This document shows, piece by piece, positions 1 through 64,000 of a DNA stretch of 64,000 bases. The notes beneath the pieces were generated by a model, which was not told where the DNA came from, did no database searches, and was given only the letters and a program-made list of their open reading frames with translations. The translations under genes were made by a program, and so were the position numbers. The DNA comes from Myxococcales bacterium (GTDB taxonomy: Bacteria; Myxococcota_A; Polyangia; Palsa-1104; JAEUJZ01): positions 116,693 through 180,692 of the forward strand of contig JAEUKB010000025.1 in assembly GCA_016794365.1 (NCBI GenBank), given 5' to 3'. Positions within the stretch are counted from its first letter, which is position 1, and each line of letters begins with the position of its first letter.

Positions 1-410
1 CGCGAGACGGTGTGACCAAGCTGGGCGACGGCGAACTGACCGTCCTAGACAACCAGATCAACCAGGGAACGGCGACGCTCCGCTTGAAAGCGGTGTTTGC
101 AAATCCCAAGCGACTGCTGTGGCCCAATCAGTTCGTCAAAGCGCGGCTGCTGCTAAAAACAGAGCCGCGTGCGCTGGTGATTCCTGCGGTGGCGGTGCAG
201 CGCGGTCCGAAAGGAACGTTTGTCTATGTCGTGGCGGAAGATGGTACGGCGGTGACTCGTCCGGTGGAGGTTTCGCTGCTGACCGCTGATCAAGCGGTGC
301 TGGCCAAGGGAGTCTCTGCTGGGGAACAAGTGGTGGTGGAAGGACAGAATCAGCTTCGTCCTGGTGCAAAAGTATCGGCGCGACCGCAAGGAAGTGAGCG
401 CAAGTCATGA
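1..410 (+). CDS. RND efflux membrane-fusion (periplasmic adaptor, HlyD/AcrA/MdtA-like) protein, C-terminal fragment; gene starts upstream of the window
   Basis: ORF 12..410 runs in frame from the window edge. The translation resembles the beta-barrel/membrane-proximal end of adaptor subunits (VIPAVAVQRGPKGTFVYVV...VVEGQNQLRPGAKV). Its stop TGA overlaps the ATG of the downstream RND permease (ATGA coupling at 407-410). Confidence 0.7.
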   Translation, partial: RDGVTKLGDGELTVLDNQINQGTATLRLKAVFANPKRLLWPNQFVKARLLLKTEPRALVIPAVAVQRGPKGTFVYVVAEDGTAVTRPVEVSLLTADQAVLAKGVSAGEQVVVEGQNQLRPGAKVSARPQGSERKS

Positions 411-3400
411 GCATCTCGGAGCCGTTTATTCGTCGTCCGGTTGCGACCACGCTTTTGATGATTGGTGTGCTGCTCGCTGGACTTGCGGGCTATCGAGAGC
501 TGGCGGTGTCAGCGCTACCGCAAGTAGACTATCCCACGATCGTGGTGTCTACCACGCTGCCCGGTGCCAGTGCAGAGACGATGTCTTCGGCGGTGACGAC
601 CCCGCTGGAGCGACAGTTTGGACAGATGCCATCGCTGTCCCAGATGACCTCTGTATCCAGCTTTGCGACATCCCAGATCACGCTACAGTTTCAGCTCGAT
701 CGCAGCATTGATGCAGCGGAACAGGACGTACAAGCCGCGATCAATGCCGCATCCAACTTGCTTCCGCGTACGCTGCCCGCGCCTCCGACCTATAGCAAGA
801 GCAACCCAGCAGACACGCCCATTTTGACGCTGGCGGTACGTGGCGCGCACCTTCCGTTGGCGCAAGTCCATGACTACGCAGACTCGATCTTGGCGCAGAA
901 GATCTCGCAGGTGAGTGGTGTTGGACTGGTTACGTTAAACGGAAGTCAGAAGCCTGCGGTGCGCGTACAAGTCGATCCGGTGACACTTGCCGGAAGTGGT
1001 CTGTCTTTGGAAGATGTGCGATCCACGATCGTCGCTGCCAACGTCAATCAGCCCAAAGGAAACATTGACGGAGTGCGCCAAGACTATGCCCTTTCGACCA
1101 ACGATCAGCTCGATCGTGCAGAGTCCTTTCGTCCCCTTGTGCTGGCCTACAAAAACGGTGCAGTGATTCGCTTGCAAGATGTCGCGCAGGTGGTGGATGG
1201 CGTCGAAAACGTCCAGCTTGCAGGCTGGGCAGATAGCCAGCGCGCGATCATCCTCAACGTGCAGCGTCAGCCCGGAGCGAACGTGATTCAGGTGGCCGAT
1301 CGCGTCAAAGCACTGCTGCCGCAGCTTCGTAGCTCGCTGCCACAAGGGGTGGAAGTATCGATCCTAAGCGATCGAACAGAGACGGTTCGTGCGTCGGTGG
1401 AAGATGTGCAGTTCACACTCCTTTTGACGATCGGACTGGTGGTCGGTGTCATCTATGTATTCCTGCGTGATCTGCGCGCTACGCTGATTCCGGGGGTCGC
1501 GGTTCCGCTGTCTCTCATCGGAACCTTTGGCGTGATGTATCTGCTGGGCTACAGCTTGAACAACCTGTCGCTGATGGCGCTGACGATCTCGACTGGATTT
1601 GTGGTGGATGACGCGATCGTGATGATCGAAAACATTGAGCGCTACATCGAAGCCGGAGAAAAGCCTCTGCAAGCAGCGCTCAAAGGGGCCCAGCAGATTG
1701 GCTTTACGATCATGTCACTTACGGTGTCGCTTATCGCGGTGCTGATTCCGCTTTTGTTTATGACCGGTCTGATTGGTCGTCTGTTTCGTGAGTTTGCAGT
1801 GACGCTGAGCGTTGCGATTGCGGTGTCTGCGATTCTGTCTTTGACGCTGACCGCAACGATGAGCGCCCACATTCTGCGCGCACATCCAGCGCAAAAAATC
1901 GGACAGCCGCTTCATGGGAACTGGCTGAGTCGTCTGTTTGAGCGTGGCTTTTCAGGACTCCTTTCGATCTACGATCGTGGTCTACAGTGGGTGCTTGCTC
2001 ATCAGCTGCTGACACTGCTAGCGACGATTGCTACGGTGGTTCTGACGGTTTATCTGGCGCTGGTGATTCCCAAAGGTTTCTTTCCGCAGCAAGACACCGG
2101 ACTGCTTGTTGGGGTCTCGGAAGCGGCTCCTGATGCATCGTTTCAGCGCCTTGCGGAAGGTCAGCAGCGACTCGTTGATGTCTTGCTGTCCGATCCCGAC
2201 ATCGAGCGCGTCGCGTCCTTTATTGGTGCAGATGGAACCAACCTGACTCCCAACAGTGGACGGATGACGGTGACGCTCAAGCCCAGAGAGCATCGGCACA
2301 GAACCGCAGAACAGATCATCTTGCAGCTGCGTCCGAAGCTGTCAGAAGTCACGGGGGTCTCTCTGTACTTGCAGCCTGTTCAGGACTTGCAGCTCGATAG
2401 TCGCGTCAGTCGCACCCAGTTTCAGTACACGCTAGAGGACTCTGATCTGGATGAGCTGCGCGCGTTTACGCCGAAGATGCTGCACAAGCTGCGAACGCTG
2501 CCAGAGCTTCTGGATGTGGCCAGCGACTATCAGGAAGGCGGACTTCAGCTGGATCTGACGATTGATCGCGACACCGCATCGCGATTGGGAGTCCTTCCGC
2601 AAGCGATTGATGATGTGCTCTACGATGCGTTCGGACAGCGGCAGATCTCGACGATCTTTACGCAGCTGAACCAGTATCGCGTGATCTTGGAGATCAAGCC
2701 GGAGCTAGGAAAAAACGTCGATACGCTGCGCAGCCTGTATGTCCGTTCACAGACTGGTGAAGCGGTTCCGCTTTCGATGCTGGTGACACCGACCGAGCGA
2801 AGTGCTGCGCTGTCTGTCAATCACCAAGGTCAGTTTGCTGCGGCAACGCTGTCGTTTAACACCGCTCCAGGGGTTGCGCTGGGCGACGCTGTGGCTGCGA
2901 TTCGTCGCGCCGAGCAAGAGATCGGAATGCCACAAGGAGTCCATGCTTCCTTTCAAGGTGCCGCGCAGCAGTTTCAGTCCGCGCTAGAGAGTGAGCCGCT
3001 CCTCATCTTGGCTGCGATTGTGACGGTCTACATCGTGCTGGGTGTGCTGTACGAAAGCTACATTCATCCGATCACGATTCTGTCTACGCTACCGTCGGCA
3101 GGAGTCGGTGCGCTGCTGGCGCTGCTGATCTGTAAGATCGACTTTTCGATCATCGCGCTCATCGGAATCATCTTGCTGATTGGCATCGTCAAAAAGAACG
3201 CGATCATGATGATCGACTTTGCGCTGGAGCTAGAGCGCGATCAGGCAATGACCCCGGAGGAATCGATCTACAGAGCGTGTCTGTTGCGCTTCCGTCCGAT
3301 CATGATGACGACGATGGCGGCGCTGCTTGGCGGACTGCCACTTGCGCTGGGAAGTGGTGCTGGATCAGAGCTGCGCAGACCGCTCGGAATTTCGATTGTT

Positions 3401-3559
3401 GGAGGGCTGCTGATCTCGCAGGTGCTGACGTTGTACACCACGCCGGTCATCTATCTGTACATGGGCAAGCTGGCTGCGCTGTTTGGATCGAAGCGACCTT
3501 CGGACTCCGATTCTGATTCCGATTCTGATTCCGATTCCGATGCGGAGGCTGCGACATGA
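407..3559 (+). CDS. RND family multidrug efflux permease (AcrB/MdtB-like), first of two tandem paralogues; C-terminal (SD)7 tail
   Basis: 1050 aa, about 12 TM segments and two large periplasmic loops. Conserved AcrB-family blocks are present (TISTGFVVDDAIVMIENIERY; GIVKKNAIMMIDFALE). The start overlaps the adaptor stop (ATGA) and the stop overlaps the next permease start (ATGA at 3556-3559). The tail SDSDSDSDSDSDSD is encoded by a tandem GAT/TCC repeat at about 3497-3545. Confidence 0.9.
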   Translation: MSISEPFIRRPVATTLLMIGVLLAGLAGYRELAVSALPQVDYPTIVVSTTLPGASAETMSSAVTTPLERQFGQMPSLSQMTSVSSFATSQITLQFQLDRSIDAAEQDVQAAINAASNLLPRTLPAPPTYSKSNPADTPILTLAVRGAHLPLAQVHDYADSILAQKISQVSGVGLVTLNGSQKPAVRVQVDPVTLAGSGLSLEDVRSTIVAANVNQPKGNIDGVRQDYALSTNDQLDRAESFRPLVLAYKNGAVIRLQDVAQVVDGVENVQLAGWADSQRAIILNVQRQPGANVIQVADRVKALLPQLRSSLPQGVEVSILSDRTETVRASVEDVQFTLLLTIGLVVGVIYVFLRDLRATLIPGVAVPLSLIGTFGVMYLLGYSLNNLSLMALTISTGFVVDDAIVMIENIERYIEAGEKPLQAALKGAQQIGFTIMSLTVSLIAVLIPLLFMTGLIGRLFREFAVTLSVAIAVSAILSLTLTATMSAHILRAHPAQKIGQPLHGNWLSRLFERGFSGLLSIYDRGLQWVLAHQLLTLLATIATVVLTVYLALVIPKGFFPQQDTGLLVGVSEAAPDASFQRLAEGQQRLVDVLLSDPDIERVASFIGADGTNLTPNSGRMTVTLKPREHRHRTAEQIILQLRPKLSEVTGVSLYLQPVQDLQLDSRVSRTQFQYTLEDSDLDELRAFTPKMLHKLRTLPELLDVASDYQEGGLQLDLTIDRDTASRLGVLPQAIDDVLYDAFGQRQISTIFTQLNQYRVILEIKPELGKNVDTLRSLYVRSQTGEAVPLSMLVTPTERSAALSVNHQGQFAAATLSFNTAPGVALGDAVAAIRRAEQEIGMPQGVHASFQGAAQQFQSALESEPLLILAAIVTVYIVLGVLYESYIHPITILSTLPSAGVGALLALLICKIDFSIIALIGIILLIGIVKKNAIMMIDFALELERDQAMTPEESIYRACLLRFRPIMMTTMAALLGGLPLALGSGAGSELRRPLGISIVGGLLISQVLTLYTTPVIYLYMGKLAALFGSKRPSDSDSDSDSDSDSDAEAAT

Positions 3560-6500
3560 ACCTGTCTGATCCGTTCATCCGTCGTCCGGTCGCTACATCA
3601 CTGCTCGCCTTTGCGGTGCTGATTGCGGGTGTCTTTGCGTTTACACAGCTTCCGGTGGCCCCCTTGCCGCGCATTGACTTTCCGACGATTCAAGTAAACG
3701 CCAGCCTGCCCGGAGCCAGTCCCGAGACGATGGCATCGGCGGTTGCGGCACCGCTCGAGCGGCGCTTTGGACGCATCTCTGGACTGACAGAGATCACGTC
3801 GGCCAGCTCGCTGGGACAGACCTCGCTGACGCTTCAGTTTGATCTGGATCGCGATGTCGATGCCGCTGCGCGCGATGTGCAAGCCGCGATCAATGCAGCC
3901 GGTGGAGATCTGCCTGCCAACCTGCCCAGTCGTCCGCGCTTTGGCAAAGTGAATCCGTCCGATGCACCGATCCTGATTCTGTCTCTGTCTTCCGATACGC
4001 TGCCGCTTGCGCAGGTGTTTGATGCGGCCAGCAGTGTCTTGGCACAGAAGATCTCGCAGGTGTCAGGAGTCGGCCAAGTCTTCGTCGGTGGAGGCCAGCA
4101 GCCAGCGGTGCGCGTACAAGTCGATCCGGAAGCGCTGGCGGGACTTGGTTTGGGTCTGTCCGATGTTAGGAATGCGCTCGCTTCGGGCTCTGTGAATCAT
4201 CCCAAAGGTGCGCTGTCTGGCGATTCCCAGCTGCGCGTTCTGTCCGCAAATGATCAGCTGCTTGGCGCGCAGAGCTATGGCTCACTGATCCTGAGTCATC
4301 GTGCTGGTTCTGCGGTTCGCGTACAGGATGTCGCGCAGGTTGTCGATGATGTGGAAAACAATCGCAGCGCAGCGTGGTCAAGTGGTCGGCGCTCTGTGCT
4401 GCTGATCATTCGACGTCAACCGGGGGCCAACGTCATCGAGGTGATCGATCGCATCAAGGCGCTGCTGCCAACCCTGACGAAATCGATCTCACCCGCGATT
4501 CACATTGAGACAGCGATCGATCGCAGCCAGACCATTCGCGCATCGGTGGCAGAAGTCGAGCTGACGCTCTTGCTTTCGATGGTGCTGGTGGTGCTGGTGG
4601 TGTTTGTGTTTCTGCGCAGCGCGCGTGCGACTTCGATTCCGAGCGTTGCGGTTCCGCTGTCTGTCGTAGGTACGTTCGGTGTGATGTATCTGTGTGATTA
4701 TTCGCTGAACAACCTGTCGCTGATGGCACTGACGATCTCGACGGGATTTGTGGTCGATGACGCGATTGTGGTGACCGAAAACGTCGCGCGTTATCTGGAG
4801 CTTGGCTGGTCCCCACTTCGCGCTGCCAAGCAAGGAGCCAGACAGATTGGCTTTACGATTGTCTCGATCACGGTGTCTCTGCTCGCGGTGTTTATTCCGA
4901 TTCTGCTGATGCAAGGAATCGTGGGTCGTCTGTTTCGTGAGTTCGCGGTGACGCTGAGCGCTGCCGTCGCGCTGTCCGCTGTGGTTTCGCTGACGCTGAC
5001 ACCGATGATGTGTGCGCGCATCTTGAAAAAGGATTCTGCTCACAGTCAGCCCGGACGCATCGCGCGGATTCTGGAATCTGGCTTTTCAGGACTCCTTCAC
5101 CTCTACGATTTGGGACTGCGCTGGGTGCTGCGTCATCAGGTCTTGATGCTGATGGTCACGCTCGGAACCGTTGCGCTCAGTGTCTGTTTGTTTTTCGTGG
5201 TTCCCAAAGGTCTGTTTCCGCAGCAAGACACCGGACAGCTCATGGGTTTTGCGGAAGCGTCGCAAGACATCTCGTTTCCAGCGATTCGGGATCGACAAGA
5301 AGCGGTCAATCGCGTGGTGATGTCAGATCCCGATGTCGCGCACTCCGTTGCATTTTTGGGGGCTGGACCGGGCGCATCGGTGAACTCCTCGACGATGTTT
5401 ATCGAGCTAAAGCCGCGTCCCGCGCGCAAGGCAAGTGCCGATGAGATCATCGCGCGGCTGCGTCCCAAGCTCGCCAAGATCGAAGGAATGCGACTGTTTT
5501 TGCAAGCGCAGCAGGACGTACGAATTGGTGGTCGCTTCACGCGCACGCAGTATCAGTACACGCTGCAAGATGCGAGCTTGGAAGAGCTAAATACCTGGGC
5601 GCCGCGTGTGCTGGATCGTCTGAAGAAAGCGCCCGAGCTGCGTGATGTCGCAAGTGATCAACAGACCTCTGGACTTCAGCTGGATGTGATCATCGATCGC
5701 GATACCGCTGCGCGCTTGGGAGTCAGTCTGTCCGCCATTGATGATGCGCTCTACGATGCGTTCGGTCAGCGGCAGGTCGCGACGATGTATACGCAGCTTA
5801 ATCAGTATCGCGTGGTGTTGGAAGTTCTTCCGTCGCTACAGACTGGACCGGATGCGCTGTCGCACATCTATGTTCGCTCGGCATTCCCATCTGTAAACAG
5901 CCCAAACAGAGTCTCTGTAAACAGCGCAAACGGAGTCTCTGTAAACAGCGCAAACGGAGTCTCTGCAAACCTGATTCCGCTGTCTGCACTGGCGCGCTTT
6001 CAGCCAAACTTCACGTCGCTGTCGGTCAATCACCAGGGACAGTTTCCTTCCATCACGATCTCGTTTAATACCGCGCCGCAGGTTGCGCTGGGACAGGCTG
6101 TGGATGCAGTGCATCGCATCGAGCGAGAGCTTGGTCTGCCTCCCAGCATTCGCGCTGCGTTTCAGGGGTCCGCACAAGCGTTTGGATCGTCTCTTGCGAA
6201 TGAGCCAGTGCTGATCCTGGCCGCGCTCATCGTGGTCTACATCGTGCTTGGCATGCTGTATGAAAGCTACGTTCACCCGATCACGATTCTGTCTACGCTG
6301 CCGTCGGCAGGAGTCGGTGCCTTGCTCGCGCTGATCCTGTGTCAGACCGAGTTTTCGATCATCGCGCTCATCGGAATCATCTTGCTGATTGGCATCGTCA
6401 AAAAGAACGCGATCATGATGATCGACTTCGCGCTGGAGCTAGAGCGAGACGAAGGTCTGCTTCCGCGCGATTCGATCTACAAAGCGTGTCTGTTGCGCTT

Positions 6501-6732
6501 TCGGCCCATCTTGATGACGACGATGGCGGCGCTGCTTGGGGGACTGCCGCTCGCGCTGGGCAGCGGAGTCGGTTCCGAGCTGCGTCGTCCGCTTGGAATC
6601 ACGATTGTCGGTGGGCTGATCATCTCGCAGCTTCTGACGCTGTTTACGACCCCGGTGGTCTATCTGGCGCTGTCGCGCTTTAGTCACCGTCGGATGTACG
6701 CAGCAGCGAAGCAGTCCGCAGATCGCACCTGA
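3556..6732 (+). CDS. RND family multidrug efflux permease (AcrB/MdtC-like), second tandem paralogue (heteromeric MdtBC-type arrangement)
   Basis: 1058 aa paralogue of the upstream gene with the same conserved blocks (TISTGFVVDDAIVVTENVARY; GIVKKNAIMMIDFALELERDEG). It is translationally coupled to the upstream gene. A 24-bp tandem repeat at about 5890-5970 encodes VNSPNRVSVNSANGVSVNSANGVS. Confidence 0.9.
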   Translation: MNLSDPFIRRPVATSLLAFAVLIAGVFAFTQLPVAPLPRIDFPTIQVNASLPGASPETMASAVAAPLERRFGRISGLTEITSASSLGQTSLTLQFDLDRDVDAAARDVQAAINAAGGDLPANLPSRPRFGKVNPSDAPILILSLSSDTLPLAQVFDAASSVLAQKISQVSGVGQVFVGGGQQPAVRVQVDPEALAGLGLGLSDVRNALASGSVNHPKGALSGDSQLRVLSANDQLLGAQSYGSLILSHRAGSAVRVQDVAQVVDDVENNRSAAWSSGRRSVLLIIRRQPGANVIEVIDRIKALLPTLTKSISPAIHIETAIDRSQTIRASVAEVELTLLLSMVLVVLVVFVFLRSARATSIPSVAVPLSVVGTFGVMYLCDYSLNNLSLMALTISTGFVVDDAIVVTENVARYLELGWSPLRAAKQGARQIGFTIVSITVSLLAVFIPILLMQGIVGRLFREFAVTLSAAVALSAVVSLTLTPMMCARILKKDSAHSQPGRIARILESGFSGLLHLYDLGLRWVLRHQVLMLMVTLGTVALSVCLFFVVPKGLFPQQDTGQLMGFAEASQDISFPAIRDRQEAVNRVVMSDPDVAHSVAFLGAGPGASVNSSTMFIELKPRPARKASADEIIARLRPKLAKIEGMRLFLQAQQDVRIGGRFTRTQYQYTLQDASLEELNTWAPRVLDRLKKAPELRDVASDQQTSGLQLDVIIDRDTAARLGVSLSAIDDALYDAFGQRQVATMYTQLNQYRVVLEVLPSLQTGPDALSHIYVRSAFPSVNSPNRVSVNSANGVSVNSANGVSANLIPLSALARFQPNFTSLSVNHQGQFPSITISFNTAPQVALGQAVDAVHRIERELGLPPSIRAAFQGSAQAFGSSLANEPVLILAALIVVYIVLGMLYESYVHPITILSTLPSAGVGALLALILCQTEFSIIALIGIILLIGIVKKNAIMMIDFALELERDEGLLPRDSIYKACLLRFRPILMTTMAALLGGLPLALGSGVGSELRRPLGITIVGGLIISQLLTLFTTPVVYLALSRFSHRRMYAAAKQSADRT

Positions 6733-6778
6733 AAATGCCTTGACGGTGCGCGCGTCGGACAGTAACGATTCGCGCCAA

Positions 6779-8140
6779 ATGAAGCTTCGGGCGACCCTGC
6801 GCGGCAAGACCTATCAGTTTCGCGACCTCCGCGACGTGATGGCCAAGGCCAACGAAGAAAAATCCGGAGATCGACTGGCTGGCGTTGCGGCCTCGGACAT
6901 GCTGGAGCGCATCGCTGCCAAGCTGGTGCTGTCCGAGATTCCTCTGTCGGCGTTTATCGAGCACCCGGCGGTTCCGTACGATCAAGATGCGGTGACGCGG
7001 CTCATCCTCGACGAGCTGAGCCAGCCGGTCTTTCGCTCGGTGAAGAACTGGACGGTGTCGCAGCTTCGCGAGCATGTCTTGCGAACGGATGTGACCGGGC
7101 CGGATCTGCTGCGGCTGGGACGAGGGCTCACGTCCGAGATGATCGCGGCCTGCGCCAAGCTGATGTCGAACCTGGACCTTTTGGCGGCGGCGCGCAAGAT
7201 TCGCGTCGTCGTGCATGCGAACAACACGCTTGGGCTGGAAGGTCGCGTCGGGGTTCGTCTTCAGCCAAACCATCCGAACGACTCGGTGGAAGGCATTTTG
7301 TCGTCGCTGCGCGATGGTCTTTCATTTGGCTGTGGCGACGCGGTGATCGGCATCAATCCGGTGACGGACAACTGGGAGATCACGCGCAAGATTCTCGATG
7401 CGACGCACGACTTCTTGGAAGAGTGGCAGGTTCCGACGCAAAACTGCTGTCTGGCGCACGTCACAACCCAGATGAAAGCGCTGCAAAACGGGGCCAACTT
7501 GGGCCTGATGTTTCAGTCGCTGTGTGGCACCGAAGCGGGCTGCAAAGCGTTCGGCATCACCATCGACATGCTGCACGAAGCCTGGGACATGACCCAAAAG
7601 CTCGGTACCGCGACGGGACCGAATGTCATGTACTTTGAAACCGGGCAGGGCAGTGCGCTGTCGGCCAACGCGCATCACGGTGTCGATCAGCTCACCTGCG
7701 AGTCGCGCAACTACGGGCTGGCTCGTCACTTTCAGCCGTTTTTGGTAAACACCGTCGTCGGATTCATCGGTCCAGAGTATCTGTTCGACGCGCGTCAGAT
7801 CACGCGAGCGGGGCTTGAAGATCACTTCATGGGCAAGCTGCATGGTCTGCCGATGGGCTGCGATGCCTGTTACACCAACCACGCCGACGTGGATCACAAC
7901 GATCTGGAAAACCTGGAAGTGCTGCTGGCGAGCGCGGGCTGCAACTTCTTTATGGGCCTGCCGATGGGCGACGACGTGATGCTCAACTATCAGAGCACGT
8001 CGTTTCACGACAACGCGACGATGCGCGAAGTGCTCGGATTCCGTCCGGCGCCCGAGTTTGAAGCCTGGATGGAGCGCGTTGGCCTGATGGAAAACGGACG
8101 ACTTACCGCGCGCGCTGGTGATGCCACGCTGCTTACCTAA
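6779..8140 (+). CDS. eutB: ethanolamine ammonia-lyase large (heavy) subunit EutB
   Basis: The translation aligns over its full length with EutB (KLRATLRGKTYQFRDLRDVMAKANEEKSGDRLAGVAA...GVNPVTD...NYGLARHFQPFLVNTVVGFIGPEYL...GCNFFMGLPMGDDVMLNYQSTSFHD). Start chosen at the ATG at 6779, giving 453 aa as in EutB; the ORF track opens at 6740. No eutC-like ORF follows. Confidence 0.88.
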   Translation: MKLRATLRGKTYQFRDLRDVMAKANEEKSGDRLAGVAASDMLERIAAKLVLSEIPLSAFIEHPAVPYDQDAVTRLILDELSQPVFRSVKNWTVSQLREHVLRTDVTGPDLLRLGRGLTSEMIAACAKLMSNLDLLAAARKIRVVVHANNTLGLEGRVGVRLQPNHPNDSVEGILSSLRDGLSFGCGDAVIGINPVTDNWEITRKILDATHDFLEEWQVPTQNCCLAHVTTQMKALQNGANLGLMFQSLCGTEAGCKAFGITIDMLHEAWDMTQKLGTATGPNVMYFETGQGSALSANAHHGVDQLTCESRNYGLARHFQPFLVNTVVGFIGPEYLFDARQITRAGLEDHFMGKLHGLPMGCDACYTNHADVDHNDLENLEVLLASAGCNFFMGLPMGDDVMLNYQSTSFHDNATMREVLGFRPAPEFEAWMERVGLMENGRLTARAGDATLLT

Positions 8141-8153
8141 GGAAGCGACGACG

Positions 8154-9323
8154 ATGCGAAGTGTGATCTCTCAAGTGGGCGTGCTGCTCGGTAGCTTGGT
8201 ATTGCTCGGCTGTCCGCAGTCAGGCGAGATGGGCGAAGCGGGGATGCGCGGCGCTCCCGGTGAAAAGGGCGACAAAGGCGAAAAAGGTGACAAAGGCGAC
8301 AAAGGCGACACGGGAGAGCAAGGATCAGTCGGTCCGATGGGCCCCGTCGGTATGACCGGCGCCAAAGGCGACAAAGGCGACAAGGGCGACACGGGCGCGC
8401 AAGGACCAGCCGGTCCGATGGGCCCAATCGGAATGACGGGAATGACCGGAGCGACGGGCGCAGCAGGAATGACGGGCGCGCAAGGACCAGCCGGAGCCAA
8501 AGGAGACAGAGGCGAAAAGGGTGATCCTGGTCCGCAAGGTCCGACGGGGCCTGCTGGCTCTGGCGCGTATACCGAAGAGCTGGGCGGCTTTGCGGGCTTT
8601 ACCTCGGCAACGTACACCGGCGCGATGAGCGGACGACCGGCGATGCATGCCAAGTGCGAGGCCGAGTTTGCGGGCTCTCACCTGTGTCATGCGGCAGAGT
8701 ACATCCTGTCAAACTCAGCGACGAGCGTTCCGAGTCCAAACGGCGCGTGGATCGATCCCAGCACCAACGTAAGCGGCGGCACGAGCAACTCCGGTGTGGC
8801 GGTGAGCGGTCGCAGCATCTACGGCTATCACTGTGCGACGTGGAGCGACGGAACCTCGGGACGCTACGGAACCTACGTGACCACGCTGGGCACGATCCTC
8901 GAAGACGGAACCTGCAACGTGAGCCGCAGCTTGGCCTGCTGTAACGGTCCGCGCAAGACGCGCTTTGCGGGCTTTACGCCCACCAGCACAACCGGCAGCG
9001 TCGGAGGACGACCTAAGATGCATGCGCTCTGTGCGGCGGCGTTTTCTGGATCGCACCTGTGTCACGCGGCGGAATACATCCGATCCACATCAAGCGTCAC
9101 CGTTCCAAGTCCAAACGGCGCCTGGATCGATCCCAGCACCAACACGAGCGGCGGCACGAGCAACTCTGGCATCCCGGGCAGCGGTCGCAGCATCTACGGC
9201 TATCACTGTGCGACGTGGAGCGACGGAACCTCGGGACGCTACGGAACCTACGTAACCGCGCTTGGCACGATCCTCGAAGACGGAACCTGCAACGTGAGCC
9301 GCGCCGTCGCCTGCTGCTACTAA
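8154..9323 (+). CDS. collagen triple-helix (G-X-Y) repeat lipoprotein with two tandem Cys-containing C-terminal domains
   Basis: Lipoprotein signal MRSVISQVGVLLGSLVLLGC; an RBS-like AAGGAAG lies 8 nt upstream of the ATG at 8154. About 95 residues of uninterrupted GXY triplets follow (GEKGDKGEKGDKGDKGDTGEQG...GPQGPTGPAGSG). Then two roughly 120-aa repeats share conserved Cys (FAGFT..RP.MHA.C.A.F.GSHLCHAAEYI...PSPNGAWIDPSTN.SGGTSNSG...GRSIYGYHCATWSDGTSGRYGTYVT.LGTILEDGTCNVSR..ACC). Confidence 0.8.
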   Translation: MRSVISQVGVLLGSLVLLGCPQSGEMGEAGMRGAPGEKGDKGEKGDKGDKGDTGEQGSVGPMGPVGMTGAKGDKGDKGDTGAQGPAGPMGPIGMTGMTGATGAAGMTGAQGPAGAKGDRGEKGDPGPQGPTGPAGSGAYTEELGGFAGFTSATYTGAMSGRPAMHAKCEAEFAGSHLCHAAEYILSNSATSVPSPNGAWIDPSTNVSGGTSNSGVAVSGRSIYGYHCATWSDGTSGRYGTYVTTLGTILEDGTCNVSRSLACCNGPRKTRFAGFTPTSTTGSVGGRPKMHALCAAAFSGSHLCHAAEYIRSTSSVTVPSPNGAWIDPSTNTSGGTSNSGIPGSGRSIYGYHCATWSDGTSGRYGTYVTALGTILEDGTCNVSRAVACCY

Positions 9324-9447
9324 AAACACCTCACAAAGCCTATTGCGGACCCTGGCTGCTGCATCGTCGGTCCTCACGTACTTTTGCGTACGCTCCGGTC
9401 CTCCTCTTTGCTTCCAGGGTTCCTCAGGACGGTTTTGTGAGGTGTTA

Positions 9448-10461
9448 CTAAAACTGGATGTACAGGTCGGGACGTAGCTTGCGCAGCGCGACGATCTCTT
9501 GGGACTGCTCGGTACAGGGTCCGCTCGGCAGCGTCAGCTTTCGCACGAGCAAGATCTTGAGCGTCGGCCACGTCAGCACCGGGCTGAGATCGCGCACATA
9601 CGAAAAGCCCACATCCAGTCGCCGCAGCGACAGCGCAGACAGCGGCGAGATGTCGGTGATCTCGGTGCCGTACAAGTTCAGCTCTTGCAGGCTGGGCAGG
9701 CGTTCCAGCGTGGTCAGGTTGCGAAGCGGCTGATGCGAAAGCGACAGGATGCGCAGCGAGGGCAGGTTCGGAATCGTGCGCAGAAAGTCATCTTGCTCGG
9801 GCACCGGCGGGTAATGAAGCAGCGTCTTTTGCCGCGCCGACAGATCGAGCTGTTTGAGCTGTGGCAGATCCGGCAGCGAGCCCATGCGCTCAATCGGATT
9901 GCTCGATAGATCGAGCGACAGTAGACCCGGCAGATGTTCCAGCGAAGCGAGATGCTCGTCGCAGACTCTGTTTACGGGCAACTGGAGATCGGTCAGCCGG
10001 ACAAAGTGACGCAGCGGCGACAGATCGCCAATGTGCGCACAGTGCAGCTTCAGGAACTCCAGCCTGGGTGCGATGGGAATCAGCGGGCTGAGATCGCTCG
10101 GCGGGTTCTTTTTGGCAAAAAACGACAGGCTCAGGCTGCCTAGCCCGGCGAGCGAATGGATCGACTTGAGCTCAAACTGCGGCAGCCCACTGTCCTTGAG
10201 CAGCCGAGGAAGCGAGATCCGGTACTTGCGAGCCAGTCGCTTGGCGCGCTCCAGCTCGGCGGGCACACAGGTACACACCATCCGAAACAAATACGCGGGC
10301 AGCAGCGGCGCAGGATCGATCCCTTGCTTGGCACACAGTCGCTTTCCCTGCGCAACCTCGGTCAGATCGTCACTACACAACAGCTCAAGCAGCGCATCCA
10401 CCTGCACGGGCAGCGGAGAGAGCGGGTTCATGTGATCTGTGATGGTAAACCAGCGACGCAT
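9448..10461 (-). CDS. leucine-rich repeat (LRR) protein, probably cytoplasmic (no signal peptide)
   Basis: Repeated L..L..L.L..N.I.dlspL units (LTDLQLPVNRV, LLSLDLSSNPIE, LKQLDLS, LRILSLSHQPLRNLTTLERLPSLQELNLYGTEITDISPLSALSLRRLDV). Convergent with the collagen-like gene. An alternative start exists at the M 10 codons in (10431). Confidence 0.7.
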   Translation of the reverse strand: MRRWFTITDHMNPLSPLPVQVDALLELLCSDDLTEVAQGKRLCAKQGIDPAPLLPAYLFRMVCTCVPAELERAKRLARKYRISLPRLLKDSGLPQFELKSIHSLAGLGSLSLSFFAKKNPPSDLSPLIPIAPRLEFLKLHCAHIGDLSPLRHFVRLTDLQLPVNRVCDEHLASLEHLPGLLSLDLSSNPIERMGSLPDLPQLKQLDLSARQKTLLHYPPVPEQDDFLRTIPNLPSLRILSLSHQPLRNLTTLERLPSLQELNLYGTEITDISPLSALSLRRLDVGFSYVRDLSPVLTWPTLKILLVRKLTLPSGPCTEQSQEIVALRKLRPDLYIQF

Positions 10462-10566
10462 CCGGCTGCTTGGTGAACGCTACGTTCGTCGCAGCGGGCA
10501 GGGTTTTGTAAGTTTTGCCATAATGGGCTGGCGCGATCGAAAGGGTGCGACGCGCGACCGGGGGGA

Positions 10567-11559
10567 ATGAGCAAGCGGCTCCGCTCACTTTTGTTGGAAG
10601 AAGGTGTGGTGTCTGCGCTGCGGATGGCGCAGGCGCTGGATCTACAGTCTCGACGCAGAGGCTGCCTGGACACCTGTCTGCTAGAGCTGCGCGCGATCGA
10701 TGAGCCGTCGCTGCTTCCGTACCTCAGTCGCGCCGCAGAGCTGCCGGTGCTGGCGGACGGACTGCTCGGAACGCAGAGGCCGCTGCCTGAGGTGCTGGCG
10801 CTGTTTCCGCTGACGCTGGCTGCGCGCTTTTCGGCGGTCCCTGCACAGCTTTTAAGCGACGGTGTGCTGCAAGTGCTGGTCACGGTCGATGCCGAGGCAT
10901 CCGAGCTAGAGACGCTGTCGCACATCTTGGCCTATCGCATCGAGCCGTGGGTGGTCTGCGAGTTTCGCCATCACGAAGCGCTGTCGCTGTGCTTCGGTCA
11001 GGCGCTGCCCGCGCGCTTTGCGGAGCTGCTGGTTCAGAGTCAGCGGACTCGGCAGCGACGAGCGGTTCCGGTTCCGCTGTGGAAAGGTCACTTGCCGCGC
11101 TTCGGCAGCCTGGATGCCCCGCGAACGCTGCTGGCCCAGCGCCCGACCGAACCCATCGTGGAACCCGTCGTGGAACCCATCGTGGAACCCATCGTGGAAC
11201 CCATCGTGGAACCCGTTGTGGAACCCGTCGTGGAACCAGTCGTGGAACCCGTCGTGGAACCCGTCGTGGAACCGAGCGTGGAACCGAGCGTGGAACCGAG
11301 CGTGGAACCAGTCGTGGAACCGAGCGTGGAACCGAGCATGGAACCAGTCGTGGAACCGAGCGTGGAACCCGTCGTGGAACCGAGCGTGGAACCGAGCGTG
11401 GGACCGAGCGTGGAACCGGCTGTGCGCGATCCCGAGGTCGTCACGGTCAAAGAGCATCTTCGTCGGCAGTATTACGGTCCGGGTCGCAGCTTGGTGCGCT
11501 GGATCACCGTGAAGAGCTACAGCCACCGTCGGGCCGCTCCCGGCAAAAAGTCGTCCTAG
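10567..11559 (+). CDS. MshEN/T2SSE_N-like (GspE N-terminal, c-di-GMP-binding type) domain protein with about 25 tandem EP(V/I/S)V tetrapeptide repeats
   Basis: The N-terminal 150 aa match the two-lobed T2SSE_N/MshEN pattern (LRSLLLEEGVVSALRMAQALDLQSRRRGCLDTCLLELRAIDEPSLLPYLSRAAELPVL...LAARFSAVPAQLLSDGVLQVLVTVDAEAS). Then comes TEPIVEPVVEPIVEPIVEPIVEPVVEPVV...EPSVEPSVGPSVEPAV, encoded by a 12-bp tandem DNA repeat at about 11150-11415. Confidence 0.6.
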   Translation: MSKRLRSLLLEEGVVSALRMAQALDLQSRRRGCLDTCLLELRAIDEPSLLPYLSRAAELPVLADGLLGTQRPLPEVLALFPLTLAARFSAVPAQLLSDGVLQVLVTVDAEASELETLSHILAYRIEPWVVCEFRHHEALSLCFGQALPARFAELLVQSQRTRQRRAVPVPLWKGHLPRFGSLDAPRTLLAQRPTEPIVEPVVEPIVEPIVEPIVEPVVEPVVEPVVEPVVEPVVEPSVEPSVEPSVEPVVEPSVEPSMEPVVEPSVEPVVEPSVEPSVGPSVEPAVRDPEVVTVKEHLRRQYYGPGRSLVRWITVKSYSHRRAAPGKKSS

Positions 11560-11625
11560 TGATGTGGCGAAGCGCGTCGTGAATCGCTCCCAGCTCGGTT
11601 CAAAAAGCGGCTACGATCAAAAGGC

Positions 11626-12714
11626 TTGGGCGCACGCATCTATTCAGCCAGTCAGGTCTGTCGTGTTCACGTCGAGCTGACGACTCGCTGCAACGCTGCG
11701 TGCCCGATGTGTCCTCGCACCAGAGCGGGCGGAGCGCCGAACCCGAACCTGCCGCTTGTCGAGCTGCGACTTACTGACTTTCAGACCATGTTTCCCCCGG
11801 AACTGCTCGGGCGGCTCAAGCAGTTTCTGTTCTGTGGCAACTACGGCGATGCGCTGACGGCACGCGATACGCTGGCGATCTGTGAATACCTACGCGCGCA
11901 CAATCCGAAGCTGAAGATCAAGCTGGTGACGAACGGATCGGGACGGGACGCGGCGTTTTGGTCGCAGCTTGCGAAGGTGGTGACGACGGTGACGTTTGCC
12001 ATCGACGGGCTCGGTGAGACAAACCAGATCTATCGTCGGCGCACAAGCTGGAAGCGGGTGATGGAATCGGTGCGCGCCTATCTGGCAGCGGGTGGACGGG
12101 CCGAGTGGGACTTTTTGGTGTTCCGTCACAACCAGCATCAAGTCGCCGAGGCAGAAGCGCTCGCGCAGGAGCTGGGCTTTGCCAAGTTCAACGTCAAGCG
12201 CTCGCAGCGGTTTTTGGTCGAAGGTCAGCCCGCCGAGCGCTTTCCGGTGCTGCGGGCACAAGGTGGCATCGAGTACTACCTAGAGCAGCCGACGCTGCCC
12301 GACTATCAAAACAGTGGCTTTGTGAAGCTGTCGAGCCTGCACAAGCGGGGACAGAGCTATTCCGATTATCTGTCCTCGACGCGGATTTCCTGCAAAGCGG
12401 TGCGCGACGAGCAGATCTACGTCAGCGCCACCGGACACGTCTTTCCGTGCTGCTGGCTCGGGCAGATCTACGACTCGTGGCCGTCGCCGATGGCACAAGA
12501 GATTCGTGCGCGCATCGCAGAGCTTGCAGACGGGCTCGACGCGCTGGATCTACGCAGACATCGCTTGTCCGACATCATCGACGGACCGTTTTTCCAAGAG
12601 CTGGTCGTGCGCGGCTGGAACCCGGATGCGCCGCAAGGTCGGCTGTCGGCCTGTGGTCGGATGTGCGGAGAAATCGATACGCACTCGCGTCAGTGGGAAG
12701 CAGGCAGCGTGTGA
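11626..12714 (+). CDS. radical SAM enzyme with C-terminal SPASM-like auxiliary-cluster domain (protein/peptide-modifying type)
   Basis: N-terminal CNAACPMC (C-x3-C-x2-C) cluster; FCGNYGDAL (glycine-rich SAM motif position); KIKLVTNG and AIDG beta-strand motifs. The C-terminal Cys cluster CKAV...GHVFPCCWLGQIY...CGRMCGE resembles the G.V.PC SPASM signature of anSME/AlbA-type maturases. The only in-frame start after the upstream stop is TTG at 11626. Confidence 0.7.
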   Translation: MGARIYSASQVCRVHVELTTRCNAACPMCPRTRAGGAPNPNLPLVELRLTDFQTMFPPELLGRLKQFLFCGNYGDALTARDTLAICEYLRAHNPKLKIKLVTNGSGRDAAFWSQLAKVVTTVTFAIDGLGETNQIYRRRTSWKRVMESVRAYLAAGGRAEWDFLVFRHNQHQVAEAEALAQELGFAKFNVKRSQRFLVEGQPAERFPVLRAQGGIEYYLEQPTLPDYQNSGFVKLSSLHKRGQSYSDYLSSTRISCKAVRDEQIYVSATGHVFPCCWLGQIYDSWPSPMAQEIRARIAELADGLDALDLRRHRLSDIIDGPFFQELVVRGWNPDAPQGRLSACGRMCGEIDTHSRQWEAGSV

Positions 12715-12727
12715 TACGCTCGACGCG

Positions 12728-13294
12728 ATGAGCAGATGGGCTCTCGTTTTTTTGTTCGGGCTTGGCTGTAGCAAAGGCGGTGCGCCGCCGGATGGCATGA
12801 TCGACTTGCGGCAAGCGCCCCCGGATCTGACGTTTGGAGATCTGTACGAAAGCGATGCGCCGATTCCGCCGGATCTGAAGTTCGGGGATCTGATGCCTGC
12901 ACCGGATCTGAAGTTCGGGGATCTGATGCCCACGTCGGACATGACTGTGTCGCGAGACATGGCAGCGCCAGCGGATTTGGCAGCGCCAGCGGATTTGGCC
13001 TATCCAGTCAGTCAGAGCGTCGAGATCTTCGTCGATAACACTTGCAAGATGGATGTCTTGCCGAAGAAGTTCGATGTGCCGCCCGGTAGCTCGCTCAAGC
13101 TGACGTACACAAACCGCAGCCGCGACTACAAAGTGGACATCTGGGCATCGTACGGAGGCGGCTTCACGGATCTGCTACCCGGCGCGTCGTGGGTCGAGCG
13201 CTTCGAGTATTGCCGCTATCCGCGTCCGTACAGTGCCTACTTGGACATCAGCACTTCCTGCACGCGCTATCGTCTGATGGTGAACTGCTTGTAG
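12728..13294 (+). CDS. small lipoprotein with three PDL(K/T)FGDL(M/Y) repeats in its N-terminal tether and a 4-Cys C-terminal domain; candidate substrate/partner of the upstream radical SAM enzyme
   Basis: Starts 13 nt after the radical SAM stop. Lipoprotein signal MSRWALVFLFGLGC. Repeats PPDLTFGDLY / PPDLKFGDLMP / APDLKFGDLMP, then AAPADLAAPADL, then a folded-looking domain with 4 Cys. Confidence 0.65.
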   Translation: MSRWALVFLFGLGCSKGGAPPDGMIDLRQAPPDLTFGDLYESDAPIPPDLKFGDLMPAPDLKFGDLMPTSDMTVSRDMAAPADLAAPADLAYPVSQSVEIFVDNTCKMDVLPKKFDVPPGSSLKLTYTNRSRDYKVDIWASYGGGFTDLLPGASWVERFEYCRYPRPYSAYLDISTSCTRYRLMVNCL

Positions 13295-13517
13295 ACGCTG
13301 GCTCGACGGCGCGTGAGTCGCTTGAGTCGCTGAAGCTTGGACCAAGTGATCGCGGAGCCGCGTGCTCAGCTTGCGCGGACGGAGCGTGGTGTCGTCCTTG
13401 TGAACCGCTCCGCTGATGAAGCGTCTCAGCTTGTCCAAACCACTGGGTTTTTCCGTCGGACCGTGAGCGCTCATCGGTGCCGTGAGATGCGCAGGTGAGT
13501 CCCGGTATAATGAAGGG

Positions 13518-14777
13518 ATGGCAACCTCTGATGAACCCGCGCTACAGACCCTGGCTGCGGCGCTGAGCGACGTTGGACTGATTCGCAAGAACAACGAAGA
13601 TTCCTTTTTGTGCGAGCCAGAGCTGGGCCTGTATGCCGTGGCGGACGGAATGGGCGGACACTCGGGCGGCGAGGTGGCATCCGCAATGGCGATGCAGTCG
13701 CTGCGCAGATCGCTTGCCGCTGTGCCGGATTCGGGCTTTTTGGCTGCACCGACGCTTGCGAACCGTCGGGTGATCTTGGACTTTTTGCGCAAAGCGGTCC
13801 TCGATGCCAACGCTGAAATCTATGCGCGGGGTCAGAGCGATCCGACGCTGCGCGGCATGGGCTGTACGCTCGATGTGGCGCTTGTGCGCGGTCGCAGCCT
13901 GTTTTTGGCCCACGTCGGAGACAGTCGCGTCTATGGACTGCTCGGCGGTACGCTCTATCAGCTCACCGAAGATCACACGTTTGGACAGACGCTTCTTTCC
14001 GGCGGTGCGATGACGTTGGAAGAAGTTCAGCGTCATCCGCAGCGGAACCTACTGATGCGGGCGCTCGGTGTGTATCCGAAGGTCGAGGTAGACACCGCGT
14101 ACCTGGACATTGCGCCGGGGGATGTGTTCTTGCTCTGTTCCGACGGAGTTCACGGGCTGATCGACGCGGAACAGATCACTTCAGCACTGGCCAAGCATGC
14201 GCAGTTTGCGCCGCGGACGCTGATCGATGCTGCGCTCGACGCTGGAGGTCGAGACAATGCCACTGCGGTGGTGCTGCAAGTCGCGTCCTGCTCGGTGTGT
14301 GAGCCGATTCGAGTGGGATCGGAGTCCGTTCGCTCGGTGATGGCGTCTGCCAGCCTGTTTGCGGACTTTAGCTCCGTTGAGCTGCTGCGGATTCAGCGCA
14401 TCGCGATTGGGCGACTGGTCAAGGCCGATGAGGTGGTCTTGCAGCTTGGCCAGCCGCTGATCGAAGTCTATCTGGTCATCGACGGTGCGATGTCTGTCTG
14501 GCGAGACGGAATACAAGTTGGCTGGTTTGGTCCCGGCGATCCGTTTGGCGCGTTCGCGCTGCATCAGAGCGACAGCGACGTGGTGGTCAAAGCCGATGCA
14601 CCGACGCGGCTGCTGGTGTTTCCGCTCGAACCGCTGCTGGAGCTGATCCAGAGCGACACCGCGATGGGCGTGAAGCTGGCACGGAACTCACTCAAGCGAG
14701 TCTGGCAGCGCTTTTTGCAGCTCTCGACGCAGCTGGCCCGCGCGCGCAACCGGACCGACAAGAGCCAGAGCACCTAG
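13518..14777 (+). CDS. PP2C-family Ser/Thr protein phosphatase fused to a C-terminal cyclic-nucleotide-binding (CAP effector) domain
   Basis: PP2C motifs (GLIRKNNEDSF; LYAVADGMGGHSGGEVAS; LCSDGVHGLI; DAGGRDNATAVV). The C-terminal 120 aa resemble a cNMP-binding domain (GQPLIEVYLVIDGAMSV...GPGDPFGAFAL). Start taken at the ATG at 13518 (GAAGGG RBS). Confidence 0.8.
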   Translation: MATSDEPALQTLAAALSDVGLIRKNNEDSFLCEPELGLYAVADGMGGHSGGEVASAMAMQSLRRSLAAVPDSGFLAAPTLANRRVILDFLRKAVLDANAEIYARGQSDPTLRGMGCTLDVALVRGRSLFLAHVGDSRVYGLLGGTLYQLTEDHTFGQTLLSGGAMTLEEVQRHPQRNLLMRALGVYPKVEVDTAYLDIAPGDVFLLCSDGVHGLIDAEQITSALAKHAQFAPRTLIDAALDAGGRDNATAVVLQVASCSVCEPIRVGSESVRSVMASASLFADFSSVELLRIQRIAIGRLVKADEVVLQLGQPLIEVYLVIDGAMSVWRDGIQVGWFGPGDPFGAFALHQSDSDVVVKADAPTRLLVFPLEPLLELIQSDTAMGVKLARNSLKRVWQRFLQLSTQLARARNRTDKSQST

Positions 14778-14838
14778 CGACGCGAGCGTCAGCCGATCAA
14801 GCATCAACCGATCAAAAAACGCGCGTCATCGCGGAAAT

Positions 14839-16230
14839 CTACGCAAGTGTTCCGTCGAAGAACGTCGCGTGAATGGCTTCCAGACCGCGCTGGGCGTCTT
14901 TTTCTTTGACGATGCACGAGATGTTGATCTCGGATGCGCCTTGCGAAATCATTTCGACGCTGATGCCGGTCTGACCGAGTGTGGAAAACAGCTTTCCAGC
15001 GGTGCCGATGCTGTCTTTGATGCCCGATCCGACGACTGCCAAGATGGCGCGCTCGGGAGAGATCATCACTTGGCCCAGCTGCTCTAGGTCGGCGCGGGCT
15101 CTGTCGGCATCGGACTGTTTATCGACGGTACACGAGATGCTGACCTCGCTGGTGGATACCAGATCGACGACGACACCGTGACGCTCTAGCGCACCGAACA
15201 CGCGAGCCAGAAAGCCGTAGGCGTTATACATCCGGTTCGACGTGACGGTGACGACGCAGATGCCGCGCTTGACGGTGACGGCTGTGACGCTGCCGGAGGA
15301 CGCTTGGGGTTCGCTGGTGATGACGGTGCCGCTGCCGTCGGGTCGGAAGGTGTTCTTGATCCGAATCGGAACCTGCGCAGAGACGACGCGCTCCATCGTG
15401 AAGGGATGCAGGACTTCGGAACCGAAGTAGGTCAGCTCTGCCGCTTCCGCCGGAGAGATCTTGGGCAGCACGCGCGCACTTTTGACCTTGCGTGGATCGG
15501 CGGTGAAGATGCCATCGACTTCCTTCCAGACCTGCATTTCTTCGGCGATTCCGTATCCGAGTCCAGCGGCGATCATCGCGGTGGTGAAGTCGGTGTAGCC
15601 GCGTCCGACCGCGTGAAGCAGTCCGCCGGGAACCATGCCAAAAAAGCCCGTCACCACCGGCACTTCGTCGTCCGATGGCTGACACAACGTCGCGATCTGG
15701 GCTTGTAGGCGACGGAAAAACGCGGGATCGACTTCCTTTTCGTGCTCGGGGACAACCTGCGACAGATCGACAAAGCGACTTGGGATCCCGCGATCGCGCA
15801 GCACCGCCGACAGGACAGACGCGCTCAGTCGCTCGCCGAGCGCCATCACCAGATCTTGTGATCGCGGCGACAGCTCACGAATGACGGCAATGGCTTCGAG
15901 AAAGCGCTGAAGCTTTTCGAGCTCTGCTTGGACAAACTGCAAGGTCTGCTGGCGCAGCGATTCGGTTCGGATGGCCTGCTGCACGGCGCGCAGGTGAAGC
16001 TGCTCAACCAAGGACAGCTCGTGGGCAAACGGTGTGCTGCGGCGCGCAGAATCGGCAGCCGAGAGCAGCAAGCTGGTCGTGCCTTCGGCTTTGGTGGTTC
16101 CGCTCATCGCGGATACAACGGCGATCACAGGCCGCGCGCGACGGGTGTTTTCAATGATGGCAGCGACGCTGTGAAGGCGCTCCGCGCTGCCCACGCTGGT
16201 CCCGCCAAACTTCTGAACGATGATGCCCAT
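14839..16230 (-). CDS. lysC: aspartate kinase (aspartokinase) with C-terminal ACT domains
   Basis: N-terminus MGIIVQKFGGTSVGSAERL and amino-acid kinase family motifs; the C-terminal ACT-like repeats (VAVVGSGI...ISVEMISQGASEINISCIV) are typical of aspartokinases. Confidence 0.88.
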   Translation of the reverse strand: MGIIVQKFGGTSVGSAERLHSVAAIIENTRRARPVIAVVSAMSGTTKAEGTTSLLLSAADSARRSTPFAHELSLVEQLHLRAVQQAIRTESLRQQTLQFVQAELEKLQRFLEAIAVIRELSPRSQDLVMALGERLSASVLSAVLRDRGIPSRFVDLSQVVPEHEKEVDPAFFRRLQAQIATLCQPSDDEVPVVTGFFGMVPGGLLHAVGRGYTDFTTAMIAAGLGYGIAEEMQVWKEVDGIFTADPRKVKSARVLPKISPAEAAELTYFGSEVLHPFTMERVVSAQVPIRIKNTFRPDGSGTVITSEPQASSGSVTAVTVKRGICVVTVTSNRMYNAYGFLARVFGALERHGVVVDLVSTSEVSISCTVDKQSDADRARADLEQLGQVMISPERAILAVVGSGIKDSIGTAGKLFSTLGQTGISVEMISQGASEINISCIVKEKDAQRGLEAIHATFFDGTLA

Positions 16231-16242
16231 GCGTCTAGGGGT

Positions 16243-17832
16243 TTAGCTGCTTGGGAGCGCGCGCTTGAGGATTTTTCCGGCGGGGGATAGCGGCATTTCG
16301 TCGAGAAAGCGAATGGCTTTGGGCACTTTGTAGCGAGCGAGCTGTTGCCGAAGGTAGGTGAGCAGCTCGTCTTCGCTGACTTCGGTGCCGGACTTGCGGA
16401 CGACGAACGCACGACCGACCTGGCCCCACTTTTCGTCGGGAATGCCGATGACGGCGCACTGCTTGACGGCGGGATGTTCGTATAACAATCGCTCGATTTC
16501 GACTGGATAGACGTTTTCTCCGCCGGAGATGAACATGTCTTTTTTGCGGTCCACGATGAAGAAGAAGCCGTCTTCGTCGATCTTGGCGATGTCGCCGGTG
16601 TGGAACCAGCCTTGGGCGTCGATGGCTGCGCGGGTGGCTTCGGGATCGTCGAAATATCCCGAGCACATCGCTGGACCTTTGAGCAGCAGCTCGCCCGCCT
16701 GTCCCGTCGGTAGATCGCTTCCTTCGTCATCGACCACGCGCGCGGCAACCAGCGCATTCGGGCGTCCGATCGAGCCCGCTTTGGTGTGCGCAAACTCGGC
16801 GCCCATGCTGAAGCAGCCGGGACCAAACTCGGTCATGCCAAAGCCTTGCTTGAACGGAATGTCGTGGATCTGACGGAACGCGTGGATGAGCGGAACCGGC
16901 AGCGGCGCACCTCCGCTCGTTACAAAGCGCACCGACGCAAACGAGGTCTTGGCCAGGCTGGGCGTATCGAGCAGCATCTGATACTGCGTCGGCACACAGA
17001 AGAACATCGTGACCTGTTCGCGCTCGATGAGCCGCAGCAGCTCGACGGTGTCCCACTTGCGCATGATGATGACTTTGCCGCCAGATAGAAGCAGCGGCAC
17101 GGCATAGACGAGCAGGCCTCCGGTGTGAAACATCGGTGTGTGGACGACGGTGACATCGCCGGGAATCAGCTCGTGAATCATCGTGGTGAGCGCGTTGTGC
17201 GCGACCATCCGATGCGAGATCATTGCAGCCTTGGGCAGTCCGGTGGTGCCGCCGGTTCCGAGCAGACACAGGATGTCTTCTCCGCTCGGGCCTTCGCCTT
17301 GGGCACACAGGGGCGGACCGTCTAGCGGACCTTGGGTGACGACTTCTTCAAACGACAGCGCGTCCGGCGACCCTGTGCGAAGTCCGGTGCGCAGATAGGT
17401 ACACGATGTCGCGTAGTGTGCGCGGAGGTAGGCGGCGTGCTCTTCGTACTCGGGACCGAACACAAACGCGCTCGGGCCGGTCTTTCCGACGACTTCGTGT
17501 AGCTCGACCGGGTGGAGTCGAAAGTTGTACGGCGCAAAGATCGCACCGAGCTTTGCACAGGCGAGCAGCAGATCGATGTACTCGATGCCGTTTTGCGCAA
17601 GCAGTCCGACGCGATCGCCCTTGCCGATGCCGCGCGCAGCCAGAAAGCGGGCCAGGCGACAGGCTCGCTCGTTGAGCGCACGATAATCGAAGCGTCCGGC
17701 TTCCCCGCGCTCGACATCGACCACAGCCGTTTTTGCGCCAAAGTACACCGCAGAGCGGGCCGCGTAATCGACCGTTTGGGCAAAGGCATCACGATACGTG
17801 GTTCCAGCCAGCGCCGGGACAGCGGGGTTCAT
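16243..17832 (-). CDS. AMP-dependent synthetase/ligase (acyl-CoA synthetase family, possibly long-chain fatty acid-CoA ligase)
   Basis: AMP-binding motifs (LLGTGGTTGLPKAAMISH; YGMTEFGPG; GWFHTGDIAKIDEDGFFFIVDRKKDMFISGGENVYP; LPLSPAGKILKR). Separated by 12 bp from aspartate kinase on the same strand. Confidence 0.85.
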   Translation of the reverse strand: MNPAVPALAGTTYRDAFAQTVDYAARSAVYFGAKTAVVDVERGEAGRFDYRALNERACRLARFLAARGIGKGDRVGLLAQNGIEYIDLLLACAKLGAIFAPYNFRLHPVELHEVVGKTGPSAFVFGPEYEEHAAYLRAHYATSCTYLRTGLRTGSPDALSFEEVVTQGPLDGPPLCAQGEGPSGEDILCLLGTGGTTGLPKAAMISHRMVAHNALTTMIHELIPGDVTVVHTPMFHTGGLLVYAVPLLLSGGKVIIMRKWDTVELLRLIEREQVTMFFCVPTQYQMLLDTPSLAKTSFASVRFVTSGGAPLPVPLIHAFRQIHDIPFKQGFGMTEFGPGCFSMGAEFAHTKAGSIGRPNALVAARVVDDEGSDLPTGQAGELLLKGPAMCSGYFDDPEATRAAIDAQGWFHTGDIAKIDEDGFFFIVDRKKDMFISGGENVYPVEIERLLYEHPAVKQCAVIGIPDEKWGQVGRAFVVRKSGTEVSEDELLTYLRQQLARYKVPKAIRFLDEMPLSPAGKILKRALPSS

Positions 17833-18071
17833 CAGCGATTCTCCTTCGGGTGAGTCGTCTTTAGGCTATCAGACCGCAACTGCTCCGAAAACCACCGACT
17901 GTGGAGCGCGTGCGGACGAAACGAACATCAACCGGCGTCCGAAACCAAAGCTGGGCGGCTGCGTTTGTTGGGATGCGGCCACGAGTCGGGAATCTTCGTT
18001 GGCTGACCCGACCAGATCGGCTACGATCGCGACTCCCGCTCTCTGAAAAACGGCAAGGGTAGGAAGGTCTT

Positions 18072-21000
18072 ATGCAGTACTTCCAAGAAGCTCGGCAAAG
18101 GGTTGTGCGACAGGGTCTGTGGCTTTCGCTGTGGGCGCTGTGGCTGCTGACGCTACCTACGGGGCTGTCGGGCTGTGGGCCGAAGCTGCAAGCACAAAGC
18201 TCGGTGGCCAGCGTCGAGGTGGTACGGACGCCGATCGAGCTAGATGGATCGCTTGGACGGCACGCGGTGGTCGGCGAAGAGCGGGCGATGGCGGGCCAGA
18301 AAATCCAAGTCGCCGAGCGCGCGCAGGCGCTGCTTCATCACGATGTCGGTGCGCGGATTCTGATCGACGGTGGCAGCGAAGTCCAAGTGACCGAGCAGGG
18401 TGTGCAGCTTTCAAAAGGTCGGCTGTGGGTGGACGCTCGCAGCGGTGGACGGATCGAGATCACGGTCGCTGATCAGACGCTGCTGTCTCAAGCGGCAGGC
18501 TTTGAAGTGACGAGCACGGCTGGTTCAGCTCGGCTGTCGGTGGTGCGCGGCGAAGTGGCGTATGTGGGAACGGGTCGCGGTGTGGTGCGCGCCGGGGAAC
18601 AGCTGTCGATGGGCGGTGGGGCTCCGAAGCTGGCTCCGGTGGCGCTGTGGGAAGACTGGACGGGCGGGCTGGCGTGGCCGGATCCGCGCGTGCAAGGTGG
18701 AGCGCCAGGGCTCGGGGAAGTCGGTGCGCGCAAGCCGGGCAGCCTGGGGGAAGCGCGCTTTCCGCTGTCGCTGCATCGACTGGAAGTGCGTGTGCGCATC
18801 GAAGACGATCTGGCGATTACCACGGTCGAAGAGACGTTTTTTAACCCGGCGGAATCGACGCTGGAAGGCATCTTCCGGGTGCGGCTGCCCGACGATGCGA
18901 TCTTGTCTCGCTTTGCGATTGATCGGCACGGACGCTACGTCGATGGCTACGTCAAAGAGCGCGAGACGGCGCGCCGTGACTACGAATCGAAGGTGTACGA
19001 AGGCTCGACGCACGATCCGGCGCTGCTCGAGTGGGAAGCGCCCGGTCAGTTCAAGGCGCGGCTGTATCCGCTGCCGCCGGGATCGACGCGCAAGGTCTTG
19101 TATCGGTACAGTCAGTGGCTGCCGTTTTCGGGTCCGGGTCACTCGCTGCGGACGTATCGCTTCCCGATGGGCGCAGCGGCGGGAGCGGGCGCACCGATGA
19201 TCCAAGAGCTGGACATCGAGGTGGACGCCAGTCGGGCCGAGGCGAAGGAAGTGCGCTCGGGTCTGGGATCGGTGCTGTCCGAAGATCGCAAGCGCGTGGT
19301 GATGCAGCGCACCGACTATCAGCCAAGCGCGGATCTGGTGGTCGAGCTGGTCGGGGCTGCGCGTCCAGAGGATGTCGCGCGGGTGTATCGGGTGTCGCAC
19401 GAAGATCCACCGAGGCCGGGTGGACACAGCGGCAAGCCGGAAGATGACTATGTGCTGATTCGGACGCTGCCTGCGCCGGTTCCTTCGTCGAGTGAGCGTG
19501 TCCCGATCGATCTGGCGCTGCTGGTCGATGTGTCGGCAGCCACCGACGCGACACACCTGGCGATGGCCAAGACGCTGGTGGAGTCGGTGCTGCGACGGCT
19601 GGGGCCGGACGATCGGGTGGTGCTGCTCGGGGCGGACTTGGATGCGCACGCGGTGGGGGCCAAAAAGACCGGCAAGCGAGAAGCGGTGGCGGCTCCGACG
19701 TGGCAGACGCTCGGGCCGGAGACAACGAATCAGCTCTTGGAGCAGCTCGGTCGGACAACCACAGGTGGTGCGACGGATCTGGGCAAGACGCTCAGCCAAG
19801 CGGCGGCGATGCTCGATCCGGCGCGGATTTCTGCGGTGCTGTACGTCGGTGACGGCAAGCCGACGGTCGGTGAGCTGTCCTTGCCTGCGCTGCGTGAGCG
19901 ACTGGCGAGCCTGCCGCAGCCGCTGCGTCTGTATGCCGTCGGAATTGGCGATGAAGCAAACCTAGAGCTTCTGTCGGGACTGGCGGCGGTGAGCGCAGGA
20001 CAGGCATTCCGCGTCGGAGATCGCAGCGCAGCGGCAGAGACAGCGCTGCAAGTGGTGACGCATGTCAGTCGTCCGGCGGTCAGCAAGCTGAAGATCGATG
20101 TCGGTAGCTCGCTCGATCGGGTCTACCCTCGTGAGACGGTGGCAGTGCGCGCGGGTGAGCCGCTGTTTGTGCTGGCGCGACTGAAGAAGCGACTGCCGTC
20201 GAAGATCACCGTCGAAGGCGTGCAGCTCGGACAGCCGTTTCATCGCTCGTATCGACTGGAAGGTCACGGCATCGACAACACGTCGGATCTGCGGCTGCGC
20301 TGGTCGCAGGCTCGGCTGCATCAGCTCCTTGAGAGCGGTGCTACCGTCGAAGAAGTGGCAGAGCTGGGCGTTCGTCAGAACCTGATCACGCCGTATACGT
20401 CGTACTACGTGCCGAGCGAGGAAGAGGTGTCGCTGCTGGAGCGTGCGATTCCCGAGGTTCGCGCCGCTGGCTGTAGCAGTCGCTCGCCGATGTCGTTTAG
20501 CAAAAATGAGTCGGCTCCGGCGAGTGCGTCATCGCCCGTGGTGGTGTCGGCAGACAATGCGCCACCCGCGCCGCCGGTCGAAGGCAAGATGGGAAGAGCC
20601 GATCGTCGTCGTGCCAAAGACGACAGCGAAGAAATGAGAGAAGGCGCAGAGTCTCCGAAGCTGGCGCTGGAAGCGGCAAAGCCGACGGCTCCGAGTGCAT
20701 CGGCGGCGGCCATGCCGTCTCGGGACGAAGCGTATGCCGAAGCGCCAGCGCCCGTGGAAGCGCCCGCGAAAAAAGCCAAGCGTGCTCTCGCCAAAGAAAA
20801 AGCGGCGTTTGATGGCGATGATTCTCCGAGTGACTCGGGCGGAAGCGCGTTCGGTCTGGTCGGCGCAGGCAAAGGCGGCGGCGGAACGGGCGAAGGCACG
20901 ATTGGACTTGGCGCGATCGGCACCATCGGTCATGGCTCGGGCCGTGGCTATGGCAGCTACGGTGACAAGACTGTCTCGCCGAAGGGACGACGCAACGTCA

Positions 21001-22745
21001 GCCCGGACGTAGCGCTCGGGGTGGCGGAAGTGCGCGGCTCGCTCGACAAAGAGATCATTCGTCGCATCATCCGTCGCCACATCAACGAGGTGAAGTTTTG
21101 CCAAGAGCGTGAGCTTGTGCGCGGCGCGGCCAGCGTCGGACGGCTGCTCGTGCAGTTTACCATCAGCGTCGATGGCTCGGTGATTGCGAGCATTGTGCAA
21201 AGCTCGACGGTGGGCAATCCGGTGCTAGAGCAGTGCGTCGCGTCGGCAGTTCGTCGCTGGGAATTTCCCAAGCCGCGTGGTGGCGTGGTGGTTGTGACGT
21301 ATCCGTTTACCTTCAGGGGCGACGGCGTGAGCAGCGGCTATCAGGAAGTGGCGATTCCGTCGGTGGAAGTCTCGACGCCGGATGTGACGGTGGTGGTCGG
21401 GATTGTCACGCATCGGCCCAAAGGCTGCTCGGCAGCGTCGATGCAGCCGCTGGATGAGCGACGACAGCTTTGGAAAGAGCGCCTGTCGGGCAGCGTGCGC
21501 AGAGCGATGGAAGTGCTGCAAGACGCTGAGCATGGCTGCGAGGTCCGTCGCTGGTCCGAGCGTCGGGAGCTGCTCAAGCTGATGCTACGCAACGTCGGTG
21601 GCCCGCGCGGCATGGTCGAGCTGTACAAGAACTTGTCCGAGGAGCCCGATGATCAGGAATACCTGCGTCACTCGATCCTTGGAGAAGTGCGCAATCCGCG
21701 TGATCTGCGAGTGGTGTACGACGGGCTGGGTCTGGGCGACGAAGAGCGCGCGCTGCTTTCGCAAGAAGTGGTGGCCAAGGCCAAGTCGCTGCCGGACAAG
21801 CTGGCTCGGCTGACGGATCTGCTGGCGAAGTGGCCCGACGATCTGCGGCTGCGGATCTTGCGAATGGAGACGGAAGAATCGCTCGGTGAAGCGGAAGCGG
21901 CGCGTCGGACCGCAGAAGAGATTCGCATCGATCCGTATGCGGATGCTCAGGCGCGGACGGCGGTTGGTGAGCTGCTCGTGCGGCTCGGGGATGATGTCGG
22001 TGCGCGACGGGCGTTTTCAGAGATCGTCGAGTTTGCGCCGCAAGATCCACTGGCGCGGCGACGGCTGGGCGATCTGTATCGGGCGCACGGGCTGTTCGAT
22101 GAAGCGTACCGTCAGTACGAGACGCTGCTTCAGCTTCAGCCGGGGGACAACTCGGTGCTGATCCTGCTGGCAGCGGCGGCGGCGGGCGCGGGCAAGGTCG
22201 AAGAAGCGCTGGGCCTGGAAAAGCGCGTGGTCGGCGATGCAGAGCCGGGCAGCGAGAGCGGTCTGGCCAAGGTGGCGCTGCTGTGGTCCAGCCTGCGACT
22301 GCTGGAGCTGCGTGATCAGGCGCGGACGCTCAAAGGCAAGGACACGACGGAAGAGCTGGCGCTTTTGAACCTGCGGGCACGACAGAGCGGCATCGAGGGT
22401 CTGTATCGTCCGGTTCGGGTGTTTCTGTCGTGGGCTCATCCGGAAGCGGACCTGGATCTGCGGGTGGCGGCTCCGGGTGAGTCGGCGGGTCCAGCGATGG
22501 ACTTGGCGCCGCAGTTTGGTCTGCTCGGCTGGCACAGCGACAAGGCTGCGTCGTCGCGCGGAGAATACGTGATTGAAGTGCGTCGGCAAGACCGCGCTCG
22601 GGCGATTGGCTACGACGTGGTGTTGGAAGTGGTGGTCGCCGAAGGTCAGAGCGACGAGCGGCTGCTCAGTAGCAAGTTCAGGATGGCGGGCGAGCTGGAC
22701 TCGCGACGCTTCCTGCTTCGAGACGGACGGCTTTTGCCCCAGTAA
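18072..22745 (+). CDS. giant multidomain lipoprotein: FecR-like domain, VIT domain, vWA domain, low-complexity Ala/Pro/Lys region, TonB_C-like domain, C-terminal TPR region
   Basis: 1557 aa. Lipoprotein signal (LTLPTGLSGC). FecR-like block (ILIDGGSEVQV...SKGRLWVDA...AGFEVTS). VIT block (FRVRLPDDAILSRFAIDRHGRYVDGYVKERETARRDYE...ARLYPLPPGSTRKV). vWA block (IDLALLVDVSAATD...VLYVGDGKPTVGE). TonB_C-like block (IIRRIIRRHINEVKFCQERE...GRLLVQFTISVDGSV...AVRRWEFPKP). TPR-like helical repeats at the C-terminus. Confidence 0.75.
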   Translation: MQYFQEARQRVVRQGLWLSLWALWLLTLPTGLSGCGPKLQAQSSVASVEVVRTPIELDGSLGRHAVVGEERAMAGQKIQVAERAQALLHHDVGARILIDGGSEVQVTEQGVQLSKGRLWVDARSGGRIEITVADQTLLSQAAGFEVTSTAGSARLSVVRGEVAYVGTGRGVVRAGEQLSMGGGAPKLAPVALWEDWTGGLAWPDPRVQGGAPGLGEVGARKPGSLGEARFPLSLHRLEVRVRIEDDLAITTVEETFFNPAESTLEGIFRVRLPDDAILSRFAIDRHGRYVDGYVKERETARRDYESKVYEGSTHDPALLEWEAPGQFKARLYPLPPGSTRKVLYRYSQWLPFSGPGHSLRTYRFPMGAAAGAGAPMIQELDIEVDASRAEAKEVRSGLGSVLSEDRKRVVMQRTDYQPSADLVVELVGAARPEDVARVYRVSHEDPPRPGGHSGKPEDDYVLIRTLPAPVPSSSERVPIDLALLVDVSAATDATHLAMAKTLVESVLRRLGPDDRVVLLGADLDAHAVGAKKTGKREAVAAPTWQTLGPETTNQLLEQLGRTTTGGATDLGKTLSQAAAMLDPARISAVLYVGDGKPTVGELSLPALRERLASLPQPLRLYAVGIGDEANLELLSGLAAVSAGQAFRVGDRSAAAETALQVVTHVSRPAVSKLKIDVGSSLDRVYPRETVAVRAGEPLFVLARLKKRLPSKITVEGVQLGQPFHRSYRLEGHGIDNTSDLRLRWSQARLHQLLESGATVEEVAELGVRQNLITPYTSYYVPSEEEVSLLERAIPEVRAAGCSSRSPMSFSKNESAPASASSPVVVSADNAPPAPPVEGKMGRADRRRAKDDSEEMREGAESPKLALEAAKPTAPSASAAAMPSRDEAYAEAPAPVEAPAKKAKRALAKEKAAFDGDDSPSDSGGSAFGLVGAGKGGGGTGEGTIGLGAIGTIGHGSGRGYGSYGDKTVSPKGRRNVSPDVALGVAEVRGSLDKEIIRRIIRRHINEVKFCQERELVRGAASVGRLLVQFTISVDGSVIASIVQSSTVGNPVLEQCVASAVRRWEFPKPRGGVVVVTYPFTFRGDGVSSGYQEVAIPSVEVSTPDVTVVVGIVTHRPKGCSAASMQPLDERRQLWKERLSGSVRRAMEVLQDAEHGCEVRRWSERRELLKLMLRNVGGPRGMVELYKNLSEEPDDQEYLRHSILGEVRNPRDLRVVYDGLGLGDEERALLSQEVVAKAKSLPDKLARLTDLLAKWPDDLRLRILRMETEESLGEAEAARRTAEEIRIDPYADAQARTAVGELLVRLGDDVGARRAFSEIVEFAPQDPLARRRLGDLYRAHGLFDEAYRQYETLLQLQPGDNSVLILLAAAAAGAGKVEEALGLEKRVVGDAEPGSESGLAKVALLWSSLRLLELRDQARTLKGKDTTEELALLNLRARQSGIEGLYRPVRVFLSWAHPEADLDLRVAAPGESAGPAMDLAPQFGLLGWHSDKAASSRGEYVIEVRRQDRARAIGYDVVLEVVVAEGQSDERLLSSKFRMAGELDSRRFLLRDGRLLPQ

Positions 22746-22754
22746 GAGGTCGCC

Positions 22755-25700
22755 ATGAAGAGCGTTGGGCAGTTTCGCAACAAACAAGTCGGCGGCAAAT
22801 ACATCCTTGGCTGGACGCTGTCGGCGTCGCTGTGGATGACGGGCTGTCACAAGCCGCCGTCGCAAGAACCAACGGTTGCTTCGGTGGAAGCCAGCCGCGA
22901 TGGCGCGACGATCACGACGGGCAAGACCCAGCTTCCGATTCAGCGCAGTCAGCGCTTGGTTGCGGGCAGCGTGGTGACGACGCCGCCGGGTGTTCGCTCG
23001 TCGCTGTATCTCGATGCGGGGGCGTGGGTGCTGCTCGATCAGGGCAGCGTGCTCAAGGTGCTCGACAAAGGCATCGAGGTGCAGAGCGGTCGCGCCTGGA
23101 TCGATGCGCGCGTCGGAACCGATGTCCCGGTGATGGCAGCGGGAATTGCTTTGACGGCGCAGCGGGCGGGCCTGGCGGTGACGATGACCGAGGGTGGCGC
23201 CAAGATCTACTGCGCGAGCGGTCAGGTTGGCTGGAAAGGCGCGGGCAAGTCGGGACGGCTGGAGTCCGGCTTGACGCTGCTTGTCTCGGGCGGAGACGCG
23301 AAACAGACGGCGCAGGCGCTGTGGGATGACTTTACGCTGGGACTGGCGGAACCGGGACCGCTGCGGGCGCTGGAACCGGCGGGCGTGGGACAGCTAACGG
23401 CGCGACCTGCGACGGGAGTTGGTACGGCGCGGACGCCGCTGATTGTGCGTGCGCACGACGTGAGCGTGTCGATTGAAGGCGACATGGCGACGACGACGGT
23501 GGAGCAGACGTTCTTTAACCCGCGCTCCGAGTACCTAGAAGGTCTGTACACGGTGCGTCTGCCGGAAGCTGCGATCTTGGAACACTTCGCGGTGGCCGAT
23601 GGGGACGCTGCGCCGCGTCGTGGCTCGGTCCTGCCGATGGATCGTCAGGGCAGCGGCGTGTCGAGCTTTTCCGCGAACCTGGAGTGGGCGGGCTCCGGTC
23701 GCTATCGCGGTCTGATTCGCAACATTGCGCCGGGTAAGGTCAGGAAGGTGGTGCTGCGCTACCGTGAGTGGCTGCCGCACATTCCCTACGCTGACGCCGT
23801 GCGCCGTACCTATGTCTACCCGATGGGACAGAGCGCGCAGATGCAAGCGGGCTCGGTGTCGAACTTGGGAGAGTTTTCGCTGTCGGTGGACGTGGCGCAG
23901 GCGCAGGCAGCGTCGCTTCAGGCCGGGCTCGGTGCGCAGGTCGAAGGCTCGATGGTGACGCTGCGACGCAGTGACTTCAAGCCGACGGCGGACTTTGTGC
24001 TCGATCTGATGGACGGCAAAGAGCGCATCAAAGATCGGCTGGTGGCGTTCCGAGGAGAAGCCGTCGAGGATCAGCGCTATCTGCTGGTGCAGCCGACGCC
24101 AGCGGCGGGTAAGCCAGCCAAGGGTCTTGATGTGGTGCTGCTCGTCGATGTGTCGGCGGGAACGGATGAAGCACGACTGAGCCTGGGCAAGAGCGCGGCG
24201 CAAGCACTGCTCAAGCGACTGACGCCCGAGGATCGGGTCGCGGTGGTGGCGACTTCTCTCGGGGCGGCGACGCTGGGCAGTGAAGCGATGGCCCCGGCGA
24301 CCAAAGAGCGAATCGAGCAGCTCGATGCCCAGCTTGCGAAGCAGACTCCGGGCGGAGCGACGAACCTTCAGCAGGCGTTTCTGCGCGCGGTCGAGCTTCT
24401 GCCGCGTGGGAAAGGCGCGGTGATCTACATTGGCGACGGGCGTCCGACGGTTGGTGCGCTGACCCCGAATGAGCTAAGAGCGCAGCTTCAGCAGCTTGGG
24501 GATCTGCCTCGGTTCTTTGCGGCGGCGGTGGGCAGCGACGCGAATGTGCCGCTGCTGGAGTCGCTGTGTCACTCGGGAACTCGCTCGGGCGTGGTGCGGA
24601 TTGAAGACGCGCCGGATGCGTCGCGGGCGGCGCTGCACCTATTGGAACGGGTGGCGCAGCCGAGCCTTTTGGGCGTCAAGGTAGAGCTGGGCGAAGGCGC
24701 GGATGTGGTCTATCCCGACGAGCCCGTGACGATCGAAAGTGGCGATTCGCTGACGGTGGTGGCCAGGCTGCGCGCCGATCGTCCTCTGCCATCCAAGCTG
24801 GTGCTGCGCGGGCTGCGCGACGGACAGCCGTTTGTCGAGCAGCGCGATCTGACGGTGCGCTCGATCGAAGATGGCGGGGACTTGGCTCGTCGCTGGGCGC
24901 TGTATCGGATGCAAGGTCTGTTGGAGCGTGCGTCGGGCAAAGAAGCGATCTTGGACATCGGCAAGCGCTTTCAGGTGGTGACGCCGTGGACTGCGATCGT
25001 CGTCGCTCCGTCGGGTGGGGAAACGTATCGTCCCTTCGTGGGCGAGCTAGAGGCTGGACAGTTTGTGCCTCCGTCGCTGCGTGGACAGGCTCCACAGGAC
25101 TCGGCGATCGTGCTGGAATCGGGCGTTTCGACGCAGAGCATGCGTCCGGTGAGCATCGGTGAGATGTATGTGCGAGCGCTCAAGTCGCAGAGCAGTGCGG
25201 CGCGGCTGTGTTACGAGCGACGGGCGGCGGGAAATCCGGGCCTGTCGGGTCGCGTCGAGCTGAAGCTGAAGATCGGAATCGATGGGCTGCCCAAGGATGT
25301 CAAGGTCGCGTCTTCGACGCTGCGCAACAAAGAGATCGACGACTGCATCGAGCGCGCGCTGCTGGCGGTGAAGCTGCCGGTGTCTCCCGACGGGAAACCG
25401 CATGATGTGGACTACGCGCTACAGCTCAATCAAAAAGAGCATGACGACGGACCGCAGCGCTGTAGTGCGGCGTCGCGGGCGTATCTGCAAGTGCGCCGAT
25501 CGCTGTGGCGCGAGCGTCTGTCGAGTCATCCCGGCGTCGAGGGTGCGATGACGGTGCTGCGCGAAGCCGAAGCGCGCTGTGAGCTGAAGACCTGGCTGGA
25601 TCGGCGAGCGCTCGTCGATTTGATGCGTGTTCACGTCGGTGGAACCGCGCAGCAGGTCGATCTGTTCCATCGCTTCGACGACAGTGAGTACGCGCAGGAA

Positions 25701-26840
25701 GTTCAGTCGCATCTGCGTCGCGAGATCTTGCGAGCGGTGCGCACGGAAGCGGACATTCGGGCGGCGCAGAGCGGGCTGGCTCTCGACGGTGGAGTCGATG
25801 AAGCGCTGCTGACGCAAGAGCTGAAAAAGACCAAAGGCGTCGCCGAGCAGCTCGCGGTGATTCGTCGCTTTTTGGCGCTGCTACCGGACTCGCTGTCGCT
25901 GAAGCTGAAGCTGCTGGCGCTGCTGGAAGAAGCGAGCGCCGAAAAAGGACTGGCAGCGACGGCCAAGCAAGCGCTGTTTGGGGAAGCGAACCGGCTCATC
26001 GAGTCGCTGCGCGTCGATCCAGGGGCCGATGCTGCGGTTCGTCAGTCCGTCGGTGAGTATCTGATCCGTCGCGGCGAAGGGGCCGAAGGCGCGCGGGCGC
26101 TGTCCGAGATTGTCGAGTTTGCTCCGTTCGATCCGTGGGGACGGCGACGGCTCGGGGATCTGTATCGCGCCCATGGCTTTTTCGACGCTGCGTATCGGGA
26201 ATATCAAGGGCTGAGCTGGCTTTTGCCGCAAGATGACAGCGTGCTGCTTTTGCTGGCGGATGCGGCGGCGGGCGTGGGTCGTACCGACGAAGCGCTGCGA
26301 CTGACCAGTCGGGTGGCGGAAGCGGTGGGCGCGCAGAAGTCGCAGAAAGGGGCTCCGGCGTGGGCGCGCGCGCTGTATGCGGTGCGGTGGGCGCGGCTCT
26401 GCGACGAAGCCCGACGAAAAGGCGATCAGAACCTGCTCGGCCAGCTTGGCGCACGCGGACGTAGCGACGGAATTTCCGGCTACGCAGGCCAGATGCTGGT
26501 GGCGGTGACGTGGTCGCATCCCGACGCGAAGCTTCAGCTCCAGCTGGTTCCACCGGGCAAAGGCAGTGAGCCGCAGCGGGCCAGCATCGCGGGCGGAGAC
26601 GTCGGCATCGAAGCGCAGCGCTACGACAAGGCGCAGTCCGGCGAGTGGCAGCTTCGCGTCATCAAGCCAAGCGTGGCGCTCGGGGCGGGCGAATACAAAG
26701 GCGAGCTGACGGTGCTGCTGTTTGCCGGAACCAAAGAAGAGACGATCCTGCGGCAGCCGATCGCCGTGAGCGCCGGTTTTTCGTCGGTGAAAGAGTTTTC
26801 GCTGCGCGGCAACGTGCTGTCGCCAATTCCCAGCAAGTAG
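22755..26840 (+). CDS. giant multidomain lipoprotein, paralogue of the upstream gene (FecR-like, VIT, vWA, TonB_C-like, TPR)
   Basis: 1361 aa with the same domain order. Lipoprotein signal (LWMTGC). Near-identical blocks shared with the upstream gene (EQTFFNPRSEYLEGLYTVRLPEAAILEHFAV; LVDVSAGTDEARL; EIVEFAPFDPWGRRRLGDLYRAHGFFDAAYREYQGL versus EIVEFAPQDPLARRRLGDLYRAHGLFDEAYRQYETL). Starts 10 bp after the upstream stop. Confidence 0.75.
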   Translation: MKSVGQFRNKQVGGKYILGWTLSASLWMTGCHKPPSQEPTVASVEASRDGATITTGKTQLPIQRSQRLVAGSVVTTPPGVRSSLYLDAGAWVLLDQGSVLKVLDKGIEVQSGRAWIDARVGTDVPVMAAGIALTAQRAGLAVTMTEGGAKIYCASGQVGWKGAGKSGRLESGLTLLVSGGDAKQTAQALWDDFTLGLAEPGPLRALEPAGVGQLTARPATGVGTARTPLIVRAHDVSVSIEGDMATTTVEQTFFNPRSEYLEGLYTVRLPEAAILEHFAVADGDAAPRRGSVLPMDRQGSGVSSFSANLEWAGSGRYRGLIRNIAPGKVRKVVLRYREWLPHIPYADAVRRTYVYPMGQSAQMQAGSVSNLGEFSLSVDVAQAQAASLQAGLGAQVEGSMVTLRRSDFKPTADFVLDLMDGKERIKDRLVAFRGEAVEDQRYLLVQPTPAAGKPAKGLDVVLLVDVSAGTDEARLSLGKSAAQALLKRLTPEDRVAVVATSLGAATLGSEAMAPATKERIEQLDAQLAKQTPGGATNLQQAFLRAVELLPRGKGAVIYIGDGRPTVGALTPNELRAQLQQLGDLPRFFAAAVGSDANVPLLESLCHSGTRSGVVRIEDAPDASRAALHLLERVAQPSLLGVKVELGEGADVVYPDEPVTIESGDSLTVVARLRADRPLPSKLVLRGLRDGQPFVEQRDLTVRSIEDGGDLARRWALYRMQGLLERASGKEAILDIGKRFQVVTPWTAIVVAPSGGETYRPFVGELEAGQFVPPSLRGQAPQDSAIVLESGVSTQSMRPVSIGEMYVRALKSQSSAARLCYERRAAGNPGLSGRVELKLKIGIDGLPKDVKVASSTLRNKEIDDCIERALLAVKLPVSPDGKPHDVDYALQLNQKEHDDGPQRCSAASRAYLQVRRSLWRERLSSHPGVEGAMTVLREAEARCELKTWLDRRALVDLMRVHVGGTAQQVDLFHRFDDSEYAQEVQSHLRREILRAVRTEADIRAAQSGLALDGGVDEALLTQELKKTKGVAEQLAVIRRFLALLPDSLSLKLKLLALLEEASAEKGLAATAKQALFGEANRLIESLRVDPGADAAVRQSVGEYLIRRGEGAEGARALSEIVEFAPFDPWGRRRLGDLYRAHGFFDAAYREYQGLSWLLPQDDSVLLLLADAAAGVGRTDEALRLTSRVAEAVGAQKSQKGAPAWARALYAVRWARLCDEARRKGDQNLLGQLGARGRSDGISGYAGQMLVAVTWSHPDAKLQLQLVPPGKGSEPQRASIAGGDVGIEAQRYDKAQSGEWQLRVIKPSVALGAGEYKGELTVLLFAGTKEETILRQPIAVSAGFSSVKEFSLRGNVLSPIPSK

Positions 26841-26888
26841 CGCGCAGATAGCGCTCGTCTTTTCGGGCGTGTCGCTCGGCGATATTCT

Positions 26889-28352
26889 GTGCGGATGCCA
26901 AACTTCAAAGTCCCGGTCCTTTGTGTGCTGGCCCTCGTCGGCTGCACGAGTGAAGGACTTGATACCCTGGTTCCGCACTTTGATCCGCCCAGCTCGACGA
27001 CGCTTCCGTCGGTTGGGTCGCTGGTGCATGTCATCAACCTGGATGCCGAGCCGACGATTTGCTATTCCACCGACGGAACGAATCCCGAGTGGAACGGTGG
27101 AAGCTGCGCCAAAAAGCTCGATGAGAGCCGCGCGATCGCCGTGCCCGCGTGTGGCTTCAACCTGATCCGCATCGCTTGGCCGACGGGCAGCGACGAAGCA
27201 AACTACAAGGTAGAAAGCGAAGCCTGTCAGTCGAGCTGCGAGCCGGTCGTGCCGTGGCCCAACGGTGAGCTGGCCCAGGCCTACGCACGCTGGACCGACG
27301 AGGTAAAGTGCAAGCTCAACAACTGCCAAAATCCGTCGAGCACCGGCAACTGGTCCACAAGCTGTGACACGGGACAAGTGAGCTGGAACGTCAGCCTCAA
27401 CGGACTGCGCGCGATCAGCACGTTTACCTATGATTCCTGTGCGCACACCGTCACCATCGACGTCAGCGAGGGCGGCAAGCTGGTTCCGCGCAAGTTCACC
27501 TTGATCGTCACCGGCAAGCTGATTCAAGACACGGACTTCGACGGCAGCGGCAACGAAGGCGGCAACGTCACCATCGCGGGCGACTTCACCGGCAAGATCA
27601 ACTCGCGAATTGTCCTCGACAGCAAGCAGCGCAAGGGTGGAACCATCGACGCGGGCTGCTTAAGCGATCCGCTCGACGGCAAGCAGTGTGCGCCGGGCGG
27701 AGCGACGATTGCGTACAACTTCCCCGACTTTGGCTGTCGCGGCGGAATCTGTCCGGTCGCAGCATCGGGAACCTGCAAGCAGCCTGACACGGACAGCGAC
27801 GGTGTGCCCGATGACAAAGACAACTGTCCGATGCTGGCCAATACCGATCAGCTTGATGTCGATCGCGACGGTGTGGGCGACGAGTGTGACAGCGAGCCTG
27901 CGTTCGCGCTCTTGCGCTTCAAGGTGGGAAGTCGCTGTCTGACGCTGGGCACCAAAAAGCAGGTTCATTCGACCAGCACCTGCGAGCCGACGGACCCCAA
28001 GCAGCAGTGGCAGATGTTTCCGTCGGGAAATGCCTATGGATTTCGCAATCTCTCGACGGGAGAGTGTCTGAGCCAGAGCGGTGTGCTGGCGGGACCGTGG
28101 ACGGTGGTGACGGCTCCGTGTGATGGCACCGATAAGCAGCGCTGGAAGCTAGAGACCTATAACCAAGGCGGCACCGACGCGAAATATCCGCTGCGTATGC
28201 ACAACGTCGCCGAAAACTTCTGCATCTACACCGATCTGACCGGGCTGGTGTACGGGACGGCGCTCAACTGCGATCTGGCTGGAACAGAGTCCAATCGCAA
28301 AGTTGGTGTCTACCTGGGCGGAGCGTTTGACAAGGCTCCGTTCGTTCCTTGA
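26889..28352 (+). CDS. secreted lipoprotein with thrombospondin type 3 (Ca-binding) repeats and C-terminal ricin-B/QxW lectin-like domain
   Basis: Signal with Cys (VLALVGC). TSP3 motifs (DTDSDGVPDDKDNCPMLANTDQLDVDRDGVGDECD). C-terminal QxW-type repeats (KQQWQMFP, KQRWKLETY) on a beta-trefoil-like segment. Confidence 0.65.
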   Translation: MRMPNFKVPVLCVLALVGCTSEGLDTLVPHFDPPSSTTLPSVGSLVHVINLDAEPTICYSTDGTNPEWNGGSCAKKLDESRAIAVPACGFNLIRIAWPTGSDEANYKVESEACQSSCEPVVPWPNGELAQAYARWTDEVKCKLNNCQNPSSTGNWSTSCDTGQVSWNVSLNGLRAISTFTYDSCAHTVTIDVSEGGKLVPRKFTLIVTGKLIQDTDFDGSGNEGGNVTIAGDFTGKINSRIVLDSKQRKGGTIDAGCLSDPLDGKQCAPGGATIAYNFPDFGCRGGICPVAASGTCKQPDTDSDGVPDDKDNCPMLANTDQLDVDRDGVGDECDSEPAFALLRFKVGSRCLTLGTKKQVHSTSTCEPTDPKQQWQMFPSGNAYGFRNLSTGECLSQSGVLAGPWTVVTAPCDGTDKQRWKLETYNQGGTDAKYPLRMHNVAENFCIYTDLTGLVYGTALNCDLAGTESNRKVGVYLGGAFDKAPFVP

Positions 28353-28354
28353 TC

Positions 28355-28500
28355 CCCAATAGGAATCGGTTAGGAATCGATTGGGAATCGGTTGGGAATC
28401 GGTTAGGAATCGATTAGGAATCGATTAGGAATCGATTAGGAATCGGTTGGGAATCGGTTGGGAATTGCAAGAGGAATCGGTTAGGAATCGATTCCTCTGA
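28355..28500. repeat. intergenic tandem array of about 13 copies of a 10-bp unit (T/G)(A/G)GGAATCG(A/G)T, ending in a perfect 12-bp palindrome GGAATCGATTCC
   Basis: Direct reading: ataggaatcggttaggaatcgattgggaatcggttgggaatcggttaggaatcgattaggaatcgattaggaatcgattaggaatcggttgggaatcggttgggaattgcaagaggaatcggttaggaatcgattcctc. It lies between two convergent stop codons. Confidence 0.9.
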
Positions 28501-28508
28501 GGAGGACG

Positions 28509-30050
28509 CTACGCTTTGAAGGCGCTGGCGTCGGGCAGTCCGCTTCCGGCCAGATCGACTCCCATGGCGGTGAGGACACCCGAGAAGATGTCCGGCTCAT
28601 TGGGCGTGAGCTTGCCAACCTGCGGAGCGCCCGTGCGCGCATCAAAGCCGTAGGTCAGGGTGGTCAGTGGATCGATGCCGCCCAAGATGGTGTTGCCCTT
28701 GACCATCGGAGACAACAGGACAAAGCCGTTGTTCAGATCATGTCCGCTTCCGAACGTGGTGGCATTGTCGGGACGATTGCGGGTCCGGCCAAAGTCAGTG
28801 GCTACGTAGATCATGGTGCGATCCCATAGGCTCTCTCCCGTCGCTGTATCAAACGGCTCGGACTTGAGCAGCGTGATCAGCTTATCGACGGTTCCCATGA
28901 TCCGGCTCCACATAAACGCCTGGCCACTGCGGTGATCGTTGTGACTAAAGTCAAACGCGAGCGGCGGATTGTAAAGTCCTGCGCCACCGCCGAGCTTGAC
29001 GTTAAAGTCTGGACCGATCGTGATCGCAGAGGACACCCGATATTTGATGAGCAGGAATGCCAGCGCAGCTTGTCCTTGGAACGGATCGTTGAAGAAGTCA
29101 GGCAGGGCCAAGCGAACGCGCGCACCATCGGGAGAAGACGCAAGTCCATACTGAGTCAAGGGAACCTGCGGCGGCATGTCAGGAAGCACGTTCAGCTTGG
29201 TGATCAGATCCTGGGCTTCCAGCGTCGAGCTGGCTGCGCTCTGGGACAGCCAGCGCTGCATCGACACCGCATCGGAAAACGTCTGACCGAAGACAGACTG
29301 CGCGTGTAGCTCCTCTCGGGCTTTGCGAGCGAGGGACACCACGTCTTTGGTGGGGGCTCCTGTGATGCCGCGTGTACCATCCAGACCCAGCGGCCACAGC
29401 GACGGATTGGTCACGGTTTCTGGATACATTGCAGCCGGAAGGGATTCGTCTACACCGCGCTCTGTGTAGCCACCAAAGGCCATGTTGACGTTGGGAATCG
29501 GCATTCCTTGGCCAAACTCCAGCGCGACACATTCCTGAAGCGTGCGTCCTTTCCATGCGTTATTGCCAGTGATCGCACGCTTCTGCGCAATGACGTGGTT
29601 TACCGACGTACCGACCGAGGTCGCAACCAACATGTCATCCGCGTACTTTTTGACAAAGGCGAGCTGATCGGTGTTGACCGGAATCGGAATGCTCCCAATC
29701 TTGGATGAAGAGTGCCGGACTGCGCGAAACGGACTGCCCGCAACGCTCTGGACAGCGGTGTCTGGGAATGCGTTCAGTCGGATCGCGTTGGTCTTGGCTT
29801 CTGACTCCCGAACCGCGAGCATGCTGTCGATGATGCTGGCTCCTCCGGCTGCGGCAATCACCACCAAGAACTTGGGCTTGGTGCTCAGTGGATCGATGCG
29901 CGTGCCGAGCTTTTCGGCAGACTGCGGAGTCTCCAGTGACTGACGACATCCGATCAGGAAAGGAGACAGCGAAGTCGATCCTGCGGCCAAGAGTCCGAGC
30001 GCAGAGAGTGCCTCGCGGCGGGACAGTCTTCCGTTGTTTCGTAGTGACAT
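28509..30050 (-). CDS. DUF1501-family protein with twin-arginine (Tat) signal (sulfatase/phosphatase-like fold family, function unknown)
   Basis: Tat-type signal MSLRNNGRLSRREALSALGLLAAGS; length and sequence character (DFGRTRN..., GSGHD) as in DUF1501 proteins, which pair with DUF1800 proteins. Start taken at the Met preceding the RR motif. Confidence 0.6.
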   Translation of the reverse strand: MSLRNNGRLSRREALSALGLLAAGSTSLSPFLIGCRQSLETPQSAEKLGTRIDPLSTKPKFLVVIAAAGGASIIDSMLAVRESEAKTNAIRLNAFPDTAVQSVAGSPFRAVRHSSSKIGSIPIPVNTDQLAFVKKYADDMLVATSVGTSVNHVIAQKRAITGNNAWKGRTLQECVALEFGQGMPIPNVNMAFGGYTERGVDESLPAAMYPETVTNPSLWPLGLDGTRGITGAPTKDVVSLARKAREELHAQSVFGQTFSDAVSMQRWLSQSAASSTLEAQDLITKLNVLPDMPPQVPLTQYGLASSPDGARVRLALPDFFNDPFQGQAALAFLLIKYRVSSAITIGPDFNVKLGGGAGLYNPPLAFDFSHNDHRSGQAFMWSRIMGTVDKLITLLKSEPFDTATGESLWDRTMIYVATDFGRTRNRPDNATTFGSGHDLNNGFVLLSPMVKGNTILGGIDPLTTLTYGFDARTGAPQVGKLTPNEPDIFSGVLTAMGVDLAGSGLPDASAFKA

Positions 30051-30064
30051 CTGCTCTACTCCCT

Positions 30065-30706
30065 TTAGTAAAAGACCGACTCTGCGGAAGACAGGATTGC
30101 GAAACAGACAGACTGCATCCACGCGCGAGCGGGGGTCGCGTTGCCTGCTCCTTCGATGTCTTTGGCCAGACGAACGTAGCGCTCTAGCTCGTTGCGATAG
30201 GGATTGCGCAGAAACACCCGCTGCGTCATAAGTCCAATCACCCCACGGACTTCTGGACCGTCACTGTTTGCCAGCTTGTTTCCATCGAGCGGAATGCCGC
30301 GAAAGATCACCGCAGCAGATGGATTGTCTAGATCTGTGCTGACCCGCTGCGTACAAGCCGCCCATGCGACGCGCTCGACGACAAGCGGAGTGGTTGTGGC
30401 CGTCACCCCTGGTGTTTCATACAGACCTGCACCGTAAGGATCGACGCCTCCCAGCGCGACGTTATGAACCACAGAAGTACACGGATACATTCCCAGCTCC
30501 AGACAGACAGACTCTGGACGCAGCTCAAGTGCCGTCGCAAAGTCCGTGCTGAGACGCTCTGGACCTTTGAAGCGAAGGTTGCCGCGCGCAGACTTCGCAA
30601 CCGGAGAGGTCGGAAGCTCAAGGACATCGGGATCCGGTGGCGCTTGGGCTGGATCAGTACACGCTACGCACAGCGCAGCACAAAAGAGAAGTTTGTTAAG
30701 GCGCAC
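30065..30706 (-). CDS. small lipoprotein of unknown function, middle gene of the DUF1800-like/DUF1501 operon
   Basis: Signal MRLNKLLFCAALCVAC (lipobox). Overlaps the stop of the upstream gene and the start region of DUF1501. Confidence 0.5.
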   Translation of the reverse strand: MRLNKLLFCAALCVACTDPAQAPPDPDVLELPTSPVAKSARGNLRFKGPERLSTDFATALELRPESVCLELGMYPCTSVVHNVALGGVDPYGAGLYETPGVTATTTPLVVERVAWAACTQRVSTDLDNPSAAVIFRGIPLDGNKLANSDGPEVRGVIGLMTQRVFLRNPYRNELERYVRLAKDIEGAGNATPARAWMQSVCFAILSSAESVFY

Positions 30707-32114
30707 CGTAGGCCTCCGTCTTCACGATGTCATGCAGTAGTTTCTGGACGCGGTACTGATTGGCGGACTTGAAGCGCTGCCAGGTCGCCACAAACTCTGC
30801 GTTTTCTTCTGGCGTTGGCGCGTGTCCAACCAGCAGCTTCCAGTAGTCTTTTGTCGTCGAGATTGCGAACGCATCGCTGTCCGCTGCAACCTGAGCCCAT
30901 TCCCGCAGGTTGTTCACCGGCTTGCCAAAGATCACACCCTTTTCAGGAGTCTGTGCAATGCGCGGCGCTACGTTTGGGAAGAACGTCTCAAGCCGGTTGG
31001 GAATGTACTGGGTTTCATACATCGCCGATGAGATTCCGTTGTAGTTGCGGAACGGATAGGTCAGCGGATCCAGCGTGGCATGACATGCTGCACACTCTTT
31101 GGCAGTGACTCCTTTGGCGTCGTAATCTTGGGGTTCATTTGCGACGCTGTAGAGTCCTTCTTGCTTCGCAATATCAAGCCCCAGATAGGCGCGATACATC
31201 TGCGATGCTGCGTTGCGCGGAATGGCCGTGAACATGATGAAGTCCGTCAGCGACCATGCGGTGGTCATGTTGCCAGCACGATGCGCGAGATCGACTTTTT
31301 GGGAAGCCAGACTGGCTACTTTGCTGTAGCGCGTCGGATTGACATCGCGACGCACAAAGAAGTCAGCAGTGAGGACTTCGCGGGCATCGTGATCATCGGT
31401 CTGCGTATACGAAAACAGGTTGTAGTCATCGTAGTAGTCAGCCAGCGGAACGCCGCCTTTGTCTTCCCCATCCTTGAGCGATCCGACCGGACGAATCTTG
31501 GGATGCGCGACCTTCCAGAGCTGTCCGTTTTTGCCGCGCCAAAACTCTGTCTGTGCGCAGCGATCGATCTCTGTATCGATGAAGGCTCGACGCTCATCAT
31601 CACTCGCTTTGGCCGCAAAGGCAGTGACATCCGCAAAGGAGGGAGAGACTCCGCAGAGGTCGCGCAGCACCTTTTTGTAGGCATGACGAAGATCGTAGCG
31701 GCACACCGCATACTGTGGATTTTCACCACCTTGACAGGCACTACTTCCCGGCTTGCTGCTGGGATCAGAGGGCTGTGTACCGCGCTGAATTTCTTCTAGG
31801 TTGGATGCTCCGTCGCCATCTGCATCTTGGCTTTCGACCGCAGCCAGCGCGCTTGGGAGTGCCGCAGAGAAGTCCGTATCCGATAGGGGGCGCGGCATTC
31901 CGAGCGCCAAGCTCTTTTCCACCATCGCGCCAAAGCTGTTTCGCTGCGGTGGGGCGATGTGGCAGTAGGAACATGAGGGCTGTTTGCCGATACACTCCGG
32001 TGATGTGGGGTATTTTTGACAGAACACTCCGCCTGCGGGCGGCTTGGCTTGCGCTTGTCCGGCCAAGCCCAAGACCGTCCCGAGGAGTGTCCACTGCAAC
32101 GTGTATGTTTTCAC
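30696..32114 (-). CDS. secreted DUF1800-like protein carrying an N-terminal CxxCH cytochrome-c-type heme-binding motif
   Basis: Signal peptide (LLGTVLGLAGQAQA); CSYCH motif at residues about 48-52. About 470 aa, directly upstream of a DUF1501 gene, the usual DUF1800/DUF1501 pairing. Confidence 0.5.
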   Translation of the reverse strand: MKTYTLQWTLLGTVLGLAGQAQAKPPAGGVFCQKYPTSPECIGKQPSCSYCHIAPPQRNSFGAMVEKSLALGMPRPLSDTDFSAALPSALAAVESQDADGDGASNLEEIQRGTQPSDPSSKPGSSACQGGENPQYAVCRYDLRHAYKKVLRDLCGVSPSFADVTAFAAKASDDERRAFIDTEIDRCAQTEFWRGKNGQLWKVAHPKIRPVGSLKDGEDKGGVPLADYYDDYNLFSYTQTDDHDAREVLTADFFVRRDVNPTRYSKVASLASQKVDLAHRAGNMTTAWSLTDFIMFTAIPRNAASQMYRAYLGLDIAKQEGLYSVANEPQDYDAKGVTAKECAACHATLDPLTYPFRNYNGISSAMYETQYIPNRLETFFPNVAPRIAQTPEKGVIFGKPVNNLREWAQVAADSDAFAISTTKDYWKLLVGHAPTPEENAEFVATWQRFKSANQYRVQKLLHDIVKTEAYGAP

Positions 32115-32684
32115 GAACGTACGCCTCCGATTGCGTAGTGGTTGGATCGCAGGTCGCGCGAACGATGTGAGTCCGACGAGTGCTGCGGGATTGCGGATCG
32201 GGGAGCGAGACTCTGCACGGATGTAAAGCGTAGACGAAGTCGCTTCTTCGTTGGTTCCATGCGGATGCGTTCCTTCGGTCTGTCTCTTCGATCAGCACAC
32301 TCCCAAGCGACGCCGTTCAGGTAGACGCTGCGGTCCTTCTGCGCGCGTGTACTGCACTGTGATGAAAGGGTCCGCAAGGCACTGCGGACATCAATGACAG
32401 AAGGGCTGTAGGGATGCCTTTCGCTGGACCAGACTTCCCCGTTTAGGACTCTGTGAGAGGGGAATCCTTTGGCATTTTCTCGACGAAAAAGAGCTTCTCT
32501 GGCTTCAGATCCCGGTGAACCGTAGCCCAGAGGCAGAGTCGCTTTAGGCTTTCACCCGGCGTCGCAGCGTGCGCGCGAAGCCTGCTCAGCAGACAGTCCG
32601 AGCACCGAAAAATCTGCAAGCCACAAAGTCAGCTAGTCGCAGAAGTTGCTTGGAGTTTTTTTGATCGATTGAGAAACTGACATC

Positions 32685-33845
32685 ATGGTGATTTATGGCC
32701 CTTATCCTCCATCGCCCGGTAGGACTCGGTGGCGCGTGCAGGTCTATGATCCGAAGACGCAGCGGAAGCTGTCTGTCACAGCGGAGTCGCAGGAGGCCGC
32801 GCTGGCCCTGCGCGAGCGACTGGAACATGAAGTGAAGCACGCAGCGCCTCTTTTGGTACACGATGCGATCGCGCAGTACCTGGAAGTGAAGCGCTACGAC
32901 ATCCGCTCTATGCAGCAGGTAGAAGATCTTGGACGGAAGCTCCGTCAGCTCTGTCCGAATGTCCCAGTGTCGTCGGTGACTCCGCAGAAAGCAGAGCAGT
33001 ACTACCTGGAAGCAACCCAGCAAAAGGGGAAGTTTGGTTCGCTGCGTCCGGCGACTCATCATGCGCGGCTGCGACTTGCGAAGGCCCTGTGGGCGTGGCT
33101 GATCCGTCGAGATCTGGCCAAGCACAATCCATGGGAGAAGGTCGAGCCGATTGGGAAAGTGAGCAGCGGAAAGCCTCAGCTCGATGAAGCGGATGCGCGC
33201 AAGCTGGATCGATTCCTGTTCACGCAAGCGGAAGCGGGAGATGAGGGTGCGCTGGCACTGCTTGTGGAACTGTATCTGGGACTGCGCTCATCGGAGGTTC
33301 TGTCTTTGACGGTGGGCGCCTGTCAGGGACAGACTGTCTACGTTCACGGAACGAAGACGAAGAACGCGCGACGGAAGCTGGCGCTGTATGGTCCCGTTGC
33401 GGAGCTGCTGGAAAGACACTGTAGGAATCGACCAGAATCCGAGCGCGTATTTGCAGCGAACCTACCCAAGCAGCCGAGCGCAAACTGGGCCTACAAGCGA
33501 CTGAAAAAGATCTGCGGACAGCTTGGGATTCCTTCCATCTGTCCACACAGCTTGCGCGGGCTACATTCTTCGCTGGCACTGGAAGCAGGAGCAACCACGC
33601 ATCATGTCGCGAAAGCGCTGGGACATGCCAGCTTTGGAACGACCGCGCGACACTATGCAAAGCCAGAGTCGATCGAAGTAGGAAGAGCCCATCGGTTCGT
33701 CGCTGCACTGCATGGTGATGCGCAGCCAAGCGTGGAAGCAGAGGACTCCCTTTCCCGTGCGCTGGCAGTGCTTCCCAAAGAGCTGGCGGCGCAGGTGATG
33801 GCGCAGCTCAAGCAGCGGCGTACATGTTCTGGCGAAGGTATGTGA
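32685..33845 (+). CDS. tyrosine site-specific recombinase (phage integrase family)
   Basis: C-terminal catalytic region with R...H-x-x-R...Y arrangement (LRSSEVLSL...; CPHSLRGLHSSLALEAGATTHHVAKALGHASFGTTARHYA). N-terminal SAM-like/core-binding region. Confidence 0.85.
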   Translation: MVIYGPYPPSPGRTRWRVQVYDPKTQRKLSVTAESQEAALALRERLEHEVKHAAPLLVHDAIAQYLEVKRYDIRSMQQVEDLGRKLRQLCPNVPVSSVTPQKAEQYYLEATQQKGKFGSLRPATHHARLRLAKALWAWLIRRDLAKHNPWEKVEPIGKVSSGKPQLDEADARKLDRFLFTQAEAGDEGALALLVELYLGLRSSEVLSLTVGACQGQTVYVHGTKTKNARRKLALYGPVAELLERHCRNRPESERVFAANLPKQPSANWAYKRLKKICGQLGIPSICPHSLRGLHSSLALEAGATTHHVAKALGHASFGTTARHYAKPESIEVGRAHRFVAALHGDAQPSVEAEDSLSRALAVLPKELAAQVMAQLKQRRTCSGEGM

Positions 33846-33947
33846 TTGGAAACGGAGTTGCGCAGGCTCGCATGCAGACTGCGCTTGGCATTCTCCCCGA
33901 CTTCACCCCGGCGATTGTGCGCGCTGCTACGCGACGGACTCCGGAAC

Positions 33948-34552
33948 AGAACAAGATCCCGGTGAACTATTCCCAATCGATGTGCGTGGGACAGAGCCGC
34001 CACAATCTGACACCACAGCCGCATCACGCGCAGTCGATCCAGTGTGTAGACGCGCTTTCCGTTCTGTTCCTGCCACGCTGACGCAATCACCTTCTCTAGC
34101 GACGGTCCGTCCAGGTGTTCCATCGCGATGTAGTACACGCCATCACTGGTGCTGCCGCTGGTGTAGACGGTGGCCAGGTTGCGATGGGACAGTCGTGCGG
34201 CTGCGCGCGCTTCCTGATGGAATCGCTGCACCACCTTGCCGTCATGTGCGAGGTCCGAGCGCAGGATCTTGAGCGCCACCTCGCGATCCATTCCGATCTG
34301 AAGGGCGCGATAGACGGTTCCCATTCCGCCTTCGCCCAGACGCGCAACGATGGCGAAGCTCTCAATCCGACGGCCAATCAGGGGATCGATCTGGGCGTTC
34401 GGTAGCTCGCTCGCATCGATCAGAATCGCTCCGTCGTGCGGACAGAACAGCTCTCCCGCTGTCTGGCTGGGACGCTTGCAGACTGCACAGACGAGAGCCT
34501 GCGGCCCCAGCTGATTCGGAGAGGGACGTGTTTGCAAACGCTTAGCCACCAC
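33948..34552 (-). pseudogene. Ser/Thr protein kinase gene truncated immediately after the catalytic-loop HRDL motif (5-prime part only: N-terminal Zn-ribbon-like region and kinase subdomains I-VIb)
   Basis: Translation LGEGGMGTVYRA...VALKIL...HRNLATVY...YIAMEHLDG...LSHAHRLGIVHRDL, then non-kinase sequence (VLFRSPSRSS...) that runs to the integrase stop. No DFG, APE or downstream subdomains are present. Confidence 0.7.
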
Positions 34553-34609
34553 CCTGCGACATCATATCGCCTAAGGGAAGCGGCATTCAATGTGCCGTAG
34601 TGATGCGTA

Positions 34610-36538
34610 TTAAGCGGGCGGAGGTGGGACAAGCACCGACGGGGCACTTGGAGCTGCCGGAGGAGTTGGAGCCGCCGGAGGAGCCGGAGCTGCCGGAGGA
34701 GTTGGAGCCGCCGGAGGAGCTGGAATCGCCGGAGGAGCCGGAATCGCCGGAGGAACTGGAACCGACGGAGGAGCCGGAACCGACGGAGGAGCCGGAACCG
34801 CCGGAGGAGCCGGAATCGCCGGAGGAGCTGGAACCGCCGGAGGAGCTGGAACCGCCGGAGGAGTCGGAGCTACTGGTGGAGTTGGCGCAGGCTGCTTCGC
34901 CACAGGCGGTGGGGCAACCGGGACGATCGCTGGCTCTTTGACCGTTGGGGCCGTCGATGGAGCCGTCGATGGAGCCGCTGGGGCAGTCGATGGAGCTGCT
35001 GGGGCCGTCGATGGAGCCGCTGGAGCCGTCGATGGAGTCGCTGGGGCCTTGCGAATGACCGTCGGACGAGCCGGTGGAATCAGCTTGAACTCGACGCGAC
35101 GGTTCTGCGCGCGTCCGGCTGCTTGGTTGTTGTCCGCGACGGGCCGCGTCGAGCCATAGCCCACCGATTGCAGTCGGGTCGGGTCGATCCCCTTGGTGAT
35201 GAGGTACGCCTTGACAGCGTCGGCGCGCTGCTGCGACAGCGTCAGGTTGTCGCTTGGATTGCCGACGTTATCGGTGTGTCCTTGGACTTCCAGGCGCACC
35301 GTCGGCACTTCCGCGAGTGCAGCCACCGCCTGATCGAGCACCGCGAACGAGCTGGGCACCAGATCCGCCTTGTTGGGCAGGAACTGAACGCCTTCGATCT
35401 TCTTATCGACAAAGCGTGCCAGGCTCGACGGGACTTCGTCGGGGCAGCCGTCCTGATCTTGGTAGTTGTTGACTGTTTCGGGCTGCTGCGCGCACTTGTC
35501 GAGTCGATCGACGATGCCATCGCCGTCGCTGTCGATATCGGGGCAGCCTTGGTTGATCTGTGGGCCGATTTCCGTCGGACACTTGTCCAAGCGATCGACG
35601 ACGCCATCGCTGTCGGCATCGACATCGGGGCAGCCACCGTTTTCCATCGGGCCAGCTTGCTGCGGACACTTGTCGAGTCGATCGACGATGCTGTCTCCGT
35701 CGCCGTCACGATCGGGGCAGCCGCCATTCTCCGTCGGGCCTTTGTCGCTGGGACAGCGATCTTCTTTGTCGGGCACGCCGTCTTGGTCGATGTCGAGAGG
35801 CTTGGGTGGCTCGGCGGGCTTGTCGCTGCCGTAGCCGAATCGTCCGTAGACGCTGCCGAGGGCTTCGTAGTCGGGCGTGAAGCTGGGCGTCCGAATCTCG
35901 GGAACCAGCACAATGCGTCCGTCGAAGCGCAGGCCGACCCAGCGATTCAGATCGAAGCGCATACCAGCACCGGCGTGGAAGGATGCAAGCACCTCGCTGC
36001 GCAGGGGCAAGCCGGGATCGGGTCGGACGCCGATCGCGCCACCACCGGCGAGGATGAACGGCTGGAAGCGATCATTTCCGCCAAACGGCCAGCGGAACAT
36101 CAGGTGTCCGCGTCCGGTGTAGACGAGAACCTGCGCTGGTTTTTCGGCAAGCTGCGTCGGCATTGCGACGAACTCACCTTCGAGCAGGAAGTGTCGGCTG
36201 AGCCCGTATCCGATGCGCGCACCGAGTGCTGCGCTGTGACGGAGATCGCTGCCCGGTGCGGCGTAGTCGCTGCGACCGATGGCTGCCGTCGAAGAAAAGA
36301 AGTGCGCTCCGACGATGAGCGAGACTTCAAGCGGTCGATCTGCGATGGACACCGGGGCAGCGGGCGCCGCTTGGGCTGCTTTGGCCTCGGTGGACTGTTG
36401 CTCTTCGGCCCTGACCAGGCCTTCAGACGAAGCTCCGAGGAGACAGACTGCCACCGTCGGAACCGCTGCTTGCTTCCACAGCGGAAGCTGCCCGCGTGTC
36501 CGAATCCCAAGTCGTCTTTGCGCCGCACGTCGCTGCAT
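34610..36538 (-). CDS. OmpA-family outer-membrane protein with beta-barrel-like N-terminus, thrombospondin type 3 repeats, OmpA peptidoglycan-binding domain and Pro/Ala-rich C-terminal tail
   Basis: Start at the internal Met (MQRRAAQRRLG...AVCLLGASS signal). TSP3 repeats (DQDGVPDKEDRCP...DRDGDGDSIVDRLDKCP...DVDADSDGVVDRLDKCP...DIDSDGDGIVDRLDKC). OmpA-C motif (LEVQGHTDNVGNPSDNLTLSQQRADAVKAYL...NRRVEFKLI). The tail (PAAPSTA)n / (PAPPAVPAPPAIPAPPA)n is encoded by a tandem repeat at about 34620-34940. Confidence 0.8.
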   Translation of the reverse strand: MQRRAAQRRLGIRTRGQLPLWKQAAVPTVAVCLLGASSEGLVRAEEQQSTEAKAAQAAPAAPVSIADRPLEVSLIVGAHFFSSTAAIGRSDYAAPGSDLRHSAALGARIGYGLSRHFLLEGEFVAMPTQLAEKPAQVLVYTGRGHLMFRWPFGGNDRFQPFILAGGGAIGVRPDPGLPLRSEVLASFHAGAGMRFDLNRWVGLRFDGRIVLVPEIRTPSFTPDYEALGSVYGRFGYGSDKPAEPPKPLDIDQDGVPDKEDRCPSDKGPTENGGCPDRDGDGDSIVDRLDKCPQQAGPMENGGCPDVDADSDGVVDRLDKCPTEIGPQINQGCPDIDSDGDGIVDRLDKCAQQPETVNNYQDQDGCPDEVPSSLARFVDKKIEGVQFLPNKADLVPSSFAVLDQAVAALAEVPTVRLEVQGHTDNVGNPSDNLTLSQQRADAVKAYLITKGIDPTRLQSVGYGSTRPVADNNQAAGRAQNRRVEFKLIPPARPTVIRKAPATPSTAPAAPSTAPAAPSTAPAAPSTAPSTAPTVKEPAIVPVAPPPVAKQPAPTPPVAPTPPAVPAPPAVPAPPAIPAPPAVPAPPSVPAPPSVPVPPAIPAPPAIPAPPAAPTPPAAPAPPAAPTPPAAPSAPSVLVPPPPA

Positions 36539-36708
36539 GTACGTAAACTCCGAACCAGGCCAATGAAAGTGGGCGCATCCTAGCAGCCGTCTAGATGTGT
36601 GTAAACGCGCTCGTGCCGGGGAAATTACGACCAGCGCTTGCGGCTGAACTGGGCGAAATCCGGTGAAAATGGGCCAAATACGGCCAAAGCAGGCGAGCTG
36701 GGCGGGCT

Positions 36709-37569
36709 TTACTTGATCGGGATGGTCAAGCCTAGCTGTAGGCTCATCGGGGCTACGCTGATGGGGAAGCAGACCTCGCCGTCGAGCTTGTCGCAGTCGG
36801 AGCGTCGTGAGAGCACGATCGGCGTGATGATGGCGGCGGCGACTCCGCTGGCACCGACGGCGGCAAGTGTCCACACCCACCAGCGCGAATACCAGCGCTT
36901 TTCGGTCTTGAAGACGGCTTCTTCGCGGCGCTTTTGCTCGGGCTGGATTTCCAAGATAAGGTCGCGGTCGTACTGCTCACCAGCGACGGTCGCGATGCTC
37001 AGCGTCTGTTCAAAGTAGCCGATGCGACGGACGCGGACGACGTGCGGACCGGGACGCAGCTCCAGCTCCAGCGGGGTTTCTCCTCGGAGATCTTCATCGA
37101 CGAAGACTTGGGCACCGGGCACATCCGTCGCGACCTTGAGGATGGCGAGCAGCGGCGTAAGCTCGACTTCGACGGCAACCATTCGCCCTTGGATCGCAGT
37201 GAAGTCTGACGAAAACGTGGAATAGCCACGCCGAGAGAGCACCAGCTTGTGTGGTCCGGGCTCGATCGCGGTGCGCGGCGGTAGCGGAGTGATTCCGATC
37301 AGCTTTCCATCGAGTCGAACCTCTGCTTTGGGTGGCGCACCGAGGAGCGCGAAGGCAGTCTCGTTGGGCTTGGCTTCGGTCGGAATGGGCGCGCTCGATC
37401 GGGTCGCTGGCTGTTCGGCTGCGGGACTGGGCGACGACTCACCGGACTGCGCAAAGGCTGGCCGGACGGGCCAAAGCAGTGACAGCGCACAAGCCGCGAG
37501 GAGTCCAGCGTGGTGTCCAGACCGCCCGCGTGCGATCGTCTGCTCTGTCCGACCTGAGCGAGCGTGCAT
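36709..37569 (-). CDS. PEGA-domain protein with N-terminal signal and C-terminal transmembrane helix
   Basis: Two PEGA-like repeats (VRLDGKLIGITPL...IEPGPHKLVLSRRGYSTF; VFVDEDLRGETPLELELRPGPHVVRVRRIGYFE). C-terminal hydrophobic WWVWTLAAVGASGVAAAIITPIVL. Confidence 0.6.
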   Translation of the reverse strand: MHARSGRTEQTIARGRSGHHAGLLAACALSLLWPVRPAFAQSGESSPSPAAEQPATRSSAPIPTEAKPNETAFALLGAPPKAEVRLDGKLIGITPLPPRTAIEPGPHKLVLSRRGYSTFSSDFTAIQGRMVAVEVELTPLLAILKVATDVPGAQVFVDEDLRGETPLELELRPGPHVVRVRRIGYFEQTLSIATVAGEQYDRDLILEIQPEQKRREEAVFKTEKRWYSRWWVWTLAAVGASGVAAAIITPIVLSRRSDCDKLDGEVCFPISVAPMSLQLGLTIPIK

Positions 37570-37734
37570 TGCCTGTCATTTTGTCACGCGGGAGCGGTGT
37601 CTCACAAGCTGCTTGGTTCGGTGTCCCCACAGCGTGCGGAGATTTCCCAACGATTCCCAAGTCCGTGTCTGCGTGTGTTTCCAAGTGTGTCTGTCTGTGT
37701 TCATCGCTGTGCATTCCGTAGAGCGGTCCCTCGT

Positions 37735-37854
37735 GTGGTCCTTTGTGTGGTCTTTTATGTGGTCCTTTGTGTGGTCCTTTGTGTGGTCTTTTATGTGGTC
37801 CTTTGTGTGGTCCCTTGTGTGGTCCTTTGTGTGGTCCTTTGTGTGGTCCTTTGC
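37735..37854. repeat. 10 tandem copies of a 12-bp unit GTGGTCCTTTGT (variants GTGGTCTTTTAT, GTGGTCCCTTGT) in the divergent intergenic region between the PEGA gene and the type VI secretion cluster
   Basis: Direct reading of 37733-37856. Confidence 0.9.
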
Positions 37855-38020
37855 GTAGATCGATCCCTCGCTTTTGCTGTCTGTGAAGGCAAGTAATCTT
37901 GCGCGCATAGGAGCCGTTTCCCGCTTCCATCCTCTCGAAAAATGGGTCTATAATCCTGGCCGAGGGGATGAACCAGACGTGCTTGCTGTGTGGCTCGGCC
38001 AGGCTCGTGCAACAGACAGA

Positions 38021-38434
38021 ATGCTACGGCTGCTGATCCTTGCATGCTGCCTTAGCATGGGCTGTGCAACGCGTCCGTGGCGGATGCAGATGACGCTAGC
38101 CACCGACGCAAACAACAACTCTCCTGTCTTGATTTCAGTGGTGCTTCCCAAGAGCCAACCGCTGTTCAAGAAGCTGCTGGATTTGACCGCAAAGCAGTGG
38201 TTTACACAGCGTGAACAGCTGCTGCGCGATCATCGTCGCGATCTGGAAGAGACGTACTTCGAGTTCATTCCGGGTCAGCAAGTTCCTGAGATCAATCGCA
38301 AAGTTGCGAGCAGTGTCAGCCAAGGGATTCTGTTTGTGAACTATCAGACGCCCGGCTCGCATCGCTACACCTTCGACGTAAACCAAGTGCTCAAGATCAG
38401 CTTTGCGCAGCAGAGTGTGAACCTGAGCCAGTAA
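38021..38434 (+). CDS. small lipoprotein at the head of the type VI secretion cluster, candidate TssJ
   Basis: Lipoprotein-type signal MLRLLILACCLSMGC from the internal ATG at 38021. About 137 aa, immediately upstream of tssK, the usual tssJ position. No direct sequence recognition of TssJ. Confidence 0.45.
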   Translation: MLRLLILACCLSMGCATRPWRMQMTLATDANNNSPVLISVVLPKSQPLFKKLLDLTAKQWFTQREQLLRDHRRDLEETYFEFIPGQQVPEINRKVASSVSQGILFVNYQTPGSHRYTFDVNQVLKISFAQQSVNLSQ

Positions 38435-38452
38435 TGGGAAGTAGGAATCGGA

Positions 38453-39793
38453 ATGCCGAGCGCGCATGATCTTCCTCCGCAGATTCAATGGCATGAAGGA
38501 ATGCTTCTGGCCCCGCAGCACTTTCAGCAGATGGTGCAGCGAACGGAAAAGCTCCTTCACTACCATGTGAGTCTGGGGCTTCCCTATCAGTTCGGAGTGA
38601 CGCGACTTCGTTATGAATCGACGCAGCTCTTTACCGGAACGCTGCGTGTGACAGAGCTGGAAGCCGTGCTTCCCGATGGCCTGGTGGTGTCCTTCCGAAC
38701 GGGGCCCGCTGCGGAGCTTCAGGTCGATCTGAAATCCCATGCAGAGAGCGCAAAACACGCGCCGATTCCTATCTATCTGGTGGTTCCGATCGAACGGACA
38801 GGGGGCAGCAAAGGCGAAGGAGATCTGGGTCGATTTCTTTCGATTCCCGGCGATGAAGTCGATGACGAGGTAAGCGGTGGTCGTCCGCTGCGGATTCCTC
38901 GTCTAAAACCAAGGCTGCGCTTGATTGCGGGGTCAGAGCCGCCACCGCCGCGCTTTGTGGCGCTTCCGCTGCTGGCCGTGATCTACAAAAACGGTGCGTT
39001 TGTTCCTGCGGACTACATCCCGCCGCTGATTCGGGTGGAAGTAGACTCTGCGCTGGGCGAGCTGTGCGCGCAAGTCAGCAGCCTGATTCGCGCCAAAGCG
39101 ACGTATCTGCTGGAAGTGATTCGATCTCCTGCGATTACGACCAAGCCACAAGCGATCGAAGAAAACCGCAGACTGCTGTCGCAGCTGGTCATGAACTTGC
39201 CTCCCTTTGAGGCACTTTTGGCGACGGGAATCAGCCATCCTTATGCGCTCTATGTTGCGCTGACAGCGGTGGCCGGAAGTGTGGCAGGCGTTGGCAATCA
39301 GCTCATGCCGCCGGTCTTTCCTGCGTACGATCACCTGAACCTTCGGCGATCCTTTGCGGAGGTCATTCAGTTTGTGAATCAGTCTCTCAGCGACGGAATT
39401 TCCGAAGCGTTTACTGCGCTTCCGTTCCGCAATGAAAACAATCTGTTTGCACTTCAGTTTGAGCGTGAGTGGACGCGCCGCACGGTGGTTGTGGGCTTCA
39501 AAGGGGCGCCAGGGGCAACGGATCAGCAGATTACAGAGTGGGTGACGAGCAGTCTGATCGGAACAGCCAGTCGCTTCAAAGTGCTGCGTGAGCGACGAGT
39601 GCTGGGAGCGAGTCGGACCCCCATTGATCGGTTGGAAGGTCTGGTGGCAACGCGCGGAATGCTGCTGTTTCAGCTTCAGATAAACCCAGAGTTTATTGTT
39701 CCAGGCGAGCCGCTTGTGATTGGAAACTCTGTGGAAAAGCCACCGGGAATTCGTCCGGCAGAGGCCTCTCTATATGTCGCAAACAAAGAGTAG
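38453..39793 (+). CDS. tssK: type VI secretion system baseplate subunit TssK
   Basis: N-terminus PPQIQWHEGMLLAPQHFQQ is the conserved TssK start; 446 aa; position between the lipoprotein and tssL. Confidence 0.85.
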   Translation: MPSAHDLPPQIQWHEGMLLAPQHFQQMVQRTEKLLHYHVSLGLPYQFGVTRLRYESTQLFTGTLRVTELEAVLPDGLVVSFRTGPAAELQVDLKSHAESAKHAPIPIYLVVPIERTGGSKGEGDLGRFLSIPGDEVDDEVSGGRPLRIPRLKPRLRLIAGSEPPPPRFVALPLLAVIYKNGAFVPADYIPPLIRVEVDSALGELCAQVSSLIRAKATYLLEVIRSPAITTKPQAIEENRRLLSQLVMNLPPFEALLATGISHPYALYVALTAVAGSVAGVGNQLMPPVFPAYDHLNLRRSFAEVIQFVNQSLSDGISEAFTALPFRNENNLFALQFEREWTRRTVVVGFKGAPGATDQQITEWVTSSLIGTASRFKVLRERRVLGASRTPIDRLEGLVATRGMLLFQLQINPEFIVPGEPLVIGNSVEKPPGIRPAEASLYVANKE

Positions 39794-39864
39794 GAAGGCT
39801 CTGCAAGCTGGCGACTGCGCGAACCTCGGCGCGATCCACATCTTTACAGTGACGAGGGCGCAAG

Positions 39865-40773
39865 ATGGCGAGTGAGTCCTCAGATCAGCTCTTTTTGGTG
39901 GACTATTTCCGCGAGTTCTACGCAGCGGTGCTGCAACACCGCATGCAGATCGAGCGCTCGCAGCTTCCGCCATCCGAAGAGGACAGCATTGAGATTCGCG
40001 AAGCCGATATCTTGGCGGAAGAAAAGATTCCGGGGGCAGAGCAGTCGCAGATCGCACCTGACATTGTGCAAGCACTCCTGATCGAGCTGATGGAATCGCA
40101 GCAGCAAGCGATTCAGCGACGCGGAGATCCGCGCGAACAGAAGCGCTTTCGTGAAATCCAGTACGTCATGTCAGCGATGGCTGATGAAGTCATGCTGAGC
40201 ATTGAGTGGATCGGAAAAGAATACTGGAGCACCCACCTGCTCGAAGAGCGTCTGTTTGGAACGCACGATGCAGGAACGCGCTTTTTTGATCACCTAGACT
40301 CTCTGCTTCAGAACAGAGACGCGACGCGGGCCGATGTGCTAGCGGTGTATCTGCTGGCGGTGTCGCTGGGTTTCCGGGGCAAGCATCGCACCGTGAACAG
40401 CGCCGCGCAGATTGCACACTATCGAAACCAAGCGTACGTCACGCTGTTTCAGCGCAGTCCTGCCCTTCCCGAAAGCTCTCCGCTGTTTCCGCAAGCCTAC
40501 GCACATACGCTGGATGGACAGTCGCCAAGCTGGCTGCCGCAGCTTCGTCCGTGGCTCCTGTCGTTGATCGGTGTCGCGGTGTTCTATCTGTTGGTTGCAC
40601 ATGTGATCTGGGATCGCCGATCGACCTCCGTTGGGAATCGCTTGGAAGAGATTCTTCAGCACAAAGACAGTCCGACATTGAACACACCGAGTAAGTCGGT
40701 CGGCAGCCAAATGGAGCCGAAATCAGAGACTGCAACTGCGACCGCAAGCAGCGCATCTGTAGGAAAGAAATAG
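39865..40773 (+). CDS. tssL: type VI secretion system membrane subunit TssL (DotU family)
   Basis: About 300 aa with a cytoplasmic helical domain and a single C-terminal TM helix (WLLSLIGVAVFYLLVAHVIW); located after tssK. Confidence 0.65.
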   Translation: MASESSDQLFLVDYFREFYAAVLQHRMQIERSQLPPSEEDSIEIREADILAEEKIPGAEQSQIAPDIVQALLIELMESQQQAIQRRGDPREQKRFREIQYVMSAMADEVMLSIEWIGKEYWSTHLLEERLFGTHDAGTRFFDHLDSLLQNRDATRADVLAVYLLAVSLGFRGKHRTVNSAAQIAHYRNQAYVTLFQRSPALPESSPLFPQAYAHTLDGQSPSWLPQLRPWLLSLIGVAVFYLLVAHVIWDRRSTSVGNRLEEILQHKDSPTLNTPSKSVGSQMEPKSETATATASSASVGKK

Positions 40774-40848
40774 GGTTTTTTCGACGATGGTTCGCTGTGT
40801 TGGGAAGTGTTAGAGTGAGTCGTTACAGACGCCTGTCCTAGGGACAGG

Positions 40849-41928
40849 GTGGATGGGGGAACTGTGCCAAACCGCGTGCTCGGCTGGCTGATACTCTGTG
40901 TATCGGTAGTGCTGCTGTGTGCAGCTCCAGCTCTGTGTCAGGAAGAGAGTGCCGCGACCTATGAGGAAGAGGGCGCTCGGCTGTTCCTGAGCAAGAGCTA
41001 TGAGGGAGCGATCAAGCAGTTTACCCAAGCGTATCGGCTGGAGCCGAAGCCTCAGTATCTGTTTAACATCGGTCAGTCCTATCGCAAGCTGGGTCTGGCT
41101 GCGGAAGCAACGGAGTACTATCAGCGCTATCTGCATGATGAACAGAAGGTCGATCCGACCATCTATGCAGATCTGACATCCTACATTGATCAGTACTACG
41201 CATCCCAAGAGCGCGGCGGCAGTCGTCCCAAGGTAAGTGGTGAAGCAGCAGAGCCCGCACCGCTATTGGCAGCAGAGGAAATTGCCGACGCAGAAGAGCT
41301 GATCGCACAGTTTGTTCGGGATCATCGCGCAGGCAATCAAGCGGTCGCCAACGAGATCATGGATCAGCTCAAACAGGTGCTGCTGGTTCGTCGTGATCCG
41401 ATCCTGATGTATCACATTGCGAATGGCTTCGATCAGGTCAAAAAGCGCAAGGACGCGCTGGATTACTATCGTCGCTTTGTCGCAGTAGAGACAGCAGATC
41501 CACGACTTCGCCGTCGAGCATTTGAGCGGATTGCGCTGCTTACGCCTGCTCCTCCTGGTCAAAAATATCTGTGGCCAAGCTTGGCGCTGGCGATTCCAGG
41601 ACTCGCTGGTGTGCTGACCGGAGTCGGTCTTGCGGTTCAGTCTGGTGACAACTTTCAGCAGTTTCTTAGCGAAGCAGATGAACAGAAGAAGCGGGAGCTG
41701 CGCGACAAAGGAGTCGGTCTGTCGATCGGATCGGTGACCTCCTATGCCGTCGGTGGTGCCTTGCTCGCTGGCGCAGGAGCCTTTGCGATTGTGGCACTCA
41801 AAAAGGGAGTCCGTCAAAGCTCGGAAGAGAAGCGGACAGAGCCCACACGCGCACCAAAGAGCACCGTGACCGGATCTCTCTTGCCGCTTCCGGGCGGCTT
41901 GGGTCTGTCAATGGGGGGGAACTTTTAA
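40849..41928 (+). CDS. TPR-repeat membrane protein (non-core gene inserted in the type VI secretion cluster)
   Basis: N-terminal hydrophobic signal/anchor, TPR-like helices (GAIKQFTQAYRLEPKPQYLFNIGQSYRKLGLAAEATEYYQRYL) and two C-terminal TM segments. Confidence 0.55.
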   Translation: MDGGTVPNRVLGWLILCVSVVLLCAAPALCQEESAATYEEEGARLFLSKSYEGAIKQFTQAYRLEPKPQYLFNIGQSYRKLGLAAEATEYYQRYLHDEQKVDPTIYADLTSYIDQYYASQERGGSRPKVSGEAAEPAPLLAAEEIADAEELIAQFVRDHRAGNQAVANEIMDQLKQVLLVRRDPILMYHIANGFDQVKKRKDALDYYRRFVAVETADPRLRRRAFERIALLTPAPPGQKYLWPSLALAIPGLAGVLTGVGLAVQSGDNFQQFLSEADEQKKRELRDKGVGLSIGSVTSYAVGGALLAGAGAFAIVALKKGVRQSSEEKRTEPTRAPKSTVTGSLLPLPGGLGLSMGGNF

Positions 41929-43373
41929 TGCCTAAGACTACGCTTCTTTCTGCCTTGTTCGCGGTGGGATTGCTGGCTGGCTCTGGCTGCACGCTCACCA
42001 TGAATTATCAGCAGTGTACGCAAGACAGTGACTGCACTGCAGCGGATGGAACGCCGGGCTACTGCTCGTCGGATCAGCTCTGTCTGCCGAACACTCCGCT
42101 CGACAATCTGTGTACGATTACGATTCCTGATGCACCGTCTCCCAATGCGGTCCACTTGGGGGCTCTTTTGGATCTGCGTGACAGAAACGGAAGACTCGCA
42201 GAAGCGCATCGCTTGCTCGCGCTGAAGCTCGGGGTCAAGCAGATCAATGAGCTGGTGCAGCTTGATGGATCACGTCCGCTGGCAATCGATGTCTGCAATG
42301 TCGGAACATCGGCGATCGATGCAGACAATGCGACCAAGATCCTGATCGAGCAGCGCAATGTCGTTGCGATCATCGGACCGAACACTGCGTCGGCTGCGAC
42401 CAACATGATCGGTCGGATCAAAGCGGCTGGTGTGCCCACGATTTCGCCCGCGATCATGGACAGCGGAATCGCAGATGCGGCCAGCCAGGGTCTGTTTTAT
42501 CGCTTGGCTCCCGTCGAAAGAGAGCAGGGACTACAGCTTGTCCGCGAGTTGGTGACTCTTTCTGGTGGAAAGAGCACTTCGCAGCTGGGACTTTTGTCTG
42601 TCACCGATTCCTATGGTGAAAACATTCGGCGGAAATTTACGCCAGAGTGGCAGCGGCGCGATCCGAACAACAAGACCGATCGATTCTTTTCGTACAAAGA
42701 CAACGATGCCAACTTGCTCAGTGTCACGACCAAGACGCTGCTGGATGCCAAGCCCAGCTTTGTGGTGCTGATTCCGGGATCAAACAGTCATCAGGTGATT
42801 GGTGGCTTCGCAGATCTTCCGTTTGATCCAAAAAATCCTGGCTCATTCGAGAGTACGACTCAGATTCTGTCCGCTTCAAGTGGCCGTACTGGAGAGCTGA
42901 TCCGTCTGGCGCGTACTGGTGATGACAAGACGAAGAATCATCTGTCGCGCATTACCGGAGTCGCTCCGCTGAGCTTCATTGATAGTCAGGAAGGGGCTGA
43001 CTTTAAGTCGAGCTTTACCGCTACCAATCCGGGTCTGGCGCTGGAAGACGACTTCATGGTGGGCTACACCTACGACGCGCTGTTTGTGCTGGGTGCGGCC
43101 TCTGCCACATTCAAAGGAGCGAGCCGACCGGACCAGATTCTGTCTGTGCTGCGACGGCTCAATGGCAATGCCAACTCTCTGTCTCTGACTCCGCGACTGT
43201 TTAACGAAACGGTTCAGAAGCTGGCGCAGCAGCCGACTGATCCGTTCACTCTGCTCGGTGTTACAGGTGCGATTCGCTTTCAGACGGACGGTGGCCGAGA
43301 TCCGGTCCTGCTGGAGCGCTGGAAGATCGACGTAGCCAGCGGAGTGTATGTGAACACTCCGGCCAACATGTAA
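41928..43373 (+). CDS. periplasmic-binding-protein type I (Leu/Ile/Val-binding/receptor ligand-binding family) lipoprotein (non-core gene in the type VI secretion cluster)
   Basis: Lipoprotein signal (LLAGSGC). PBP1-like blocks (VVAIIGPNTASAATNMIGRIKAAGVPTISPA; FYRLAPVEREQG; KPSFVVLIPGSNS). Its start overlaps the upstream stop. Confidence 0.55.
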   Translation: MPKTTLLSALFAVGLLAGSGCTLTMNYQQCTQDSDCTAADGTPGYCSSDQLCLPNTPLDNLCTITIPDAPSPNAVHLGALLDLRDRNGRLAEAHRLLALKLGVKQINELVQLDGSRPLAIDVCNVGTSAIDADNATKILIEQRNVVAIIGPNTASAATNMIGRIKAAGVPTISPAIMDSGIADAASQGLFYRLAPVEREQGLQLVRELVTLSGGKSTSQLGLLSVTDSYGENIRRKFTPEWQRRDPNNKTDRFFSYKDNDANLLSVTTKTLLDAKPSFVVLIPGSNSHQVIGGFADLPFDPKNPGSFESTTQILSASSGRTGELIRLARTGDDKTKNHLSRITGVAPLSFIDSQEGADFKSSFTATNPGLALEDDFMVGYTYDALFVLGAASATFKGASRPDQILSVLRRLNGNANSLSLTPRLFNETVQKLAQQPTDPFTLLGVTGAIRFQTDGGRDPVLLERWKIDVASGVYVNTPANM

Positions 43374-43397
43374 CGCAGGGCCCATGGGAATCGTGAC

Positions 43398-46300
43398 GTG
43401 CTGATTCGCATTGCCATAGCTGTCTTCATTCTGGCGATCGTTGCCGTCGGAGTCTTTTTTATTTTGCGAACGATTCGCAAAAAGAAAGAGAAGTCGGCGG
43501 CTCCTCCGCCCCCGCCCAAAGATCCACAGAAGGCGCGTCGGATCGCAGAGCTACGTACCAGCTTGAGCGCGCTGGTTGCAGAAGAGCTTAAGCAGCTTGA
43601 TCAGAATGTGGGCGGAGTGGCTGGTCGCTACTCCATGCCCTGGTGTCTGGTCCTAAGTGAAAAGGGTGCGGGACAGAGCACCGTCCTACAGAACACCGGG
43701 CTTCACATTCCGTTCCGTGGCGCCAGCGATCAGCTTGCAGAGTCCGCACACTGTCGCTTCTGGTTTTACGACAAAGGAATCGCAATCGATCTAGGGTCAG
43801 AGATCTGGCAGGAAGAAGAGGTCTTTGTTCACTTCTGTCATCTACTGCGAGCGGCGCGACCGAAGCGTCCGGTGGACTCTGTTCTGGTCTTGGTTGCTGC
43901 TGACAATCTCGTCGGTGATGACAAGCTAACAGAAGAACATCTGAAGGCAAACAGCGAGCTTTTGTATCAGCGACTGCTGCGCTTTCAGCAAGAGATCTCG
44001 CTGCGTCTTCCTACCTACGTGATGATCAGCAAGAGCGATACGATTCCCGGCTTTACAGCGTTCTGTGGGGGTCTGTCGAGTCATCAGCGCGAGCAGCTTG
44101 CGGGCTGGTCGTCTCCTCATCCGCTCAATGTTTCGTATAGCTCTTCGTGGGTCGATCAAGCCTTTGCAGAGCTATACAACACCCAGTGTGGACTTCAGCT
44201 TGATCTGCTAGCCAGCGCGCGGCTATCGGACAAAGAGCAGGATCTCGCATTCCTTCTGCCTCGCAACACCCAAGCGCTGCGCGATCCGATGAAGACGTTT
44301 CTGGATCAGCTCTTCCGGGTCAGCGTCTACAGCGAGTCGAACCTTCTGCGCGGCGTCTATATGTGCGGTGACGCAACGATCGCAAGTGCGATGGTGCAGA
44401 AGTCCGAAAACGCGGAAGGACAGAAGCATCCGGTCTTCATTCACGATCTGTTTGCGAAGAAGCTGTTTCCTGAAAGTGGACTGGCCAAGCCACTGAAGAA
44501 GGGAATGATGAACCAGCAGCGAGCGCTGCGGCTGGTGCGTGTTGCGCTCGGTGCATCGGTGCTGGTGAGCGTGCTGCTCCTGTGGACTGCGTACGCAAAC
44601 CTGAGCCGCGATGTGCGCGCAGTGATGGGATTTTTGGACAAAGTGCCGGTGGGAACCACGCTGTCGGTTGCACAAGACAAAGACCGCTTTGCCCAGCAGA
44701 CCCAAGAGCTTTTGGCGGCGATTGGGAATGTCGCCAACAGTCGTCTGTTTAGCGTACGGCTTCCGTCTTCATGGCTTAGCTCGCTGGATGATGACGTTCA
44801 GGAAGCGATGCGTCGATCGTTTGAGCGCGTGGTGCTGGGCGGACTGCATGAAGGTCTGGCACTGAAAGCCAAGCAAGTGCTGGGGCTGGAAGGGGACTTG
44901 GCTGCACCAGTTCCCAGCGACGAGCCACCGCCCGCTGGAGAGCAAGGATCGGGGCGTCCTGAAGGCGGTACAGAGCGGCTGAATTCCAAGACGGTTCAGA
45001 TTCAGTCGCTTCAGAACATGCCGGAGTATCAAGAGCTTCGCGAGCTGTCGCGCGCCTATCTGGAGTTTGTACAGAACGTCGATACGTACAACCGCTTGGG
45101 GGCCGATCATCACAAGCGCTTTGACACCGTGGTACCGCTGGTGAAGTACGTGTTTGGCGTCGAGCTTCAGCCAGTCTTTCTGCGCAACGCAGAGCTTTAT
45201 CAAGAGGCGCTCGCCAACGCGACCAGTCGTTCCTTTGACATGCGGCTGGTGAATCCGAAAGTGCAAGCGCGCGCGCGGATGATCTGCAAAGCGCTGCATC
45301 GAAGGCTGTTTATCGACAACGCGATCGCGATCGAAACAGAAGAGATCTTGGCACACATAAGTCGTCTCAAAGCAGAGAGCGAAGGTGGTGGTGCAGACCT
45401 TCCAGTCCTGAGCGAGCTGCGTGATGTTCTTCAGCGCTTGGATCGCGATCTCAGCCGTCCAGAGCTTCAGTGGCTGTCCAAGGACTCACTGGATCTGGGG
45501 GATGCGATGAGCGAAGTTCTTTCGTCGCTGCGACACTTTTCCCCGGATGGTCGGATGAGCGATGAGCTGCGTCAGGAATGGCAGCAGTCGCATCAGCAGC
45601 TACGGCGCAGACTGCTGGAAGTTCAGCTTCCTGCGATGGGTGTGATCATCGCGCGCGACAATGAAAAGCATCGCTTGGTGATCACGCAAGGAGTGGTCGA
45701 GCTAAAGGCCAACCTAGAGACATTCCTATCGCTCGCGTTTGTGCAGCAGAACTTGGAAAAGCCGCATGCACAGAACTCGGAAGGTTCCTATCGCGTGGTG
45801 TGGAATGATGATCTGCTGCGTCAGTCCACAGCGTTTGCGGATGCCTACGATGCGTACGTCCGGGATCGCTTGGGACAGATGTATCGTCACATCCGTGAAG
45901 TCGTAAAGAGCACTGCGCTGGAACGACTGGGACAGAACATGCCAGCGCTGGTGGGACAAGCGCGAAGGGAAGAGCGCGTGCTGCGCTTTAGTGGCGATGT
46001 CAACGCGCTGCAAGATGAGCTAAGCAGTGAGGTCGGTGATCTCAAGCGTGTCTCGACGGTGCTACGCCAGATTCTGGAAACATACGATCGCTTGGGACTC
46101 AAGGCTGCGCATGCCGAGCTGTATCAGCAGCTTCAGGAAGACTCACGCGAGATCTTGCGGCGAATCGATCTGTTACCAGAGCGCGAAGAGATGTATCGCG
46201 TGTCGAGCAAGCTGGCGAGCTGGCGCGGAGACAAGCCTCCTGTGCTGGCTGCGTTTGATGTGGAAGATGCAGATGCGCTGTCGCAGTACATCAAGACGCA

Positions 46301-47501
46301 GCGCAATCGAATCAAGGGCTGGGGACGCGACTATGCCAAGGTTCCGGTGTCTCTGCTCGATGGCTTAACCAGCGCACGCAGCGACGATCCTCTGCTGGGC
46401 AAGTGGCGCAACATCGTCAATCAGCTGGAGTACTTTGAGCGCATGACGCCGGGGAACTCCGTGAAGGAAATGGAGTCATTTTTTGACACCACTCTCATCA
46501 CGGTGACACCGGAAAACTGTCTGGACAAGCTGCCGAAACAGACTGGAGACAACACCGACTTTTTCTTGCAAGCCAAAGCGCGGGTGCATGACTCCGTTCG
46601 GAAGCGCTGCTTGGTGTTCGCGGCAGAAAAGATCCTAGAGATGTACGAGCACCTGGCGCGGCGCTTTAACCAAGACCTCGCTGGGAAGTTCCCCTTTACG
46701 CGCAACGCGCAGTCGCTGGACGATCCAGATGCGATTCCGCGCGACATTCGCGGCTTCTTCCAAGAATACGATGAGTTCATTCGTCAGTACGATGCCTACG
46801 TAGGCCGACGTGAGACGATTGGCGGATCGGGGGAAGTGGGTCGCGAGGTGAATAGCTTCCTACAGGCGCTGCGCGAAGTCCGTCCGTTCTTTGCGCCCCT
46901 GCTTGGCGATCGCGGAGATCTGGCGCGCTACAACGTCTCGATCGATTACCGCATCAACAAGAGCAATGAGATAAACGGTCAGCAGATTGCAGAGTGGGGC
47001 TTTGCAACCGGCGATCAGAAGGTCGATGACGGACAGGGGGCTTGGCAGCTTGGGGATCGCGTCCGCTTGTCGATGCGCTGGGCCAAAGATGGTCCGTATG
47101 TTCCGGCTCCTACAGGGCAGCCGCGTGGTGCTTCGGTGGACTCGAACGACACCATCTCGTTTGACTTTGCGGGTATCTGGGGCTTGGTGCGAATCATTCG
47201 CATGTTCCGCGCTTCGCCGATCGATCTGCGCAAGTCGCTCGATCGGCAGCCACATGTCCTGAAGTTCATGGTCGATATCACAGAGCGCAAGCACACGGGG
47301 CGTGTACGGCTTTTGCCGGATTCCTACTACACGAACAAGGGCAACACCCCGAGCGGAGCGGCCAAGATGTCGTTCCTTTACAACAAGGCGGTGGTGTTTG
47401 TGCGTATCGTCATAAATCCACCAGAGAGCAAGGAGCTGCTGGTGATTCCCGCCGACTGGCCGACCTTGGCACCGCTGACACGCGGACGGAATGGACAGTG
47501 A
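43398..47501 (+). CDS. tssM: type VI secretion system membrane subunit TssM (IcmF family)
   Basis: 1367 aa. N-terminal TM helices; degenerate P-loop region (WCLVLSEKGAGQSTVL); large periplasmic C-terminal IcmF-related domain. GTG start. Confidence 0.8.
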   Translation: MLIRIAIAVFILAIVAVGVFFILRTIRKKKEKSAAPPPPPKDPQKARRIAELRTSLSALVAEELKQLDQNVGGVAGRYSMPWCLVLSEKGAGQSTVLQNTGLHIPFRGASDQLAESAHCRFWFYDKGIAIDLGSEIWQEEEVFVHFCHLLRAARPKRPVDSVLVLVAADNLVGDDKLTEEHLKANSELLYQRLLRFQQEISLRLPTYVMISKSDTIPGFTAFCGGLSSHQREQLAGWSSPHPLNVSYSSSWVDQAFAELYNTQCGLQLDLLASARLSDKEQDLAFLLPRNTQALRDPMKTFLDQLFRVSVYSESNLLRGVYMCGDATIASAMVQKSENAEGQKHPVFIHDLFAKKLFPESGLAKPLKKGMMNQQRALRLVRVALGASVLVSVLLLWTAYANLSRDVRAVMGFLDKVPVGTTLSVAQDKDRFAQQTQELLAAIGNVANSRLFSVRLPSSWLSSLDDDVQEAMRRSFERVVLGGLHEGLALKAKQVLGLEGDLAAPVPSDEPPPAGEQGSGRPEGGTERLNSKTVQIQSLQNMPEYQELRELSRAYLEFVQNVDTYNRLGADHHKRFDTVVPLVKYVFGVELQPVFLRNAELYQEALANATSRSFDMRLVNPKVQARARMICKALHRRLFIDNAIAIETEEILAHISRLKAESEGGGADLPVLSELRDVLQRLDRDLSRPELQWLSKDSLDLGDAMSEVLSSLRHFSPDGRMSDELRQEWQQSHQQLRRRLLEVQLPAMGVIIARDNEKHRLVITQGVVELKANLETFLSLAFVQQNLEKPHAQNSEGSYRVVWNDDLLRQSTAFADAYDAYVRDRLGQMYRHIREVVKSTALERLGQNMPALVGQARREERVLRFSGDVNALQDELSSEVGDLKRVSTVLRQILETYDRLGLKAAHAELYQQLQEDSREILRRIDLLPEREEMYRVSSKLASWRGDKPPVLAAFDVEDADALSQYIKTQRNRIKGWGRDYAKVPVSLLDGLTSARSDDPLLGKWRNIVNQLEYFERMTPGNSVKEMESFFDTTLITVTPENCLDKLPKQTGDNTDFFLQAKARVHDSVRKRCLVFAAEKILEMYEHLARRFNQDLAGKFPFTRNAQSLDDPDAIPRDIRGFFQEYDEFIRQYDAYVGRRETIGGSGEVGREVNSFLQALREVRPFFAPLLGDRGDLARYNVSIDYRINKSNEINGQQIAEWGFATGDQKVDDGQGAWQLGDRVRLSMRWAKDGPYVPAPTGQPRGASVDSNDTISFDFAGIWGLVRIIRMFRASPIDLRKSLDRQPHVLKFMVDITERKHTGRVRLLPDSYYTNKGNTPSGAAKMSFLYNKAVVFVRIVINPPESKELLVIPADWPTLAPLTRGRNGQ

Positions 47502-47507
47502 GGAAGC

Positions 47508-48629
47508 GTGATGTCTGAGCTGCCACCAATCGATCTGGAGTCACTGCTACAGCCGATCTCGGAGCGCGAGCCCGCCGGAGAGTGGCTGCGCTATGAAGGC
47601 ACCTACGATGCAATTGCGGAAGCGCGTCGCGAGGAAGATGACTCCCTTCCGCAGGGTGTCTGGCAGATCAAGGTCAAGCGTGCGGATTTTGCGAAGGTTT
47701 CGCAACTTGGCCAAAAAGCCCTGCGTGAGCGGAGCAAAGATCTACAGATTGCAGTGTGGCTGTGTGAGGCATGGTTAAAGCTGCACGGCGTCTCTGGAAT
47801 GACGCTGGGTATCAAGCTGTGTACACAGCTTATGACGCGCTTTTGGGGATCGCTGTATCCGCTGGTGGAAGAAGGGGATTCGTCCTATCGGATGGCTCCT
47901 TTAGAGCTTTTGTCGGGCAAGATCTCTTTGCGGCTTAAAGAGATGTTTCTGACGGAGCCATATGGCGAGCGGCCCGCGTTTACCTGGATCGACTGGGAGC
48001 GTGCGCTGCGCAATGAAAAGACATCAAGCACGGGCGAAGAGATCCTGCCTGCGGTGTTCTTGGCTGCGGCTGCCAACACCAGTGGTCGCTTCTATTCCGC
48101 TCGCTATGCAGAGCTGTCTGCGCTGGATGAAGCCTCGCGCGAACTGGAAGACTTTGTGGTTGCGAAGCTTCCGGATCAACCGGCCATTTTGCGAACGCTT
48201 CGCAACTTGATCCGCGATATCCAGGCTTTGATTGCGCAGTACACACCAGCACCTGCTGTACCAGAGGAACCTTCACAAAGTTCAGATGTTGCGGTGTCCA
48301 GCGACGGTAGTGCAACCCATGATGAGCCTTCGGAGGCTGCAATGCATGGTGACGGATCATCCCCCGGTCGGCCCGCTGCACGGGGCGATGTCCGAGGTGA
48401 AGAAAGCGCAAGTGGCCCGATCCGCAGTCGGGTTCAAGCATATCAACGACTTGTCGAAGCGGCTGAATACCTTCAGCGCACAGAGCCCCACAGTCCAGTT
48501 CCGTACCTTGTGAAACGGGCCGTGGCTTGGGGTAATATGGACCTGATCCAACTTCTCGGTGAACTGGTGGCCGAGGGGGGAGATCGCCAGACGATCTATG
48601 CGCTGCTAGGGGTTAAGGGGCCGCAGTAG
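47508..48629 (+). CDS. tssA: type VI secretion system protein TssA (ImpA N-terminal domain)
   Basis: ImpA_N signature LLQPISEREPAGEWLRYEGTYDAIAEARREEDDSLPQGVWQ; 373 aa. Confidence 0.8.
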   Translation: MMSELPPIDLESLLQPISEREPAGEWLRYEGTYDAIAEARREEDDSLPQGVWQIKVKRADFAKVSQLGQKALRERSKDLQIAVWLCEAWLKLHGVSGMTLGIKLCTQLMTRFWGSLYPLVEEGDSSYRMAPLELLSGKISLRLKEMFLTEPYGERPAFTWIDWERALRNEKTSSTGEEILPAVFLAAAANTSGRFYSARYAELSALDEASRELEDFVVAKLPDQPAILRTLRNLIRDIQALIAQYTPAPAVPEEPSQSSDVAVSSDGSATHDEPSEAAMHGDGSSPGRPAARGDVRGEESASGPIRSRVQAYQRLVEAAEYLQRTEPHSPVPYLVKRAVAWGNMDLIQLLGELVAEGGDRQTIYALLGVKGPQ

Positions 48630-48730
48630 GACAGTAAGAGAAATGGTTCTCATGAGATGCCAAGGATTGGCCCTGGCGTCTGTAGATCAAACCGGGGCCT
48701 GTACGCCCCACTGGCTGAAGTGAGGAAGCG

Positions 48731-49237
48731 ATGTCTGAGAGTACCCAGCACAAGCTCGACCGAGTTAGGCCGCCACGGGTCCAGATCACCTACGATGTGG
48801 AAATCGGTGGCGCCATCCAGATGAAGGAGCTCCCCTTTGTGGTGGGAATCCTTGCTGATCTTGCAGGTCAGCAGGATGCTCTTCCCAAGCTCAAGGAGCG
48901 CAAGTTTGTTCAGATCGATCGGGACAACTTTAACCAGGTGCTCGGCAACATTGCGCCTCGGCTAAAGTACAGCGTTCCCAATCAGATGAAGAAGGACGGA
49001 TCGCCTTTCGGTGTGGATCTGACGTTCCGTCATCTGGATGACTTTCATCCGACTTCGATCGTGAAGAACACCAAGGCTCTGCGCGAGCTGTTGGAGATGC
49101 GCCAGCGCCTGGTGGATCTGCTGACCAAGCTGGATGGAAACGAGGATCTGCAAGGAGAGCTTCAGAAGCTGCTTGCGGACAAAGAGAAGTTTGGTGCTGT
49201 CAAGGCACTGGCCGCCAAGAGCGCGGTGTCGAGCTAA
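48731..49237 (+). CDS. tssB: type VI secretion contractile sheath small subunit TssB (VipA)
   Basis: 168 aa; RVQITYDVEIGGAIQMKELPFVVGILADLAG matches the conserved TssB N-terminal block. Confidence 0.88.
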   Translation: MSESTQHKLDRVRPPRVQITYDVEIGGAIQMKELPFVVGILADLAGQQDALPKLKERKFVQIDRDNFNQVLGNIAPRLKYSVPNQMKKDGSPFGVDLTFRHLDDFHPTSIVKNTKALRELLEMRQRLVDLLTKLDGNEDLQGELQKLLADKEKFGAVKALAAKSAVSS

Positions 49238-49249
49238 GGAGGGGTTGCC

Positions 49250-50716
49250 GTGGCTGAAAACGAGACGACTACCAAGACGAACAACGACATCCTCGACAAC
49301 CTGATTCGCGACGGCAAGATGGCTCGTGATGAGCTTCAGCTTGCGCACTCTCGGACCCTGATTGGCGAGTTTGTGAACCAGGTGGATCCCGCGCAGGTTC
49401 CGCCCGCAGCTGATCTGGCCAAGCTGGTGCTTCAGAAGATCGCGCAGATCGATGAAGTGCTGACGCAGCAGGTCAACGCGATCATGCACGATGAGCGCTT
49501 CCAGAAACTGGAAGGATCGTGGCGCGGTCTGAACTATCTGGTGATGAACACCGAGACTTCCACTTCGCTCAAGCTGCGCGTGATGCACGCGACGAAGAAA
49601 GAGCTACTGAACGATCTGGAAAAGGCTTCGGAATTCGATCAGAGCAATCTGTTCAAAAAGATCTATGAAGAGGAGTTTGGTACGTTCGGCGGCGCTCCCT
49701 ACGGCTGCCTGGTTGGCGACTATGAGTTCGGTCGTCATCCGCAGGACATCTCGCTTCTTTCCAAGATCTCGAACGTGGCTGCGGCTGCGCATGCTCCGTT
49801 CATCAGCGCGGCGAGTCCGAGGCTGTTCGATATGGAAAGCTACACCGAGCTTGGCAACCCGCGTGATCTGTCCAAGCTGTTTGAAAGCTCGGAGCTTATT
49901 ACCTGGCGTTCGTTCCGTGAATCGGAAGACTCGCGCTATGTTGCGCTGACGCTGCCGCGCGTGCTGGGTCGTCTTCCCTACGGAAACAAGACCGTTCCGG
50001 TGGAAGAGTTCCAGTTTGAAGAGGACACGGACGGAAAAGATCACAGCAAGTATCTGTGGAGCAACTCTGCATACGTGCTGGGTCAGCGTGTGACCAATGC
50101 GTTTGCGCTGCACAAGTGGACTGCTGCAATTCGCGGTGTGGAAGGTGGCGGTATTGTGCAGGGACTCCCAGCGCATACCTTCAAGACCGACGAAGGCGAC
50201 ATTGCGCTGAAGTGCCCGACGGAAATCGCCATCACGGATCGCCGTGAAAAGGAGCTGTCGGATCTGGGCTTCGTTGCGCTGTGTCACTGCAAGGACACGG
50301 ACTACGCAGCGTTCTTCGGAGGCCAGACGACCAACAAGCCGAAGACGTACAACACGCCGCAGGCCAATGCCAATGCGTCGCTGTCTTCGCAGCTTCCGTA
50401 CCTGCTCGCATCGTCGCGCTTTGCGCACTATCTGAAGGCGATCATGCGCGACAAGGTTGGTAGCTTCCTTACGCGTGAAAATGTTCAGAACTATCTGAAC
50501 AACTGGATCGCAAACTACATCCTGCTGCGTGATGACGCGGGTCAGGAAACCAAGGCCAAATATCCACTGCGCGAGGCTCGGATCGACGTGTTCGATGTTC
50601 CGGGTAAGCCCGGTGTGTACCGTGCGGTTGCATTCCTAAAGCCGCACTTCCAGCTCAACGAGCTGACCGCTTCGATTCGCTTGGTGGCAGAGCTTCCTCC
50701 GCCTGCCGCTGGTTGA
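49250..50716 (+). CDS. tssC: type VI secretion contractile sheath large subunit TssC (VipB)
   Basis: 488 aa; conserved sheath blocks (GAPYGCLVGDYEFG; LTLPRVLGRLPYG); directly follows tssB. Confidence 0.88.
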   Translation: MAENETTTKTNNDILDNLIRDGKMARDELQLAHSRTLIGEFVNQVDPAQVPPAADLAKLVLQKIAQIDEVLTQQVNAIMHDERFQKLEGSWRGLNYLVMNTETSTSLKLRVMHATKKELLNDLEKASEFDQSNLFKKIYEEEFGTFGGAPYGCLVGDYEFGRHPQDISLLSKISNVAAAAHAPFISAASPRLFDMESYTELGNPRDLSKLFESSELITWRSFRESEDSRYVALTLPRVLGRLPYGNKTVPVEEFQFEEDTDGKDHSKYLWSNSAYVLGQRVTNAFALHKWTAAIRGVEGGGIVQGLPAHTFKTDEGDIALKCPTEIAITDRREKELSDLGFVALCHCKDTDYAAFFGGQTTNKPKTYNTPQANANASLSSQLPYLLASSRFAHYLKAIMRDKVGSFLTRENVQNYLNNWIANYILLRDDAGQETKAKYPLREARIDVFDVPGKPGVYRAVAFLKPHFQLNELTASIRLVAELPPPAAG

Positions 50717-50780
50717 TAACGGGATGCTATGAAAGAGCCTCTCCTTTTCGTGAAGGCAGAGGCCGTAAGGGGAATTCGAG

Positions 50781-51269
50781 ATGCAGAACATTTTCTGGGA
50801 AATTGAAGGAATCAAGGGAGAGTCAACCTCCGATCAGGGCAAGGACATGATCGAGCTGCTTTCCTACAACCACGGTGTTTCGATGCCGCTTACGTCGGGT
50901 CCGTCGAACACCAGCCGTGCTTCGGGCCGCTGTGTTCACCAAGACTTCACCGTGACCAAGCATGCGGACCTTGCTTCGCCCACGCTCAACCTCAAGTGCT
51001 GCGGTGGCGAAGACATCAAGTCGATGAAGGTCCACGTTTGGAAGGCCGACAGCGCAGGCAAGCCGATCGAGTACCTGACCTACACGTTCGATTCCTGCAT
51101 TGTCACCAGCGTCTCTGTTGGCGGCGGTGGCGATCAGCCGGTTGAGACGATCACCTTCAGCTACAAGAAGATCACCTGGGATTACAACCAGCAGCTTCAG
51201 GCTCAGCCGGGTGGCAAGAAGGGCAAGAACTCCTCGAAGTGGTCGCTCGAAGAGAACAAGGGCAGCTAA
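50781..51269 (+). CDS. hcp: type VI secretion tube protein Hcp (TssD)
   Basis: 162 aa; FWEIEGIKGESTSDQGKDMIELLSYNHGVS...FTVTKHADLASPTLNLKCCGGEDIKS is the canonical Hcp pattern. Confidence 0.9.
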   Translation: MQNIFWEIEGIKGESTSDQGKDMIELLSYNHGVSMPLTSGPSNTSRASGRCVHQDFTVTKHADLASPTLNLKCCGGEDIKSMKVHVWKADSAGKPIEYLTYTFDSCIVTSVSVGGGGDQPVETITFSYKKITWDYNQQLQAQPGGKKGKNSSKWSLEENKGS

Positions 51270-51337
51270 GCGCATCGATCGCCGTGATCGGTGTGTGACT
51301 CTGCTTGCTTTGTGAACAGGTAGGAAACGTTCCAACG

Positions 51338-51817
51338 ATGCCGCTTCCGTCCAAACAGCACGTCGCATCGGTACCACTCTTTGAGCGGCTCTCTGATCGA
51401 AATCCAGAGCAGCCGCGTGAGCCGGTACCGCTGCGTACGCTGTCGTTTCCTGATCTGCTTGTGTCCGTTCAGGATGAGATTGCTCGACTCCTCAACACCA
51501 GAACGGGACTGTCTTCTCATGAGCTGCTCGAGCGGGAGCGCTCTGTCATCAATTTTGGGGCCAGCGATTTGCTCTGGGTCAATCCATACGATCCGCAGTC
51601 GATGCGTCACTTGGTCCAGATGCTTACGCAGACTGTCGAAGCATTTGAACCACGGCTTATGCATCCGCGCGTGACGGTCGTTCAGTTCGTGCAAACAGAG
51701 TCTCGGCTCATCCTCAACATCAGTGGAACGCTGATCACGCAGGATCTCAGAGAGCCGGTTTCATTCCGTGTGATGGCCAGTCCTCGTCTGTTGGAGCACA
51801 GAAGCCATGAGCAGTGA
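51338..51817 (+). CDS. tssE: type VI secretion baseplate subunit TssE (gp25/GPW-like)
   Basis: PLFERLSDRNPEQP...VSVQDEIARLLNTR matches the TssE N-terminal block. Start chosen at the ATG at 51338 preceded by AGGTAGGAA; the track ORF opens at 51305. Confidence 0.8.
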   Translation: MPLPSKQHVASVPLFERLSDRNPEQPREPVPLRTLSFPDLLVSVQDEIARLLNTRTGLSSHELLERERSVINFGASDLLWVNPYDPQSMRHLVQMLTQTVEAFEPRLMHPRVTVVQFVQTESRLILNISGTLITQDLREPVSFRVMASPRLLEHRSHEQ

Positions 51818-53615
51818 AGCCAAAGACGAGCTGCTACGTTCCTATCAGCGCGAACTTCAGTATCTGCGCTCGATGGGCGCGGAGTTTGCGCGAAAGTATC
51901 CGAAGATCGCGTCCCGACTTGATCTGTCCGCAGAGGCGTGTGCCGATCCCCACGTTGAGCGACTGATCGAGAGCTTTGCATTTTTAACCGCGCGACTTCA
52001 GCAGCGTCTCGATGCTGACTTTCCGCTGGTTACTACGTCACTGTTGGAATGTCTGTATCCACACCTACTACAGACTGTTCCTTCGATGTCGATTGCGCAC
52101 TTCGATGTCGATCCCGAACAAGGTCTGCCGCTTGGTGGGTTCACTGTTCGCAGAGGCGCGAAGCTGTTTGCGCAGACAGACACTGGCTCTCTGTGTCGAT
52201 TCCGAACCGGAAGTGATCTGACGCTGTGGCCGGTCGAGATCGTCTCTGCTCAGATTGAAGCGACGGATCGATATCCGTATCTGGATGCGTATCCCAAAGG
52301 GATCGCGATGCTGCGGCTCAAGCTGGTCTGTCAGACCGATAGCTTCAGCGAGCTGGATCTGCGATCGCTGCGGCTGTTTGTCAACGCATCCGCAGAAGTG
52401 GCTTCCGCGCTCTACGATCTGCTCACGGCTTCAACGGTTGGCGTTGCGCTGATTCCCGACGGTCGTCCTGAAGTTCAGTATCTGGGTCCGCAAGCGCTTC
52501 GTCCGGTTGGACTGGATGCGGAGGACGCTCTTCTTCCTTCCCCGGACTATGCGCATCCGGCCTATCGACTGCTTCAGGAATACTTTGTCTTTCCGCAGAA
52601 GTTTCTATTCTTCGATGTGGATCTGCCGCGCATTCAGCTCGCGCGCAAGACGGCGGATCTTCTGATCCTGCTGTCAGAGGTTCCGCCGCGATCGGTGTCT
52701 GTAGGAAAGAGCACCTTCCTACTTGGCTGCGCGCCGATCATCAACCTGTTTGCGAAGACCGCAGAGCCGATCCGACTGACGCACAAGCTGCCGGAATATC
52801 AGCTTGTAGCGGACAAGCGCGAAGAAAAGACCTGCGAGATTCACTCGATCGACAGAGTCTCGATGAGCGCGGACCCTGCTTCTAGTCAGCTGATTGCGCC
52901 GTTCTTTTCCTTCAATCACCCAGCGAGCGGAGATCAGCACCAAGCGTTCTATTACGCGCAGCGGAGACCGACCGGACGCGCAGACATGATCGGATGTGAC
53001 ACCTATCTGTCGTTTGTGGATCTGCGCTTTAAGCCGACGCAGCCAGCGACGCAGACGGTGTTCGCGCATACGCTCTGTACCAATCGGGACTTGGCTGCAC
53101 AGATGCCAGCGCGGGCGCGGCTTCAGATGGAAGACTCCGCTCCGGTGAAGTCGGTGATCTGTCTGTCCAAGCCAACAGAGCCGATCACACCACCGCTGGG
53201 AGGCGCTGCGCTGTGGCAGCTTGTCTCTCATTTGTCGCTGAATCACTTGTCGCTGATCGGAGGCAGAGAGAGCCGAGATGCGCTACGGGAGATCCTGCGA
53301 CTGTATCGCATGAGCCCGACCACAGCGACGGAAAATCAGATCTTGGGAATCTACGAGCTGCGCTGTACTCCCAAGACATTGCAAGCAGGAAGAGACGCCT
53401 GGCGCGGCTTTGTACATGGTCAGGAAGTACAGATTGTCTTTGATGAATCGATGTATGTCGGTCAGAGCGCGCTGATGATGTCAGCGGTGCTGAGCCGCTT
53501 CTTCGGTCTGTACACTGCGGTCAACTCATTTACTACGCTGGTGGTTCGTAGCCGTCAGCGACAGGAGGCGTGGAAGAAATGGCCACCACTGGCGGGCTCC
53601 CGCAACCTTCTGTAA
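51807..53615 (+). CDS. tssF: type VI secretion baseplate subunit TssF
   Basis: 602 aa; LLRSYQRELQYLRSMGAEFARKYPKIASRL and ERLIESFAFLTARLQ are TssF-conserved; overlaps tssE and tssG. Confidence 0.85.
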   Translation: MSSEAKDELLRSYQRELQYLRSMGAEFARKYPKIASRLDLSAEACADPHVERLIESFAFLTARLQQRLDADFPLVTTSLLECLYPHLLQTVPSMSIAHFDVDPEQGLPLGGFTVRRGAKLFAQTDTGSLCRFRTGSDLTLWPVEIVSAQIEATDRYPYLDAYPKGIAMLRLKLVCQTDSFSELDLRSLRLFVNASAEVASALYDLLTASTVGVALIPDGRPEVQYLGPQALRPVGLDAEDALLPSPDYAHPAYRLLQEYFVFPQKFLFFDVDLPRIQLARKTADLLILLSEVPPRSVSVGKSTFLLGCAPIINLFAKTAEPIRLTHKLPEYQLVADKREEKTCEIHSIDRVSMSADPASSQLIAPFFSFNHPASGDQHQAFYYAQRRPTGRADMIGCDTYLSFVDLRFKPTQPATQTVFAHTLCTNRDLAAQMPARARLQMEDSAPVKSVICLSKPTEPITPPLGGAALWQLVSHLSLNHLSLIGGRESRDALREILRLYRMSPTTATENQILGIYELRCTPKTLQAGRDAWRGFVHGQEVQIVFDESMYVGQSALMMSAVLSRFFGLYTAVNSFTTLVVRSRQRQEAWKKWPPLAGSRNLL

Positions 53616-54658
53616 TCGATGAGCTGTACAAAGAACCGCAGCGCTTTGGCTTCTATCAGCTTGTACGGCTGTTAGAGATGCTTGCTCCAGATTCCGTTGC
53701 GCTGGGCGAAGGGGGCGAGCCTGCGCTGGAAGCAGTGCGATTCCGTTCGTCCTTTTCGCTCGCATTTCCGCCGAGTGATATCGTTGCCATAGAGCCACCG
53801 AGCGGCGAAGATGGGATTCCTACCGTAACCGTTTCGATGCTGGGACTCGGCGGTGCGCATGGACCTCTTCCACACAACCTGACCGACTGGGTGCTGGAAC
53901 GCAATGCTGCGCGCGACCATGCACTGCGCGACTTTCTGGACATCTTCGATCATCGCTTGGTGTCGCTTTTGTTTCGGGTTCGTCAGCGCTGTAAGCTGGG
54001 AACAGAGTGGACTTCTCCCGAGGAGCATCACTTCGCAGAGTTTCTGTATGCGCTGATGGGAATGCTGACAGAGGGACTGCGAGATCGGCTGAAGGTTCCT
54101 GATCGCGCGCTGCTCCGTTATGCCGGACTGTTGACCAAGCAGCCGCGTGATGCGATGGGTCTGGAGCGAATGCTGACCGATCATTTTGGCGTCAAGGTGA
54201 TCTGTCATCAGCTTCGCGGAATGATGCGTCCGATCGAAGAAGAACAGTGGACCAAGATCGGACTCAGCGGTCAAAACCAGATGCTTGGGAGTCAAGCGCT
54301 GGTCGGAACGATGGTCTGGGATCAACAAGCCGGAATCGAGCTGGAAGTCGGGCCGCTGCCGTGGAATCGCTATCTGGACTTTTTGCCGGGACAGCCCGGA
54401 CTGCAAGCGCTGATTCAGCTTGCGCGGTTTTACATTGGACCAGCGTTTGAGATCTTTGTCGCGCTCCTCATCAAAGCGGAAGAGATTCCGCGTGCGCGGC
54501 TGAGTCAGCCTGTGAAGGACAAGCCACCAGTAGCGGAGCAGCCGATCTTGGGACTGACCTCGTTTCTGTCTTATGGGACGAAGCTACGCGGGACTCCTAG
54601 AGTTGCTCTGGGTGCGGTGGCCCGTTACAGCGATGAACCACTGAGGGCTACGCCGTGA
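53570..54658 (+). CDS. tssG: type VI secretion baseplate subunit TssG
   Basis: 362 aa; N-terminal LYKEPQRFGFYQLVRLLE matches the TssG start block; follows tssF with overlap. Confidence 0.8.
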   Translation: MEEMATTGGLPQPSVIDELYKEPQRFGFYQLVRLLEMLAPDSVALGEGGEPALEAVRFRSSFSLAFPPSDIVAIEPPSGEDGIPTVTVSMLGLGGAHGPLPHNLTDWVLERNAARDHALRDFLDIFDHRLVSLLFRVRQRCKLGTEWTSPEEHHFAEFLYALMGMLTEGLRDRLKVPDRALLRYAGLLTKQPRDAMGLERMLTDHFGVKVICHQLRGMMRPIEEEQWTKIGLSGQNQMLGSQALVGTMVWDQQAGIELEVGPLPWNRYLDFLPGQPGLQALIQLARFYIGPAFEIFVALLIKAEEIPRARLSQPVKDKPPVAEQPILGLTSFLSYGTKLRGTPRVALGAVARYSDEPLRATP

Positions 54659-56688
54659 GCGATCATGATTTTCTAAGTGCATCGACTCCTGCTGCGGATG
54701 CCTTGGTATTGGAGTCGTTTCATGGACAGGAAGAGCTGTCCTTGCCGTTTTTGTATCACCTTCAGTTTCTGTCGAACGATCGCAAGATCGACTTCAAGAA
54801 GCTGATGGGAAAAGCGGTAACGATCACCATCAAGCTTCCCGACAAGTCGAAGCGCCACATCTGCGGCATCGTGTCGCGCTTTACAGAGTCCGGATACGAT
54901 CCCAGACACGCCATCTACATTGCAGAGCTGCGTCCCTGGCTGTGGCTGCTGACGCTGCATGCGGACAATCGAATCTTTCAGAACAAGAGCGTTCCCGAGA
55001 TCATCGAAGAGGTCTTCTCAGATCTGGGCTTTCAAGACTTCAAAAAAAGCCTGAAGGGAACGTACGCCAAGCGCGAGTTCTGCGTGCAGTATCAGGAGTC
55101 GAGCTTCGACTTTGTCTGTCGCTTGATGGAAGACGAAGGAATCTTCTATTACTTCGAGCACAGCGACGGAAAGCACATGATGGTGCTAGCCGATGACAGC
55201 GATGGCTACGCCAAGTGTACGGGCTCTGAAGAAGTGAAAATGGGACTGGATGATCTGCCGAACAGCATCCGTGACTGCTCGTTTGAGGAGTCGATCGTCT
55301 CTACCGGATATGCACTGACAGACTACAACTTCGAGATTCCTTCCACTGATCTGTTTGTCAAGACAGGTGAGAGTTCGGCGCGGCTCGTCTACGATCATCC
55401 GGGCAACTACGCGAAGAAGGACGAAGGTGAGAGGCTCGCCAAGATTCGGATTGAATCGGTTGAGCATGCGCAGAAGGTGCTGCGTGCAAGCGGCAATGCG
55501 CGCGGCTTTACAGCGGGTGGAAAGTTCAAGCTGACCAAGCACGATCGCAGCGATCTCAATCAAGAGTATGTGGTGCGCAGCGTGTCGCATAAGGCAGATC
55601 GCGCGCGCTACGAAAATCAGATCGAAGCACTTCCTGCAACGGTTGTGTTTCGTCCGCTTCGCAAGACCCGCAGGCAGATGGCGCTGGGAAGTCAGGTCGC
55701 GACGGTGGTCGGCAAGTCTGGCGAGGAGATCTGGACCGACAAATACGGTCGCGTCAAAGTCCAGTTTCCGTGGGATCGCAAAGGCAAAAAGGATGAAAAC
55801 AGCTCGTGCTGGATTCGTGTTGCGCAGCACTGGGCGGGGAAGGGCTACGGAACGTTTTTTCTGCCGCGCATCGGTCAGGAAGTGGTGATCACGTTCATCG
55901 ATGGGAATCCCGACAGACCGCTGATCACCGGCGCGGTATATAACGCAGAACAGACGGTTCCGTACGCGCTGCCAGACAACCAGACCAAGAGCACCACCAA
56001 GTCGCGAACCAGCAAAGGTGGCGGTGGATTCAACGAGATCCGCTTGGAAGACAAGAAGGACTCCGAAGAGATCTACGTCCACGCGCAGAAGGACATGAAC
56101 ATTGAAGTCAAACACGATCGAACTGCCAAGATCGAGAATGACTGCAAGACAGAGATCAAAAACGATCGCAGCGCCAAGATCGATAACAACGACAAGACGG
56201 TGGTGAAAAAGAACCGGGAAGTCGAAGTGACCGAAGGCGATGAGCTGCTGCAAGTCAAGAAGGGGAATCGGACGATCTCCGTCGATAAAGGGGACGAAAA
56301 GCACACCGTTAAGGGCAAGCGAACCGTCTCTGTTGAGAAGGATGAAAAGCACAGCAACAAAGCGAAGTTCAGCCACACGGTCGATAAGGACTACATCCTG
56401 ACCATCAAGGGAGACCTGACGATCGAAGTGGATGGTGACATCAAGATCAAGTCGAAGAAGGGCATCAAGGCAGAGGCCTCTGCTGCGGTGGATCTCAAGT
56501 CGGGAGCGGACATGAAGCTCAAGGCGGGAGCCAACATGAAGCAGGAAGCAGCGATGAATCTGGATGTCAAAGCGGGTGTAGGAATGAAGCTCGAAGGCGT
56601 CAACATCGATGTGAAAGCATCGGCGATGGCGAAGCTGGAAGGCGGTGCAATGGCTGCGATCAAGGGTGCGCTACTAAAGCTGAACTAA
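54655..56688 (+). CDS. vgrG: type VI secretion spike protein VgrG (TssI), no C-terminal effector extension
   Basis: 677 aa. N-terminal gp27-like block (LVLESFHGQEELSLPFLYHLQFLS...LMGKAVTITI); gp5-like beta-helix repeats at the C-terminus (KIENDCKTEIKNDRSAKIDNNDKTVVKKNREVEV...); ends right after the beta-helix. Confidence 0.88.
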   Translation: MSDHDFLSASTPAADALVLESFHGQEELSLPFLYHLQFLSNDRKIDFKKLMGKAVTITIKLPDKSKRHICGIVSRFTESGYDPRHAIYIAELRPWLWLLTLHADNRIFQNKSVPEIIEEVFSDLGFQDFKKSLKGTYAKREFCVQYQESSFDFVCRLMEDEGIFYYFEHSDGKHMMVLADDSDGYAKCTGSEEVKMGLDDLPNSIRDCSFEESIVSTGYALTDYNFEIPSTDLFVKTGESSARLVYDHPGNYAKKDEGERLAKIRIESVEHAQKVLRASGNARGFTAGGKFKLTKHDRSDLNQEYVVRSVSHKADRARYENQIEALPATVVFRPLRKTRRQMALGSQVATVVGKSGEEIWTDKYGRVKVQFPWDRKGKKDENSSCWIRVAQHWAGKGYGTFFLPRIGQEVVITFIDGNPDRPLITGAVYNAEQTVPYALPDNQTKSTTKSRTSKGGGGFNEIRLEDKKDSEEIYVHAQKDMNIEVKHDRTAKIENDCKTEIKNDRSAKIDNNDKTVVKKNREVEVTEGDELLQVKKGNRTISVDKGDEKHTVKGKRTVSVEKDEKHSNKAKFSHTVDKDYILTIKGDLTIEVDGDIKIKSKKGIKAEASAAVDLKSGADMKLKAGANMKQEAAMNLDVKAGVGMKLEGVNIDVKASAMAKLEGGAMAAIKGALLKLN

Positions 56689-56689
56689 C

Positions 56690-57925
56690 ATGAGCGAAGA
56701 GTCACAGAATACGAAGGACACAGCGTCCAGTCCGCCGACAGAGTCTCCGCAAGGCGAGCACATCGAACACGATGAGGACGGCAACGTCAGCATGCGTGGA
56801 CCGCTGCGCGATGGAAAAATGGATGGAGAGTTTACGTTCTTCCAAGGCGGAAAGCTGTTTCAGAAGTCGCACTATAGGAACGATCTTCTCGACGGAGAAT
56901 CGGTCGAATATTTTCCAAGTGGGAAGGTCTGTCAGCGGGTCCATTTCAAGGCTGGAAAGATCAGCGGACTGCTGCGACGCTTTGATGAACAAGGTCGTCC
57001 AGAGCTACTGGCTGCGTACGTTCAGGGCGAGCTGCATGGCGACATGGTGACCTATGAAAACGGTCAGATGCAGAGCCAACAGCACTATGTCAAAGGCAAG
57101 AAGCACGGAATCGGAATCATTTATGCTCCCGATGGAACACCGCTTCTGTCGGCGCACTTTCAGAACGACAAGCGACATGGGGAAGCGGTCTACTTTGGTC
57201 CGCATGGTGTGGTGATTCGTCGCGAGCCTTATGTCGAAGGTCTGATTCACGGAACGGTGCAGGATTTTTATCCAGAAGGTGGACTGCGCGAAACCAGTCA
57301 GTATGTTTCGGGCAAGCTACATGGTGAATCGCAGGTGTTTTATCCGAACGGAAAGCTCCAGCGGCGGGCTCGCCATGAGCAGGGAGCGCCGATCGGAACG
57401 CCGGAGCAGTTCGATGAAAAGGGGCGTCTGCTACAGACTCTGCAAGCGCCAGCCAGTCCGTCGGTGGAAGCCCAAGCAGCAGATGCTGCCAAGCAGTCTG
57501 CAATTCGCGGTCTGATGGACGTTGCGCGCAAGAAAGCTGTGGCTGCGGTCGCGCCTGCGGTGACAGGAATTCTGGGTGGTGCAGCGATGCCTGCGGCTCC
57601 TGAAGTGGCGAGCGCAGCAGAGCTTCCGACCGCGCCTGAGCTTCCGAAAGCACCAGAGCTGCCACAGGCACCAGAGGTTCCTGAAGCGAAGCCAGAGCTG
57701 GCTGCGGCAGCAGAGAAGCTGGCAGAAAAAGCGAAGGAACAAGCGGCAGAGAAAGCAGCAGAGAAGGCAGATGCCAAGACGCTGGCTGCCAAGGCTGATG
57801 CATCCGCAGCAAAGACTGCGAAGAAGGCACCACCACCGCCACCACCGCGCAAAGGACTGATTTTAGAGCCTCCGAACATTGGTACATTGCCACGAACAGA
57901 GACTCCGACACCGAGAGGGAAGTGA
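56690..57925 (+). CDS. MORN-variant/YwqK-like repeat protein with Ala/Pro/Lys-rich C-terminal tail, immediately downstream of vgrG
   Basis: Repeated G.L.G....Y..nG units (YFPSGKVCQRVHFKAGKISGLLRRFDEQG; TYENGQMQSQQHYVKGKKHGIGIIYAPDG; FYPEGGLRETSQYVSGKLHGESQVFYPNGKL). Tail (APELP)n ... AEKAAEKA ... PPPPPPR. Confidence 0.6.
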   Translation: MSEESQNTKDTASSPPTESPQGEHIEHDEDGNVSMRGPLRDGKMDGEFTFFQGGKLFQKSHYRNDLLDGESVEYFPSGKVCQRVHFKAGKISGLLRRFDEQGRPELLAAYVQGELHGDMVTYENGQMQSQQHYVKGKKHGIGIIYAPDGTPLLSAHFQNDKRHGEAVYFGPHGVVIRREPYVEGLIHGTVQDFYPEGGLRETSQYVSGKLHGESQVFYPNGKLQRRARHEQGAPIGTPEQFDEKGRLLQTLQAPASPSVEAQAADAAKQSAIRGLMDVARKKAVAAVAPAVTGILGGAAMPAAPEVASAAELPTAPELPKAPELPQAPEVPEAKPELAAAAEKLAEKAKEQAAEKAAEKADAKTLAAKADASAAKTAKKAPPPPPPRKGLILEPPNIGTLPRTETPTPRGK

Positions 57926-58311
57926 TGCCAAACGCAGTATGTATGGGAGCAATGCTCAAGTGTTCGTTTGGGGTGGCTCCGGGAACACTGATGGTGCTTC
58001 CCGCCAACTTGGTGATGTCAAACGGACCGGTGGCCAACATCATGGATCACAAGCCCATGGTGAACGTCATGCCGTTTGGAATGTGTCAGTCGATGGCCAA
58101 TCCGATGGTGGCGGCAGCGACGGCGGCAGCGATGGGAGTCCTGACTCCGATGCCGTGCATTCCCAATACACCTGCGCCGTGGATTGTTGGTGCGCCGACG
58201 GTGCTACTTGGGAATATGCCGATTCTGAACAACTCCGCCAAGCTGATGTGTATGTGGGCCGGAGTGATTGAAATTCTGCCTCCTGGTGTTCCTACAGTGA
58301 TGACTCCTTAA
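57922..58311 (+). CDS. DUF4280 (PAAR-like) domain protein
   Basis: 129 aa, Met/Cys/Gly/Pro-rich with the DUF4280-type pattern (VCMGAMLKCSFG...MVNVMPFGMC...MPCIPN...LMCMWAGVI). Start overlaps the upstream stop. Confidence 0.6.
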   Translation: MMPNAVCMGAMLKCSFGVAPGTLMVLPANLVMSNGPVANIMDHKPMVNVMPFGMCQSMANPMVAAATAAAMGVLTPMPCIPNTPAPWIVGAPTVLLGNMPILNNSAKLMCMWAGVIEILPPGVPTVMTP

Positions 58312-58320
58312 GGAGCGAAG

Positions 58321-59187
58321 ATGGCTACGCGGGTTCGCAAGACAGCAGTAGTAGCACCGGCAGAGTCCGTGCCAGAGACGACGCCTGCTCAGACAACTCG
58401 GCGACGAGCAGCGACCAGTCGAACGGCAACGACTCGACGGACGGCTAGCTCTTCGCGGAGTCAGCGCATTGCGGTGGGAACCGATCCAGCACCGCCCGCT
58501 GCGGAGCCGTCTTCTGAAGCACTGCCTGTAAATGAAGCGGTACCTGTACCTGAAGCAGTCCCTGCGATTGCGACTCCTGTAGAGAGTCCGGTTGCGACTC
58601 CCAATCCGGCAGAGTCCAAGTCACAGCTCGCTGCTGCTACACCTTTTGTTCAAGCAGAGCGAAGCGAGCAGGACTTCACTTCTGTGATGTCGGCGCGTGT
58701 GGACTCGATTCATAAGCTGGTTGCGGAAGGACAAGATCGACTCTCGCAAGAGATCAGTAAGTCGCAGACCCAGACTGTGCGCAACGTCTCTGGACTGGCG
58801 CATGATGTCGATCGGCTGATGACACAGCTACAGGGAATGTCGGCGCGCATCGCACAGACAGAGTCTGTCCTATCGCGGATCGAAGCCACGCTGGTGCCGC
58901 TTTCTCGTGCGATCTCCGCGTCTTTGCTTCCCATTAAGCCGGTTGAAAAGGGAGTCAGTCCAGAGCTTTTGGAAAGTCGATTGGCGACGGCGCTGGCGCC
59001 GATCTTGGCAGAGCTTATCGAGATGCGTGCGCAGCGCTCACGCGATAGCAGTCTGGCGCAGGTTGAGCAGCAGATCCTACTGACGGAACTCAAGAGATTG
59101 CGCAGCGTTGCACTTCCGGCTGCGGAGCGAACGACGGATCCGTTACTCTCTGTAGGAAAGACTTCGCGGCGCGGGTCTGCAAAGTAA
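58321..59187 (+). CDS. hypothetical protein with Ala/Thr/Pro/Arg-rich disordered N-terminus and predicted coiled-coil C-terminal half
   Basis: Compositional reading only; 10 bp after the DUF4280 gene. Confidence 0.45.
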   Translation: MATRVRKTAVVAPAESVPETTPAQTTRRRAATSRTATTRRTASSSRSQRIAVGTDPAPPAAEPSSEALPVNEAVPVPEAVPAIATPVESPVATPNPAESKSQLAAATPFVQAERSEQDFTSVMSARVDSIHKLVAEGQDRLSQEISKSQTQTVRNVSGLAHDVDRLMTQLQGMSARIAQTESVLSRIEATLVPLSRAISASLLPIKPVEKGVSPELLESRLATALAPILAELIEMRAQRSRDSSLAQVEQQILLTELKRLRSVALPAAERTTDPLLSVGKTSRRGSAK

Positions 59188-59273
59188 AGACGGAAGACTG
59201 ACTGGTGTGTGGCGGCGTAGGGGAACAGACATTCGGCTGTGATTCCTAGATTGGCTTAGTTAGGGGGAACTCG

Positions 59274-62200
59274 ATGCGACATTCACTCACTGTGAGGGGT
59301 CTGTGCCTTGCTGTCTGGGCATGCCTCGCGCTCTTGTGGGCATCATGTAGTGTGCCGGATGGGGTGATGCTGTCGATCCGGGCTCCCGAGGGAGTTCGTC
59401 TTCAGAGCTACATCATCAAGATTCAGGATCGCAGCACTCGCAAAGTGGTGTTTCTGTCCGGCATTCAAACGCTGAGTGATAAGCGACTGCTGGCCAGCGA
59501 TCCGATGAAGGTTGCGCTGCCATTTTCCCAGCATGGTCGATTCCTGATCCAAGTCCTGGCTGCCAATGTTCCCAATGTGGAGTCTCTGCCCCAGAAAGGG
59601 AATCCAGAGCCACAGTACTTCTTTGCGCGGATCATCGACATCGCTGCGTATCAGGAAGTCGAAGCCAAGCTGCTTCCGGTTCCATCGGAATATGACGTAG
59701 ATGGAGATCACTTTCCCGACGCTGTGACCTGGGTCGCACAGAACGCGGAAGCCGCAGCGATGTATCAAGATCAACCGGAAGTGCTGGACTGTCTGGATGC
59801 CGATCCTCCACCGGGAGATCTGGAGCCCGTGCGCTTGCGGAGCTTTGACATTCATCCCATTGCCAGTACGTCTTGCAACGTCAAGCTGCGTCCATCCCAT
59901 CCGCCCACCAGCTTGCCGCCGCTTGAGCTGTTTGACGTAACGTGTGCGCAGCAGCCGCGTGCCTGTGAAGACAAAGACGGAGACGGAGATCCCGAAGGAA
60001 GTGACTGCGATGACAATGACAAGAATCGCTTTCACGGAAATCCTCGGCCCCGGAACTGCTGCGAGTGTACCGATATCACGTCTTGCGCAACCAACCACAA
60101 CAAGCGGAAGGACACGACGACGTGTTCTCCCAAGCGCTGTGACACCACGACAGACTTTGACTGCACAGGGCTCAACGTAGACTGCTTCACCGACGAAGAC
60201 TGTGATGGATACTCACCGAACAATCCCGATCCAAAGCTGCGTGACTGCGATGACACGGACTTTCGGGTTCATCCCAATGCGCAGAAGATCTGTGATCCGG
60301 ACGATGGTGTGATCAAAGACTGGGCATGTGATGGTCGTCCGCAAGCAGGCTGTGTTCCCTGCGATCTGGATGGTGATGGATTCCAGCGCGATGATTCGCC
60401 ATCAGGAACAACTTGTCCGACGAAAAATTACAAGATGTCAGGACGCGCTACGGACTGCGATGACAACGATCGCGGCGTATTTCCGGGCTCTGCAACGACT
60501 GTAGGAACAGCGACCAAGTACGGAACGCTGGATGCGACATCCAGAGGATTTAATGTCCTCTCCGCGATGCGCGGACTGTGTCGCAACACAGATCCAAGCG
60601 GAATGCCGCAGAACACGAGCTGTGAGAGCACGGCGCAAGCGCGTAGTGGCTGTCCTACGGCTGCCTGTGATGCGGACGGAGACGGATTCCCAAAGAACGT
60701 CGCAGGCTGCACGGTTGTCGGCAAGCCGTTTGACTGCAATGACAGTGATCCCACTGCGTTTCCGGGCGCTCCGATTGCTTGTGATGGCAAAGATCATGAC
60801 TGCGACAACGTACCGGATGTCTGCTCGTTTGATCGTGACAAGGACGGCTACGATGCAGCCAGTGACTGTGATGATGCCAATGCAGATGTTCATCCGTTTG
60901 CTGCGGAAATGTGCAATGGCAGAGACGATGACTGTGACGGACTTATCGACGAGCTGAACCCGGACTCGCTGGGCGTTCGGATGGTTCAGACCGGGACCGA
61001 TGGATCGAAGAAGATCACATCTTGCGCCGATTCCACAGTCGGACTGTGCGGACAAAAAGATGGCAGCGGATTTTTCAGCGGTCGCTGTGTCTGTACTTCG
61101 ATTGTTCCTACTTCGACCATCGATACCAAAGCGTTTCAGGGGTGTCCTGCACAAGACAACAGTGCGCTCTTCACCGCGCGCTGCTTTGGTGCGAACCAGC
61201 CCAAGCCACAGACCTGCGATGCGCTCAACCCGGTGGATGATGACTGCAACGGATCTCTCGATGATCCAACGGGTAACAACCTGAAGGAAAAGGGTCAGGT
61301 GTGCGGTGTCACAGTCAACGGAACGCGCTGCAAAGCCGGTACGGTGACAGGCTGCGTGCGTACCAAGGACAATCCGTTTTACGCGCTGAGCGTTCCGGGC
61401 TTCCCGCAAAAAGATCGCTACTTGGTCTGTAAGGATCAGACCGATCCAATTGCCGAGCTGTGCAACGGCTTCGACGATGACTGTAGCGGTGCGCTGCCCC
61501 CAGAAGAGAGAGATGCAGACGGCGACAAGTACATGTCGTGCTCGGGCTGCAAAGACACCGACAACCCGTTGGCGTTCAACAGCAACATGCTGTACTGCAA
61601 CGACTGCGATGACACCAAACGGAGTGTCTGGCCTGCGATTCCTCCGCCCAGTATGCAAGCGCGTGATGGCGCACCGGAGCTGTGTGACAGCCTCGATAAC
61701 AAGTGTGTCAGTGGCAACGTCAGCATGACCCCTGGCAACGATGGCTTTGAGCAGTGTGGAAGCGGAGCAGACAGCGGAAAAGGAACGTGTTGTCCGATGC
61801 TACGGATGTGCATTGATCCGCAGACAGACTTCGCACACTGCGGTGGCTGCACGGGCGCTTGTAGCACCAGCACGGCGGATCGCTGCGGCGGTGGACAGTG
61901 TATGTGCAACAACGAAGTGGCGTGCGATCCAGCCAGTCAGACCAAGTCTCTGTGTAAAGCAGGAACTGGCTGCGTGCAGTGTCTGGCCGGAGCAGACTGC
62001 ATTCGTATCCTGGGTGCTGCGACGCAAACTCGTGCATGCAGTCCGACGCAGAATCGCTGCGTAGAGTGTACCGATAACTCGTTCTGTGCAGCATTCCCAG
62101 GTCGTCCTTCCTGCGATACCGGAACCGGCAAGTGCGCGGTCTGTCTGAGCAACGCAGACTGCAAGACCGCAACGAATCCGGGCTGCAAAGTCGATGCAAC

Positions 62201-63203
62201 AGACAGCAGCAAGAACATCTGTGTGGAGTGTACGCAGAACAGTCACTGCACCACACCGGGCAAGACGACGTGCGATACGACGATCAACAAGTGCGTGCCG
62301 TGCTTGATCGGTGCGGACTGCAAGAACATGACGCCTGCGCAGTGCAAGACCAATGCAGACTCGACGCTCAATGTCTGTGTGGAGTGTCTGGCGAACAACG
62401 ACTGCAAGACGCTTACATCACGACCGATCTGTGACACGGCCAAGAACAAGTGCGTACCGTGCCTTGGCGACACAGACTGTCCGATGACGGCTCCCAAGTG
62501 CCTCAAAGATGCGGGCGGAGACAGCTCGAAGAACCTGTGTGTCTCTTGCGTGACCAGTACAGACTGTGCTGCAGTCGCCGGAAAGCCATTCTGTGACTTG
62601 ACCTCGCGTCAGTGCGTCGCTTGCCAAGGAAACCCAGACTGCTCTTCGGTCGCTGGAAAGCCTGCGTGTTACGTAAACGCTGCGGACACGACCAAGAATC
62701 AGTGTGTTCCTTGCGTAGGAACGAGCGATTGTCCGATGGCAACACCGACGTGCAAGACCAACGCGGTAGATCCCAGCAAGAACATGTGTCTGATCTGTCT
62801 GGCGGATGCCAACTGTCCGCTCGCGACGCCCATTTGCTACAAAGATCCGGGCGGAGATGACACCAAGAACTACTGCGTAGCGTGTACAGCGAACGCGCAG
62901 TGCAAAGCACCAACCGCGAAGTGTTACGTCGATGCAGATCCAAAGAAGAACGTCTGCACCGCATGTCTGGTAAACGGTGACTGTAGCGGAACCAACAAGT
63001 TCTGTCAGACGGTTGCTGCCATGCCTGTGAAGAACCTCTGTGTGCCGTGCGCAGCGAATGCAGACTGCAAGACTACAAGCGCTCCCAAGTGCTACATAGA
63101 TGCAGCCGATCCTACCAAGACATCATGTGTGGAGTGCTTGATGAACGCGGACTGTCCAATGGGCAAGCCAACGTGTAACATGACCACGCACGTTTGTATG
63201 TAA
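59274..63203 (+). CDS. giant secreted Cys-rich protein: MopE-like putative metal-binding motifs (DCDD.D....PGA.E.C.G.DDDCDG) followed by about 20 Myxococcus-type cysteine-rich repeats
   Basis: Signal peptide (LCLAVWACLALLWASC). N-terminal half with repeated CDD.D.......CDG..D.DCD modules. The C-terminal half is a tandem array of about 45-aa units (C..C...ADC.......C..D...S.KN.CV.C..N..C). 1309 aa. Confidence 0.75.
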   Translation: MRHSLTVRGLCLAVWACLALLWASCSVPDGVMLSIRAPEGVRLQSYIIKIQDRSTRKVVFLSGIQTLSDKRLLASDPMKVALPFSQHGRFLIQVLAANVPNVESLPQKGNPEPQYFFARIIDIAAYQEVEAKLLPVPSEYDVDGDHFPDAVTWVAQNAEAAAMYQDQPEVLDCLDADPPPGDLEPVRLRSFDIHPIASTSCNVKLRPSHPPTSLPPLELFDVTCAQQPRACEDKDGDGDPEGSDCDDNDKNRFHGNPRPRNCCECTDITSCATNHNKRKDTTTCSPKRCDTTTDFDCTGLNVDCFTDEDCDGYSPNNPDPKLRDCDDTDFRVHPNAQKICDPDDGVIKDWACDGRPQAGCVPCDLDGDGFQRDDSPSGTTCPTKNYKMSGRATDCDDNDRGVFPGSATTVGTATKYGTLDATSRGFNVLSAMRGLCRNTDPSGMPQNTSCESTAQARSGCPTAACDADGDGFPKNVAGCTVVGKPFDCNDSDPTAFPGAPIACDGKDHDCDNVPDVCSFDRDKDGYDAASDCDDANADVHPFAAEMCNGRDDDCDGLIDELNPDSLGVRMVQTGTDGSKKITSCADSTVGLCGQKDGSGFFSGRCVCTSIVPTSTIDTKAFQGCPAQDNSALFTARCFGANQPKPQTCDALNPVDDDCNGSLDDPTGNNLKEKGQVCGVTVNGTRCKAGTVTGCVRTKDNPFYALSVPGFPQKDRYLVCKDQTDPIAELCNGFDDDCSGALPPEERDADGDKYMSCSGCKDTDNPLAFNSNMLYCNDCDDTKRSVWPAIPPPSMQARDGAPELCDSLDNKCVSGNVSMTPGNDGFEQCGSGADSGKGTCCPMLRMCIDPQTDFAHCGGCTGACSTSTADRCGGGQCMCNNEVACDPASQTKSLCKAGTGCVQCLAGADCIRILGAATQTRACSPTQNRCVECTDNSFCAAFPGRPSCDTGTGKCAVCLSNADCKTATNPGCKVDATDSSKNICVECTQNSHCTTPGKTTCDTTINKCVPCLIGADCKNMTPAQCKTNADSTLNVCVECLANNDCKTLTSRPICDTAKNKCVPCLGDTDCPMTAPKCLKDAGGDSSKNLCVSCVTSTDCAAVAGKPFCDLTSRQCVACQGNPDCSSVAGKPACYVNAADTTKNQCVPCVGTSDCPMATPTCKTNAVDPSKNMCLICLADANCPLATPICYKDPGGDDTKNYCVACTANAQCKAPTAKCYVDADPKKNVCTACLVNGDCSGTNKFCQTVAAMPVKNLCVPCAANADCKTTSAPKCYIDAADPTKTSCVECLMNADCPMGKPTCNMTTHVCM

Positions 63204-63222
63204 CGGTCAGGAGAGCCTTGTG

Positions 63223-64000
63223 ATGGACGGACGCAGTGTAGATACCGAAGCGAAGATTGCCGAGCTTCAGGCTCTTCTTCCCGGTAGTGATGCGGCGGCT
63301 CTGTACGAAGCGAGTCGTCGTGGCGCGCTGGCAATCGAGTTTCGTGGTGTCGATGAAGTCTTGGGACTGCTGAAGAATCGATCCTCGCAGCTTGCGCAGC
63401 TGGGTGAGCTGACCCTACAAGCGCTGACACGCGCGGCGGAGCTGGGTCACTTGCAAGCCGGTGTGGATCTGGCCAGTCGTAGCTACTTTTCTCAGCAGAC
63501 AGAGCGTGCCAGCGAAGCGTTCGCACTGGCCGAGCGCGCGACGAGCATTCCGCGTGCGCTGTATCTGCTGGGACTGTTTTACTTTGCGGGCTTTGGCTGC
63601 GAAAAAGATGCAGCAAAAAGTCTTCATTATCATCAGCTCGCGGCGGAAGCTGGAGATGCTGATGCGCTGTTTGAGCTGTATATCTTTCACACCAAAGGTG
63701 TCGCAACCGCTGTTGACAAAGCACTGGCGCTTTCCTTTTGTGAGCGTGCCGCAGAAGCAGGCAGCCATCGTGCGATGGCCAACTTGGGAGGCTTCTACGC
63801 AACCGGCGATGGAGTTGCACAAGACTCCAGCAAGGCTGTGTTTTGGTACGATCGCGCGGTCCAAGCGGGGAGCGGTCGGGCGGCAGCGACACTCGGTCTG
63901 ATGTACGCAATCGGAGACGGAGCGCCACACAGCGATGAGTCCGCGCGACGCTACTTTCGTATTGCAGAGTCTTTGCATTACGACTGGCGCGCGCTGGCCG
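63223..64000 (+). CDS. Sel1-like repeat protein, 3-prime truncated by the window end
   Basis: AGGAGAG RBS before the ATG at 63223. Sel1/TPR-like units (AKSLHYHQLAAEAGDADALFELYIFHTKG; ALSFCERAAEAGSHRAMANLGGFYATGDGV; AVFWYDRAVQAGSGRAAATLGLMYAIGDG). Confidence 0.65.
   Translation, partial: MDGRSVDTEAKIAELQALLPGSDAAALYEASRRGALAIEFRGVDEVLGLLKNRSSQLAQLGELTLQALTRAAELGHLQAGVDLASRSYFSQQTERASEAFALAERATSIPRALYLLGLFYFAGFGCEKDAAKSLHYHQLAAEAGDADALFELYIFHTKGVATAVDKALALSFCERAAEAGSHRAMANLGGFYATGDGVAQDSSKAVFWYDRAVQAGSGRAAATLGLMYAIGDGAPHSDESARRYFRIAESLHYDWRALA

Follow-up and report, generated by a model that had tools for sequence, protein, structure and literature searches.

A conserved tandem pair of giant paralogous, putatively lipid-anchored proteins with a predicted ITIH-like head in Polyangia

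Introduction

Two adjacent genes in the window, i.e., the whole 64,000-nucleotide stretch of a Myxococcales bacterium analysed here (contig JAEUKB010000025.1), encode giant paralogous proteins, P1 and P2, that combine a FecR-like, a VIT, a vWA, a TonB-C-like, and a TPR-like part. The first-pass annotation regarded them as lipoproteins of an undescribed architecture and considered an envelope-spanning sensing/adhesion machine or a motility-associated complex. What kind of envelope protein does such a combination represent: a sensor, an energy transducer, an adhesin, or something else?

Results and Discussion

Both open reading frames are real genes, each with its own ribosome-binding site (Table 1). 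Their coordinates on the same strand agree with the ORF list, whereas the spacing, previously given as 10 bp, is 9 nt (gene 1 stop at 22743-22745, gene 2 ATG at 22755). We read the pair as a probably translationally coupled operon, and as a self-contained unit because the flanking genes vary from lineage to lineage. A possible terminator follows gene 2, in a region where the pattern scan found terminator-like hairpin sites at a number not above chance. Among the lineages examined, neither genes for ECF σ factors, TonB-dependent receptors, and ExbBD/TolQR/AglRQS nor glt genes were conserved neighbors of the pair. The upstream genes encoding an aspartate kinase and an acyl-CoA ligase are linked to it in the closest relatives only, which makes a functional tie unlikely. 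Lectin and thrombospondin-repeat genes also lie near the pair in the window; the lectin neighbor is not conserved.

Table 1. Coordinates of the gene pair and of the predicted features of its products within the window
Feature	Position	Strand	Remarks
Gene 1 ribosome-binding site GGTAGGAAGG	18058..18067	+	4 nt 5′ of ATG; read from sequence
Gene 1 (P1)	18072..22745	+	1557 aa, first-gene paralogue; ORF list
P1 putative type-II signal peptide and lipobox (…LPTGLSG-C35)	18072..18176	+	cysteine invariant in 12-sequence alignment
P1 FecR-like all-beta domain (aa ~40-195)	18189..18656	+	Pfam FecR, PupR profile match, AF2
P1 VIT (aa 229-345)	18756..19106	+	Pfam VIT E 8e-23, 81 bits
P1 vWA (aa 480-655)	19509..20036	+	VWA_3 33.9 bits, cut-off 27
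P1 post-vWA beta-sandwich and helices (aa 656-790)	20037..20441	+	ITIH hybrid/C-terminal equivalent; AF2, Foldseek
P1-specific Ala/Pro/Ser/Gly-rich linker (aa 791-985)	20442..21026	+	absent from P2
P1 AgmX/PglI-type TonB-C-like domain (aa 991-1082)	21042..21317	+	NF033768 91.5, TIGR01352 30.9 bits
P1 TPR-like solenoid, about 20 helices (aa ~1119-1440)	21426..22391	+	
P1 C-terminal nine-strand beta-sandwich (aa 1448-1557)	22413..22742	+	AF2, pLDDT above 90
Gene 2 ribosome-binding site AAGAGG	22744..22749	+	overlaps gene 1 stop; read from sequence
Gene 2 (P2)	22755..26840	+	1361 aa, second-gene paralogue; ORF list, second-gene clade in tree
P2 putative signal peptide and lipobox (…LWMTG-C31)	22755..22847	+	aligned with invariant cysteine
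P2 FecR-like domain	22872..23339	+	homology to P1 (BLASTP alignment covers region)
P2 VIT (aa 225-345) through vWA (aa 459-614)	23427..24596	+	VIT 34.6, VWA_3 27.9 bits
P2 AgmX/PglI-type TonB-C-like domain (aa 807-891)	25173..25427	+	NF033768 52.3 bits
P2 TPR-like solenoid and terminal beta-sandwich (aa 900-1361)	25452..26837	+	35% identical to modelled P1 region
Hairpin then T-rich tail, possible terminator	26839..26855	+	directly after P2 stop; pattern scan

A protein identical to P1 was found in a public assembly, and full-length P1 homologues range from 86-91% down to 38% identity. P1 and P2 share 34% overall identity over nearly their full length. BLASTP aligns them over aa 24-780 (34%, E 4e-111) and aa 994-1556 (35%, E 5e-66), the similarity being interrupted by a low-complexity insert of ~160 aa (aa 794-971) present only in P1. 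Identity peaks in the VIT core (aa 228-277, 57-63%), at aa 1299-1388 (up to 80%), and at aa 1119-1158 (57-60%), a block that had been missed. High identity had been ascribed to discrete blocks only; the peaks exist, but similarity extends over the whole length and is only about 50% at the metal-site strand of the vWA domain.

In a tree of 39 Polyangia pairs, 39 first genes are perfectly separated from 39 second genes, and the gene order is fixed in all 39 pairs, which occur in Sandaracinaceae, Polyangiaceae, and other Polyangia amid unrelated neighbors. These two clean clades, together with the identity peaks at the cores, confirm the old duplication already suspected: judging from the tree, a single such event gave rise to a pair that has been retained in one myxobacterial class, the Polyangia. 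Some genomes carry an additional lone first-type gene, so that the first-type protein may also work without its partner.

Where TonB, GltG, and FecR have a membrane helix, P1 and P2 have a lipobox cysteine. It follows an N-terminal hydrophobic stretch in 38/39 first and 35/39 second genes, which supports the earlier view of both products as lipoproteins; from this motif we infer their probable lipidation and export. The P1 cysteine is followed by Gly in most homologues. The subsequent domain of P1 ends in a near-invariant LW(D/E)DWTGGL motif and consists of beta strands only in the AF2 model (pLDDT around 90). Single sequences stay below the Pfam FecR cut-off (18.9-23.3 versus 24 bits), and full-length P2 gave no direct Pfam FecR match. 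At the family level, the FecR-like assignment holds: 19 of 22 N-domains match Pfam FecR, and a profile of all 22 matches the PupR structure 6ovk_R (E 3e-5).

The label “sensor” does not hold. A cell-surface signaling sensor of the FecR/PupR kind would sense an outer-membrane receptor and control an ECF σ factor, and P1/P2 do share the beta-solenoid “FecR” domain with these regulators. However, the match is confined to this part (residues 9-127 of the 219 in the 6ovk_R chain), the rest of the periplasmic chain of PupR is unmatched, and VIT follows instead (Pfam match from aa 235). Neither an anti-σ domain, a membrane helix, nor an STN part was found in P1/P2, and in no lineage examined does an ECF σ factor or TonB-dependent transducer gene lie beside the pair. 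With these PupR parts missing, the sensing role put forward before is largely refuted, and we leave it hardly any probability.

The VIT and vWA assignments were well founded, as Pfam VIT and VWA_3 exceed their cut-offs in both proteins. The AF2 model of the N-terminal half of P1 (pLDDT 88.3, pTM 0.88) superposes on ITIH1, VIT domain included (Foldseek, 6fpy, E 3.9e-29, 608 columns). A profile of the whole family searched against the PDB gave ITIH4 as best match (E 2.7e-23, aligned with ITIH4 residues 271-610) and also matched ITIH1 (E 2.4e-13), consensus TPR, PARP4 VIT, PupR, and TonB C-terminal domains. According to these models, the N-terminal half is a head of about 600 residues that resembles the heavy chain of ITIH or the beta chain of integrins. 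Its VIT, hybrid part, vWA, and C-terminal sandwich succeed one another as in ITIH1/ITIH4 (6fpy, 9c4f) and adopt the same folds across ~600 residues; the conserved Asp/Ser/Thr/Asp metal site is shared as well. In contrast to ITIH1/ITIH4, P1 and P2 are bacterial and putatively lipid-anchored, are extended by a FecR-like domain on the N-terminal side and by TonB-like, TPR, and sandwich parts on the C-terminal side, show no sign of glycosaminoglycan attachment, and are only 13-14% identical in sequence.

The vWA metal site is near-complete in P1 (D486, S488, (A490), T568, D594), and the corresponding motifs in P2 are DVSAGTD, GGATN, and YIGDG. D486, S488, T568, and D594 are invariant in 39/39 first and 39/39 second genes, while position 490 is A or G across both clades. 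The strand had been described as DxSxS but reads D-x-S-x-[A/G], i.e., D-V-S-A-A/G-T-D. Metal binding is thus uncertain, given that Ala or Gly stands where ITIH1/ITIH4 have the second serine of this site.

A head of this type allows two further readings. One is a periplasmic protease trap or inhibitor, comparable to ITIH4, the best PDB sequence match, and to the giant bacterial alpha-2-macroglobulin lipoproteins, which P1/P2 resemble as giant putative lipoproteins. ITIH4 is described as inhibiting proteases once cleaved (PMC7793589). But P1/P2 show neither an evident conserved bait region nor a thioester, the candidate bait linker is absent from P2 and variable among homologues, and the pair has no linked gene for a protease or peptidoglycan synthase, so we regard this role as very improbable.

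The other reading is an integrin-like adhesin or matrix-organizing pair, flipped to the cell surface once lipidated, whose metal-site heads would bind substratum, extracellular matrix, or prey. CglB of Myxococcus is a vWA lipoprotein flipped in this way. To our knowledge, though, FecR-type and TonB-C-type domains are known from the periplasm only. The resemblance of the head to ITIH and integrin-beta would fit a surface location, as would the putative lipoprotein nature of P1 and P2, the nearby lectin and thrombospondin-repeat genes, and the function of eukaryotic ITIH chains, which stabilize the extracellular matrix (PMC7170535). Sortases or exosortases act on other bacterial VIT-vWA families, among them the marine proteobacterial sortase target and further sorted proteins (TIGR03788, TIGR04477), which share the VIT-vWA core with P1/P2. 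These matches are partial (84-97 bits) and far below cut-off (sortase-target model, 97 versus 552 bits); taxon and extra domains differ, P1/P2 carry no MYXO-CTERM, LPXTG, or PEP-CTERM sorting tag, and the lectin gene is no constant companion. We consider surface exposure unlikely.

Downstream of the head, the linker of P1 starts at Cys801, an internal lipobox remnant, and terminates with a Gly-rich sequence similar to that of GltG. The internal lipobox-like motif recurs in homologues, and 58/120 first-type homologues have an internal signal-peptide-like segment, which hints at a processing step or topology unexplained by the scaffold model proposed below. The TonB-C-like domain exceeds the cut-off of NF033768 (NCBIfam, AgmX/PglI C-terminal domain; 40 bits) in both proteins and that of TIGR01352 (27.1 bits) in P1. 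The single sequences stay below the cut-off of Pfam TonB_C (P1, 20.5 versus 24.6 bits). In P1 it carries a Cys1010/Cys1055 pair and folds as beta-alpha-alpha-beta-beta-alpha-beta in the AF2 model (pLDDT above 90). The TonB/AgmX assignment is therefore upheld by NF033768 in both proteins and, at the family level, by the profile match to TonB C-terminal domains, but not the proposed “energy-transducer” function: a lipobox is present, motor genes are not conserved neighbors, and the domain, found in all 39 second genes, occurs in 17/39 first genes and is missing in 22.

In Myxococcus xanthus, the gliding proteins GltG (AgmX) and GltJ (PglI) carry this type of two-cysteine domain, in GltG also preceded by a Gly-rich stretch as in P1. 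Both are located in the inner membrane and possess a membrane helix and cytoplasmic FHA or ZnR-GYF domains; in published AlphaFold models, their TonB-like domains are placed on GltD, a TPR lipoprotein (PMC11761067). In P1/P2, by contrast, the domain is internal instead of terminal and the proteins are putative lipoproteins. They could still be accessory parts of a motor-driven machine (Agl-Glt gliding complex or TonB/Tol-like), with a GltG-like tail plugging the pair into a TPR/outer-membrane platform energized by a separate inner-membrane motor. The modelled GltD contact and the NF033768 scores speak for this, as does the match of P1 aa 925-1084 to the final 160 positions (491-648) of the GltG model. 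In addition, vWA proteins were recently proposed as force transducers (PMC12204202), and these and Bat-type vWA/TPR proteins, like P1/P2, join an envelope vWA domain with TPR elements. Yet those proteins are held in the membrane through a TonB/TolA-like or TolR-like helix, encoded beside tolQ/tolR-like genes, and lack VIT (PMC12204202), whereas P1/P2 possess VIT as well as a lipobox and are encoded away from motor genes. Without a membrane helix they have no motor-binding motif, exbBD, tolQR, aglRQS, and glt are not conserved neighbors, more than half of the first genes lack the domain, and the full-length models score far below cut-off (GltG 155 versus 650 bits, GltJ 26 versus 450). A motor accessory is quite unlikely on this evidence.

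The TonB-like domain directly adjoins the TPR-like solenoid in P1/P2. In P1, the solenoid contains an invariant Cys1119/Cys1156 pair and an invariant SEIVEFAP.D…RRRLGDLYRAHG motif, confirming the conserved C-terminal IVEFAP motif of the first-pass annotation. For P2, TPR_19 stays below cut-off (15.3 bits); generic TPR matches are uninformative as to ligand. The terminal beta-sandwich of P1 has no Pfam match. P1 contains six cysteines, namely, the lipobox cysteine, Cys801, and two pairs, and across homologues the Cys1119/Cys1156 pair is retained or lost jointly. This paired behavior and the small number of cysteines fit disulfides in an oxidizing compartment. The C-terminal RRRLGD motif is altered in some second-gene orthologues, R1330 being kept in 26/39.

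The same order of five domains in both proteins was supported throughout, with two corrections, and no named or characterized family covers this architecture: the GltG, GltJ, and sortase-target models remain below cut-off, no curated family spanning the whole protein was found among the Pfam and NCBIfam profiles, and our literature search found no paper on this protein family.

Conclusions

Our preferred but tentative explanation, to which we give not quite an even chance, is that P1 and P2 form a heteromeric, non-enzymatic scaffold or adhesion complex of the cell envelope. Both would be exported through Sec and lipid-anchored at the invariant N-terminal cysteine, followed by the FecR-type beta-solenoid, the VIT/hybrid/vWA head, the TonB-C-like domain, the TPR-like solenoid, and the beta-sandwich. 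Assembly into a heteromer is suggested by the single old duplication with its clean first/second split (39 versus 39), by the gene order fixed across Polyangia, by an asymmetric decay, in which the TonB-like domain is always kept in the second gene but in only 17/39 first genes, and by changed residues of the RRRLGD motif in some second-gene orthologues. Sequence alone cannot distinguish the inner-membrane face, the outer-membrane face, and the cell surface; the complex would most likely reside at the outer membrane, facing the periplasm.

ITIH1 forms metal-site-dependent dimers and binds ligand through the same site (PMC7170535). By analogy, the rigid vWA heads, with their strictly conserved but altered metal site, may grip acidic side chains of partners or of each other via a metal ion. 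Through strand pairing, the TonB-like domain may dock on an outer-membrane protein or a TPR surface, after the modelled docking of GltG/GltJ on GltD. The TPR-like solenoid of P1/P2 itself comprises about ten predicted repeats, and its groove motif is invariant. An “adhesion machine” and a “motility-associated” complex, as initially considered, are possible roles. The novelty of the pair lies in a new combination of modules that are all individually known, and the complex itself would be neither a σ factor regulator nor a proton-driven transducer but an envelope scaffold of Polyangia.

Two adjacent genes encode paralogous giant lipoproteins

The products of the first and second gene, termed P1 and P2, are encoded by neighboring ORFs with 9 bases between the P1 stop codon and the P2 start. 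Ribosome-binding boxes can be read in the sequence upstream of both ATG codons, GGTAGGAAGG for P1 and AAGAGG for P2, the latter overlapping the P1 stop; together with the short spacing, they suggest that translation of the two genes is coupled. Beyond the P2 stop codon lies a small hairpin with a T-rich tail, a kind of site that occurs in the region no more often than chance would predict. An identical P1 protein with the same neighboring genes is present in a public metagenome assembly, which argues that both are real genes.

BLASTP aligns P1 and P2 over two regions (residue numbers follow P1), with 34% identity for aa 24-780 (E 4e-111) and 35% for aa 994-1556 (E 5e-66), so that their description as tandem giant paralogues in the first-pass annotation was correct in substance. 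That annotation also confined high identity to discrete blocks. A sliding-window comparison indeed revealed three peaks, in the VIT core (aa 228-277, 57-63%), at aa 1119-1158 (57-60%) and at aa 1299-1388 (up to 80%), but with a background of ∼30% their discreteness had been slightly overstated, and the block at aa 1119-1158 had been missed. The two proteins differ chiefly by a low-complexity stretch of ∼160 aa (aa 794-971) that is inserted in P1.

At the N-terminus, P1 and P2 carry a lipoprotein signal consisting of a positively charged region, a hydrophobic region and a lipobox cysteine (…LLTLPTGLSG-C35 in P1 and …SASLWMTG-C31 in P2). This cysteine is conserved across the family, in agreement with the proposed lipoprotein nature of both proteins, which we therefore predict to be lipidated. 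Of the six cysteines of P1, Cys35 belongs to the lipobox, two (1010/1055) lie as a pair in the TonB-like domain and two (1119/1156) as a pair in the solenoid; Cys801 is the sixth. Homologues either retain or lack both members of the solenoid pair, and the cysteine pairs would fit disulfides in an exported protein.

Coordinates of the gene pair and of other features in the window
Feature	Position	Strand	Remarks
AcrB-type RND transporter genes	407-6732		two adjoining, full-length; 1050 and 1058 aa; 4-nt overlap
EutB (ethanolamine ammonia-lyase large subunit)	6740-8140
Collagen triple-helix-repeat ORF	8118-9323
PP2C phosphatase fused to cyclic-nucleotide-binding domain	13482-14777		upstream of aspartate kinase and acyl-CoA ligase genes
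Raised G+C and GC skew	18001-26000		G+C 0.63-0.655, skew 0.15-0.18; flanks 0.57-0.61, ∼0.05
P1	18072-22745	+	1557 aa; ORF list
Cys801 of P1	20472-20474
P2	22755-26840	+	1361 aa; ORF list
Hairpin and T-rich tail	26839-26855		after P2 stop
Thrombospondin type-3 repeat/ricin-type lectin gene	26889-28352		487 aa; 48 nt downstream of P2
Lower-G+C stretch	28001-34000		G+C 0.57-0.58
Phage-type integrase	32685-33845
OmpA/thrombospondin-repeat protein	34610-36880
PEGA-domain gene	36709-37569
Type VI secretion gene cluster	38453-57925
TssK/VasE	38453-39793
DotU	39865-40773
TPR protein	40849-41928		interspersed in type VI cluster
Periplasmic-binding-protein-like gene	41928-43373		interspersed in type VI cluster
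IcmF-like	43398-47501
ImpA	47508-48629
Sheath VipB	49250-50716
TssF	51807-53615
TssG	53570-54658
VgrG	54655-56688
MORN-repeat protein	56690-57925		after VgrG
ORF with repeated MopE-type putative metal-binding motifs	59274-63203		1309 aa; just downstream of type VI cluster

Five domains in a new order

The first-pass annotation had proposed a FecR-like, a VIT, a vWA and a TonB C-terminal-like domain followed by TPRs. Single-sequence scores are listed in the table below; TPR_19 and TPR_2 (Pfam) likewise reach their cut-offs in P1, which places it among the TPR proteins, a class recognized by such models or by the fold.

Single-sequence scores (bits) of P1 and P2 against curated domain models
Model	P1	P2	Cut-off	Outcome
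Pfam VIT	81.1	34.6	26.5	above in both
Pfam VWA_3	33.9	27.9	27	above in both
Pfam TPR_14	35.4	12.9	23.5	above in P1 only
Pfam TonB_C	20.5	15.6	24.6	below in both
Pfam FecR	18.9-23.3	no match	24	below
NCBIfam NF033768 (AgmX/PglI C-terminal domain)	91.5 (aa 991-1082)	52.3 (aa 807-891)	40	above in both
NCBIfam TIGR01352 (TonB C-terminal)	30.9	13.4	27.1	above in P1 only

Weak assignments were re-examined with family-level profiles. A profile of 22 family N-domains matches the periplasmic domain of PupR (6ovk_R, E 3.1e-5), and 19 of these 22 domains match Pfam FecR (E up to 0.01, best 1.5e-8). The match spans only the β-solenoid part (chain residues 9-127 of 219), after which the VIT domain follows in P1. 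Searching the PDB with a 71-member full-length profile retrieved ITIH4 (E 2.7e-23), ITIH1 (E 2.4e-13), consensus TPR proteins (E 5.5e-8), the VIT region of PARP4 (E 5e-4), PupR (E 5.7e-4) and several TonB C-terminal domains (E ∼3e-3). Taken together, single-sequence and profile matches support all five proposed domains, the FecR-like and TonB_C-like ones at the family level.

The N-half of P1 (aa 36-800), comprising the FecR-like domain and the VIT-vWA unit, was modeled with a pLDDT of 88.3 and a pTM of 0.88. In this model, an all-β FecR-like domain is followed by a second unit, which can be superposed on human ITIH1 (Foldseek against 6fpy: E 3.9e-29, 608 columns, TM-score 0.61 normalized to the target) and matches the ITIH heavy-chain fold, where the vWA domain interrupts a hybrid domain seated on a large β-sandwich.

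No curated Pfam or NCBIfam model spans the whole architecture or the C-terminal module of TPR-like solenoid plus terminal β-sandwich, so the combination is not a named family, as had been suspected, and full-text literature searches found no paper on it. By sequence, P1 and P2 are lipoproteins that carry an AgmX/PglI C-terminal domain, VIT, vWA and TPR; they represent a widespread, uncharacterised, Polyangia-centred gene pair in which known modules occur in a new order.

A conserved but altered vWA metal site

The vWA domain had been credited with a DxSxS strand. The family motif is instead D-[VIL]-S-[AG]-x-T-D: the second serine is replaced by alanine or glycine and, among the 39 second genes, occurs in just 8, so that the canonical DxSxS…T…D pattern is not present. 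D486, S488, T568 (T/S) and D594 are nevertheless invariant in both paralogue clades (39 first and 39 second genes). ITIH1 uses its metal site for metal-dependent dimers and ligand binding (PMC7170535), and the strict conservation of the site in both paralogues, though altered, suggests the same chemistry.

One old duplication with asymmetric decay

More than 500 relatives were retrieved by a homology search. Almost all of the best 120 are 1350-1700 aa long and stem from myxobacterial genomes and metagenomes, with generic database names only (“AgmX/PglI C-terminal domain-containing protein”, “VIT domain-containing protein”, “TonB family protein”). Among 185,579 species genomes (one per species), 458 relatives were confirmed by tblastn; the best 80 are labeled Sandaracinaceae, Polyangiaceae, Polyangia, “Myxococcales” or carry broader or unclassified MAG labels such as Deltaproteobacteria. 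The family-specific C-terminal module forms ∼134 clusters (50% identity, E up to 1e-30) in a library of 1.84 billion proteins and, in complete proteins, is always C-terminal at a protein length of 1300-1600 aa. Stand-alone modules were rejected: the short library matches start mid-domain without a signal peptide and are contig-end fragments.

The tandem arrangement recurs, for example in the complete genome of Sandaracinus amylolyticus DSM 53668 (CP011125, ∼10,224,273-10,233,226; 1604 and 1379 aa) and in a Polyangia MAG (1457 and 1353 aa). For loci with sufficient downstream DNA we obtained 39 non-redundant pairs, and an unrooted bipartition test on a distance tree separated the 39 first genes, including P1, perfectly from the 39 second genes, including P2. 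This split indicates one old duplication with fixed gene order, confirming the earlier view of an ancient duplication with conserved cores. The raised G+C content and GC skew over the pair are likely caused by the Gly/Ala/Arg-rich composition of the proteins and not by foreign origin, which the vertical conservation of the pair disfavours.

Some genomes contain lone genes, and all of those with clear downstream sequence fall in the first-gene clade. In some Polyangia genomes, first-type genes without a second gene downstream are found (loci L020, L033, L036, L038, L042, L048, L052 and L075) beside a full pair elsewhere in the same genome (e.g., L052 with L077 in one MAG, and L020 with L047). 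First-type proteins may thus also act alone or share the second-type partner.

Judged from the sequences, the two clades decay asymmetrically. All 39 second genes encode the TonB-like domain versus only 17 of the 39 first genes (63 of the 120 listed database homologues). The C-terminal RRRLGD motif is substituted in some second-gene products, with R1330 retained in 26 of 39.

Another feature is restricted to the first-gene clade. In 58 of 120 listed homologues, the ITIH-like unit is directly followed by a hydrophobic stretch with a lipobox-like cysteine (∼aa 780-830 in homologues P0044-P0100; consensus ∼ALGPL[AS][IL][AT]G-C; examples are GMQRRVQPSSIAAAVLMAPLSLAG-C and IALGIALGPLALTG-C). In some of these homologues a methionine and a run of positive charges are also present. 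The segment resembles a complete type-II signal peptide in the middle of the protein and occurs in no second-gene product. P1 itself retains RAAG-C801 only, without the hydrophobic stretch. This internal lipobox could be a trace of two lipoprotein genes that fused long ago, which would in turn argue for joint function of the N- and C-halves; alternatively, it could be a cleavage site that yields two lipoproteins, or a membrane-dipping loop.

P1 and P2 differ from known families

The TonB-like domain of P1 and P2 is of the type that terminates the gliding proteins GltG and GltJ, and like GltG, P1 carries a Gly-rich stretch ahead of it. The match of P1 to the GltG model (NF033760, cut-off 650 bits) is restricted to its last 160 positions (491-648; 155 bits), and P2 scores 33.7 bits. 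GltG has an FHA domain in the cytoplasm and contacts the AglR motor through its only membrane helix, whereas P1 has no FHA match and a lipobox N-terminus. Likewise, TonB transducers are anchored by an N-terminal ExbB/ExbD-binding membrane segment, which a lipobox replaces in P1 and P2, and the surroundings of the pair, in the window and at related loci, lack ExbB/D, TolQ/R and AglRQS genes. With this lipid anchor in place of a motor-binding helix, P1 and P2 themselves should be unable to draw on the proton gradient, and the “energy-transducer end” assigned to them is not supported. That they are accessories of a motor-driven machine, as the GltG/GltJ-type domain might imply, is unlikely given the same neighborhoods.

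FecR/PupR regulators combine an anti-σ domain, a membrane helix and an STN-like part with a neighboring ECF σ factor and transducer. The family-level match of P1 and P2 is limited to the β-solenoid part, none of these features is present, and neither ECF σ factors nor TonB-dependent receptors are encoded beside the pair in the window or at related loci. The earlier idea of a FecR-type sensor thus becomes the least probable of the roles considered here.

P1 and P2 resemble ITIH heavy chains in having VIT followed by vWA, both above the Pfam cut-offs, but the C-terminal cleavage and glycosaminoglycan ester linkage of ITIH lie beyond the part matched by P1. Scores against the sortase-target model TIGR03788 (96.6 bits for P1, 83.7 for P2) stay far below its cut-off of 551.65, and the C-terminus is a β-sandwich without sorting motif. 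The vWA “force transducer” proteins of a recent paper differ in being helix-anchored. Membership in the GltG, GltJ, TonB, FecR/PupR and sortase-target VIT-vWA families was rejected, since defining features of each are missing. By analogy, P1 and P2 might function most like ITIH/integrin-β heads joined to a GltG/GltJ-type plug.

The genomic context is not conserved

The genes beside the pair vary between lineages. In an all-against-all comparison of flanking ORFs (reduced ORF set) at 80 loci, the only recurrent neighbors were an acyl-CoA ligase upstream in 6 loci, all from the closest relatives, and Ser/Thr kinases, which are generally abundant in myxobacterial genomes, to which we attribute their recurrence. 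As flanking families are limited to close relatives, a conserved third gene was rejected, and so was the suggested functional tie to the upstream aspartate kinase or acyl-CoA ligase. PADLOC anti-phage defence models gave no match at E up to 0.01. The lectin gene downstream of P2 may be co-transcribed with the pair in the window; it is not conserved beside the pair elsewhere.

Several other loci of the window were noted. The integrase gene and the lower-G+C stretch around it, situated between the pair and the OmpA/thrombospondin-repeat and PEGA-domain genes, may mark the edge of a mobile element. The MopE-motif ORF might encode an effector that is secreted, or a protein of the surface. No obvious EutC gene follows EutB; the collagen-repeat ORF at this place may have been called in the wrong frame, or the small subunit may be absent.

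A putative two-protein envelope module

The conservation pattern argues for a heteromer of P1 and P2 in a self-contained two-protein envelope module, whose compartment and ligands are inferred. We tentatively favour, at somewhat less than even odds, a periplasm-facing complex that serves passively as a scaffold or in adhesion. In ITIH/integrin-β-type heads of this kind, an acidic side chain of the partner would complete the metal coordination. In published AlphaFold models, the TonB-like domains of GltG and GltJ are placed on the TPR lipoprotein GltD (PMC11761067). Since the TonB-like domain directly precedes the TPR solenoid in both P1 and P2, it could plausibly dock on the solenoid of its own chain, on that of the partner chain, or on an outer-membrane protein.

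The same lipid-anchored heads could also belong to a surface-exposed adhesin pair, which we regard as rather unlikely, or act as a protease trap, which is highly improbable. A bolder and quite improbable alternative is a counterpart of integrin heterodimers that forms a mechanical link between periplasmic machinery and a ligand in the outer membrane or the matrix. Here, two lipid-anchored ITIH/integrin-β-like heads would each be permanently joined to a GltG-type plug as well as a GltD-like TPR platform, and the first protein might additionally be a polyprotein in many lineages, its internal type-II signal peptide allowing LspA to split it into two lipoproteins. If true, such a coupling complex would be a type of module not yet described.

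Myxobacterial envelope machines serve gliding, predation and matrix assembly, and most of their known parts come from Myxococcus. Outside these proteins, the ITIH/integrin-β head is known mainly from the matrix and complement biology of animals. From the sister class Polyangia, the pair adds a large and strictly conserved envelope module, so far uncharacterised, which unites this head with the TonB-like plug that the gliding motor uses in GltG and GltJ. If a metal-dependent heteromer of the two proteins bridges envelope layers, it would be a new case of integrin-like adhesion logic in bacteria and would provide a handle on the motor-free use of TonB-like domains.

Follow-up and report, generated by a model that had tools for sequence, protein, structure and literature searches.

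A dispersed family of 11-bp tandem repeats, mainly between convergent genes, in a myxobacterial lineage

Dispersed arrays built from a single short unit, among them the Xanthomonas GGGAATC repeats, the cyanobacterial STRR sequences and clusters of REP elements, have been known for decades, and neither their origin nor their function is agreed upon. Simple sequence repeats (SSRs) with long units of 5–11 bp were reportedly described in large-genome bacteria by Mrazek et al. in 2007, and the cyanobacterial STRR heptamers are said to go back to Mazel et al. in 1990. Periods of 11 bp are also found in protein-binding arrays: parC of plasmid R1 consists of ten 11-bp ParR-binding repeats, and the pho-box and ArcA-type sites are 11-bp direct repeats. 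At the level of RNA, CsrB, RsmY and RsmZ, which are 100–350 nt long, display many GGA motifs between short helices and are encoded by free-standing sRNA genes that have their own promoter and terminator. In Xanthomonas campestris and X. axonopodis dispersed (GGGAATC)n repeats occupy approximately 185 loci per genome, 16% of them in convergent gaps, as arrays of 2–26 units, and Nostoc PCC 7120 has dispersed repeats of GGGGA(C/T)T (Rehm et al., 2015, PMC4692102). REP/BIME elements and REPINs are extragenic repeats of another type, of which the REPs, common wherever genes converge, have demonstrated roles in mRNA stabilisation and partial termination (Di Nocera et al., 2013, PMC3733652; Tobes and Pareja, 2006, PMC1525189; Harris et al., 2026, bioRxiv 10.64898/2026.03.23.713779).

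The array considered here lies in the window, by which we mean the whole 64-kb stretch of DNA that was analysed. Tandem Repeats Finder (TRF) reports a repeat at 28360-28490 with a period of 11, 11.8 copies, 85% matches and a score of 169. From the TRF call, the core positions and the sequence, the direct-repeat array extends over 28360..28492 on the + strand and comprises 12 head-to-tail units of 11-bp period and consensus T-R-G-G-A-A-T-C-G-R-T, which start at 28360, 28371, 28382, 28393, 28404, 28415, 28426, 28437, 28448, 28459, 28471 and 28482. A preliminary description of the locus had reported approximately 13 repeats of 10 bp; the tandem array was recognised correctly, but the period is 11 bp and the units number 12, and the shorter period is a miscount since the unit formula given in that description itself has 11 positions. 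The exact core GGAATCG is present in 11 of the 12 units, at intervals of 11 bp. The remaining unit is degenerate and 12 nt long (TGGGAATTGCAA, 28459..28470, + strand, by unit parsing), with the core GGAATTG at 28461; it causes a +1 register shift in the array, and in the terminal hairpin its tail AAGA makes up the outer portion of the 5′ arm. The extended motif GGAATCGRTT occurs 12 times in the window, always within 28362-28495, against an expectation of 0.2, and this count was matched in none of 100 shuffles. There is only one 11-mer array in the window, and no further proto-arrays or inverted core pairs are found elsewhere in it. The earlier statement that the array is not a CRISPR holds: CRISPR arrays have repeats of 23–55 bp and unique spacers about as long as the repeats, whereas the 11-bp units directly abut, and no cas genes or leader lie nearby, the neighbouring genes being of VIT/VWA, lectin, DUF1501-like, PSCyt-like and integrase type.

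As had been proposed, the array is flanked by two convergent genes, ORF 26889..28352 (+) and ORF 28509..30122 (−), and with its terminal hairpin it spans 28360-28498 and thereby fills the 156-bp gap between them. The upstream gene encodes a secreted-type protein of 487 aa with a thrombospondin type 3 repeat and a ricin-B lectin domain (Pfam), has homologues of 484–488 aa in Polyangium and Myxococcales, and ends with a TGA stop codon at 28350-28352, 8 nt ahead of the array. The downstream gene was identified from the ORF list and its homologues, which are named DUF1501/DUF1552 or Tat-signal proteins; a Pfam search of its product gave no match at E≤0.01. Its stop codon (CTA on the + strand) is at 28509-28511, 10 nt beyond the terminal hairpin, and translation probably begins some 24 codons into the ORF, as judged from homologues of about 513 aa. 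The homologues of both gene products assign the source organism to Polyangium-like Myxococcota. Upstream of the lectin gene, the block 18072-26840 encodes two neighbouring giant proteins of 1557 and 1361 aa with VIT and von Willebrand A domains, and its G+C content (63–67%) and GC skew are both above those found elsewhere in the window. An integrase gene of the tyrosine (phage) type, at 32685-33845, is 4 kb away from the array, and no link between the two was found.

The window contains other repetitive sequences. A second intergenic tandem array at 37725-37853 consists of 10.8 copies of GGTCCTTTGTGT, with a 12-bp period and 89% matches; it follows a GT-rich stretch (37640-37720) and separates two divergent genes, one for a PEGA-domain protein (36709..37569, −) and the one that opens a type VI secretion (T6SS) cluster (37874.., +). 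Its 12-bp unit bears no relation to the 11-mer and occurs in none of the 67 loci compared, and it is possible that this region upstream of the T6SS genes is regulatory or phase-variable. The T6SS cluster appears complete between 38453 and approximately 59000, with genes for TssK, DotU, an IcmF-like TssM, TssA, VipA/VipB, Hcp, a gp25-like protein and TssF, among which TPR and periplasmic-binding-protein genes are interspersed. A 24-bp tandem repeat of 3.4 copies is found at 5890-5970 within the second of two AcrB-family transporter genes. The first has a run of Asp-Ser codons, the hexamer repeat (TCCGAT)6, at its 3′ end (3506-3541), and this run carries the GGAATCG core on its opposite strand. 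Outside the array, GGAATCG occurs 46 times in the window where about 8–11 copies would be expected. These copies are coding and frame-biased, have neither flank conservation nor strand skew, and give a maximal-order Markov z of 0.8; since hexamer content accounts for the count, the excess is a codon-usage effect, and a genome-wide signal word of the uptake-sequence or Chi-like kind was rejected on this basis.

It had been asked with the first description whether the array belongs to a dispersed repeat family, and scans of genomes and metagenomes show that it does. With two adjacent units as the query, a scan of one genome per bacterial or archaeal species returned 11 loci, seven of which are on separate contigs of the Myxococcales MAG CALMML01; this MAG has at least eight arrays on seven contigs. 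A metagenome scan yielded 30 additional loci, about half of them on contigs of the same lineage with 57–61% G+C. Across CALMML01 and the matching metagenome contigs, 11-mer arrays of 2–12 units are present at no fewer than 11 unrelated loci. One of the loci, L006, is the orthologue of the window locus, with 88.3% identity over 6.4 kb and at least eight units in the same place. TRF analysis of approximately 200 kb of these loci found no other non-triplet tandem repeat, which argues against a general tendency of the lineage toward repeats of about 11 bp of any sequence. The array is therefore one locus of a lineage-specific, dispersed 11-bp repeat family, a long-unit SSR (VNTR) with the core GGA(A/G)TCG: its short units run head to tail with no spacers, it occupies many unlinked and mainly intergenic loci, and it varies between close relatives.

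Some matches of the scans lie beyond this lineage. Arrays of 2–4 units in Dehalococcoidia, Lentisalinibacter, Lysobacterales, Azonexus and low-GC contigs look sporadic, and conservation across phyla was discounted because their contexts are mixed (5′ regions, coding sequence) and some two-unit matches are expected by chance. Three metagenome contigs of 23–26% G+C (L015 at 2989-3102, L036 and L041) have up to nine units of the 11-mer (TTAGGAATCGG / TTGGGAATCGG), which could be an independent expansion or belong to a different host. Human-gut phage contigs (L012, L016, L037 and L068-L070) contain three motif units, on the opposite strand, within the apparent 5′ end of a coding sequence (MLTKSSQAVSQPIPNRFPNDSQQKK...), and are unrelated to the myxobacterial family. 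A phage origin was rejected, since what matches in the human-gut contigs and in three viral contigs is a stretch of three units within a phage coding region. A plasmid origin was likewise rejected, there being no BLAST match in the plasmid collection, a search in which the low-complexity filter may mask the array.

The genomic niche of the family is narrow. At least eight of the ten classifiable loci are in convergent gaps and the other two lie between co-directional genes; a further locus, L009, is probably also in a convergent gap. The convergent pairs are lectin/DUF1501, YceI/inositol monophosphatase, GST/PEMT, chorismate synthase/RNase J (aroC/rnj), Ser/Thr kinase/FGE-sulfatase, epimerase/serine recombinase, unknown/LMW phosphatase and cystathionine-beta-synthase-like/unknown, and by Pfam the flanking genes are functionally unrelated. 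In the window, convergent orientation accounts for only 4 of 34 pairs of adjacent genes; even against a baseline of 25% convergent gaps, eight of ten corresponds to p of about 4e-4. The distance from array to stop codon ranges from −13 to 40 nt. Often the array itself provides the stop codon, as TAG in the unit or TAA on the other strand, and since 11 is not a multiple of 3 each reading frame is closed within three units. The G-rich strand of the array may tend to follow the locally G-rich strand: all loci with a skew above 0.03 agree, and three to four of approximately ten are near zero or opposite.

Copy-number variation, which had been put forward as a check on the nature of the array, is found between close relatives at orthologous loci. 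Near-identical contigs differ by 3 versus 4 units at the epimerase/resolvase locus, by 5, 6 or 7–8 at kinase/FGE, by 5 versus 7 at GST/PEMT and over a range of 9–11 at aroC/rnj, and the 12 units of the window compare with at least eight in L006. The sequence of the units varies as well. The spacers between cores are of GGT/GAT type in the window and of GAG/GGT type in L006, despite flanks that are 88% identical, and at aroC/rnj one clade is composed wholly of the GGAGTCG core while the others have GGAATCG. Units are thus homogenised within arrays by concerted evolution, and the units at the edges of arrays diverge more than those in the centre. Short-read contigs L039, L042, L048-51, L055 and L066-67 end inside arrays. 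That independent short-read assemblies stop exactly within arrays indicates that the repeat fragments assemblies of this lineage, and the true copy number of the arrays is probably under-reported. In practical terms the arrays break short-read assemblies, and they would suit strain typing in this lineage.

A comparison of occupied and empty loci bears on the origin of the arrays. At aroC/rnj, where L007 is the source of the AroC query and thus the reference, L007 and its relatives have 9–11 units, with 11 in L007 itself. Five to six units are present in L052-55 (AroC 87% identical), and L048-51 (86%) have an array of GGAGTCG type. In L056/57 (78%) the two genes overlap and a single proto-unit, GATCGGCTGGGAATCAAC (GAT CGG CTG GGA ATC), lies in the last codons of aroC, and in L058 (76%) the genes overlap with no unit at all. 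All of the aroC/rnj arrays start exactly at the ancestral GGGAATC word in the last aroC codons, so that this locus preserves the steps from no unit, through a proto-unit in the last codons, to a full array. At the window locus, L059/60 have the same convergent pair (lectin 72% and DUF1501-like protein 77% identical) across a 68-bp gap with no unit, whereas relatives at 90–93% identity carry the array, which places its gain within a narrow lineage. No proto-unit is seen in the outgroup of the window locus, and seeding at a pre-existing word is therefore documented at aroC/rnj only. In L061 the DUF1501-like gene (81% identical) faces an NAD synthase gene over an 18-bp gap (3058-3075) that contains TAGGAAT, possibly the remnant of an array that collapsed, or else a proto-unit where synteny breaks.

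Conservation within the unit was assessed over 81 units, each recognised by at least 5 of 7 core matches. GGA is present in 81/81 units and TCG in at least 78/81, and position 6 is A in 72 and G in 9, so that the core is always a GANTC site. Variation is concentrated at positions 2 (A in 57, G in 21), 10 and 11. The best-conserved positions are those of the direct-repeat core, including the GG that would lie in the 'loop' of a hairpin. Every unit holds an 8-bp self-complementary segment, AATCGRTT, and in predicted folds neighbouring units are able to pair through AAUCGRUU; AAUCGAUU and AAUCGGUU are self-complementary in the RNA of the G-rich strand. This predicted inter-unit helix is broken at position 10 in 13/81 units and at position 11 in 19/81. 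Pairing that is lost while the core is kept would fit a sequence-specific reader better than a pure hairpin.

The minimum free energy (MFE) folds place a terminal stem-loop of 29 nt, a size within the REP range, at 28470..28498 on the + strand, with 13-bp arms (AGAGGAATCGGTT, 28470-28482, and AATCGATTCCTCT, 28486-28498) around the loop AGG (28483-28485). The perfect 12-bp palindrome GGAATCGATTCC noted previously is exact at 28484..28495, at the junction of the last direct unit and an inverted unit, and is part of this larger stem-loop; the ClaI site (ATCGAT) to which attention had been drawn is incidental, being found in A-variant units only. The 3′ arm is an inverted partial unit, and the 3′ flank of the window array matches the reverse complement of the array more closely than shuffled flanks do (p=0.0085). 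In L006 the terminal stem is 14 bp long, and its extension GAGTA/TACTC differs from the AGA/TCT of the window in a compensatory manner. The terminal inverted unit is significant in the window, L006, L003 and L013 and is supported at about four of ten independent loci, with stem-loops of 8–14 bp. The MFE of the array RNA is −60.6 kcal/mol (z −3.5) for the + strand and −42.1 kcal/mol (z −3.4) for the − strand. A simple terminator scan of the window gave nothing at the array. Beyond the terminal hairpin the sequence continues as GAGGAGG (+ strand) or UGCAAUU (− strand), with no U-tract, and an intrinsic (Rho-independent) terminator, in which a G+C-rich stem-loop leads directly into a U-tract, was rejected for the window array; at the sister locus L013 the hairpin is followed by TTTT. 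A role as a bidirectional terminator substitute is a live possibility, since hairpins are predicted for either strand, the array ends in an inverted unit and convergent gaps are strongly preferred. An Rfam search of the array gave no family match at E≤1. Ordinary hairpins are found in other convergent gaps of the window, and one of these hairpins has a U-tract. A long hairpin whose arms measure 16–17 bp (AACACCTCACAAAG ... CTTTGTGAGGTGTT), with A/T runs on its flanks, fills the convergent gap at 9324-9447 between a collagen-like gene and an LRR gene; it is either a small element of MITE type or a terminator for both directions.

The explanation that we favour, to which we give about an even chance, is a slippage-driven repeat family that is seeded beside stop codons and whose hairpins would act in a REP-like manner on transcript 3′ ends. 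Arrays would be seeded at GGAATC-like words adjoining stop codons and enlarge by replication slippage, which the self-complementary AATCGRTT may assist, and they would be retained only where expansion by 11 bp, a non-triplet length, harms no reading frame or promoter. The stacked hairpins and terminal stem-loop would probably then curb read-through or block 3′ exonucleases, a role proposed because both convergent transcripts must enter the array. Slippage alone does not account for the presence of the same 11-mer, spacer included, at many unlinked loci. The arrays might instead be a functionless by-product, a neutral or mildly selfish slippage-prone repeat that survives only in convergent gaps, where it is harmless, with template switching at the ATCGAT palindrome giving rise to the hairpins and terminal inverted units as a mutational side-effect. 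Both the number and the sequence of units do turn over quickly, relatives with the same gene pair do without the array, the ancestral aroC and rnj merely overlapped, the flanking genes have no common function and the window array has no canonical terminator signature; moreover, the Xanthomonas and Nostoc counterparts are still without a demonstrated function (PMC4692102). Such a repeat would, however, hardly be expected to show an identical unit at 11 or more loci, with GGA and TCG nearly invariant whereas positions 2, 10 and 11 drift, nor to persist at aroC/rnj across clades in which AroC is just 86–87% identical, and the compensatory differences between the terminal stems of the window and L006 also speak for function. 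We regard a by-product as possible, though somewhat unlikely.

The unit itself invites readings that depend on recognition of its sequence. The arrays could be phased protein-binding sites or clusters of GANTC methylation sites, with a putative lineage-specific DNA-binding protein reading the 7-bp core GGA(A/G)TCG every 11 bp, that is, about one helical turn per unit with a tolerant spacer of 4 bp, such that the block marks or insulates convergent ends as a roadblock or topological barrier. The conserved core and variable spacer would be expected of such an array, although the core conservation is in part favoured by the rule used for unit recognition; the sole variable core position is the N of GANTC, with one clade fully of GAGTC type, almost every array keeps a strict 11-bp register, and many units lose hairpin pairing and keep the core. 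We consider this distinctly unlikely, given that no candidate binding protein, partition gene or methyltransferase was found beside any array, that regulators do not normally bind convergent 3′ ends, that the window array contains a +1 phase shift and that copy number ranges freely from 2 to 12. A more specific form, in which the arrays are phased docking sites, their cores all on one helical face, for a lineage-specific protein that marks where convergent transcription units meet and forms a roadblock terminator or supercoil barrier, or are written by an enzyme that acts on the GA(A/G)TC core, is very unlikely; a sequence-specific enzyme that writes arrays on this core would explain the identical unit at unlinked loci. 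Alternatively the invariant GGA of all 81 units could act in RNA, about 12 Shine-Dalgarno-like motifs (AGGA/GGGA) titrating a CsrA/RsmA-type protein or 30S subunits as a CsrB/RsmZ-like sponge built into the 3′ UTR and transcribed on the GGAAUCG strand. RGG triplets lie in loops and linkers of the predicted fold, and the G-rich strand is the one that folds better (−60.6 versus −42.1 kcal/mol), since the frequent G variants retain G.U pairs. This decoy is nonetheless highly improbable: there is no Rfam family match, no promoter-like site near the array and no CsrA homologue in the 500 kb searched, which is far short of a whole genome, either strand is equally likely to be transcribed in convergent gaps, and no particular gene fixes the orientation of the array, which in L040 is antisense to both neighbours. 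Extremely improbable, finally, is a G-quadruplex-forming repeat that modulates transcription on DNA or RNA, as in Xanthomonas and Nostoc. The core GGGAATC is indeed identical to the heptamer whose dispersed repeats in Xanthomonas have been described as G4-forming (PMC4692102), but most units have AGG and not GGG, the loops between tracts are 8–9 nt long, four neighbouring GGG tracts never occur in the window, and numbers of 2 to 12 units show no preference for four.

Set beside the described systems, the family is an unusually clean case, with few loci, nearly all in one niche, and copy-number variation at the population level. It should therefore allow direct tests of how such repeats seed and spread and of whether they act as two-way structures at transcript ends. 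The array resembles CsrB, RsmY and RsmZ in its many GGA motifs, and differs from them in having neither an Rfam match nor a CsrA found in the 500 kb examined. With parC and the pho-box and ArcA-type arrays it shares a head-to-tail period of 11 bp, a conserved core with a tolerant spacer and about ten copies; those arrays, however, lie in promoters or beside par or rep genes on one replicon, whereas the 11-mer arrays are at 3′ ends scattered over the chromosome with no partner gene, and a plasmid-type iteron or parC centromere was rejected since no par or rep gene is present at any locus.

The likeness to REP/BIME elements is closer. Both are lineage- or species-specific, multi-copy and extragenic, lie close to or over stop codons, are enriched in convergent or unidirectional gaps (eight and two, respectively, of the ten loci here), vary between strains and sometimes form tandem clusters, with hairpins, predicted ones in the 11-mer family, that frequently contain G.U pairs. 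REP units, in contrast, are stem-loops of 20–40 bp, imperfect palindromes with stems of 5–13 bp, which carry a terminal GTAG or CGTC tag, mostly occur as inverted dimers and are associated with RAYT transposases, whereas the 11-mer is a direct repeat of 11 bp; window units read TTAGG or TTGGG, GTAG is confined to GAGTAGG variants found in L006 and L013, and no Y1 (IS200/IS605-type, RAYT) transposase is found among the window genes scanned.

The Xanthomonas and Nostoc repeats share still other features with the 11-mer family: a spacerless head-to-tail unit at many unlinked, mostly intergenic loci, a range from 2 to more than 20 units, variation in length and sequence between close relatives at the same loci, positions often less than 50 bp from a stop codon or overlapping it, inverted partners often nearby, unrelated neighbouring genes and no mobile element. 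Even the core is common to the Xanthomonas repeat and the 11-mer family (GGGAATC / AGGAATC), though their phyla are distant. The 11-mer family departs from the Xanthomonas repeat in its unit of 11 bp (core plus a CGRT-type spacer) instead of 7, its 8-bp self-complementary segment and its approximately ten loci, of which about 80% are convergent, as against approximately 185 per genome and 16%; it also departs from the class of Rehm et al. in its Myxococcota host and in lacking the G4 geometry of at least four G3 tracts with short loops. The view in the preliminary description that arrays of this kind are not a described feature is thus overturned by the Xanthomonas and Nostoc repeats (PMC4692102) and by REP/BIME elements between convergent genes (PMC1525189, PMC3733652), and the array resembles these known bacterial extragenic repeats more than it does a new kind of element.

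Follow-up and report, generated by a model that had tools for sequence, protein, structure and literature searches.

The window (the whole 64-kb stretch of DNA that was analysed) holds a gene for a tyrosine integrase and, next to it on the opposite strand, the 5′ fragment of a gene for a Hanks-type Ser/Thr kinase. The coordinates of these and of the features around them are collected in Table 1.

Table 1. Features of the integrase–kinase locus (positions in the window)
Feature	Position	Strand	Description
Putative remnant of an older family element (P′b)	32145..32506	-	Reads KPEKLFFVEKMPKDSPLTES* in the kinase frame; not kinase
Left core copy, GTTCACCGGGATCT	32507..32520	-	attP-like junction (P arm – core – P′ arm)
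P arm, 164 bp	32521..32684	+	Between left core and integrase start codon
Tyrosine recombinase/integrase gene	32685..33845	+	386 aa; PF00589, phrog_1
P′ arm (P′a)	33846..33953	-	Between core and integrase stop codon; from junction-flank alignment
Right core copy, GTTCACCGGGATCT	33954..33967	-	Codons V-H-R-D-L; attL-type junction (kinase – core – P′ arm)
5′ fragment of Hanks-type Ser/Thr kinase gene	33954..34552	-	N-terminal Cys-rich segment and N-lobe, through ...AHRLGIVHRD(L)

The integrase and the truncated kinase gene

The integrase ORF is intact. A profile search with its product against PF00589 gave E = 1.6e-17 (64.3 bits, cutoff 27.1), which places it in the tyrosine recombinase/phage integrase superfamily, and the match to phrog_1 "integrase" has E = 6.4e-37. 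Six residues, R201, K224, H288, R291, H314, and Y324, are invariant throughout a 25-sequence family alignment; judging from their motif contexts (GLRSSE, HSLRG, LGH, and HY), they would fill the canonical catalytic R-K-H-R-H/W-Y roles. Against the NCBIfam XerC/XerD and integron-integrase equivalogs, the top score was that of TIGR02224 XerC, with 49 bits versus a cutoff of 335, and the rest were also far below theirs; a PDB sequence search with the integrase gave no match. Among the matches returned by tblastn from a phage collection (E ≤ 1e-5), none was to a myxophage. The best of these matches were to Firmicutes phages, with ~30% identity over the catalytic domain, and the phage integrases in it reach at most 32% identity, over 26–43% of the protein. 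The gene is under purifying selection (dN/dS 0.09–0.13 versus relatives), and copies 98.8–99.3% identical to it, collinear with the window, occur in three other independent samples. Close matches are found in SRR14932623/25/27, SRR24315805, and ERZ27282941.

The minus-strand ORF that contains the kinase fragment (33653..34552) matches Pfam Pkinase over positions 3–124 of 263 only, that is, up to HRD (E = 3.8e-18), and thus lacks a complete PF00069 domain with its DFG and APE motifs. A purpose-built kinase HMM matches from 34399 to 33953, covering HMM positions 5–145. Past ...LGIVHRDL, the kinase frame reads VLFRSPS..., where it runs antisense to the 3′ flank and the 3′ end of the integrase gene. 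The final kinase-derived bases are a 14-mer that ends the fragment, so that the break lies at ~33953/33954, 108 bp from the integrase stop codon. A scan of all six frames of the 64-kb window with the kinase HMM found no C-lobe, and a simple frameshift is therefore excluded. An earlier note on this DNA had described an intact integrase beside a kinase truncated right after HRDL, which the PF00589, Pkinase, and HMM matches confirm; its placing of the junction near 33948 was close, and the frameshift that it had named as a possible refutation is not what the window contains.

The interrupted gene is a conserved one in Polyangia and lies there downstream of a T6SS-PEGA-OmpA/TSP3 cluster. Its N-half, with dN/dS of 0.03 versus the same-species locus L015, is still under purifying selection.

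The core repeat and the anatomy of the element

The 14-mer at the end of the kinase fragment is an exact direct repeat, with two copies in the 64-kb window versus 0.01 expected by chance. The copies flank the integrase gene, 164 bp upstream of its start and 108 bp downstream of its stop, and the order is core, P arm, integrase, P′ arm, core. The delimitable element is 1,447 bp long from core to core (32507–33953, followed by the second core), with the integrase as its sole gene, and it has the direct core repeat and the adjacent integrase of a site-specific integrative element. It does not qualify as an insertion sequence or DDE transposon, the tyrosine recombinase being the only ORF in it with a family match, and it carries no excisionase gene.

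Both arms are shared with related elements. The P arm is conserved with L007, L008, and L015 as far as the core and is divergent past it. P′a contains CCGTCGCG and GGGGAGAATGCC, variants of the two conserved boxes of the integrase family, and is common to L015 for ~70 bp, beyond which L015 has two cargo genes. L015 has the same two junctions, with LysR and DJ-1/PfpI genes between its N-side core and the integrase, and at the position of the left core it reads ATTCACCGGGATCT. Across the integrase family, the minimal repeat is CACCGSGA. Since the repeated core is also found inside the attP-like junctions of elements, it is a shared crossover site and not a duplication made on insertion.

The attP of the window element is predicted to read ...GGGCTACG GTTCACCGGGATCT TGTTCTGTTCC..., also written GGGCTACG-GTTCACCGGGATCT-TGTTCTGTTCCGG. 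A search for a circular or attP form that joins the window's own P and P′a arms found none, and the three contigs closest to the window are collinear with it. Contigs P0001 and P0002, considered as an attP or an alternative context for the window element, were rejected, as they are collinear copies only.

The repeat bears directly on what the earlier note had proposed. That an integrative-element junction lies inside the kinase gene is supported by a repeat that brackets the integrase, and the direct repeat of the junction sequence, of which the note had missed the second copy, does exist. The target is a protein-coding gene, as had been thought, and there is no tRNA in the 64-kb window. The attL/attR, on the other hand, had been placed in 33846–33950; this interval is the P′ arm, and the crossover core is the adjoining 14-mer.

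The left flank and the extent of the element

Beyond the left core, the sequence continues as HRDLKPEKLFFVEK..., which is a conserved element arm with the family box CGTCGAGAAA at 32476–32485, and the offset of this box from the core is that found in seven attP-like loci. The left-flank reading HRDLKPEKLFF... was considered as the start of a kinase C-half and rejected, as it has the P′ box and stops after 24 codons. The kinase 3′ half that had been expected to mark the other boundary is accordingly absent at the other repeat, where the element arm stands instead. The segment from 32145 to 32506 is absent from L012, whose homology to the window resumes only at 32144. The 10-bp box and a weaker similarity suggest that the left flank is a tandem remnant of another element of the family; tandem occupancy can be seen directly when L097 is compared with L098.

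The earlier note had the element lying to the left of the junction, which holds, and extending leftward as an island, which does not agree with a repeat only 1,447 bp away. We consider it unlikely that the integrase forms the right edge of a large island of tens of kb, with the kinase 3′ half and attR beyond the window. The lack of a kinase C-lobe anywhere in the window would fit an island of this size, as would the fact that the native neighbours of the gene in relatives, a DUF2252 / radical-SAM / kinase-PPPase cluster located downstream of it in L096, L181, L182, L020, and L017, are missing from the window. In addition, one MAG has the two kinase halves on separate contigs, each >100 kb, and an older, larger element could have ended in what is now the P′b remnant at the left core. 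However, the core repeat brackets the integrase closely, and the left flank (1–32500, ~32 kb) contains no second integrase, no kinase fragment or C-half, and no clear compositional break; the junction itself has no usable step in GC content or skew either, a comparison that the earlier note had proposed. Genes that look like core genes lie in the left flank: those for an aspartokinase, EutB, two AcrB pumps, and an acyl-CoA ligase. Furthermore, L012, which has the DUF1800-like operon, has an unrelated 7 kb versus 1.8 kb in the window, and its homology begins just 30 bp before that operon. With no second integrase or C-half, no clear compositional break, and core genes present, there is no support for the earlier note's suggestion that the cargo of the element might include the DUF1800-like/DUF1501 operon, the ricin lipoprotein, or the VIT/vWA genes.

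Orthologues of the kinase and excision in silico

Full-domain orthologues of the window kinase are found in L096 and P0244. Over 1,079 bp, the intact allele of L096, which provides the empty-site comparison that had been proposed, matches the occupied L018 at 100.000% identity, and the two diverge exactly past GTTCACAGGG; the kinase C-half of L096 contains HRDLKPENVLLIEDEEDGEQAK. Synteny of the window with the orthologues L010, L011, L012, L018, and L019 ends at 33954–33971, and orthologues of the window kinase are cut at the same HRD codons and followed by at least seven different tails. In L012, L010, L013, and L018, the truncated kinase has no adjacent integrase. A truncated kinase of this kind had been named as an argument against insertion, and formally such loci exist, but they reflect a recombination hot spot with different occupants and not an absence of integration. 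The junction tails of the orthologous L010, L018, and L019 are without family boxes, and a second integrase family, ~35% identical, is located at the same kinase site in the opposite orientation. Therefore, not every break at this site is due to the integrase family of the window.

Removal of the element in silico gave different outcomes in relatives and in the window. In L098, taking out 3,983 bp across the 8-bp CACCGSGA yields an in-frame kinase of 155+699 aa, and in L114, taking out 3,906 bp across the same 8 bp yields one of 171+382 aa. In the window, joining across the repeat gives ...IVHRDLKPEKLFFVEKMPKDSPLTES*, a 223-aa stump, because the C-lobe is no longer adjacent. An unoccupied target and a gene restored on removal of the element are thus features of the relatives only, and the window copy, its kinase C-lobe missing, cannot be shown as a simple insertion. 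The predicted excision scar would be GGGAATA-GTTCACCGGGATCT-GAAGCCAGAGAAG, and the predicted restored-kinase junction ...GTTCACCGGGATCTGAAGCCNGARAAY....

Could the insertion be a reversible switch, akin to active lysogeny or to developmentally excised elements, that turns the kinase off and on, either by integration and excision or by inversion between attL and a distant attR? The precise restoration of frame in L098 and L114 and the pair of occupied and intact alleles with 100% identical flanks are what a switch would produce, and purifying selection acts on the N-half, on the integrase, and on the separated C-halves (dN/dS 0.02–0.13), even between loci with the same insertion. However, excision in the window leaves a stump and not a rebuilt gene, neither a regulator nor an excisionase is present, and selfish spread accounts better for near-identical integrases in many unrelated kinases. 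We therefore regard a switch as quite unlikely.

Kinase codons beside related integrases

The family was surveyed in 55 loci with related integrases from metagenomes, with 39 loci having an integrase at least 45% identical; as these are metagenome contigs, copy number per genome is not readable from them. The integrases are 35–100% identical and come from Myxococcota metagenomes, mostly of activated sludge. HRD codons are located on the opposite strand, 136–235 nt upstream of the integrase, in 27 of the 39 loci at or above 45% identity (28/55 overall), versus 3/55 and 1/44 in the controls. From there, the sequence runs into intact C-lobes of different kinases or into the conserved element arm. 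Twelve loci have a full kinase C-lobe, starting at HMM positions 139–142, at 146–176 bp upstream of the integrase (219 bp in L099), and two further loci have partial C-lobes that are cut by the contig start. On the other side, N-lobes ending at HMM positions 143–150 lie 69–213 bp downstream of the integrase in seven loci, and in five others they follow after 1.9–2.7 kb of cargo.

Family elements measure 1.4–4 kb; their cargo amounts to zero to three small genes, placed between the N-side core and the 3′ end of the integrase gene. Seven contigs (L008, L120, L133, L134, L142, L144, and L148) have attP-like P-core-P′ junctions with the conserved boxes; no terminal overlap, which would indicate circularity, was found in the attP-type contigs. 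Integrases that are 99%, 98%, and 95% identical accompany kinase C-halves that are merely 41%, 47%, and 45% identical, respectively. From this recurrence at the same codons, the family seems to use a conserved kinase motif as its attachment site in many kinase paralogues.

Given that Myxococcota are rich in both kinase genes and integrases, some adjacency between the two is to be expected, and an ordinary kinase pseudogene, created by a frameshift, a deletion, or an assembly artefact, could lie beside an unrelated integrase by chance. We hold this to be highly improbable. The C-lobe is absent in every frame, the 14-bp repeat is exact, and the same structure recurs at ~99% identity in three independent samples; moreover, in dozens of unrelated loci the kinase is broken at the same codons and at a fixed distance from the integrase.

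Proposed mechanism

Very probably, then, the window contains a minimal integrative element inserted in the V-H-R-D-L catalytic-loop codons of a kinase gene, it belongs to a family that uses this motif, and the site is here old and degenerate. This proposal builds on the observed anatomy and repeats, on the family-wide association, on the in silico restoration of the gene in relatives, and on the existence of occupied and empty alleles. We propose that the tyrosine integrase would act by conservative recombination, in which an attP mimicking ...CAC CGN GAY NTN AAG CC... would cross over with the copy of this sequence in a kinase gene. Strand exchange would take place within the ~8 bp of CACCGSGA, and integration would duplicate the core at both ends and cut the kinase in two, with the N-lobe on one side and the C-lobe on the other. 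The window would represent an old insertion at a degenerate site, in which a P′ arm from another element of the family adjoins the left core, and its history may have been one of tandem or nested integration with later deletion or rearrangement. Three points are inferred from sequence: that the window integrase is the catalyst, which bases make up the exact overlap, and in what order events led to the loss of the C-lobe.

It is tempting to go further and to suppose an undescribed, "motif-homing" class of integrases that uses the G-I/V-V/I-H-R-D-x-K-P codons of the expanded myxobacterial kinases, with recombination between copies switching or shuffling the kinases. Because all insertions are at the same codon phase, inter-copy recombination could toggle kinases and also join the N- and C-lobes of different kinases in frame. 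Should this be true, the chromosome segments between copies would be joined as well, the elements would drive kinome and genome plasticity, and the dN/dS of 0.02–0.09 on the separated halves would mean repeated rejoining or function when split. For the present, we find this extended proposal unlikely.

Integrases usually land in tRNA genes or in the ends of single conserved genes. The family of the window appears instead to recognise DNA coding for one of the most conserved of protein-superfamily motifs, and the host bacterial lineage has, to our knowledge, the most kinase genes of any. With the kinase motif as a target, each genome would contain dozens to hundreds of sites to land in, any one of which is dispensable. 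If this is confirmed, the recurrence of kinase pseudogenes and of rearrangement breakpoints in myxobacterial genomes would have an explanation, and a further way of pruning or shuffling signalling repertoires would be known. The annotation "truncated kinase plus integrase" would then denote a single element and not two unrelated features, and these tiny integration modules (1.4 kb, one protein), with a predictable target of ~20–26 bp, would be useful for Myxococcota genetics.

Comparison with known systems

Full-text searches of the literature found no description of integrases that target kinase genes, and we know of no tyrosine-recombinase-only mobile element for which targeting of the kinase HRD codons has been described. 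Elements that interrupt genes include skin in sigK of B. subtilis, the nifD element of Anabaena with XisA, phi10403S in comK of Listeria, and SpyCIM1 in mutL of streptococci. The family of the window resembles these in that a recombinase element lies within a coding sequence with a short core at both ends, and in that precise excision rebuilds the ORF, here in silico in L098 and L114. However, each of them has one target gene, they are large (tens of kb for those derived from prophages), and regulation of their excision has been demonstrated, whereas the window family targets a paralogue-wide motif with elements of 1.4–4 kb, and the window gene is not rebuildable.

The dusA-specific integrases and the islands specific to guaA and other genes likewise have their attB in a conserved coding stretch that attP mimics. 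Those islands insert at the gene end of a single-copy target and replace the displaced end, so that the gene stays functional; in contrast, the window family inserts mid-gene at the catalytic loop of a multi-copy target and brings no replacement C-terminus. Mx8 IntP and Mx9 Int, from myxophages, are tyrosine integrases from the same phylum as the window integrase, and reportedly have tRNA genes as their targets.

The logic by which a conserved coding motif guarantees a landing site is also that of inteins, group I and II introns, and homing endonucleases. Their chemistry is different, as inteins and introns splice at the protein or RNA level and gene function is kept, whereas the window element inactivates the gene. 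In gene content, with a tyrosine recombinase as the only gene, the element is like the eukaryotic Cryptons and small bacterial integrative mobilizable or cis-mobilizable elements.

Other occupants of the kinase site

L019 and L020 were considered as a clean attL/attR pair and rejected, as they have no convincing common core beyond CAC..AAG. L020 and L182 belong to the second integrase family, whose insertions are oriented the other way. A DUF6765-PLDc_2-AsnS cluster was also rejected as the native downstream neighbour of the kinase, DUF2252 being native according to L096, L181, and L182; the order in L011, kinase N – kinase C – DUF6765, is at odds with DUF2252 in this position. In L181, DUF6765 alone lies between the kinase halves with a 10-bp repeat, an Int-less derivative flanked by att sites.

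The element and the interrupted kinase gene

The 14-bp core GTTCACCGGGATCT occurs exactly twice in the window, against 0.01 copies expected by chance, and since it lies on both sides of the integrase module, the module is bracketed by a direct repeat, the core-to-core unit being 1,447 bp. The earlier note had proposed a search for a direct repeat of the junction sequence; one is present, its left copy having been overlooked there. The same structure is found in three other samples at 98.8–99.3% identity.

The observation from which the analysis started, an integrase adjoining a Ser/Thr kinase gene truncated at its HRD catalytic loop with no tRNA beside it, was correct, since the kinase match ends at HRD, the C-lobe (the part after the break) is absent from every frame of the 64-kb window, and the window contains no tRNA genes. 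In the kinase HMM constructed from 49 homologues, which was also used for the C-lobe scan, the match spans 34399 to 33953 as HMM positions 5 to 145, with HRD at 142–144. Past ...AHRLGIVHRDL, the kinase frame continues antisense to the 3′ region of the integrase.

Features of the window around the integrase element
Feature	Position	Strand	Details
Right core	33954-33967		GTTCACCGGGATCT (codons V-H-R-D-L); final 14 kinase-derived bases
Left core	32507-32520	same as right copy	GTTCACCGGGATCT; 164 bp upstream of integrase start
Kinase ORF, 5′ part only	start 34552	-	protein-kinase profile positions 3-124 of 263, ending at HRD catalytic loop
Tyrosine recombinase gene	32685-33845	+	386 aa; PF00589, E = 1.6e-17; phrog_1 'integrase' match
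Leftward flank, nearer			DUF1800-like operon (common to L012), ricin/TSP3 protein, two giant ORFs
Leftward flank, farther			acyl-CoA ligase, aspartokinase, PP2C, EutB, two AcrB pumps
Two adjacent giant ORFs	18072-26840	+	1557 and 1361 aa; VIT/vWA paralogues of the earlier note; GC 0.63-0.67 and GC skew 0.12-0.20, clearly higher than surroundings (0.56-0.61)
AcrB/AcrD/AcrF-family efflux pump genes	407-6732		tandem full-length pair, 4-bp ORF overlap
EutB	6740-8140		follows the AcrB pair; no obvious normal-size EutC partner; next ORF matches collagen-repeat profiles
OmpA/TSP3 gene	34610-36880	-	13 copies of an 18-bp period within the proline-rich C-terminal part; three 87-bp thrombospondin-type-3 repeat units; repeat regions 34587-34928 and 35493-35753
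Type VI secretion genes	~38000-47500		VasE-, DotU-, and IcmF-related, judged from gene order shared with L010 and L011; immediately right of the PEGA-OmpA-kinase block; kept across the Polyangia loci examined

Residues R201, K224, H288, R291, H314, and Y324 are invariant in a 25-member alignment of the integrase family. The window integrase misses all curated NCBIfam cutoffs, the PDB contains nothing related to it in sequence, and in the phage collection its closest counterparts are at most 32% identical across 26–43% of its length. The window and L015 (L numbers denote comparison loci) have the insertion in common, and between them the integrase shows dS = 0.16 and dN/dS = 0.13, so that it is kept by selection, which argues that it is still active. 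It was unexpected that the kinase fragments are maintained too. Selection on the truncated N-half is strongly purifying, also where two loci have the same insertion, and the separate C-halves are constrained as well: dN/dS is 0.03 (dS = 0.11) for the truncated N-half (33954–34552) of the window versus L015, 0.02 (dS = 0.21) for the N-halves of L019 and L013, which share another junction type, and 0.09 for the C-halves of L020 and L017. Retained function, repeated restoration of the allele, or recombination with intact alleles are possible reasons for this constraint.

Association of the family with kinase HRD codons

Scanning metagenomes with the alignment of the integrase family gave 80 loci whose integrases are 35–82% identical to that of the window; wastewater or activated-sludge assemblies appear to be the source of most. 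With the integrase set on the + strand, kinase halves were mapped by a six-frame scan with the kinase HMM. Twelve loci have a full C-lobe on the minus strand that starts at HMM 139–142 and lies 146–176 bp (219 bp in L099) upstream of the integrase start; in two more, the C-lobe is partial because the contig begins within it. N-lobes, ending at HMM 143–150 and likewise on the minus strand, lie 69–213 bp beyond the integrase in seven loci and beyond 1.9–2.7 kb of cargo in five, including L015, whose LysR and DJ-1/PfpI genes stand between the N-side core and the integrase. Of the 55 loci with sufficient upstream sequence, 28 have the motif CAYMGNGA on the opposite strand, 136–235 nt ahead of the integrase (27 of 39 among loci at least 45% identical), against control values of 3/55 on the other strand and 1/44 at another distance.

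Many family contigs begin 150–300 bp upstream of the integrase, about at the element end, and across L097–L176 a large share start just 15–300 bp upstream. Assemblers break contigs in this way at repeats or polymorphic junctions; the starts hint at multiple copies or at samples in which occupied and empty alleles are mixed.

The kinases adjoining the family integrases are different genes with different architectures. Near-identical integrases reside in clearly different kinases, the integrase and adjacent C-half identities being 99% and 41% for L113 versus L114, 98% and 47% for L105 versus L109, and 95% and 45% for L145 versus L149; these pairs indicate that the elements move between kinase genes. 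In L098 and L114/L117, the element is flanked by both halves of one kinase. Its in-silico removal across the 8-bp repeat CACCGGGA / CACCGCGA takes out 3,983 bp in L098 and 3,906 bp in L114 and leaves the halves in frame, as ...YIHGEGVV/HRDLKPSNVFW...DFGL... (restored ORF of 155+699 aa) and ...AAHDADVI/HRDFKPDNVLIGG...DFGL... (171+382 aa), respectively. L097 (771–3337) has its N-half, integrase, and cargo (DUF2325, unrelated to DUF2252, and a siderophore-interacting-protein-like gene) in common with L098, and its kinase C-half is replaced by a second integrase element (integrase 37% identical), so that L097 is a direct case of tandem occupancy, with two elements at one site.

Occupied and empty alleles of the orthologous locus

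Homologues of the N-fragment (55–100% identity) are mostly short proteins broken at the same HRD codons, with at least seven unrelated tails after the break. The order T6SS genes, PEGA, OmpA/TSP3, and kinase N-half is kept in L010, L011, L018, and L019, whose synteny with the window ends at window 33958–33971. In L015, from the same species as the window, the N-half is 100% identical and both junctions are the same. In L012, a 92% orthologue, an unrelated 6.95 kb replaces window 32145–33953, and homology resumes at 32144, 30 bp ahead of the DUF1800-like operon.

An intact kinase, which the earlier note had proposed seeking in related genomes, is present in L096, with a Cys-rich N-terminus, a full catalytic domain, and a C-terminal TM segment, followed by DUF2252. 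The first 1,079 bp of L096 are 100.000% identical to L018, whose kinase is broken, and the two diverge exactly after GTTCACAGGG. The same sequence, as a 10-bp repeat, also bounds a lone DUF6765 gene that lies, with no integrase, between orthologous kinase halves at 8177–10645 of the 167-kb contig L181; the insert is an integrase-less derivative, an int-less mini-element. The same gene comes after the broken N-half in L010, L013, L018, and L019, unlike in L011, where it follows the whole kinase. At 10640–10690 of L010, four tandem GGAATGCACGC copies stand directly after the broken kinase, before DUF6765. One Polyangia MAG carries the N-half and C-half on separate contigs, each >100 kb. These loci indicate that the orthologous kinase site is a recombination hot spot that exists in both occupied and empty form.

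The left junction and the leftward flank

Left of the left core, the kinase frame runs on briefly as KPEKLFFVEKMPKDSPLTES before a stop. This resembles the start of a C-lobe and is ruled out as one by the arm box in the left flank described below. Seven contigs have, beyond the core on the upstream side of the integrase, a conserved arm in place of kinase sequence (consensus: core, ~20 nt, TYCCGTCGAGAAA, 10–20 nt, GGGGAAAAGGTGTGAAAAAC). Because the same arm type abuts kinase N-halves elsewhere, e.g., as the tail of the window-kinase orthologue P0129, it is the P′ arm, the P arm being that on the integrase 5′ side. The seven contigs therefore have the order P–core–P′, an attP-like junction of either a circular or a tandem form.

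The window's left flank has CGTCGAGAAA at 32476–32485, offset from the core as in the attP-like contigs, and a weaker match to the second P′ box. On these grounds, we read the window as kinase N-half–core–P′a–integrase–P–core–P′b–unrelated DNA, in which P′b (32145–32506) would be the remnant of another family element.

This neighbourhood no longer has the C-lobe or the DUF2252 cluster that is natively downstream of the kinase. The large leftward island suggested in the earlier note found no support: the leftward flank contains neither a second integrase nor a kinase fragment and shows no clear step in composition, so a single island of >32 kb is unlikely. As a better explanation for the missing C-lobe, we infer a rearrangement or deletion that was seeded at the att site or between copies of the element.

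Proposed mechanism and known systems

The repeats, arms, fixed spacing, in-silico restoration, alleles with and without an insert, and presence of the same integrase in several targets are documented here; beyond these, we propose a conservative tyrosine-recombinase exchange inside ~8 bp, CACCGSGA, for which the G-I/V-V/I and x-K-P codons would serve as flanking half-sites. The half-site codons are mimicked by several attP copies, e.g., CACCGTGACGTGAAGCC in L133. Insertion splits the N-lobe from the C-lobe with no replacement supplied, and thus the kinase is inactivated until excision. No excisionase is found in the minimal element.

The element falls into a known category, that of site-specific integrative elements. 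The skin, nifD, and comK elements are gene-interrupting prophages or elements, and dusA-type integrases are gene-end-specific. Unlike in all of these, the target here is the conserved catalytic motif of a large paralogous family, the insertion falls in the middle of the gene without restoring it, the element is very small (1.4–4 kb), and near-identical copies lie in different paralogues. The literature searched contains no description of an integrase system aimed at a kinase catalytic motif; since its coverage is incomplete, this absence is weak evidence. The window copy is a degenerate example, and the interest lies in the family behaviour that it revealed.

A second integrase family at the same site

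The same kinase site is also occupied, in reverse orientation, by a second integrase family that is ~35% identical to the window integrase and whose two members, L182 and L020, share 58% identity. In L182 (1262–3323), the sense-orientation integrase ends 56 bp before the C-half, and in L020 (10–855; 9850–10010), an integrase homologue lies ~9 kb upstream of the C-half. Beside the C-half, ~20 nt before the junction, this family has the inverted box TTTCTCGACGG. On the same MAG contig, at L020 3069–5573, a second, unrelated multidomain kinase starts abruptly at ...DQ/PANVMLTAGGEVKLLDFG, preceded by the inverted box TTTTTCGACGG at ~25 nt and by an integrase homologue at 2.2 kb; a further insertion at an HRD site is the probable cause.

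Follow-up and report, generated by a model that had tools for sequence, protein, structure and literature searches.

The window, by which we mean the whole 64-kb stretch of DNA analysed here, carries a minisatellite of ten 12-bp units in the 409-bp gap separating a leftward PEGA/OmpA-like operon from a rightward, near-complete type VI secretion system (T6SS) cluster. This array is probably a hypermutable intergenic variable-number tandem repeat (VNTR), with an effect that would be absent or only weakly modulatory. As judged from the alignment with related species described below, it is neither part of the conserved promoter module of the T6SS cluster nor a conserved operator array. Intergenic VNTRs and minisatellites are well represented in bacteria, for example by the MIRU-VNTR loci of Mycobacterium tuberculosis and by the markers used in MLVA, and the array belongs with them both by unit size (head-to-tail, non-coding units within the range of about 10–100 bp) and by polymorphism (whole-unit copy differences among close strains, seen in short-read assemblies). 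Decayed units at the edge are a further likeness, and membership of this class does not require a function. The array differs from these loci by its occurrence in an uncultured Myxococcales directly upstream of a T6SS promoter module, and by a unit sequence unrelated to any named family. Variable tandem repeats of bacteria have been reviewed (PMC3899988).

Direct reading of the plus strand gave the consensus GTGGTCCTTTGT for the head-to-tail units. The ten tandem repeats described by an earlier reading of the DNA made from the sequence alone (hereafter the sequence-only reading) were confirmed in this way and by Tandem Repeats Finder, which reported positions 37725–37853 with a period of 12, 10.8 copies, 89% matches and a score of 209. 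When the units were set in register, six were perfect copies of GTGGTCCTTTGT and the other four carried one or two changes: two were GTGGTCTTTTAT, one was GTGGTCCCTTGT and the last was GTGGTCCTTTGC, with a C at its end. The order of the units was A B A A B A C A A A', and the succession ABA-ABA reveals at least one duplication of a 36-bp block (ABA). The base content was strongly skewed, with A at only 2 of the 120 positions of the plus strand. Allowing up to two mismatches, 13 matches to the unit were found in the 64-kb window, compared to 3.7 ± 2.0 in shuffled sequences. Ten of the 13 corresponded to the array itself, and the three matches outside it showed no enrichment against the 3.7 expected. 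Folding of the array as single-stranded DNA was not better than that of shuffles on either strand (z-scores of +1.1 and −0.7). The T3-4 tracts recur every 12 bp, out of phase with the 10.5-bp helix, which would make a strong planar bend unlikely.

Just to the left of the array, the segment 37723–37734 (GCGGTCCCTCGT) matched the consensus at 9 of 12 positions. The TG-rich character of the left flank, also pointed out by the sequence-only reading, proved to be real and to be accompanied by a significant 12-bp periodicity. From position 37640 to 37734, successive units in the array register matched the consensus at 5–9 of 12 positions, and the lag-12 match was 0.46 versus 0.26 in shuffles, with 0 of 2000 shuffles as high. 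On account of this periodicity we consider the left flank to be a continuation of the array that has decayed. No such periodicity was found in the right flank (p = 0.17). The features of the region are listed in the table.

Table. Location of the array and of the neighbouring genes and candidate control elements in the window.
Feature	Position	Strand	Basis or remark
OmpA-like outer-membrane protein gene with TSP3 repeats	34610..36538	−	beyond (downstream of) the PEGA gene
PEGA-domain protein gene	36709..37569	−	PF08308, 9e-19
PEGA-proximal block GCGTGACAAAAT, common to the window and L015	37570..37592	−	two species only
Decayed older units in the TG-rich left flank, same 12-bp register	37640..37734	no strand	lag-12 periodicity
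Core array, ten 12-bp units	37735..37854	no strand	direct reading, Tandem Repeats Finder, register, unit matching
Conserved palindrome GCAAGTAATCTTGC, candidate regulator site of the T6SS promoter	37889..37902	+	AATC..GC core invariant in eight species
Candidate core promoter CTTCCAT-18 nt-TATAAT	37924..37954	+	eight-species alignment
151-aa lipoprotein gene in the TssJ position, first of the T6SS cluster	37979..38434	+	GTG start inferred from cross-species conservation
TssK (T6SS_VasE) gene	38453..39793	+	remaining cluster runs to about 56688

Many independent contigs of the same species were recovered from metagenomes by exact-protein look-ups, and they belonged to three lineages. In lineage A the flanks were 100% identical to the window (SRR12425358, SRR10547830/31, SRR23459705), whereas lineages B and C diverged from it by about 0.5% and 1.1%, respectively. 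Copy numbers, read from short-read assemblies that may collapse tandem repeats, were two in lineage C (array-spanning contigs of SRR14932623 and SRR14932625, and a contig of SRR14932627 which begins at the flanking unit), three in ERZ27296097, ERZ27296217 and ERZ27296211, five in ERR1879294 and ERR1879311, and ten in the window. The flanks of the array-spanning assemblies were about 99–100% identical. The variation in copy number between strains that the sequence-only reading had anticipated was therefore found in these assemblies, and invariance was not seen. Each allele came from one project and one assembler (k141 for three units, k127 for five, Logan k31 for two). We regard the two-, three- and five-unit alleles as real, because arrays of 24–60 bp fit within one read or k-mer and the two-unit allele has a diagnostic 31-mer that the longer alleles do not contain.

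The comparison of the contigs L003 (three units) and L004 (five units) showed how fast these repeats change. Over approximately 13.2 kb the two were identical except for one SNP and three indels, and each of the three indels corresponded to whole tandem-repeat units, amounting to 24 bp in the array and to 36 and 78 bp in the repeats that encode the tail of the OmpA-like protein. These differences imply that repeat change far outpaces substitution. In this organism, then, sequence of no other class changes as fast as tandem repeats, of which the array is one example among several. An exact search for two units of the array in the JGI metagenome collection, which the two-unit allele would escape, gave 0 matches, and the species was found only in ENA and Logan assemblies. 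The literature search returned no publication on the sample project PRJEB19935.

The Logan contigs (k = 31) of lineages A and B break inside the array. L001 and L002 reproduce the first two units of the window and L006 and L010 its last three; L001 and L006 match the two ends of the array base for base. The end of L001 would be the branch point expected at k = 31 for an array that, like that of the window, contains the "A B" pair twice. The presence of the array accounts for the fact that short-read assemblies of the T6SS locus break exactly there. That the array is a product of mis-assembly, or else a coding repeat giving four-residue units in a small protein, is extremely improbable. Against an artefact, independent Logan contigs reproduce both array ends exactly and break where a k = 31 graph should. 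A coding role would agree with the period, a multiple of 3, and with the frames open across the array on both strands, where the possible repeat peptides are KDHT, KGPH or QRTT (minus strand) and WSFV and others (plus strand). However, none of six array-spanning ORFs reached the curated cut-off of a Pfam family, the weak match obtained being to a low-complexity sperm-protein family (21.1 bits for a cut-off of 21.2). Gene callers were silent at the array on the full contigs L003 and L004, and short contigs gave only edge-truncated calls antisense to the PEGA gene there. Moreover, the ORFs overlap the PEGA gene or the conserved promoter, and the sister species have no counterpart of them.

The history of the tract could be followed in related species. 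The nearest genomes by TssK were the Myxococcales MAGs L013 to L016, with 96%, 91%, 90% and 76% amino-acid identity, respectively, and the array was absent from sister species with a TssK in this range. In the closest species (L013, L028, L029), the sequence TGTGGTCC(G)TTTG is followed by GGAGTCTGCTTG and GGAGTCCGCGTC and, further on, by 2.1 copies of CCAGTTGTGCGT. These units are all in one register, with a lag-12 periodicity at p = 0.002. The shared periodicity implies that a 12-bp-periodic tract predates the split between the window species and its closest sister. This tract would be decaying in the sister, and would have been re-expanded and homogenised lately in the window species.

Elsewhere in the clade the equivalent place is occupied differently. 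In L035 (positions 2105–2186) there is an unrelated 11-bp array, 7.5 copies of ACTCCCACCCT, and in L034 (positions 1–84) an unrelated 27-bp unit present 3.1 times, in a contig which begins inside the array. The 27-bp array of L034 has expanded from a sequence of which L014 and L037 have one copy each. In L030 to L033 there is no array, and the spacer upstream of the shared promoter module measures only about 80 bp. Strong tandem arrays were thus present in this 300–450-bp region in three of about eight related species (the window species, L034 and L035). This is somewhat above the background density and could be a hint of selection. The top strands of the L034 and L035 arrays are C-rich and almost G-free, and both arrays lie downstream of a co-directional gene; their resemblance to a Rho-loading (rut) tract is offered as an idea only.

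The setting given by the sequence-only reading, between divergent PEGA/OmpA and T6SS genes, was correct. Between the ATG of the PEGA gene and the left edge of the array there are 165 bp. Among the NCBIfam models, the one that best matched the OmpA-like protein encoded beyond the PEGA gene was that of myxobacterial TraB, with a score well below the cut-off. On the right side, the product of the first T6SS gene has the lipobox LSMGC. The label "tssJ-like" given to this gene holds by its position but not by family, as the protein has no Pfam or NCBIfam match. After the lipoprotein gene come those for TssK, DotU/TssL, a TPR protein, a periplasmic-binding-like protein and the IcmF-related TssM, and the cluster continues with ImpA/TssA, VipA, VipB, Hcp, the gp25-like TssE, TssF, TssG and VgrG. 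A regulator gene was not found within this cluster.

The neighbour on the left of the T6SS promoter varies by species. It is the PEGA/OmpA pair in the window species and in L015, and a co-directional gene with repeated domains in L013, L014 and L035. This variation places the array at a synteny breakpoint, possibly the edge of an island. The window contains no tRNA gene, hence no tRNA-linked island boundary at the array. Just past the OmpA-like gene, the segment 32685–34552 contains a tyrosine-recombinase gene (phage integrase family) and a truncated Ser/Thr protein-kinase ORF.

Alignment of the region preceding the first T6SS gene in eight species revealed a module that is ungapped, fixed in spacing and largely invariant. 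After the palindrome GCAAGTAATCTTGC comes the heptamer CTTCCAT (37924–37930), invariant in all eight species, then a spacer of exactly 18 nt and the hexamer TATAAT (37949–37954), of which TATA.T is invariant and the fifth base is A in seven of the eight. The G-rich Shine-Dalgarno sequence (GAGGGGA, 37962–37968, in the window) followed by a GTG or TTG start codon (at 37979 in the window) completes the module. The window contains a single match to the CTTCCAT-18 nt-TATAAT pattern, no second copy of the palindrome with 0–1 mismatch, and no palindrome-like site with up to three mismatches to the left of the array. The module would comprise a core promoter and one regulator site, and it offers a concrete target for studies of T6SS regulation in this clade.

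The right end of the array is separated from the palindrome by 34 bp and from CTTCCAT by 69 bp. With a transcription start placed near 37961, it would span roughly −107 to −226 of the T6SS promoter. The sequence-only reading had situated the array exactly where the promoters must lie; the module conserved in eight species is entirely to its right, 34–100 bp away. A change of promoter spacing, proposed in the same reading, does not fit this geometry either. Because the array is outside the interval between CTTCCAT and TATAAT, whole-unit changes leave the −35/−10 spacing unaltered and could not switch the core promoter. In promoter-internal contingency loci, such as the TA repeats between hifA and hifB of Haemophilus influenzae and the poly-G tract of porA, the tract lies between the −35 and −10 elements and one unit switches the promoter. 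Like loci of the hifA/hifB type, the array is a mutable repeat flanked by a divergent gene pair and has cell-surface genes in its vicinity, but it is located about 70 bp upstream of the −35-like element. Its position is in none of the places where a contingency tract is expected (−35/−10 spacer, 5' UTR or ORF).

On the PEGA side, L015 was the only other species with a divergent PEGA neighbour, and the sequence that it has in common with the window hugs the PEGA start codon. This block is possibly the promoter or the leader of the PEGA operon. The array thus appears to lie upstream of both candidate core promoters, in a stretch that is not conserved. A scan for sigma-70 promoters and intrinsic terminators found none on either strand between positions 37300 and 38300; it requires a good −35 element, and the TATAAT surfaced only through the cross-species alignment. 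By eye, no sigma-54 (−24/−12) or ECF-type pattern consistent across species was seen in the conserved block. The −35-like CTTCCAT is unlike TTGACA, and for this reason a dedicated sigma factor or activator may act at the module. A perfect 10-nt inverted repeat, CCTGGCCGAG/CTCGGCCAGG (37955–37964 and 37994–38003), brackets the Shine-Dalgarno sequence and the GTG of the first T6SS gene. It showed no apparent conservation in L013, by eye, and could be a translational hairpin or due to chance.

It is conceivable, although we consider it unlikely, that the array is a contingency or rheostat locus in which slippage shifts the spacing or phase of distal elements relative to the T6SS (or PEGA) promoter. 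This reading predicts a heritable and reversible expression, graded or ON/OFF, as with the TAAA tract of nadA in Neisseria meningitidis, a tract of 4-bp units with NadR operators on both sides and IHF between them, which acts through operator spacing (PMC2791445). Of the known systems, nadA would be the best precedent for a graded effect through the spacing of distal elements. In both cases the variable tract is upstream of the core promoter and not inside it, and adjoins a regulator-binding site, which for the array is the conserved candidate operator 34 bp away. The hypervariability in otherwise identical backgrounds, the surface and antagonism genes on the two sides and the unrelated arrays found at the same position in L034 and L035 would also agree with a contingency function. 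The length differences observed were all between samples. The array differs from nadA by its 12-bp units and by its single candidate operator, on the right. With no similar palindrome found on the left at up to three mismatches, a flanking-operator geometry built on this site is unlikely, although an unrelated left-hand site is conceivable. In addition to its location outside the −35/−10 interval, several observations argue against such a function. L030 to L033 use the same promoter with their short upstream spacer only. In L034, L035 and L014 the DNA on the left contains no more than the 3' terminus of a gene running in the same direction, with nothing obvious to re-space, and an equally variable array of the window lies between convergent genes, without a promoter.

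The arrays found upstream of the module in the clade have 12-bp units repeated 2–10 times, 11-bp units repeated 7.5 times (L035), 27-bp units repeated 3.1 times (L034) or decayed 12-bp units (L013). The broader idea that they were selected as evolvable "tuning knobs", adjusting the expression of the T6SS (or of surface proteins) strain by strain, seems to us quite unlikely.

The sequence-only reading had also suggested iterated sites for a regulator. In this hypothesis each 12-bp unit would be bound by a regulator or a nucleoid protein, and copy number would set the occupancy. The ctxAB promoter of Vibrio cholerae provides the precedent: its TTTTGAT heptads are sites for ToxR, ToxT and H-NS, are AT-rich and reach into the promoter (bioRxiv 10.1101/2021.05.14.444153; PMC4240540), and their number varies between strains (bioRxiv 10.1101/2021.05.14.444153). 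Like the heptads, the units of the array are direct repeats of fixed period just upstream of a promoter, strain-variable in number, and six of the ten are identical. Recent expansion, however, yields homogeneous units without selection. The motif of a binding array recurs at other targets or in orthologous promoters, whereas the 12-bp unit was absent from the orthologous T6SS promoters of seven other species that have the whole downstream module, and occurred at chance level elsewhere in the 64 kb. No copy of the palindrome was present on the left side, no regulator gene was found in the cluster, and a 12-bp period turns successive sites by about 51 degrees around the helix. Taken with the absence of the unit from the orthologous promoters, these observations make iterated binding sites very unlikely.

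A role of the array as RNA was also considered, and it is highly improbable. The minus strand, (ACAAAGGACCAC)n, would be transcribed as the leader of the PEGA operon or as a small RNA, a CA-rich molecule with one GGA per unit that might serve as a ribosome standby site or as a protein-titrating element. The minus-strand sequence is indeed unstructured, there is no terminator between the array and the PEGA gene, and TCC/GGA is present in the unit of every array seen (the present array, the one at 28360 in the window, and those of L034 and L035). This last coincidence is nevertheless a weak one, of roughly 1 in 40 by a rough estimate. The minus strand showed no promoter-like site rightward of the array, the conserved PEGA-proximal block suggests instead a promoter close to the start codon, and an Rfam search of the whole window returned zero matches.

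We propose that the hypermutable VNTR evolved as follows. The array would grow and shrink by whole 12-bp units, and at least once by a 36-bp block, probably by replication slippage (slipped-strand mispairing) or unequal recombination. It would occupy an unconstrained spacer at the left boundary of the conserved T6SS cluster and upstream of the core promoters on either side, which diverge, in a host genome which appears generally prone to repeats. It would be young and species-specific, its homogeneous units reflecting the recent re-expansion of an older 12-bp-periodic tract of which decayed units seem to persist in the sequence left of the array and in the sister species nearest to the window species. 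We infer that the array is under little or no selection. If it has an effect, this would be graded, through the change in array length, from 24 to 120 bp, and in helical phase, 12 bp being about 1.14 turns. The DNA varied in this way would lie between the T6SS module and whatever is leftward of it, the PEGA promoter included. A graded effect of the nadA or ctxAB type is possible by analogy, but unsupported by the sequence.

If the array is neutral, it can serve to tell strains apart at high resolution in a population of uncultured Myxococcales that is represented in many metagenomes. If copy number tunes transcription, slipped-strand variation would be a further source of diversity in T6SS expression among members of one population, next to those already known. 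Should the tuning-knob reading be true, this would be the first T6SS under the control of a repeat tract, and a contingency-type mechanism would exist in a free-living social predator and not in a host-adapted pathogen. A full-text literature search, limited to the library searched, retrieved no paper linking a T6SS promoter with tandem-repeat variation.

The window as a whole is unusually rich in tandem repeats, as are the loci of related species. At least eight arrays with a Tandem Repeats Finder score above 100 were found in the 64 kb, mostly in-frame coding repeats, for instance at 11149–11417 (12 bp, 22 copies), 8283–8437 and 35493–35740. A second non-coding array, at 28360–28490, consists of about 12 units of 11 bp (TAGGAATCGGT / TAGGAATCGAT). 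It starts 8 bp after the stop codon of a Ricin-lectin/TSP3 gene, between convergent genes, and the units it contains are not the same in L003/L004 as in the window. The variability of an array in this position indicates that instability is not tied to promoters. The 10-mer TAGGAATCGG, taken from its unit, also occurs at 38442–38451, 38762–38771 and 42604–42613 in the window and at 1739–1747 in L013. The first of these sites directly precedes the tssK start codon, as in most related species. The next two are internal to T6SS genes, and that of L013 lies in the upstream region of its T6SS. We rejected TAGGAATCGG as an enriched motif, since it was not an outstanding k-mer once the arrays were masked, and its recurrence is probably due to coincidence and to its resemblance to a Shine-Dalgarno sequence. 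Tandem repeats of 18 bp and 21 bp (34656–35048) encode the tail, rich in Pro and Ala, at the C-terminus of the OmpA/TSP3 protein, and within them the 36-bp and 78-bp indels distinguishing the otherwise identical L003 and L004 are in frame. These in-frame changes point to a surface-protein tail of variable length adjoining the T6SS.
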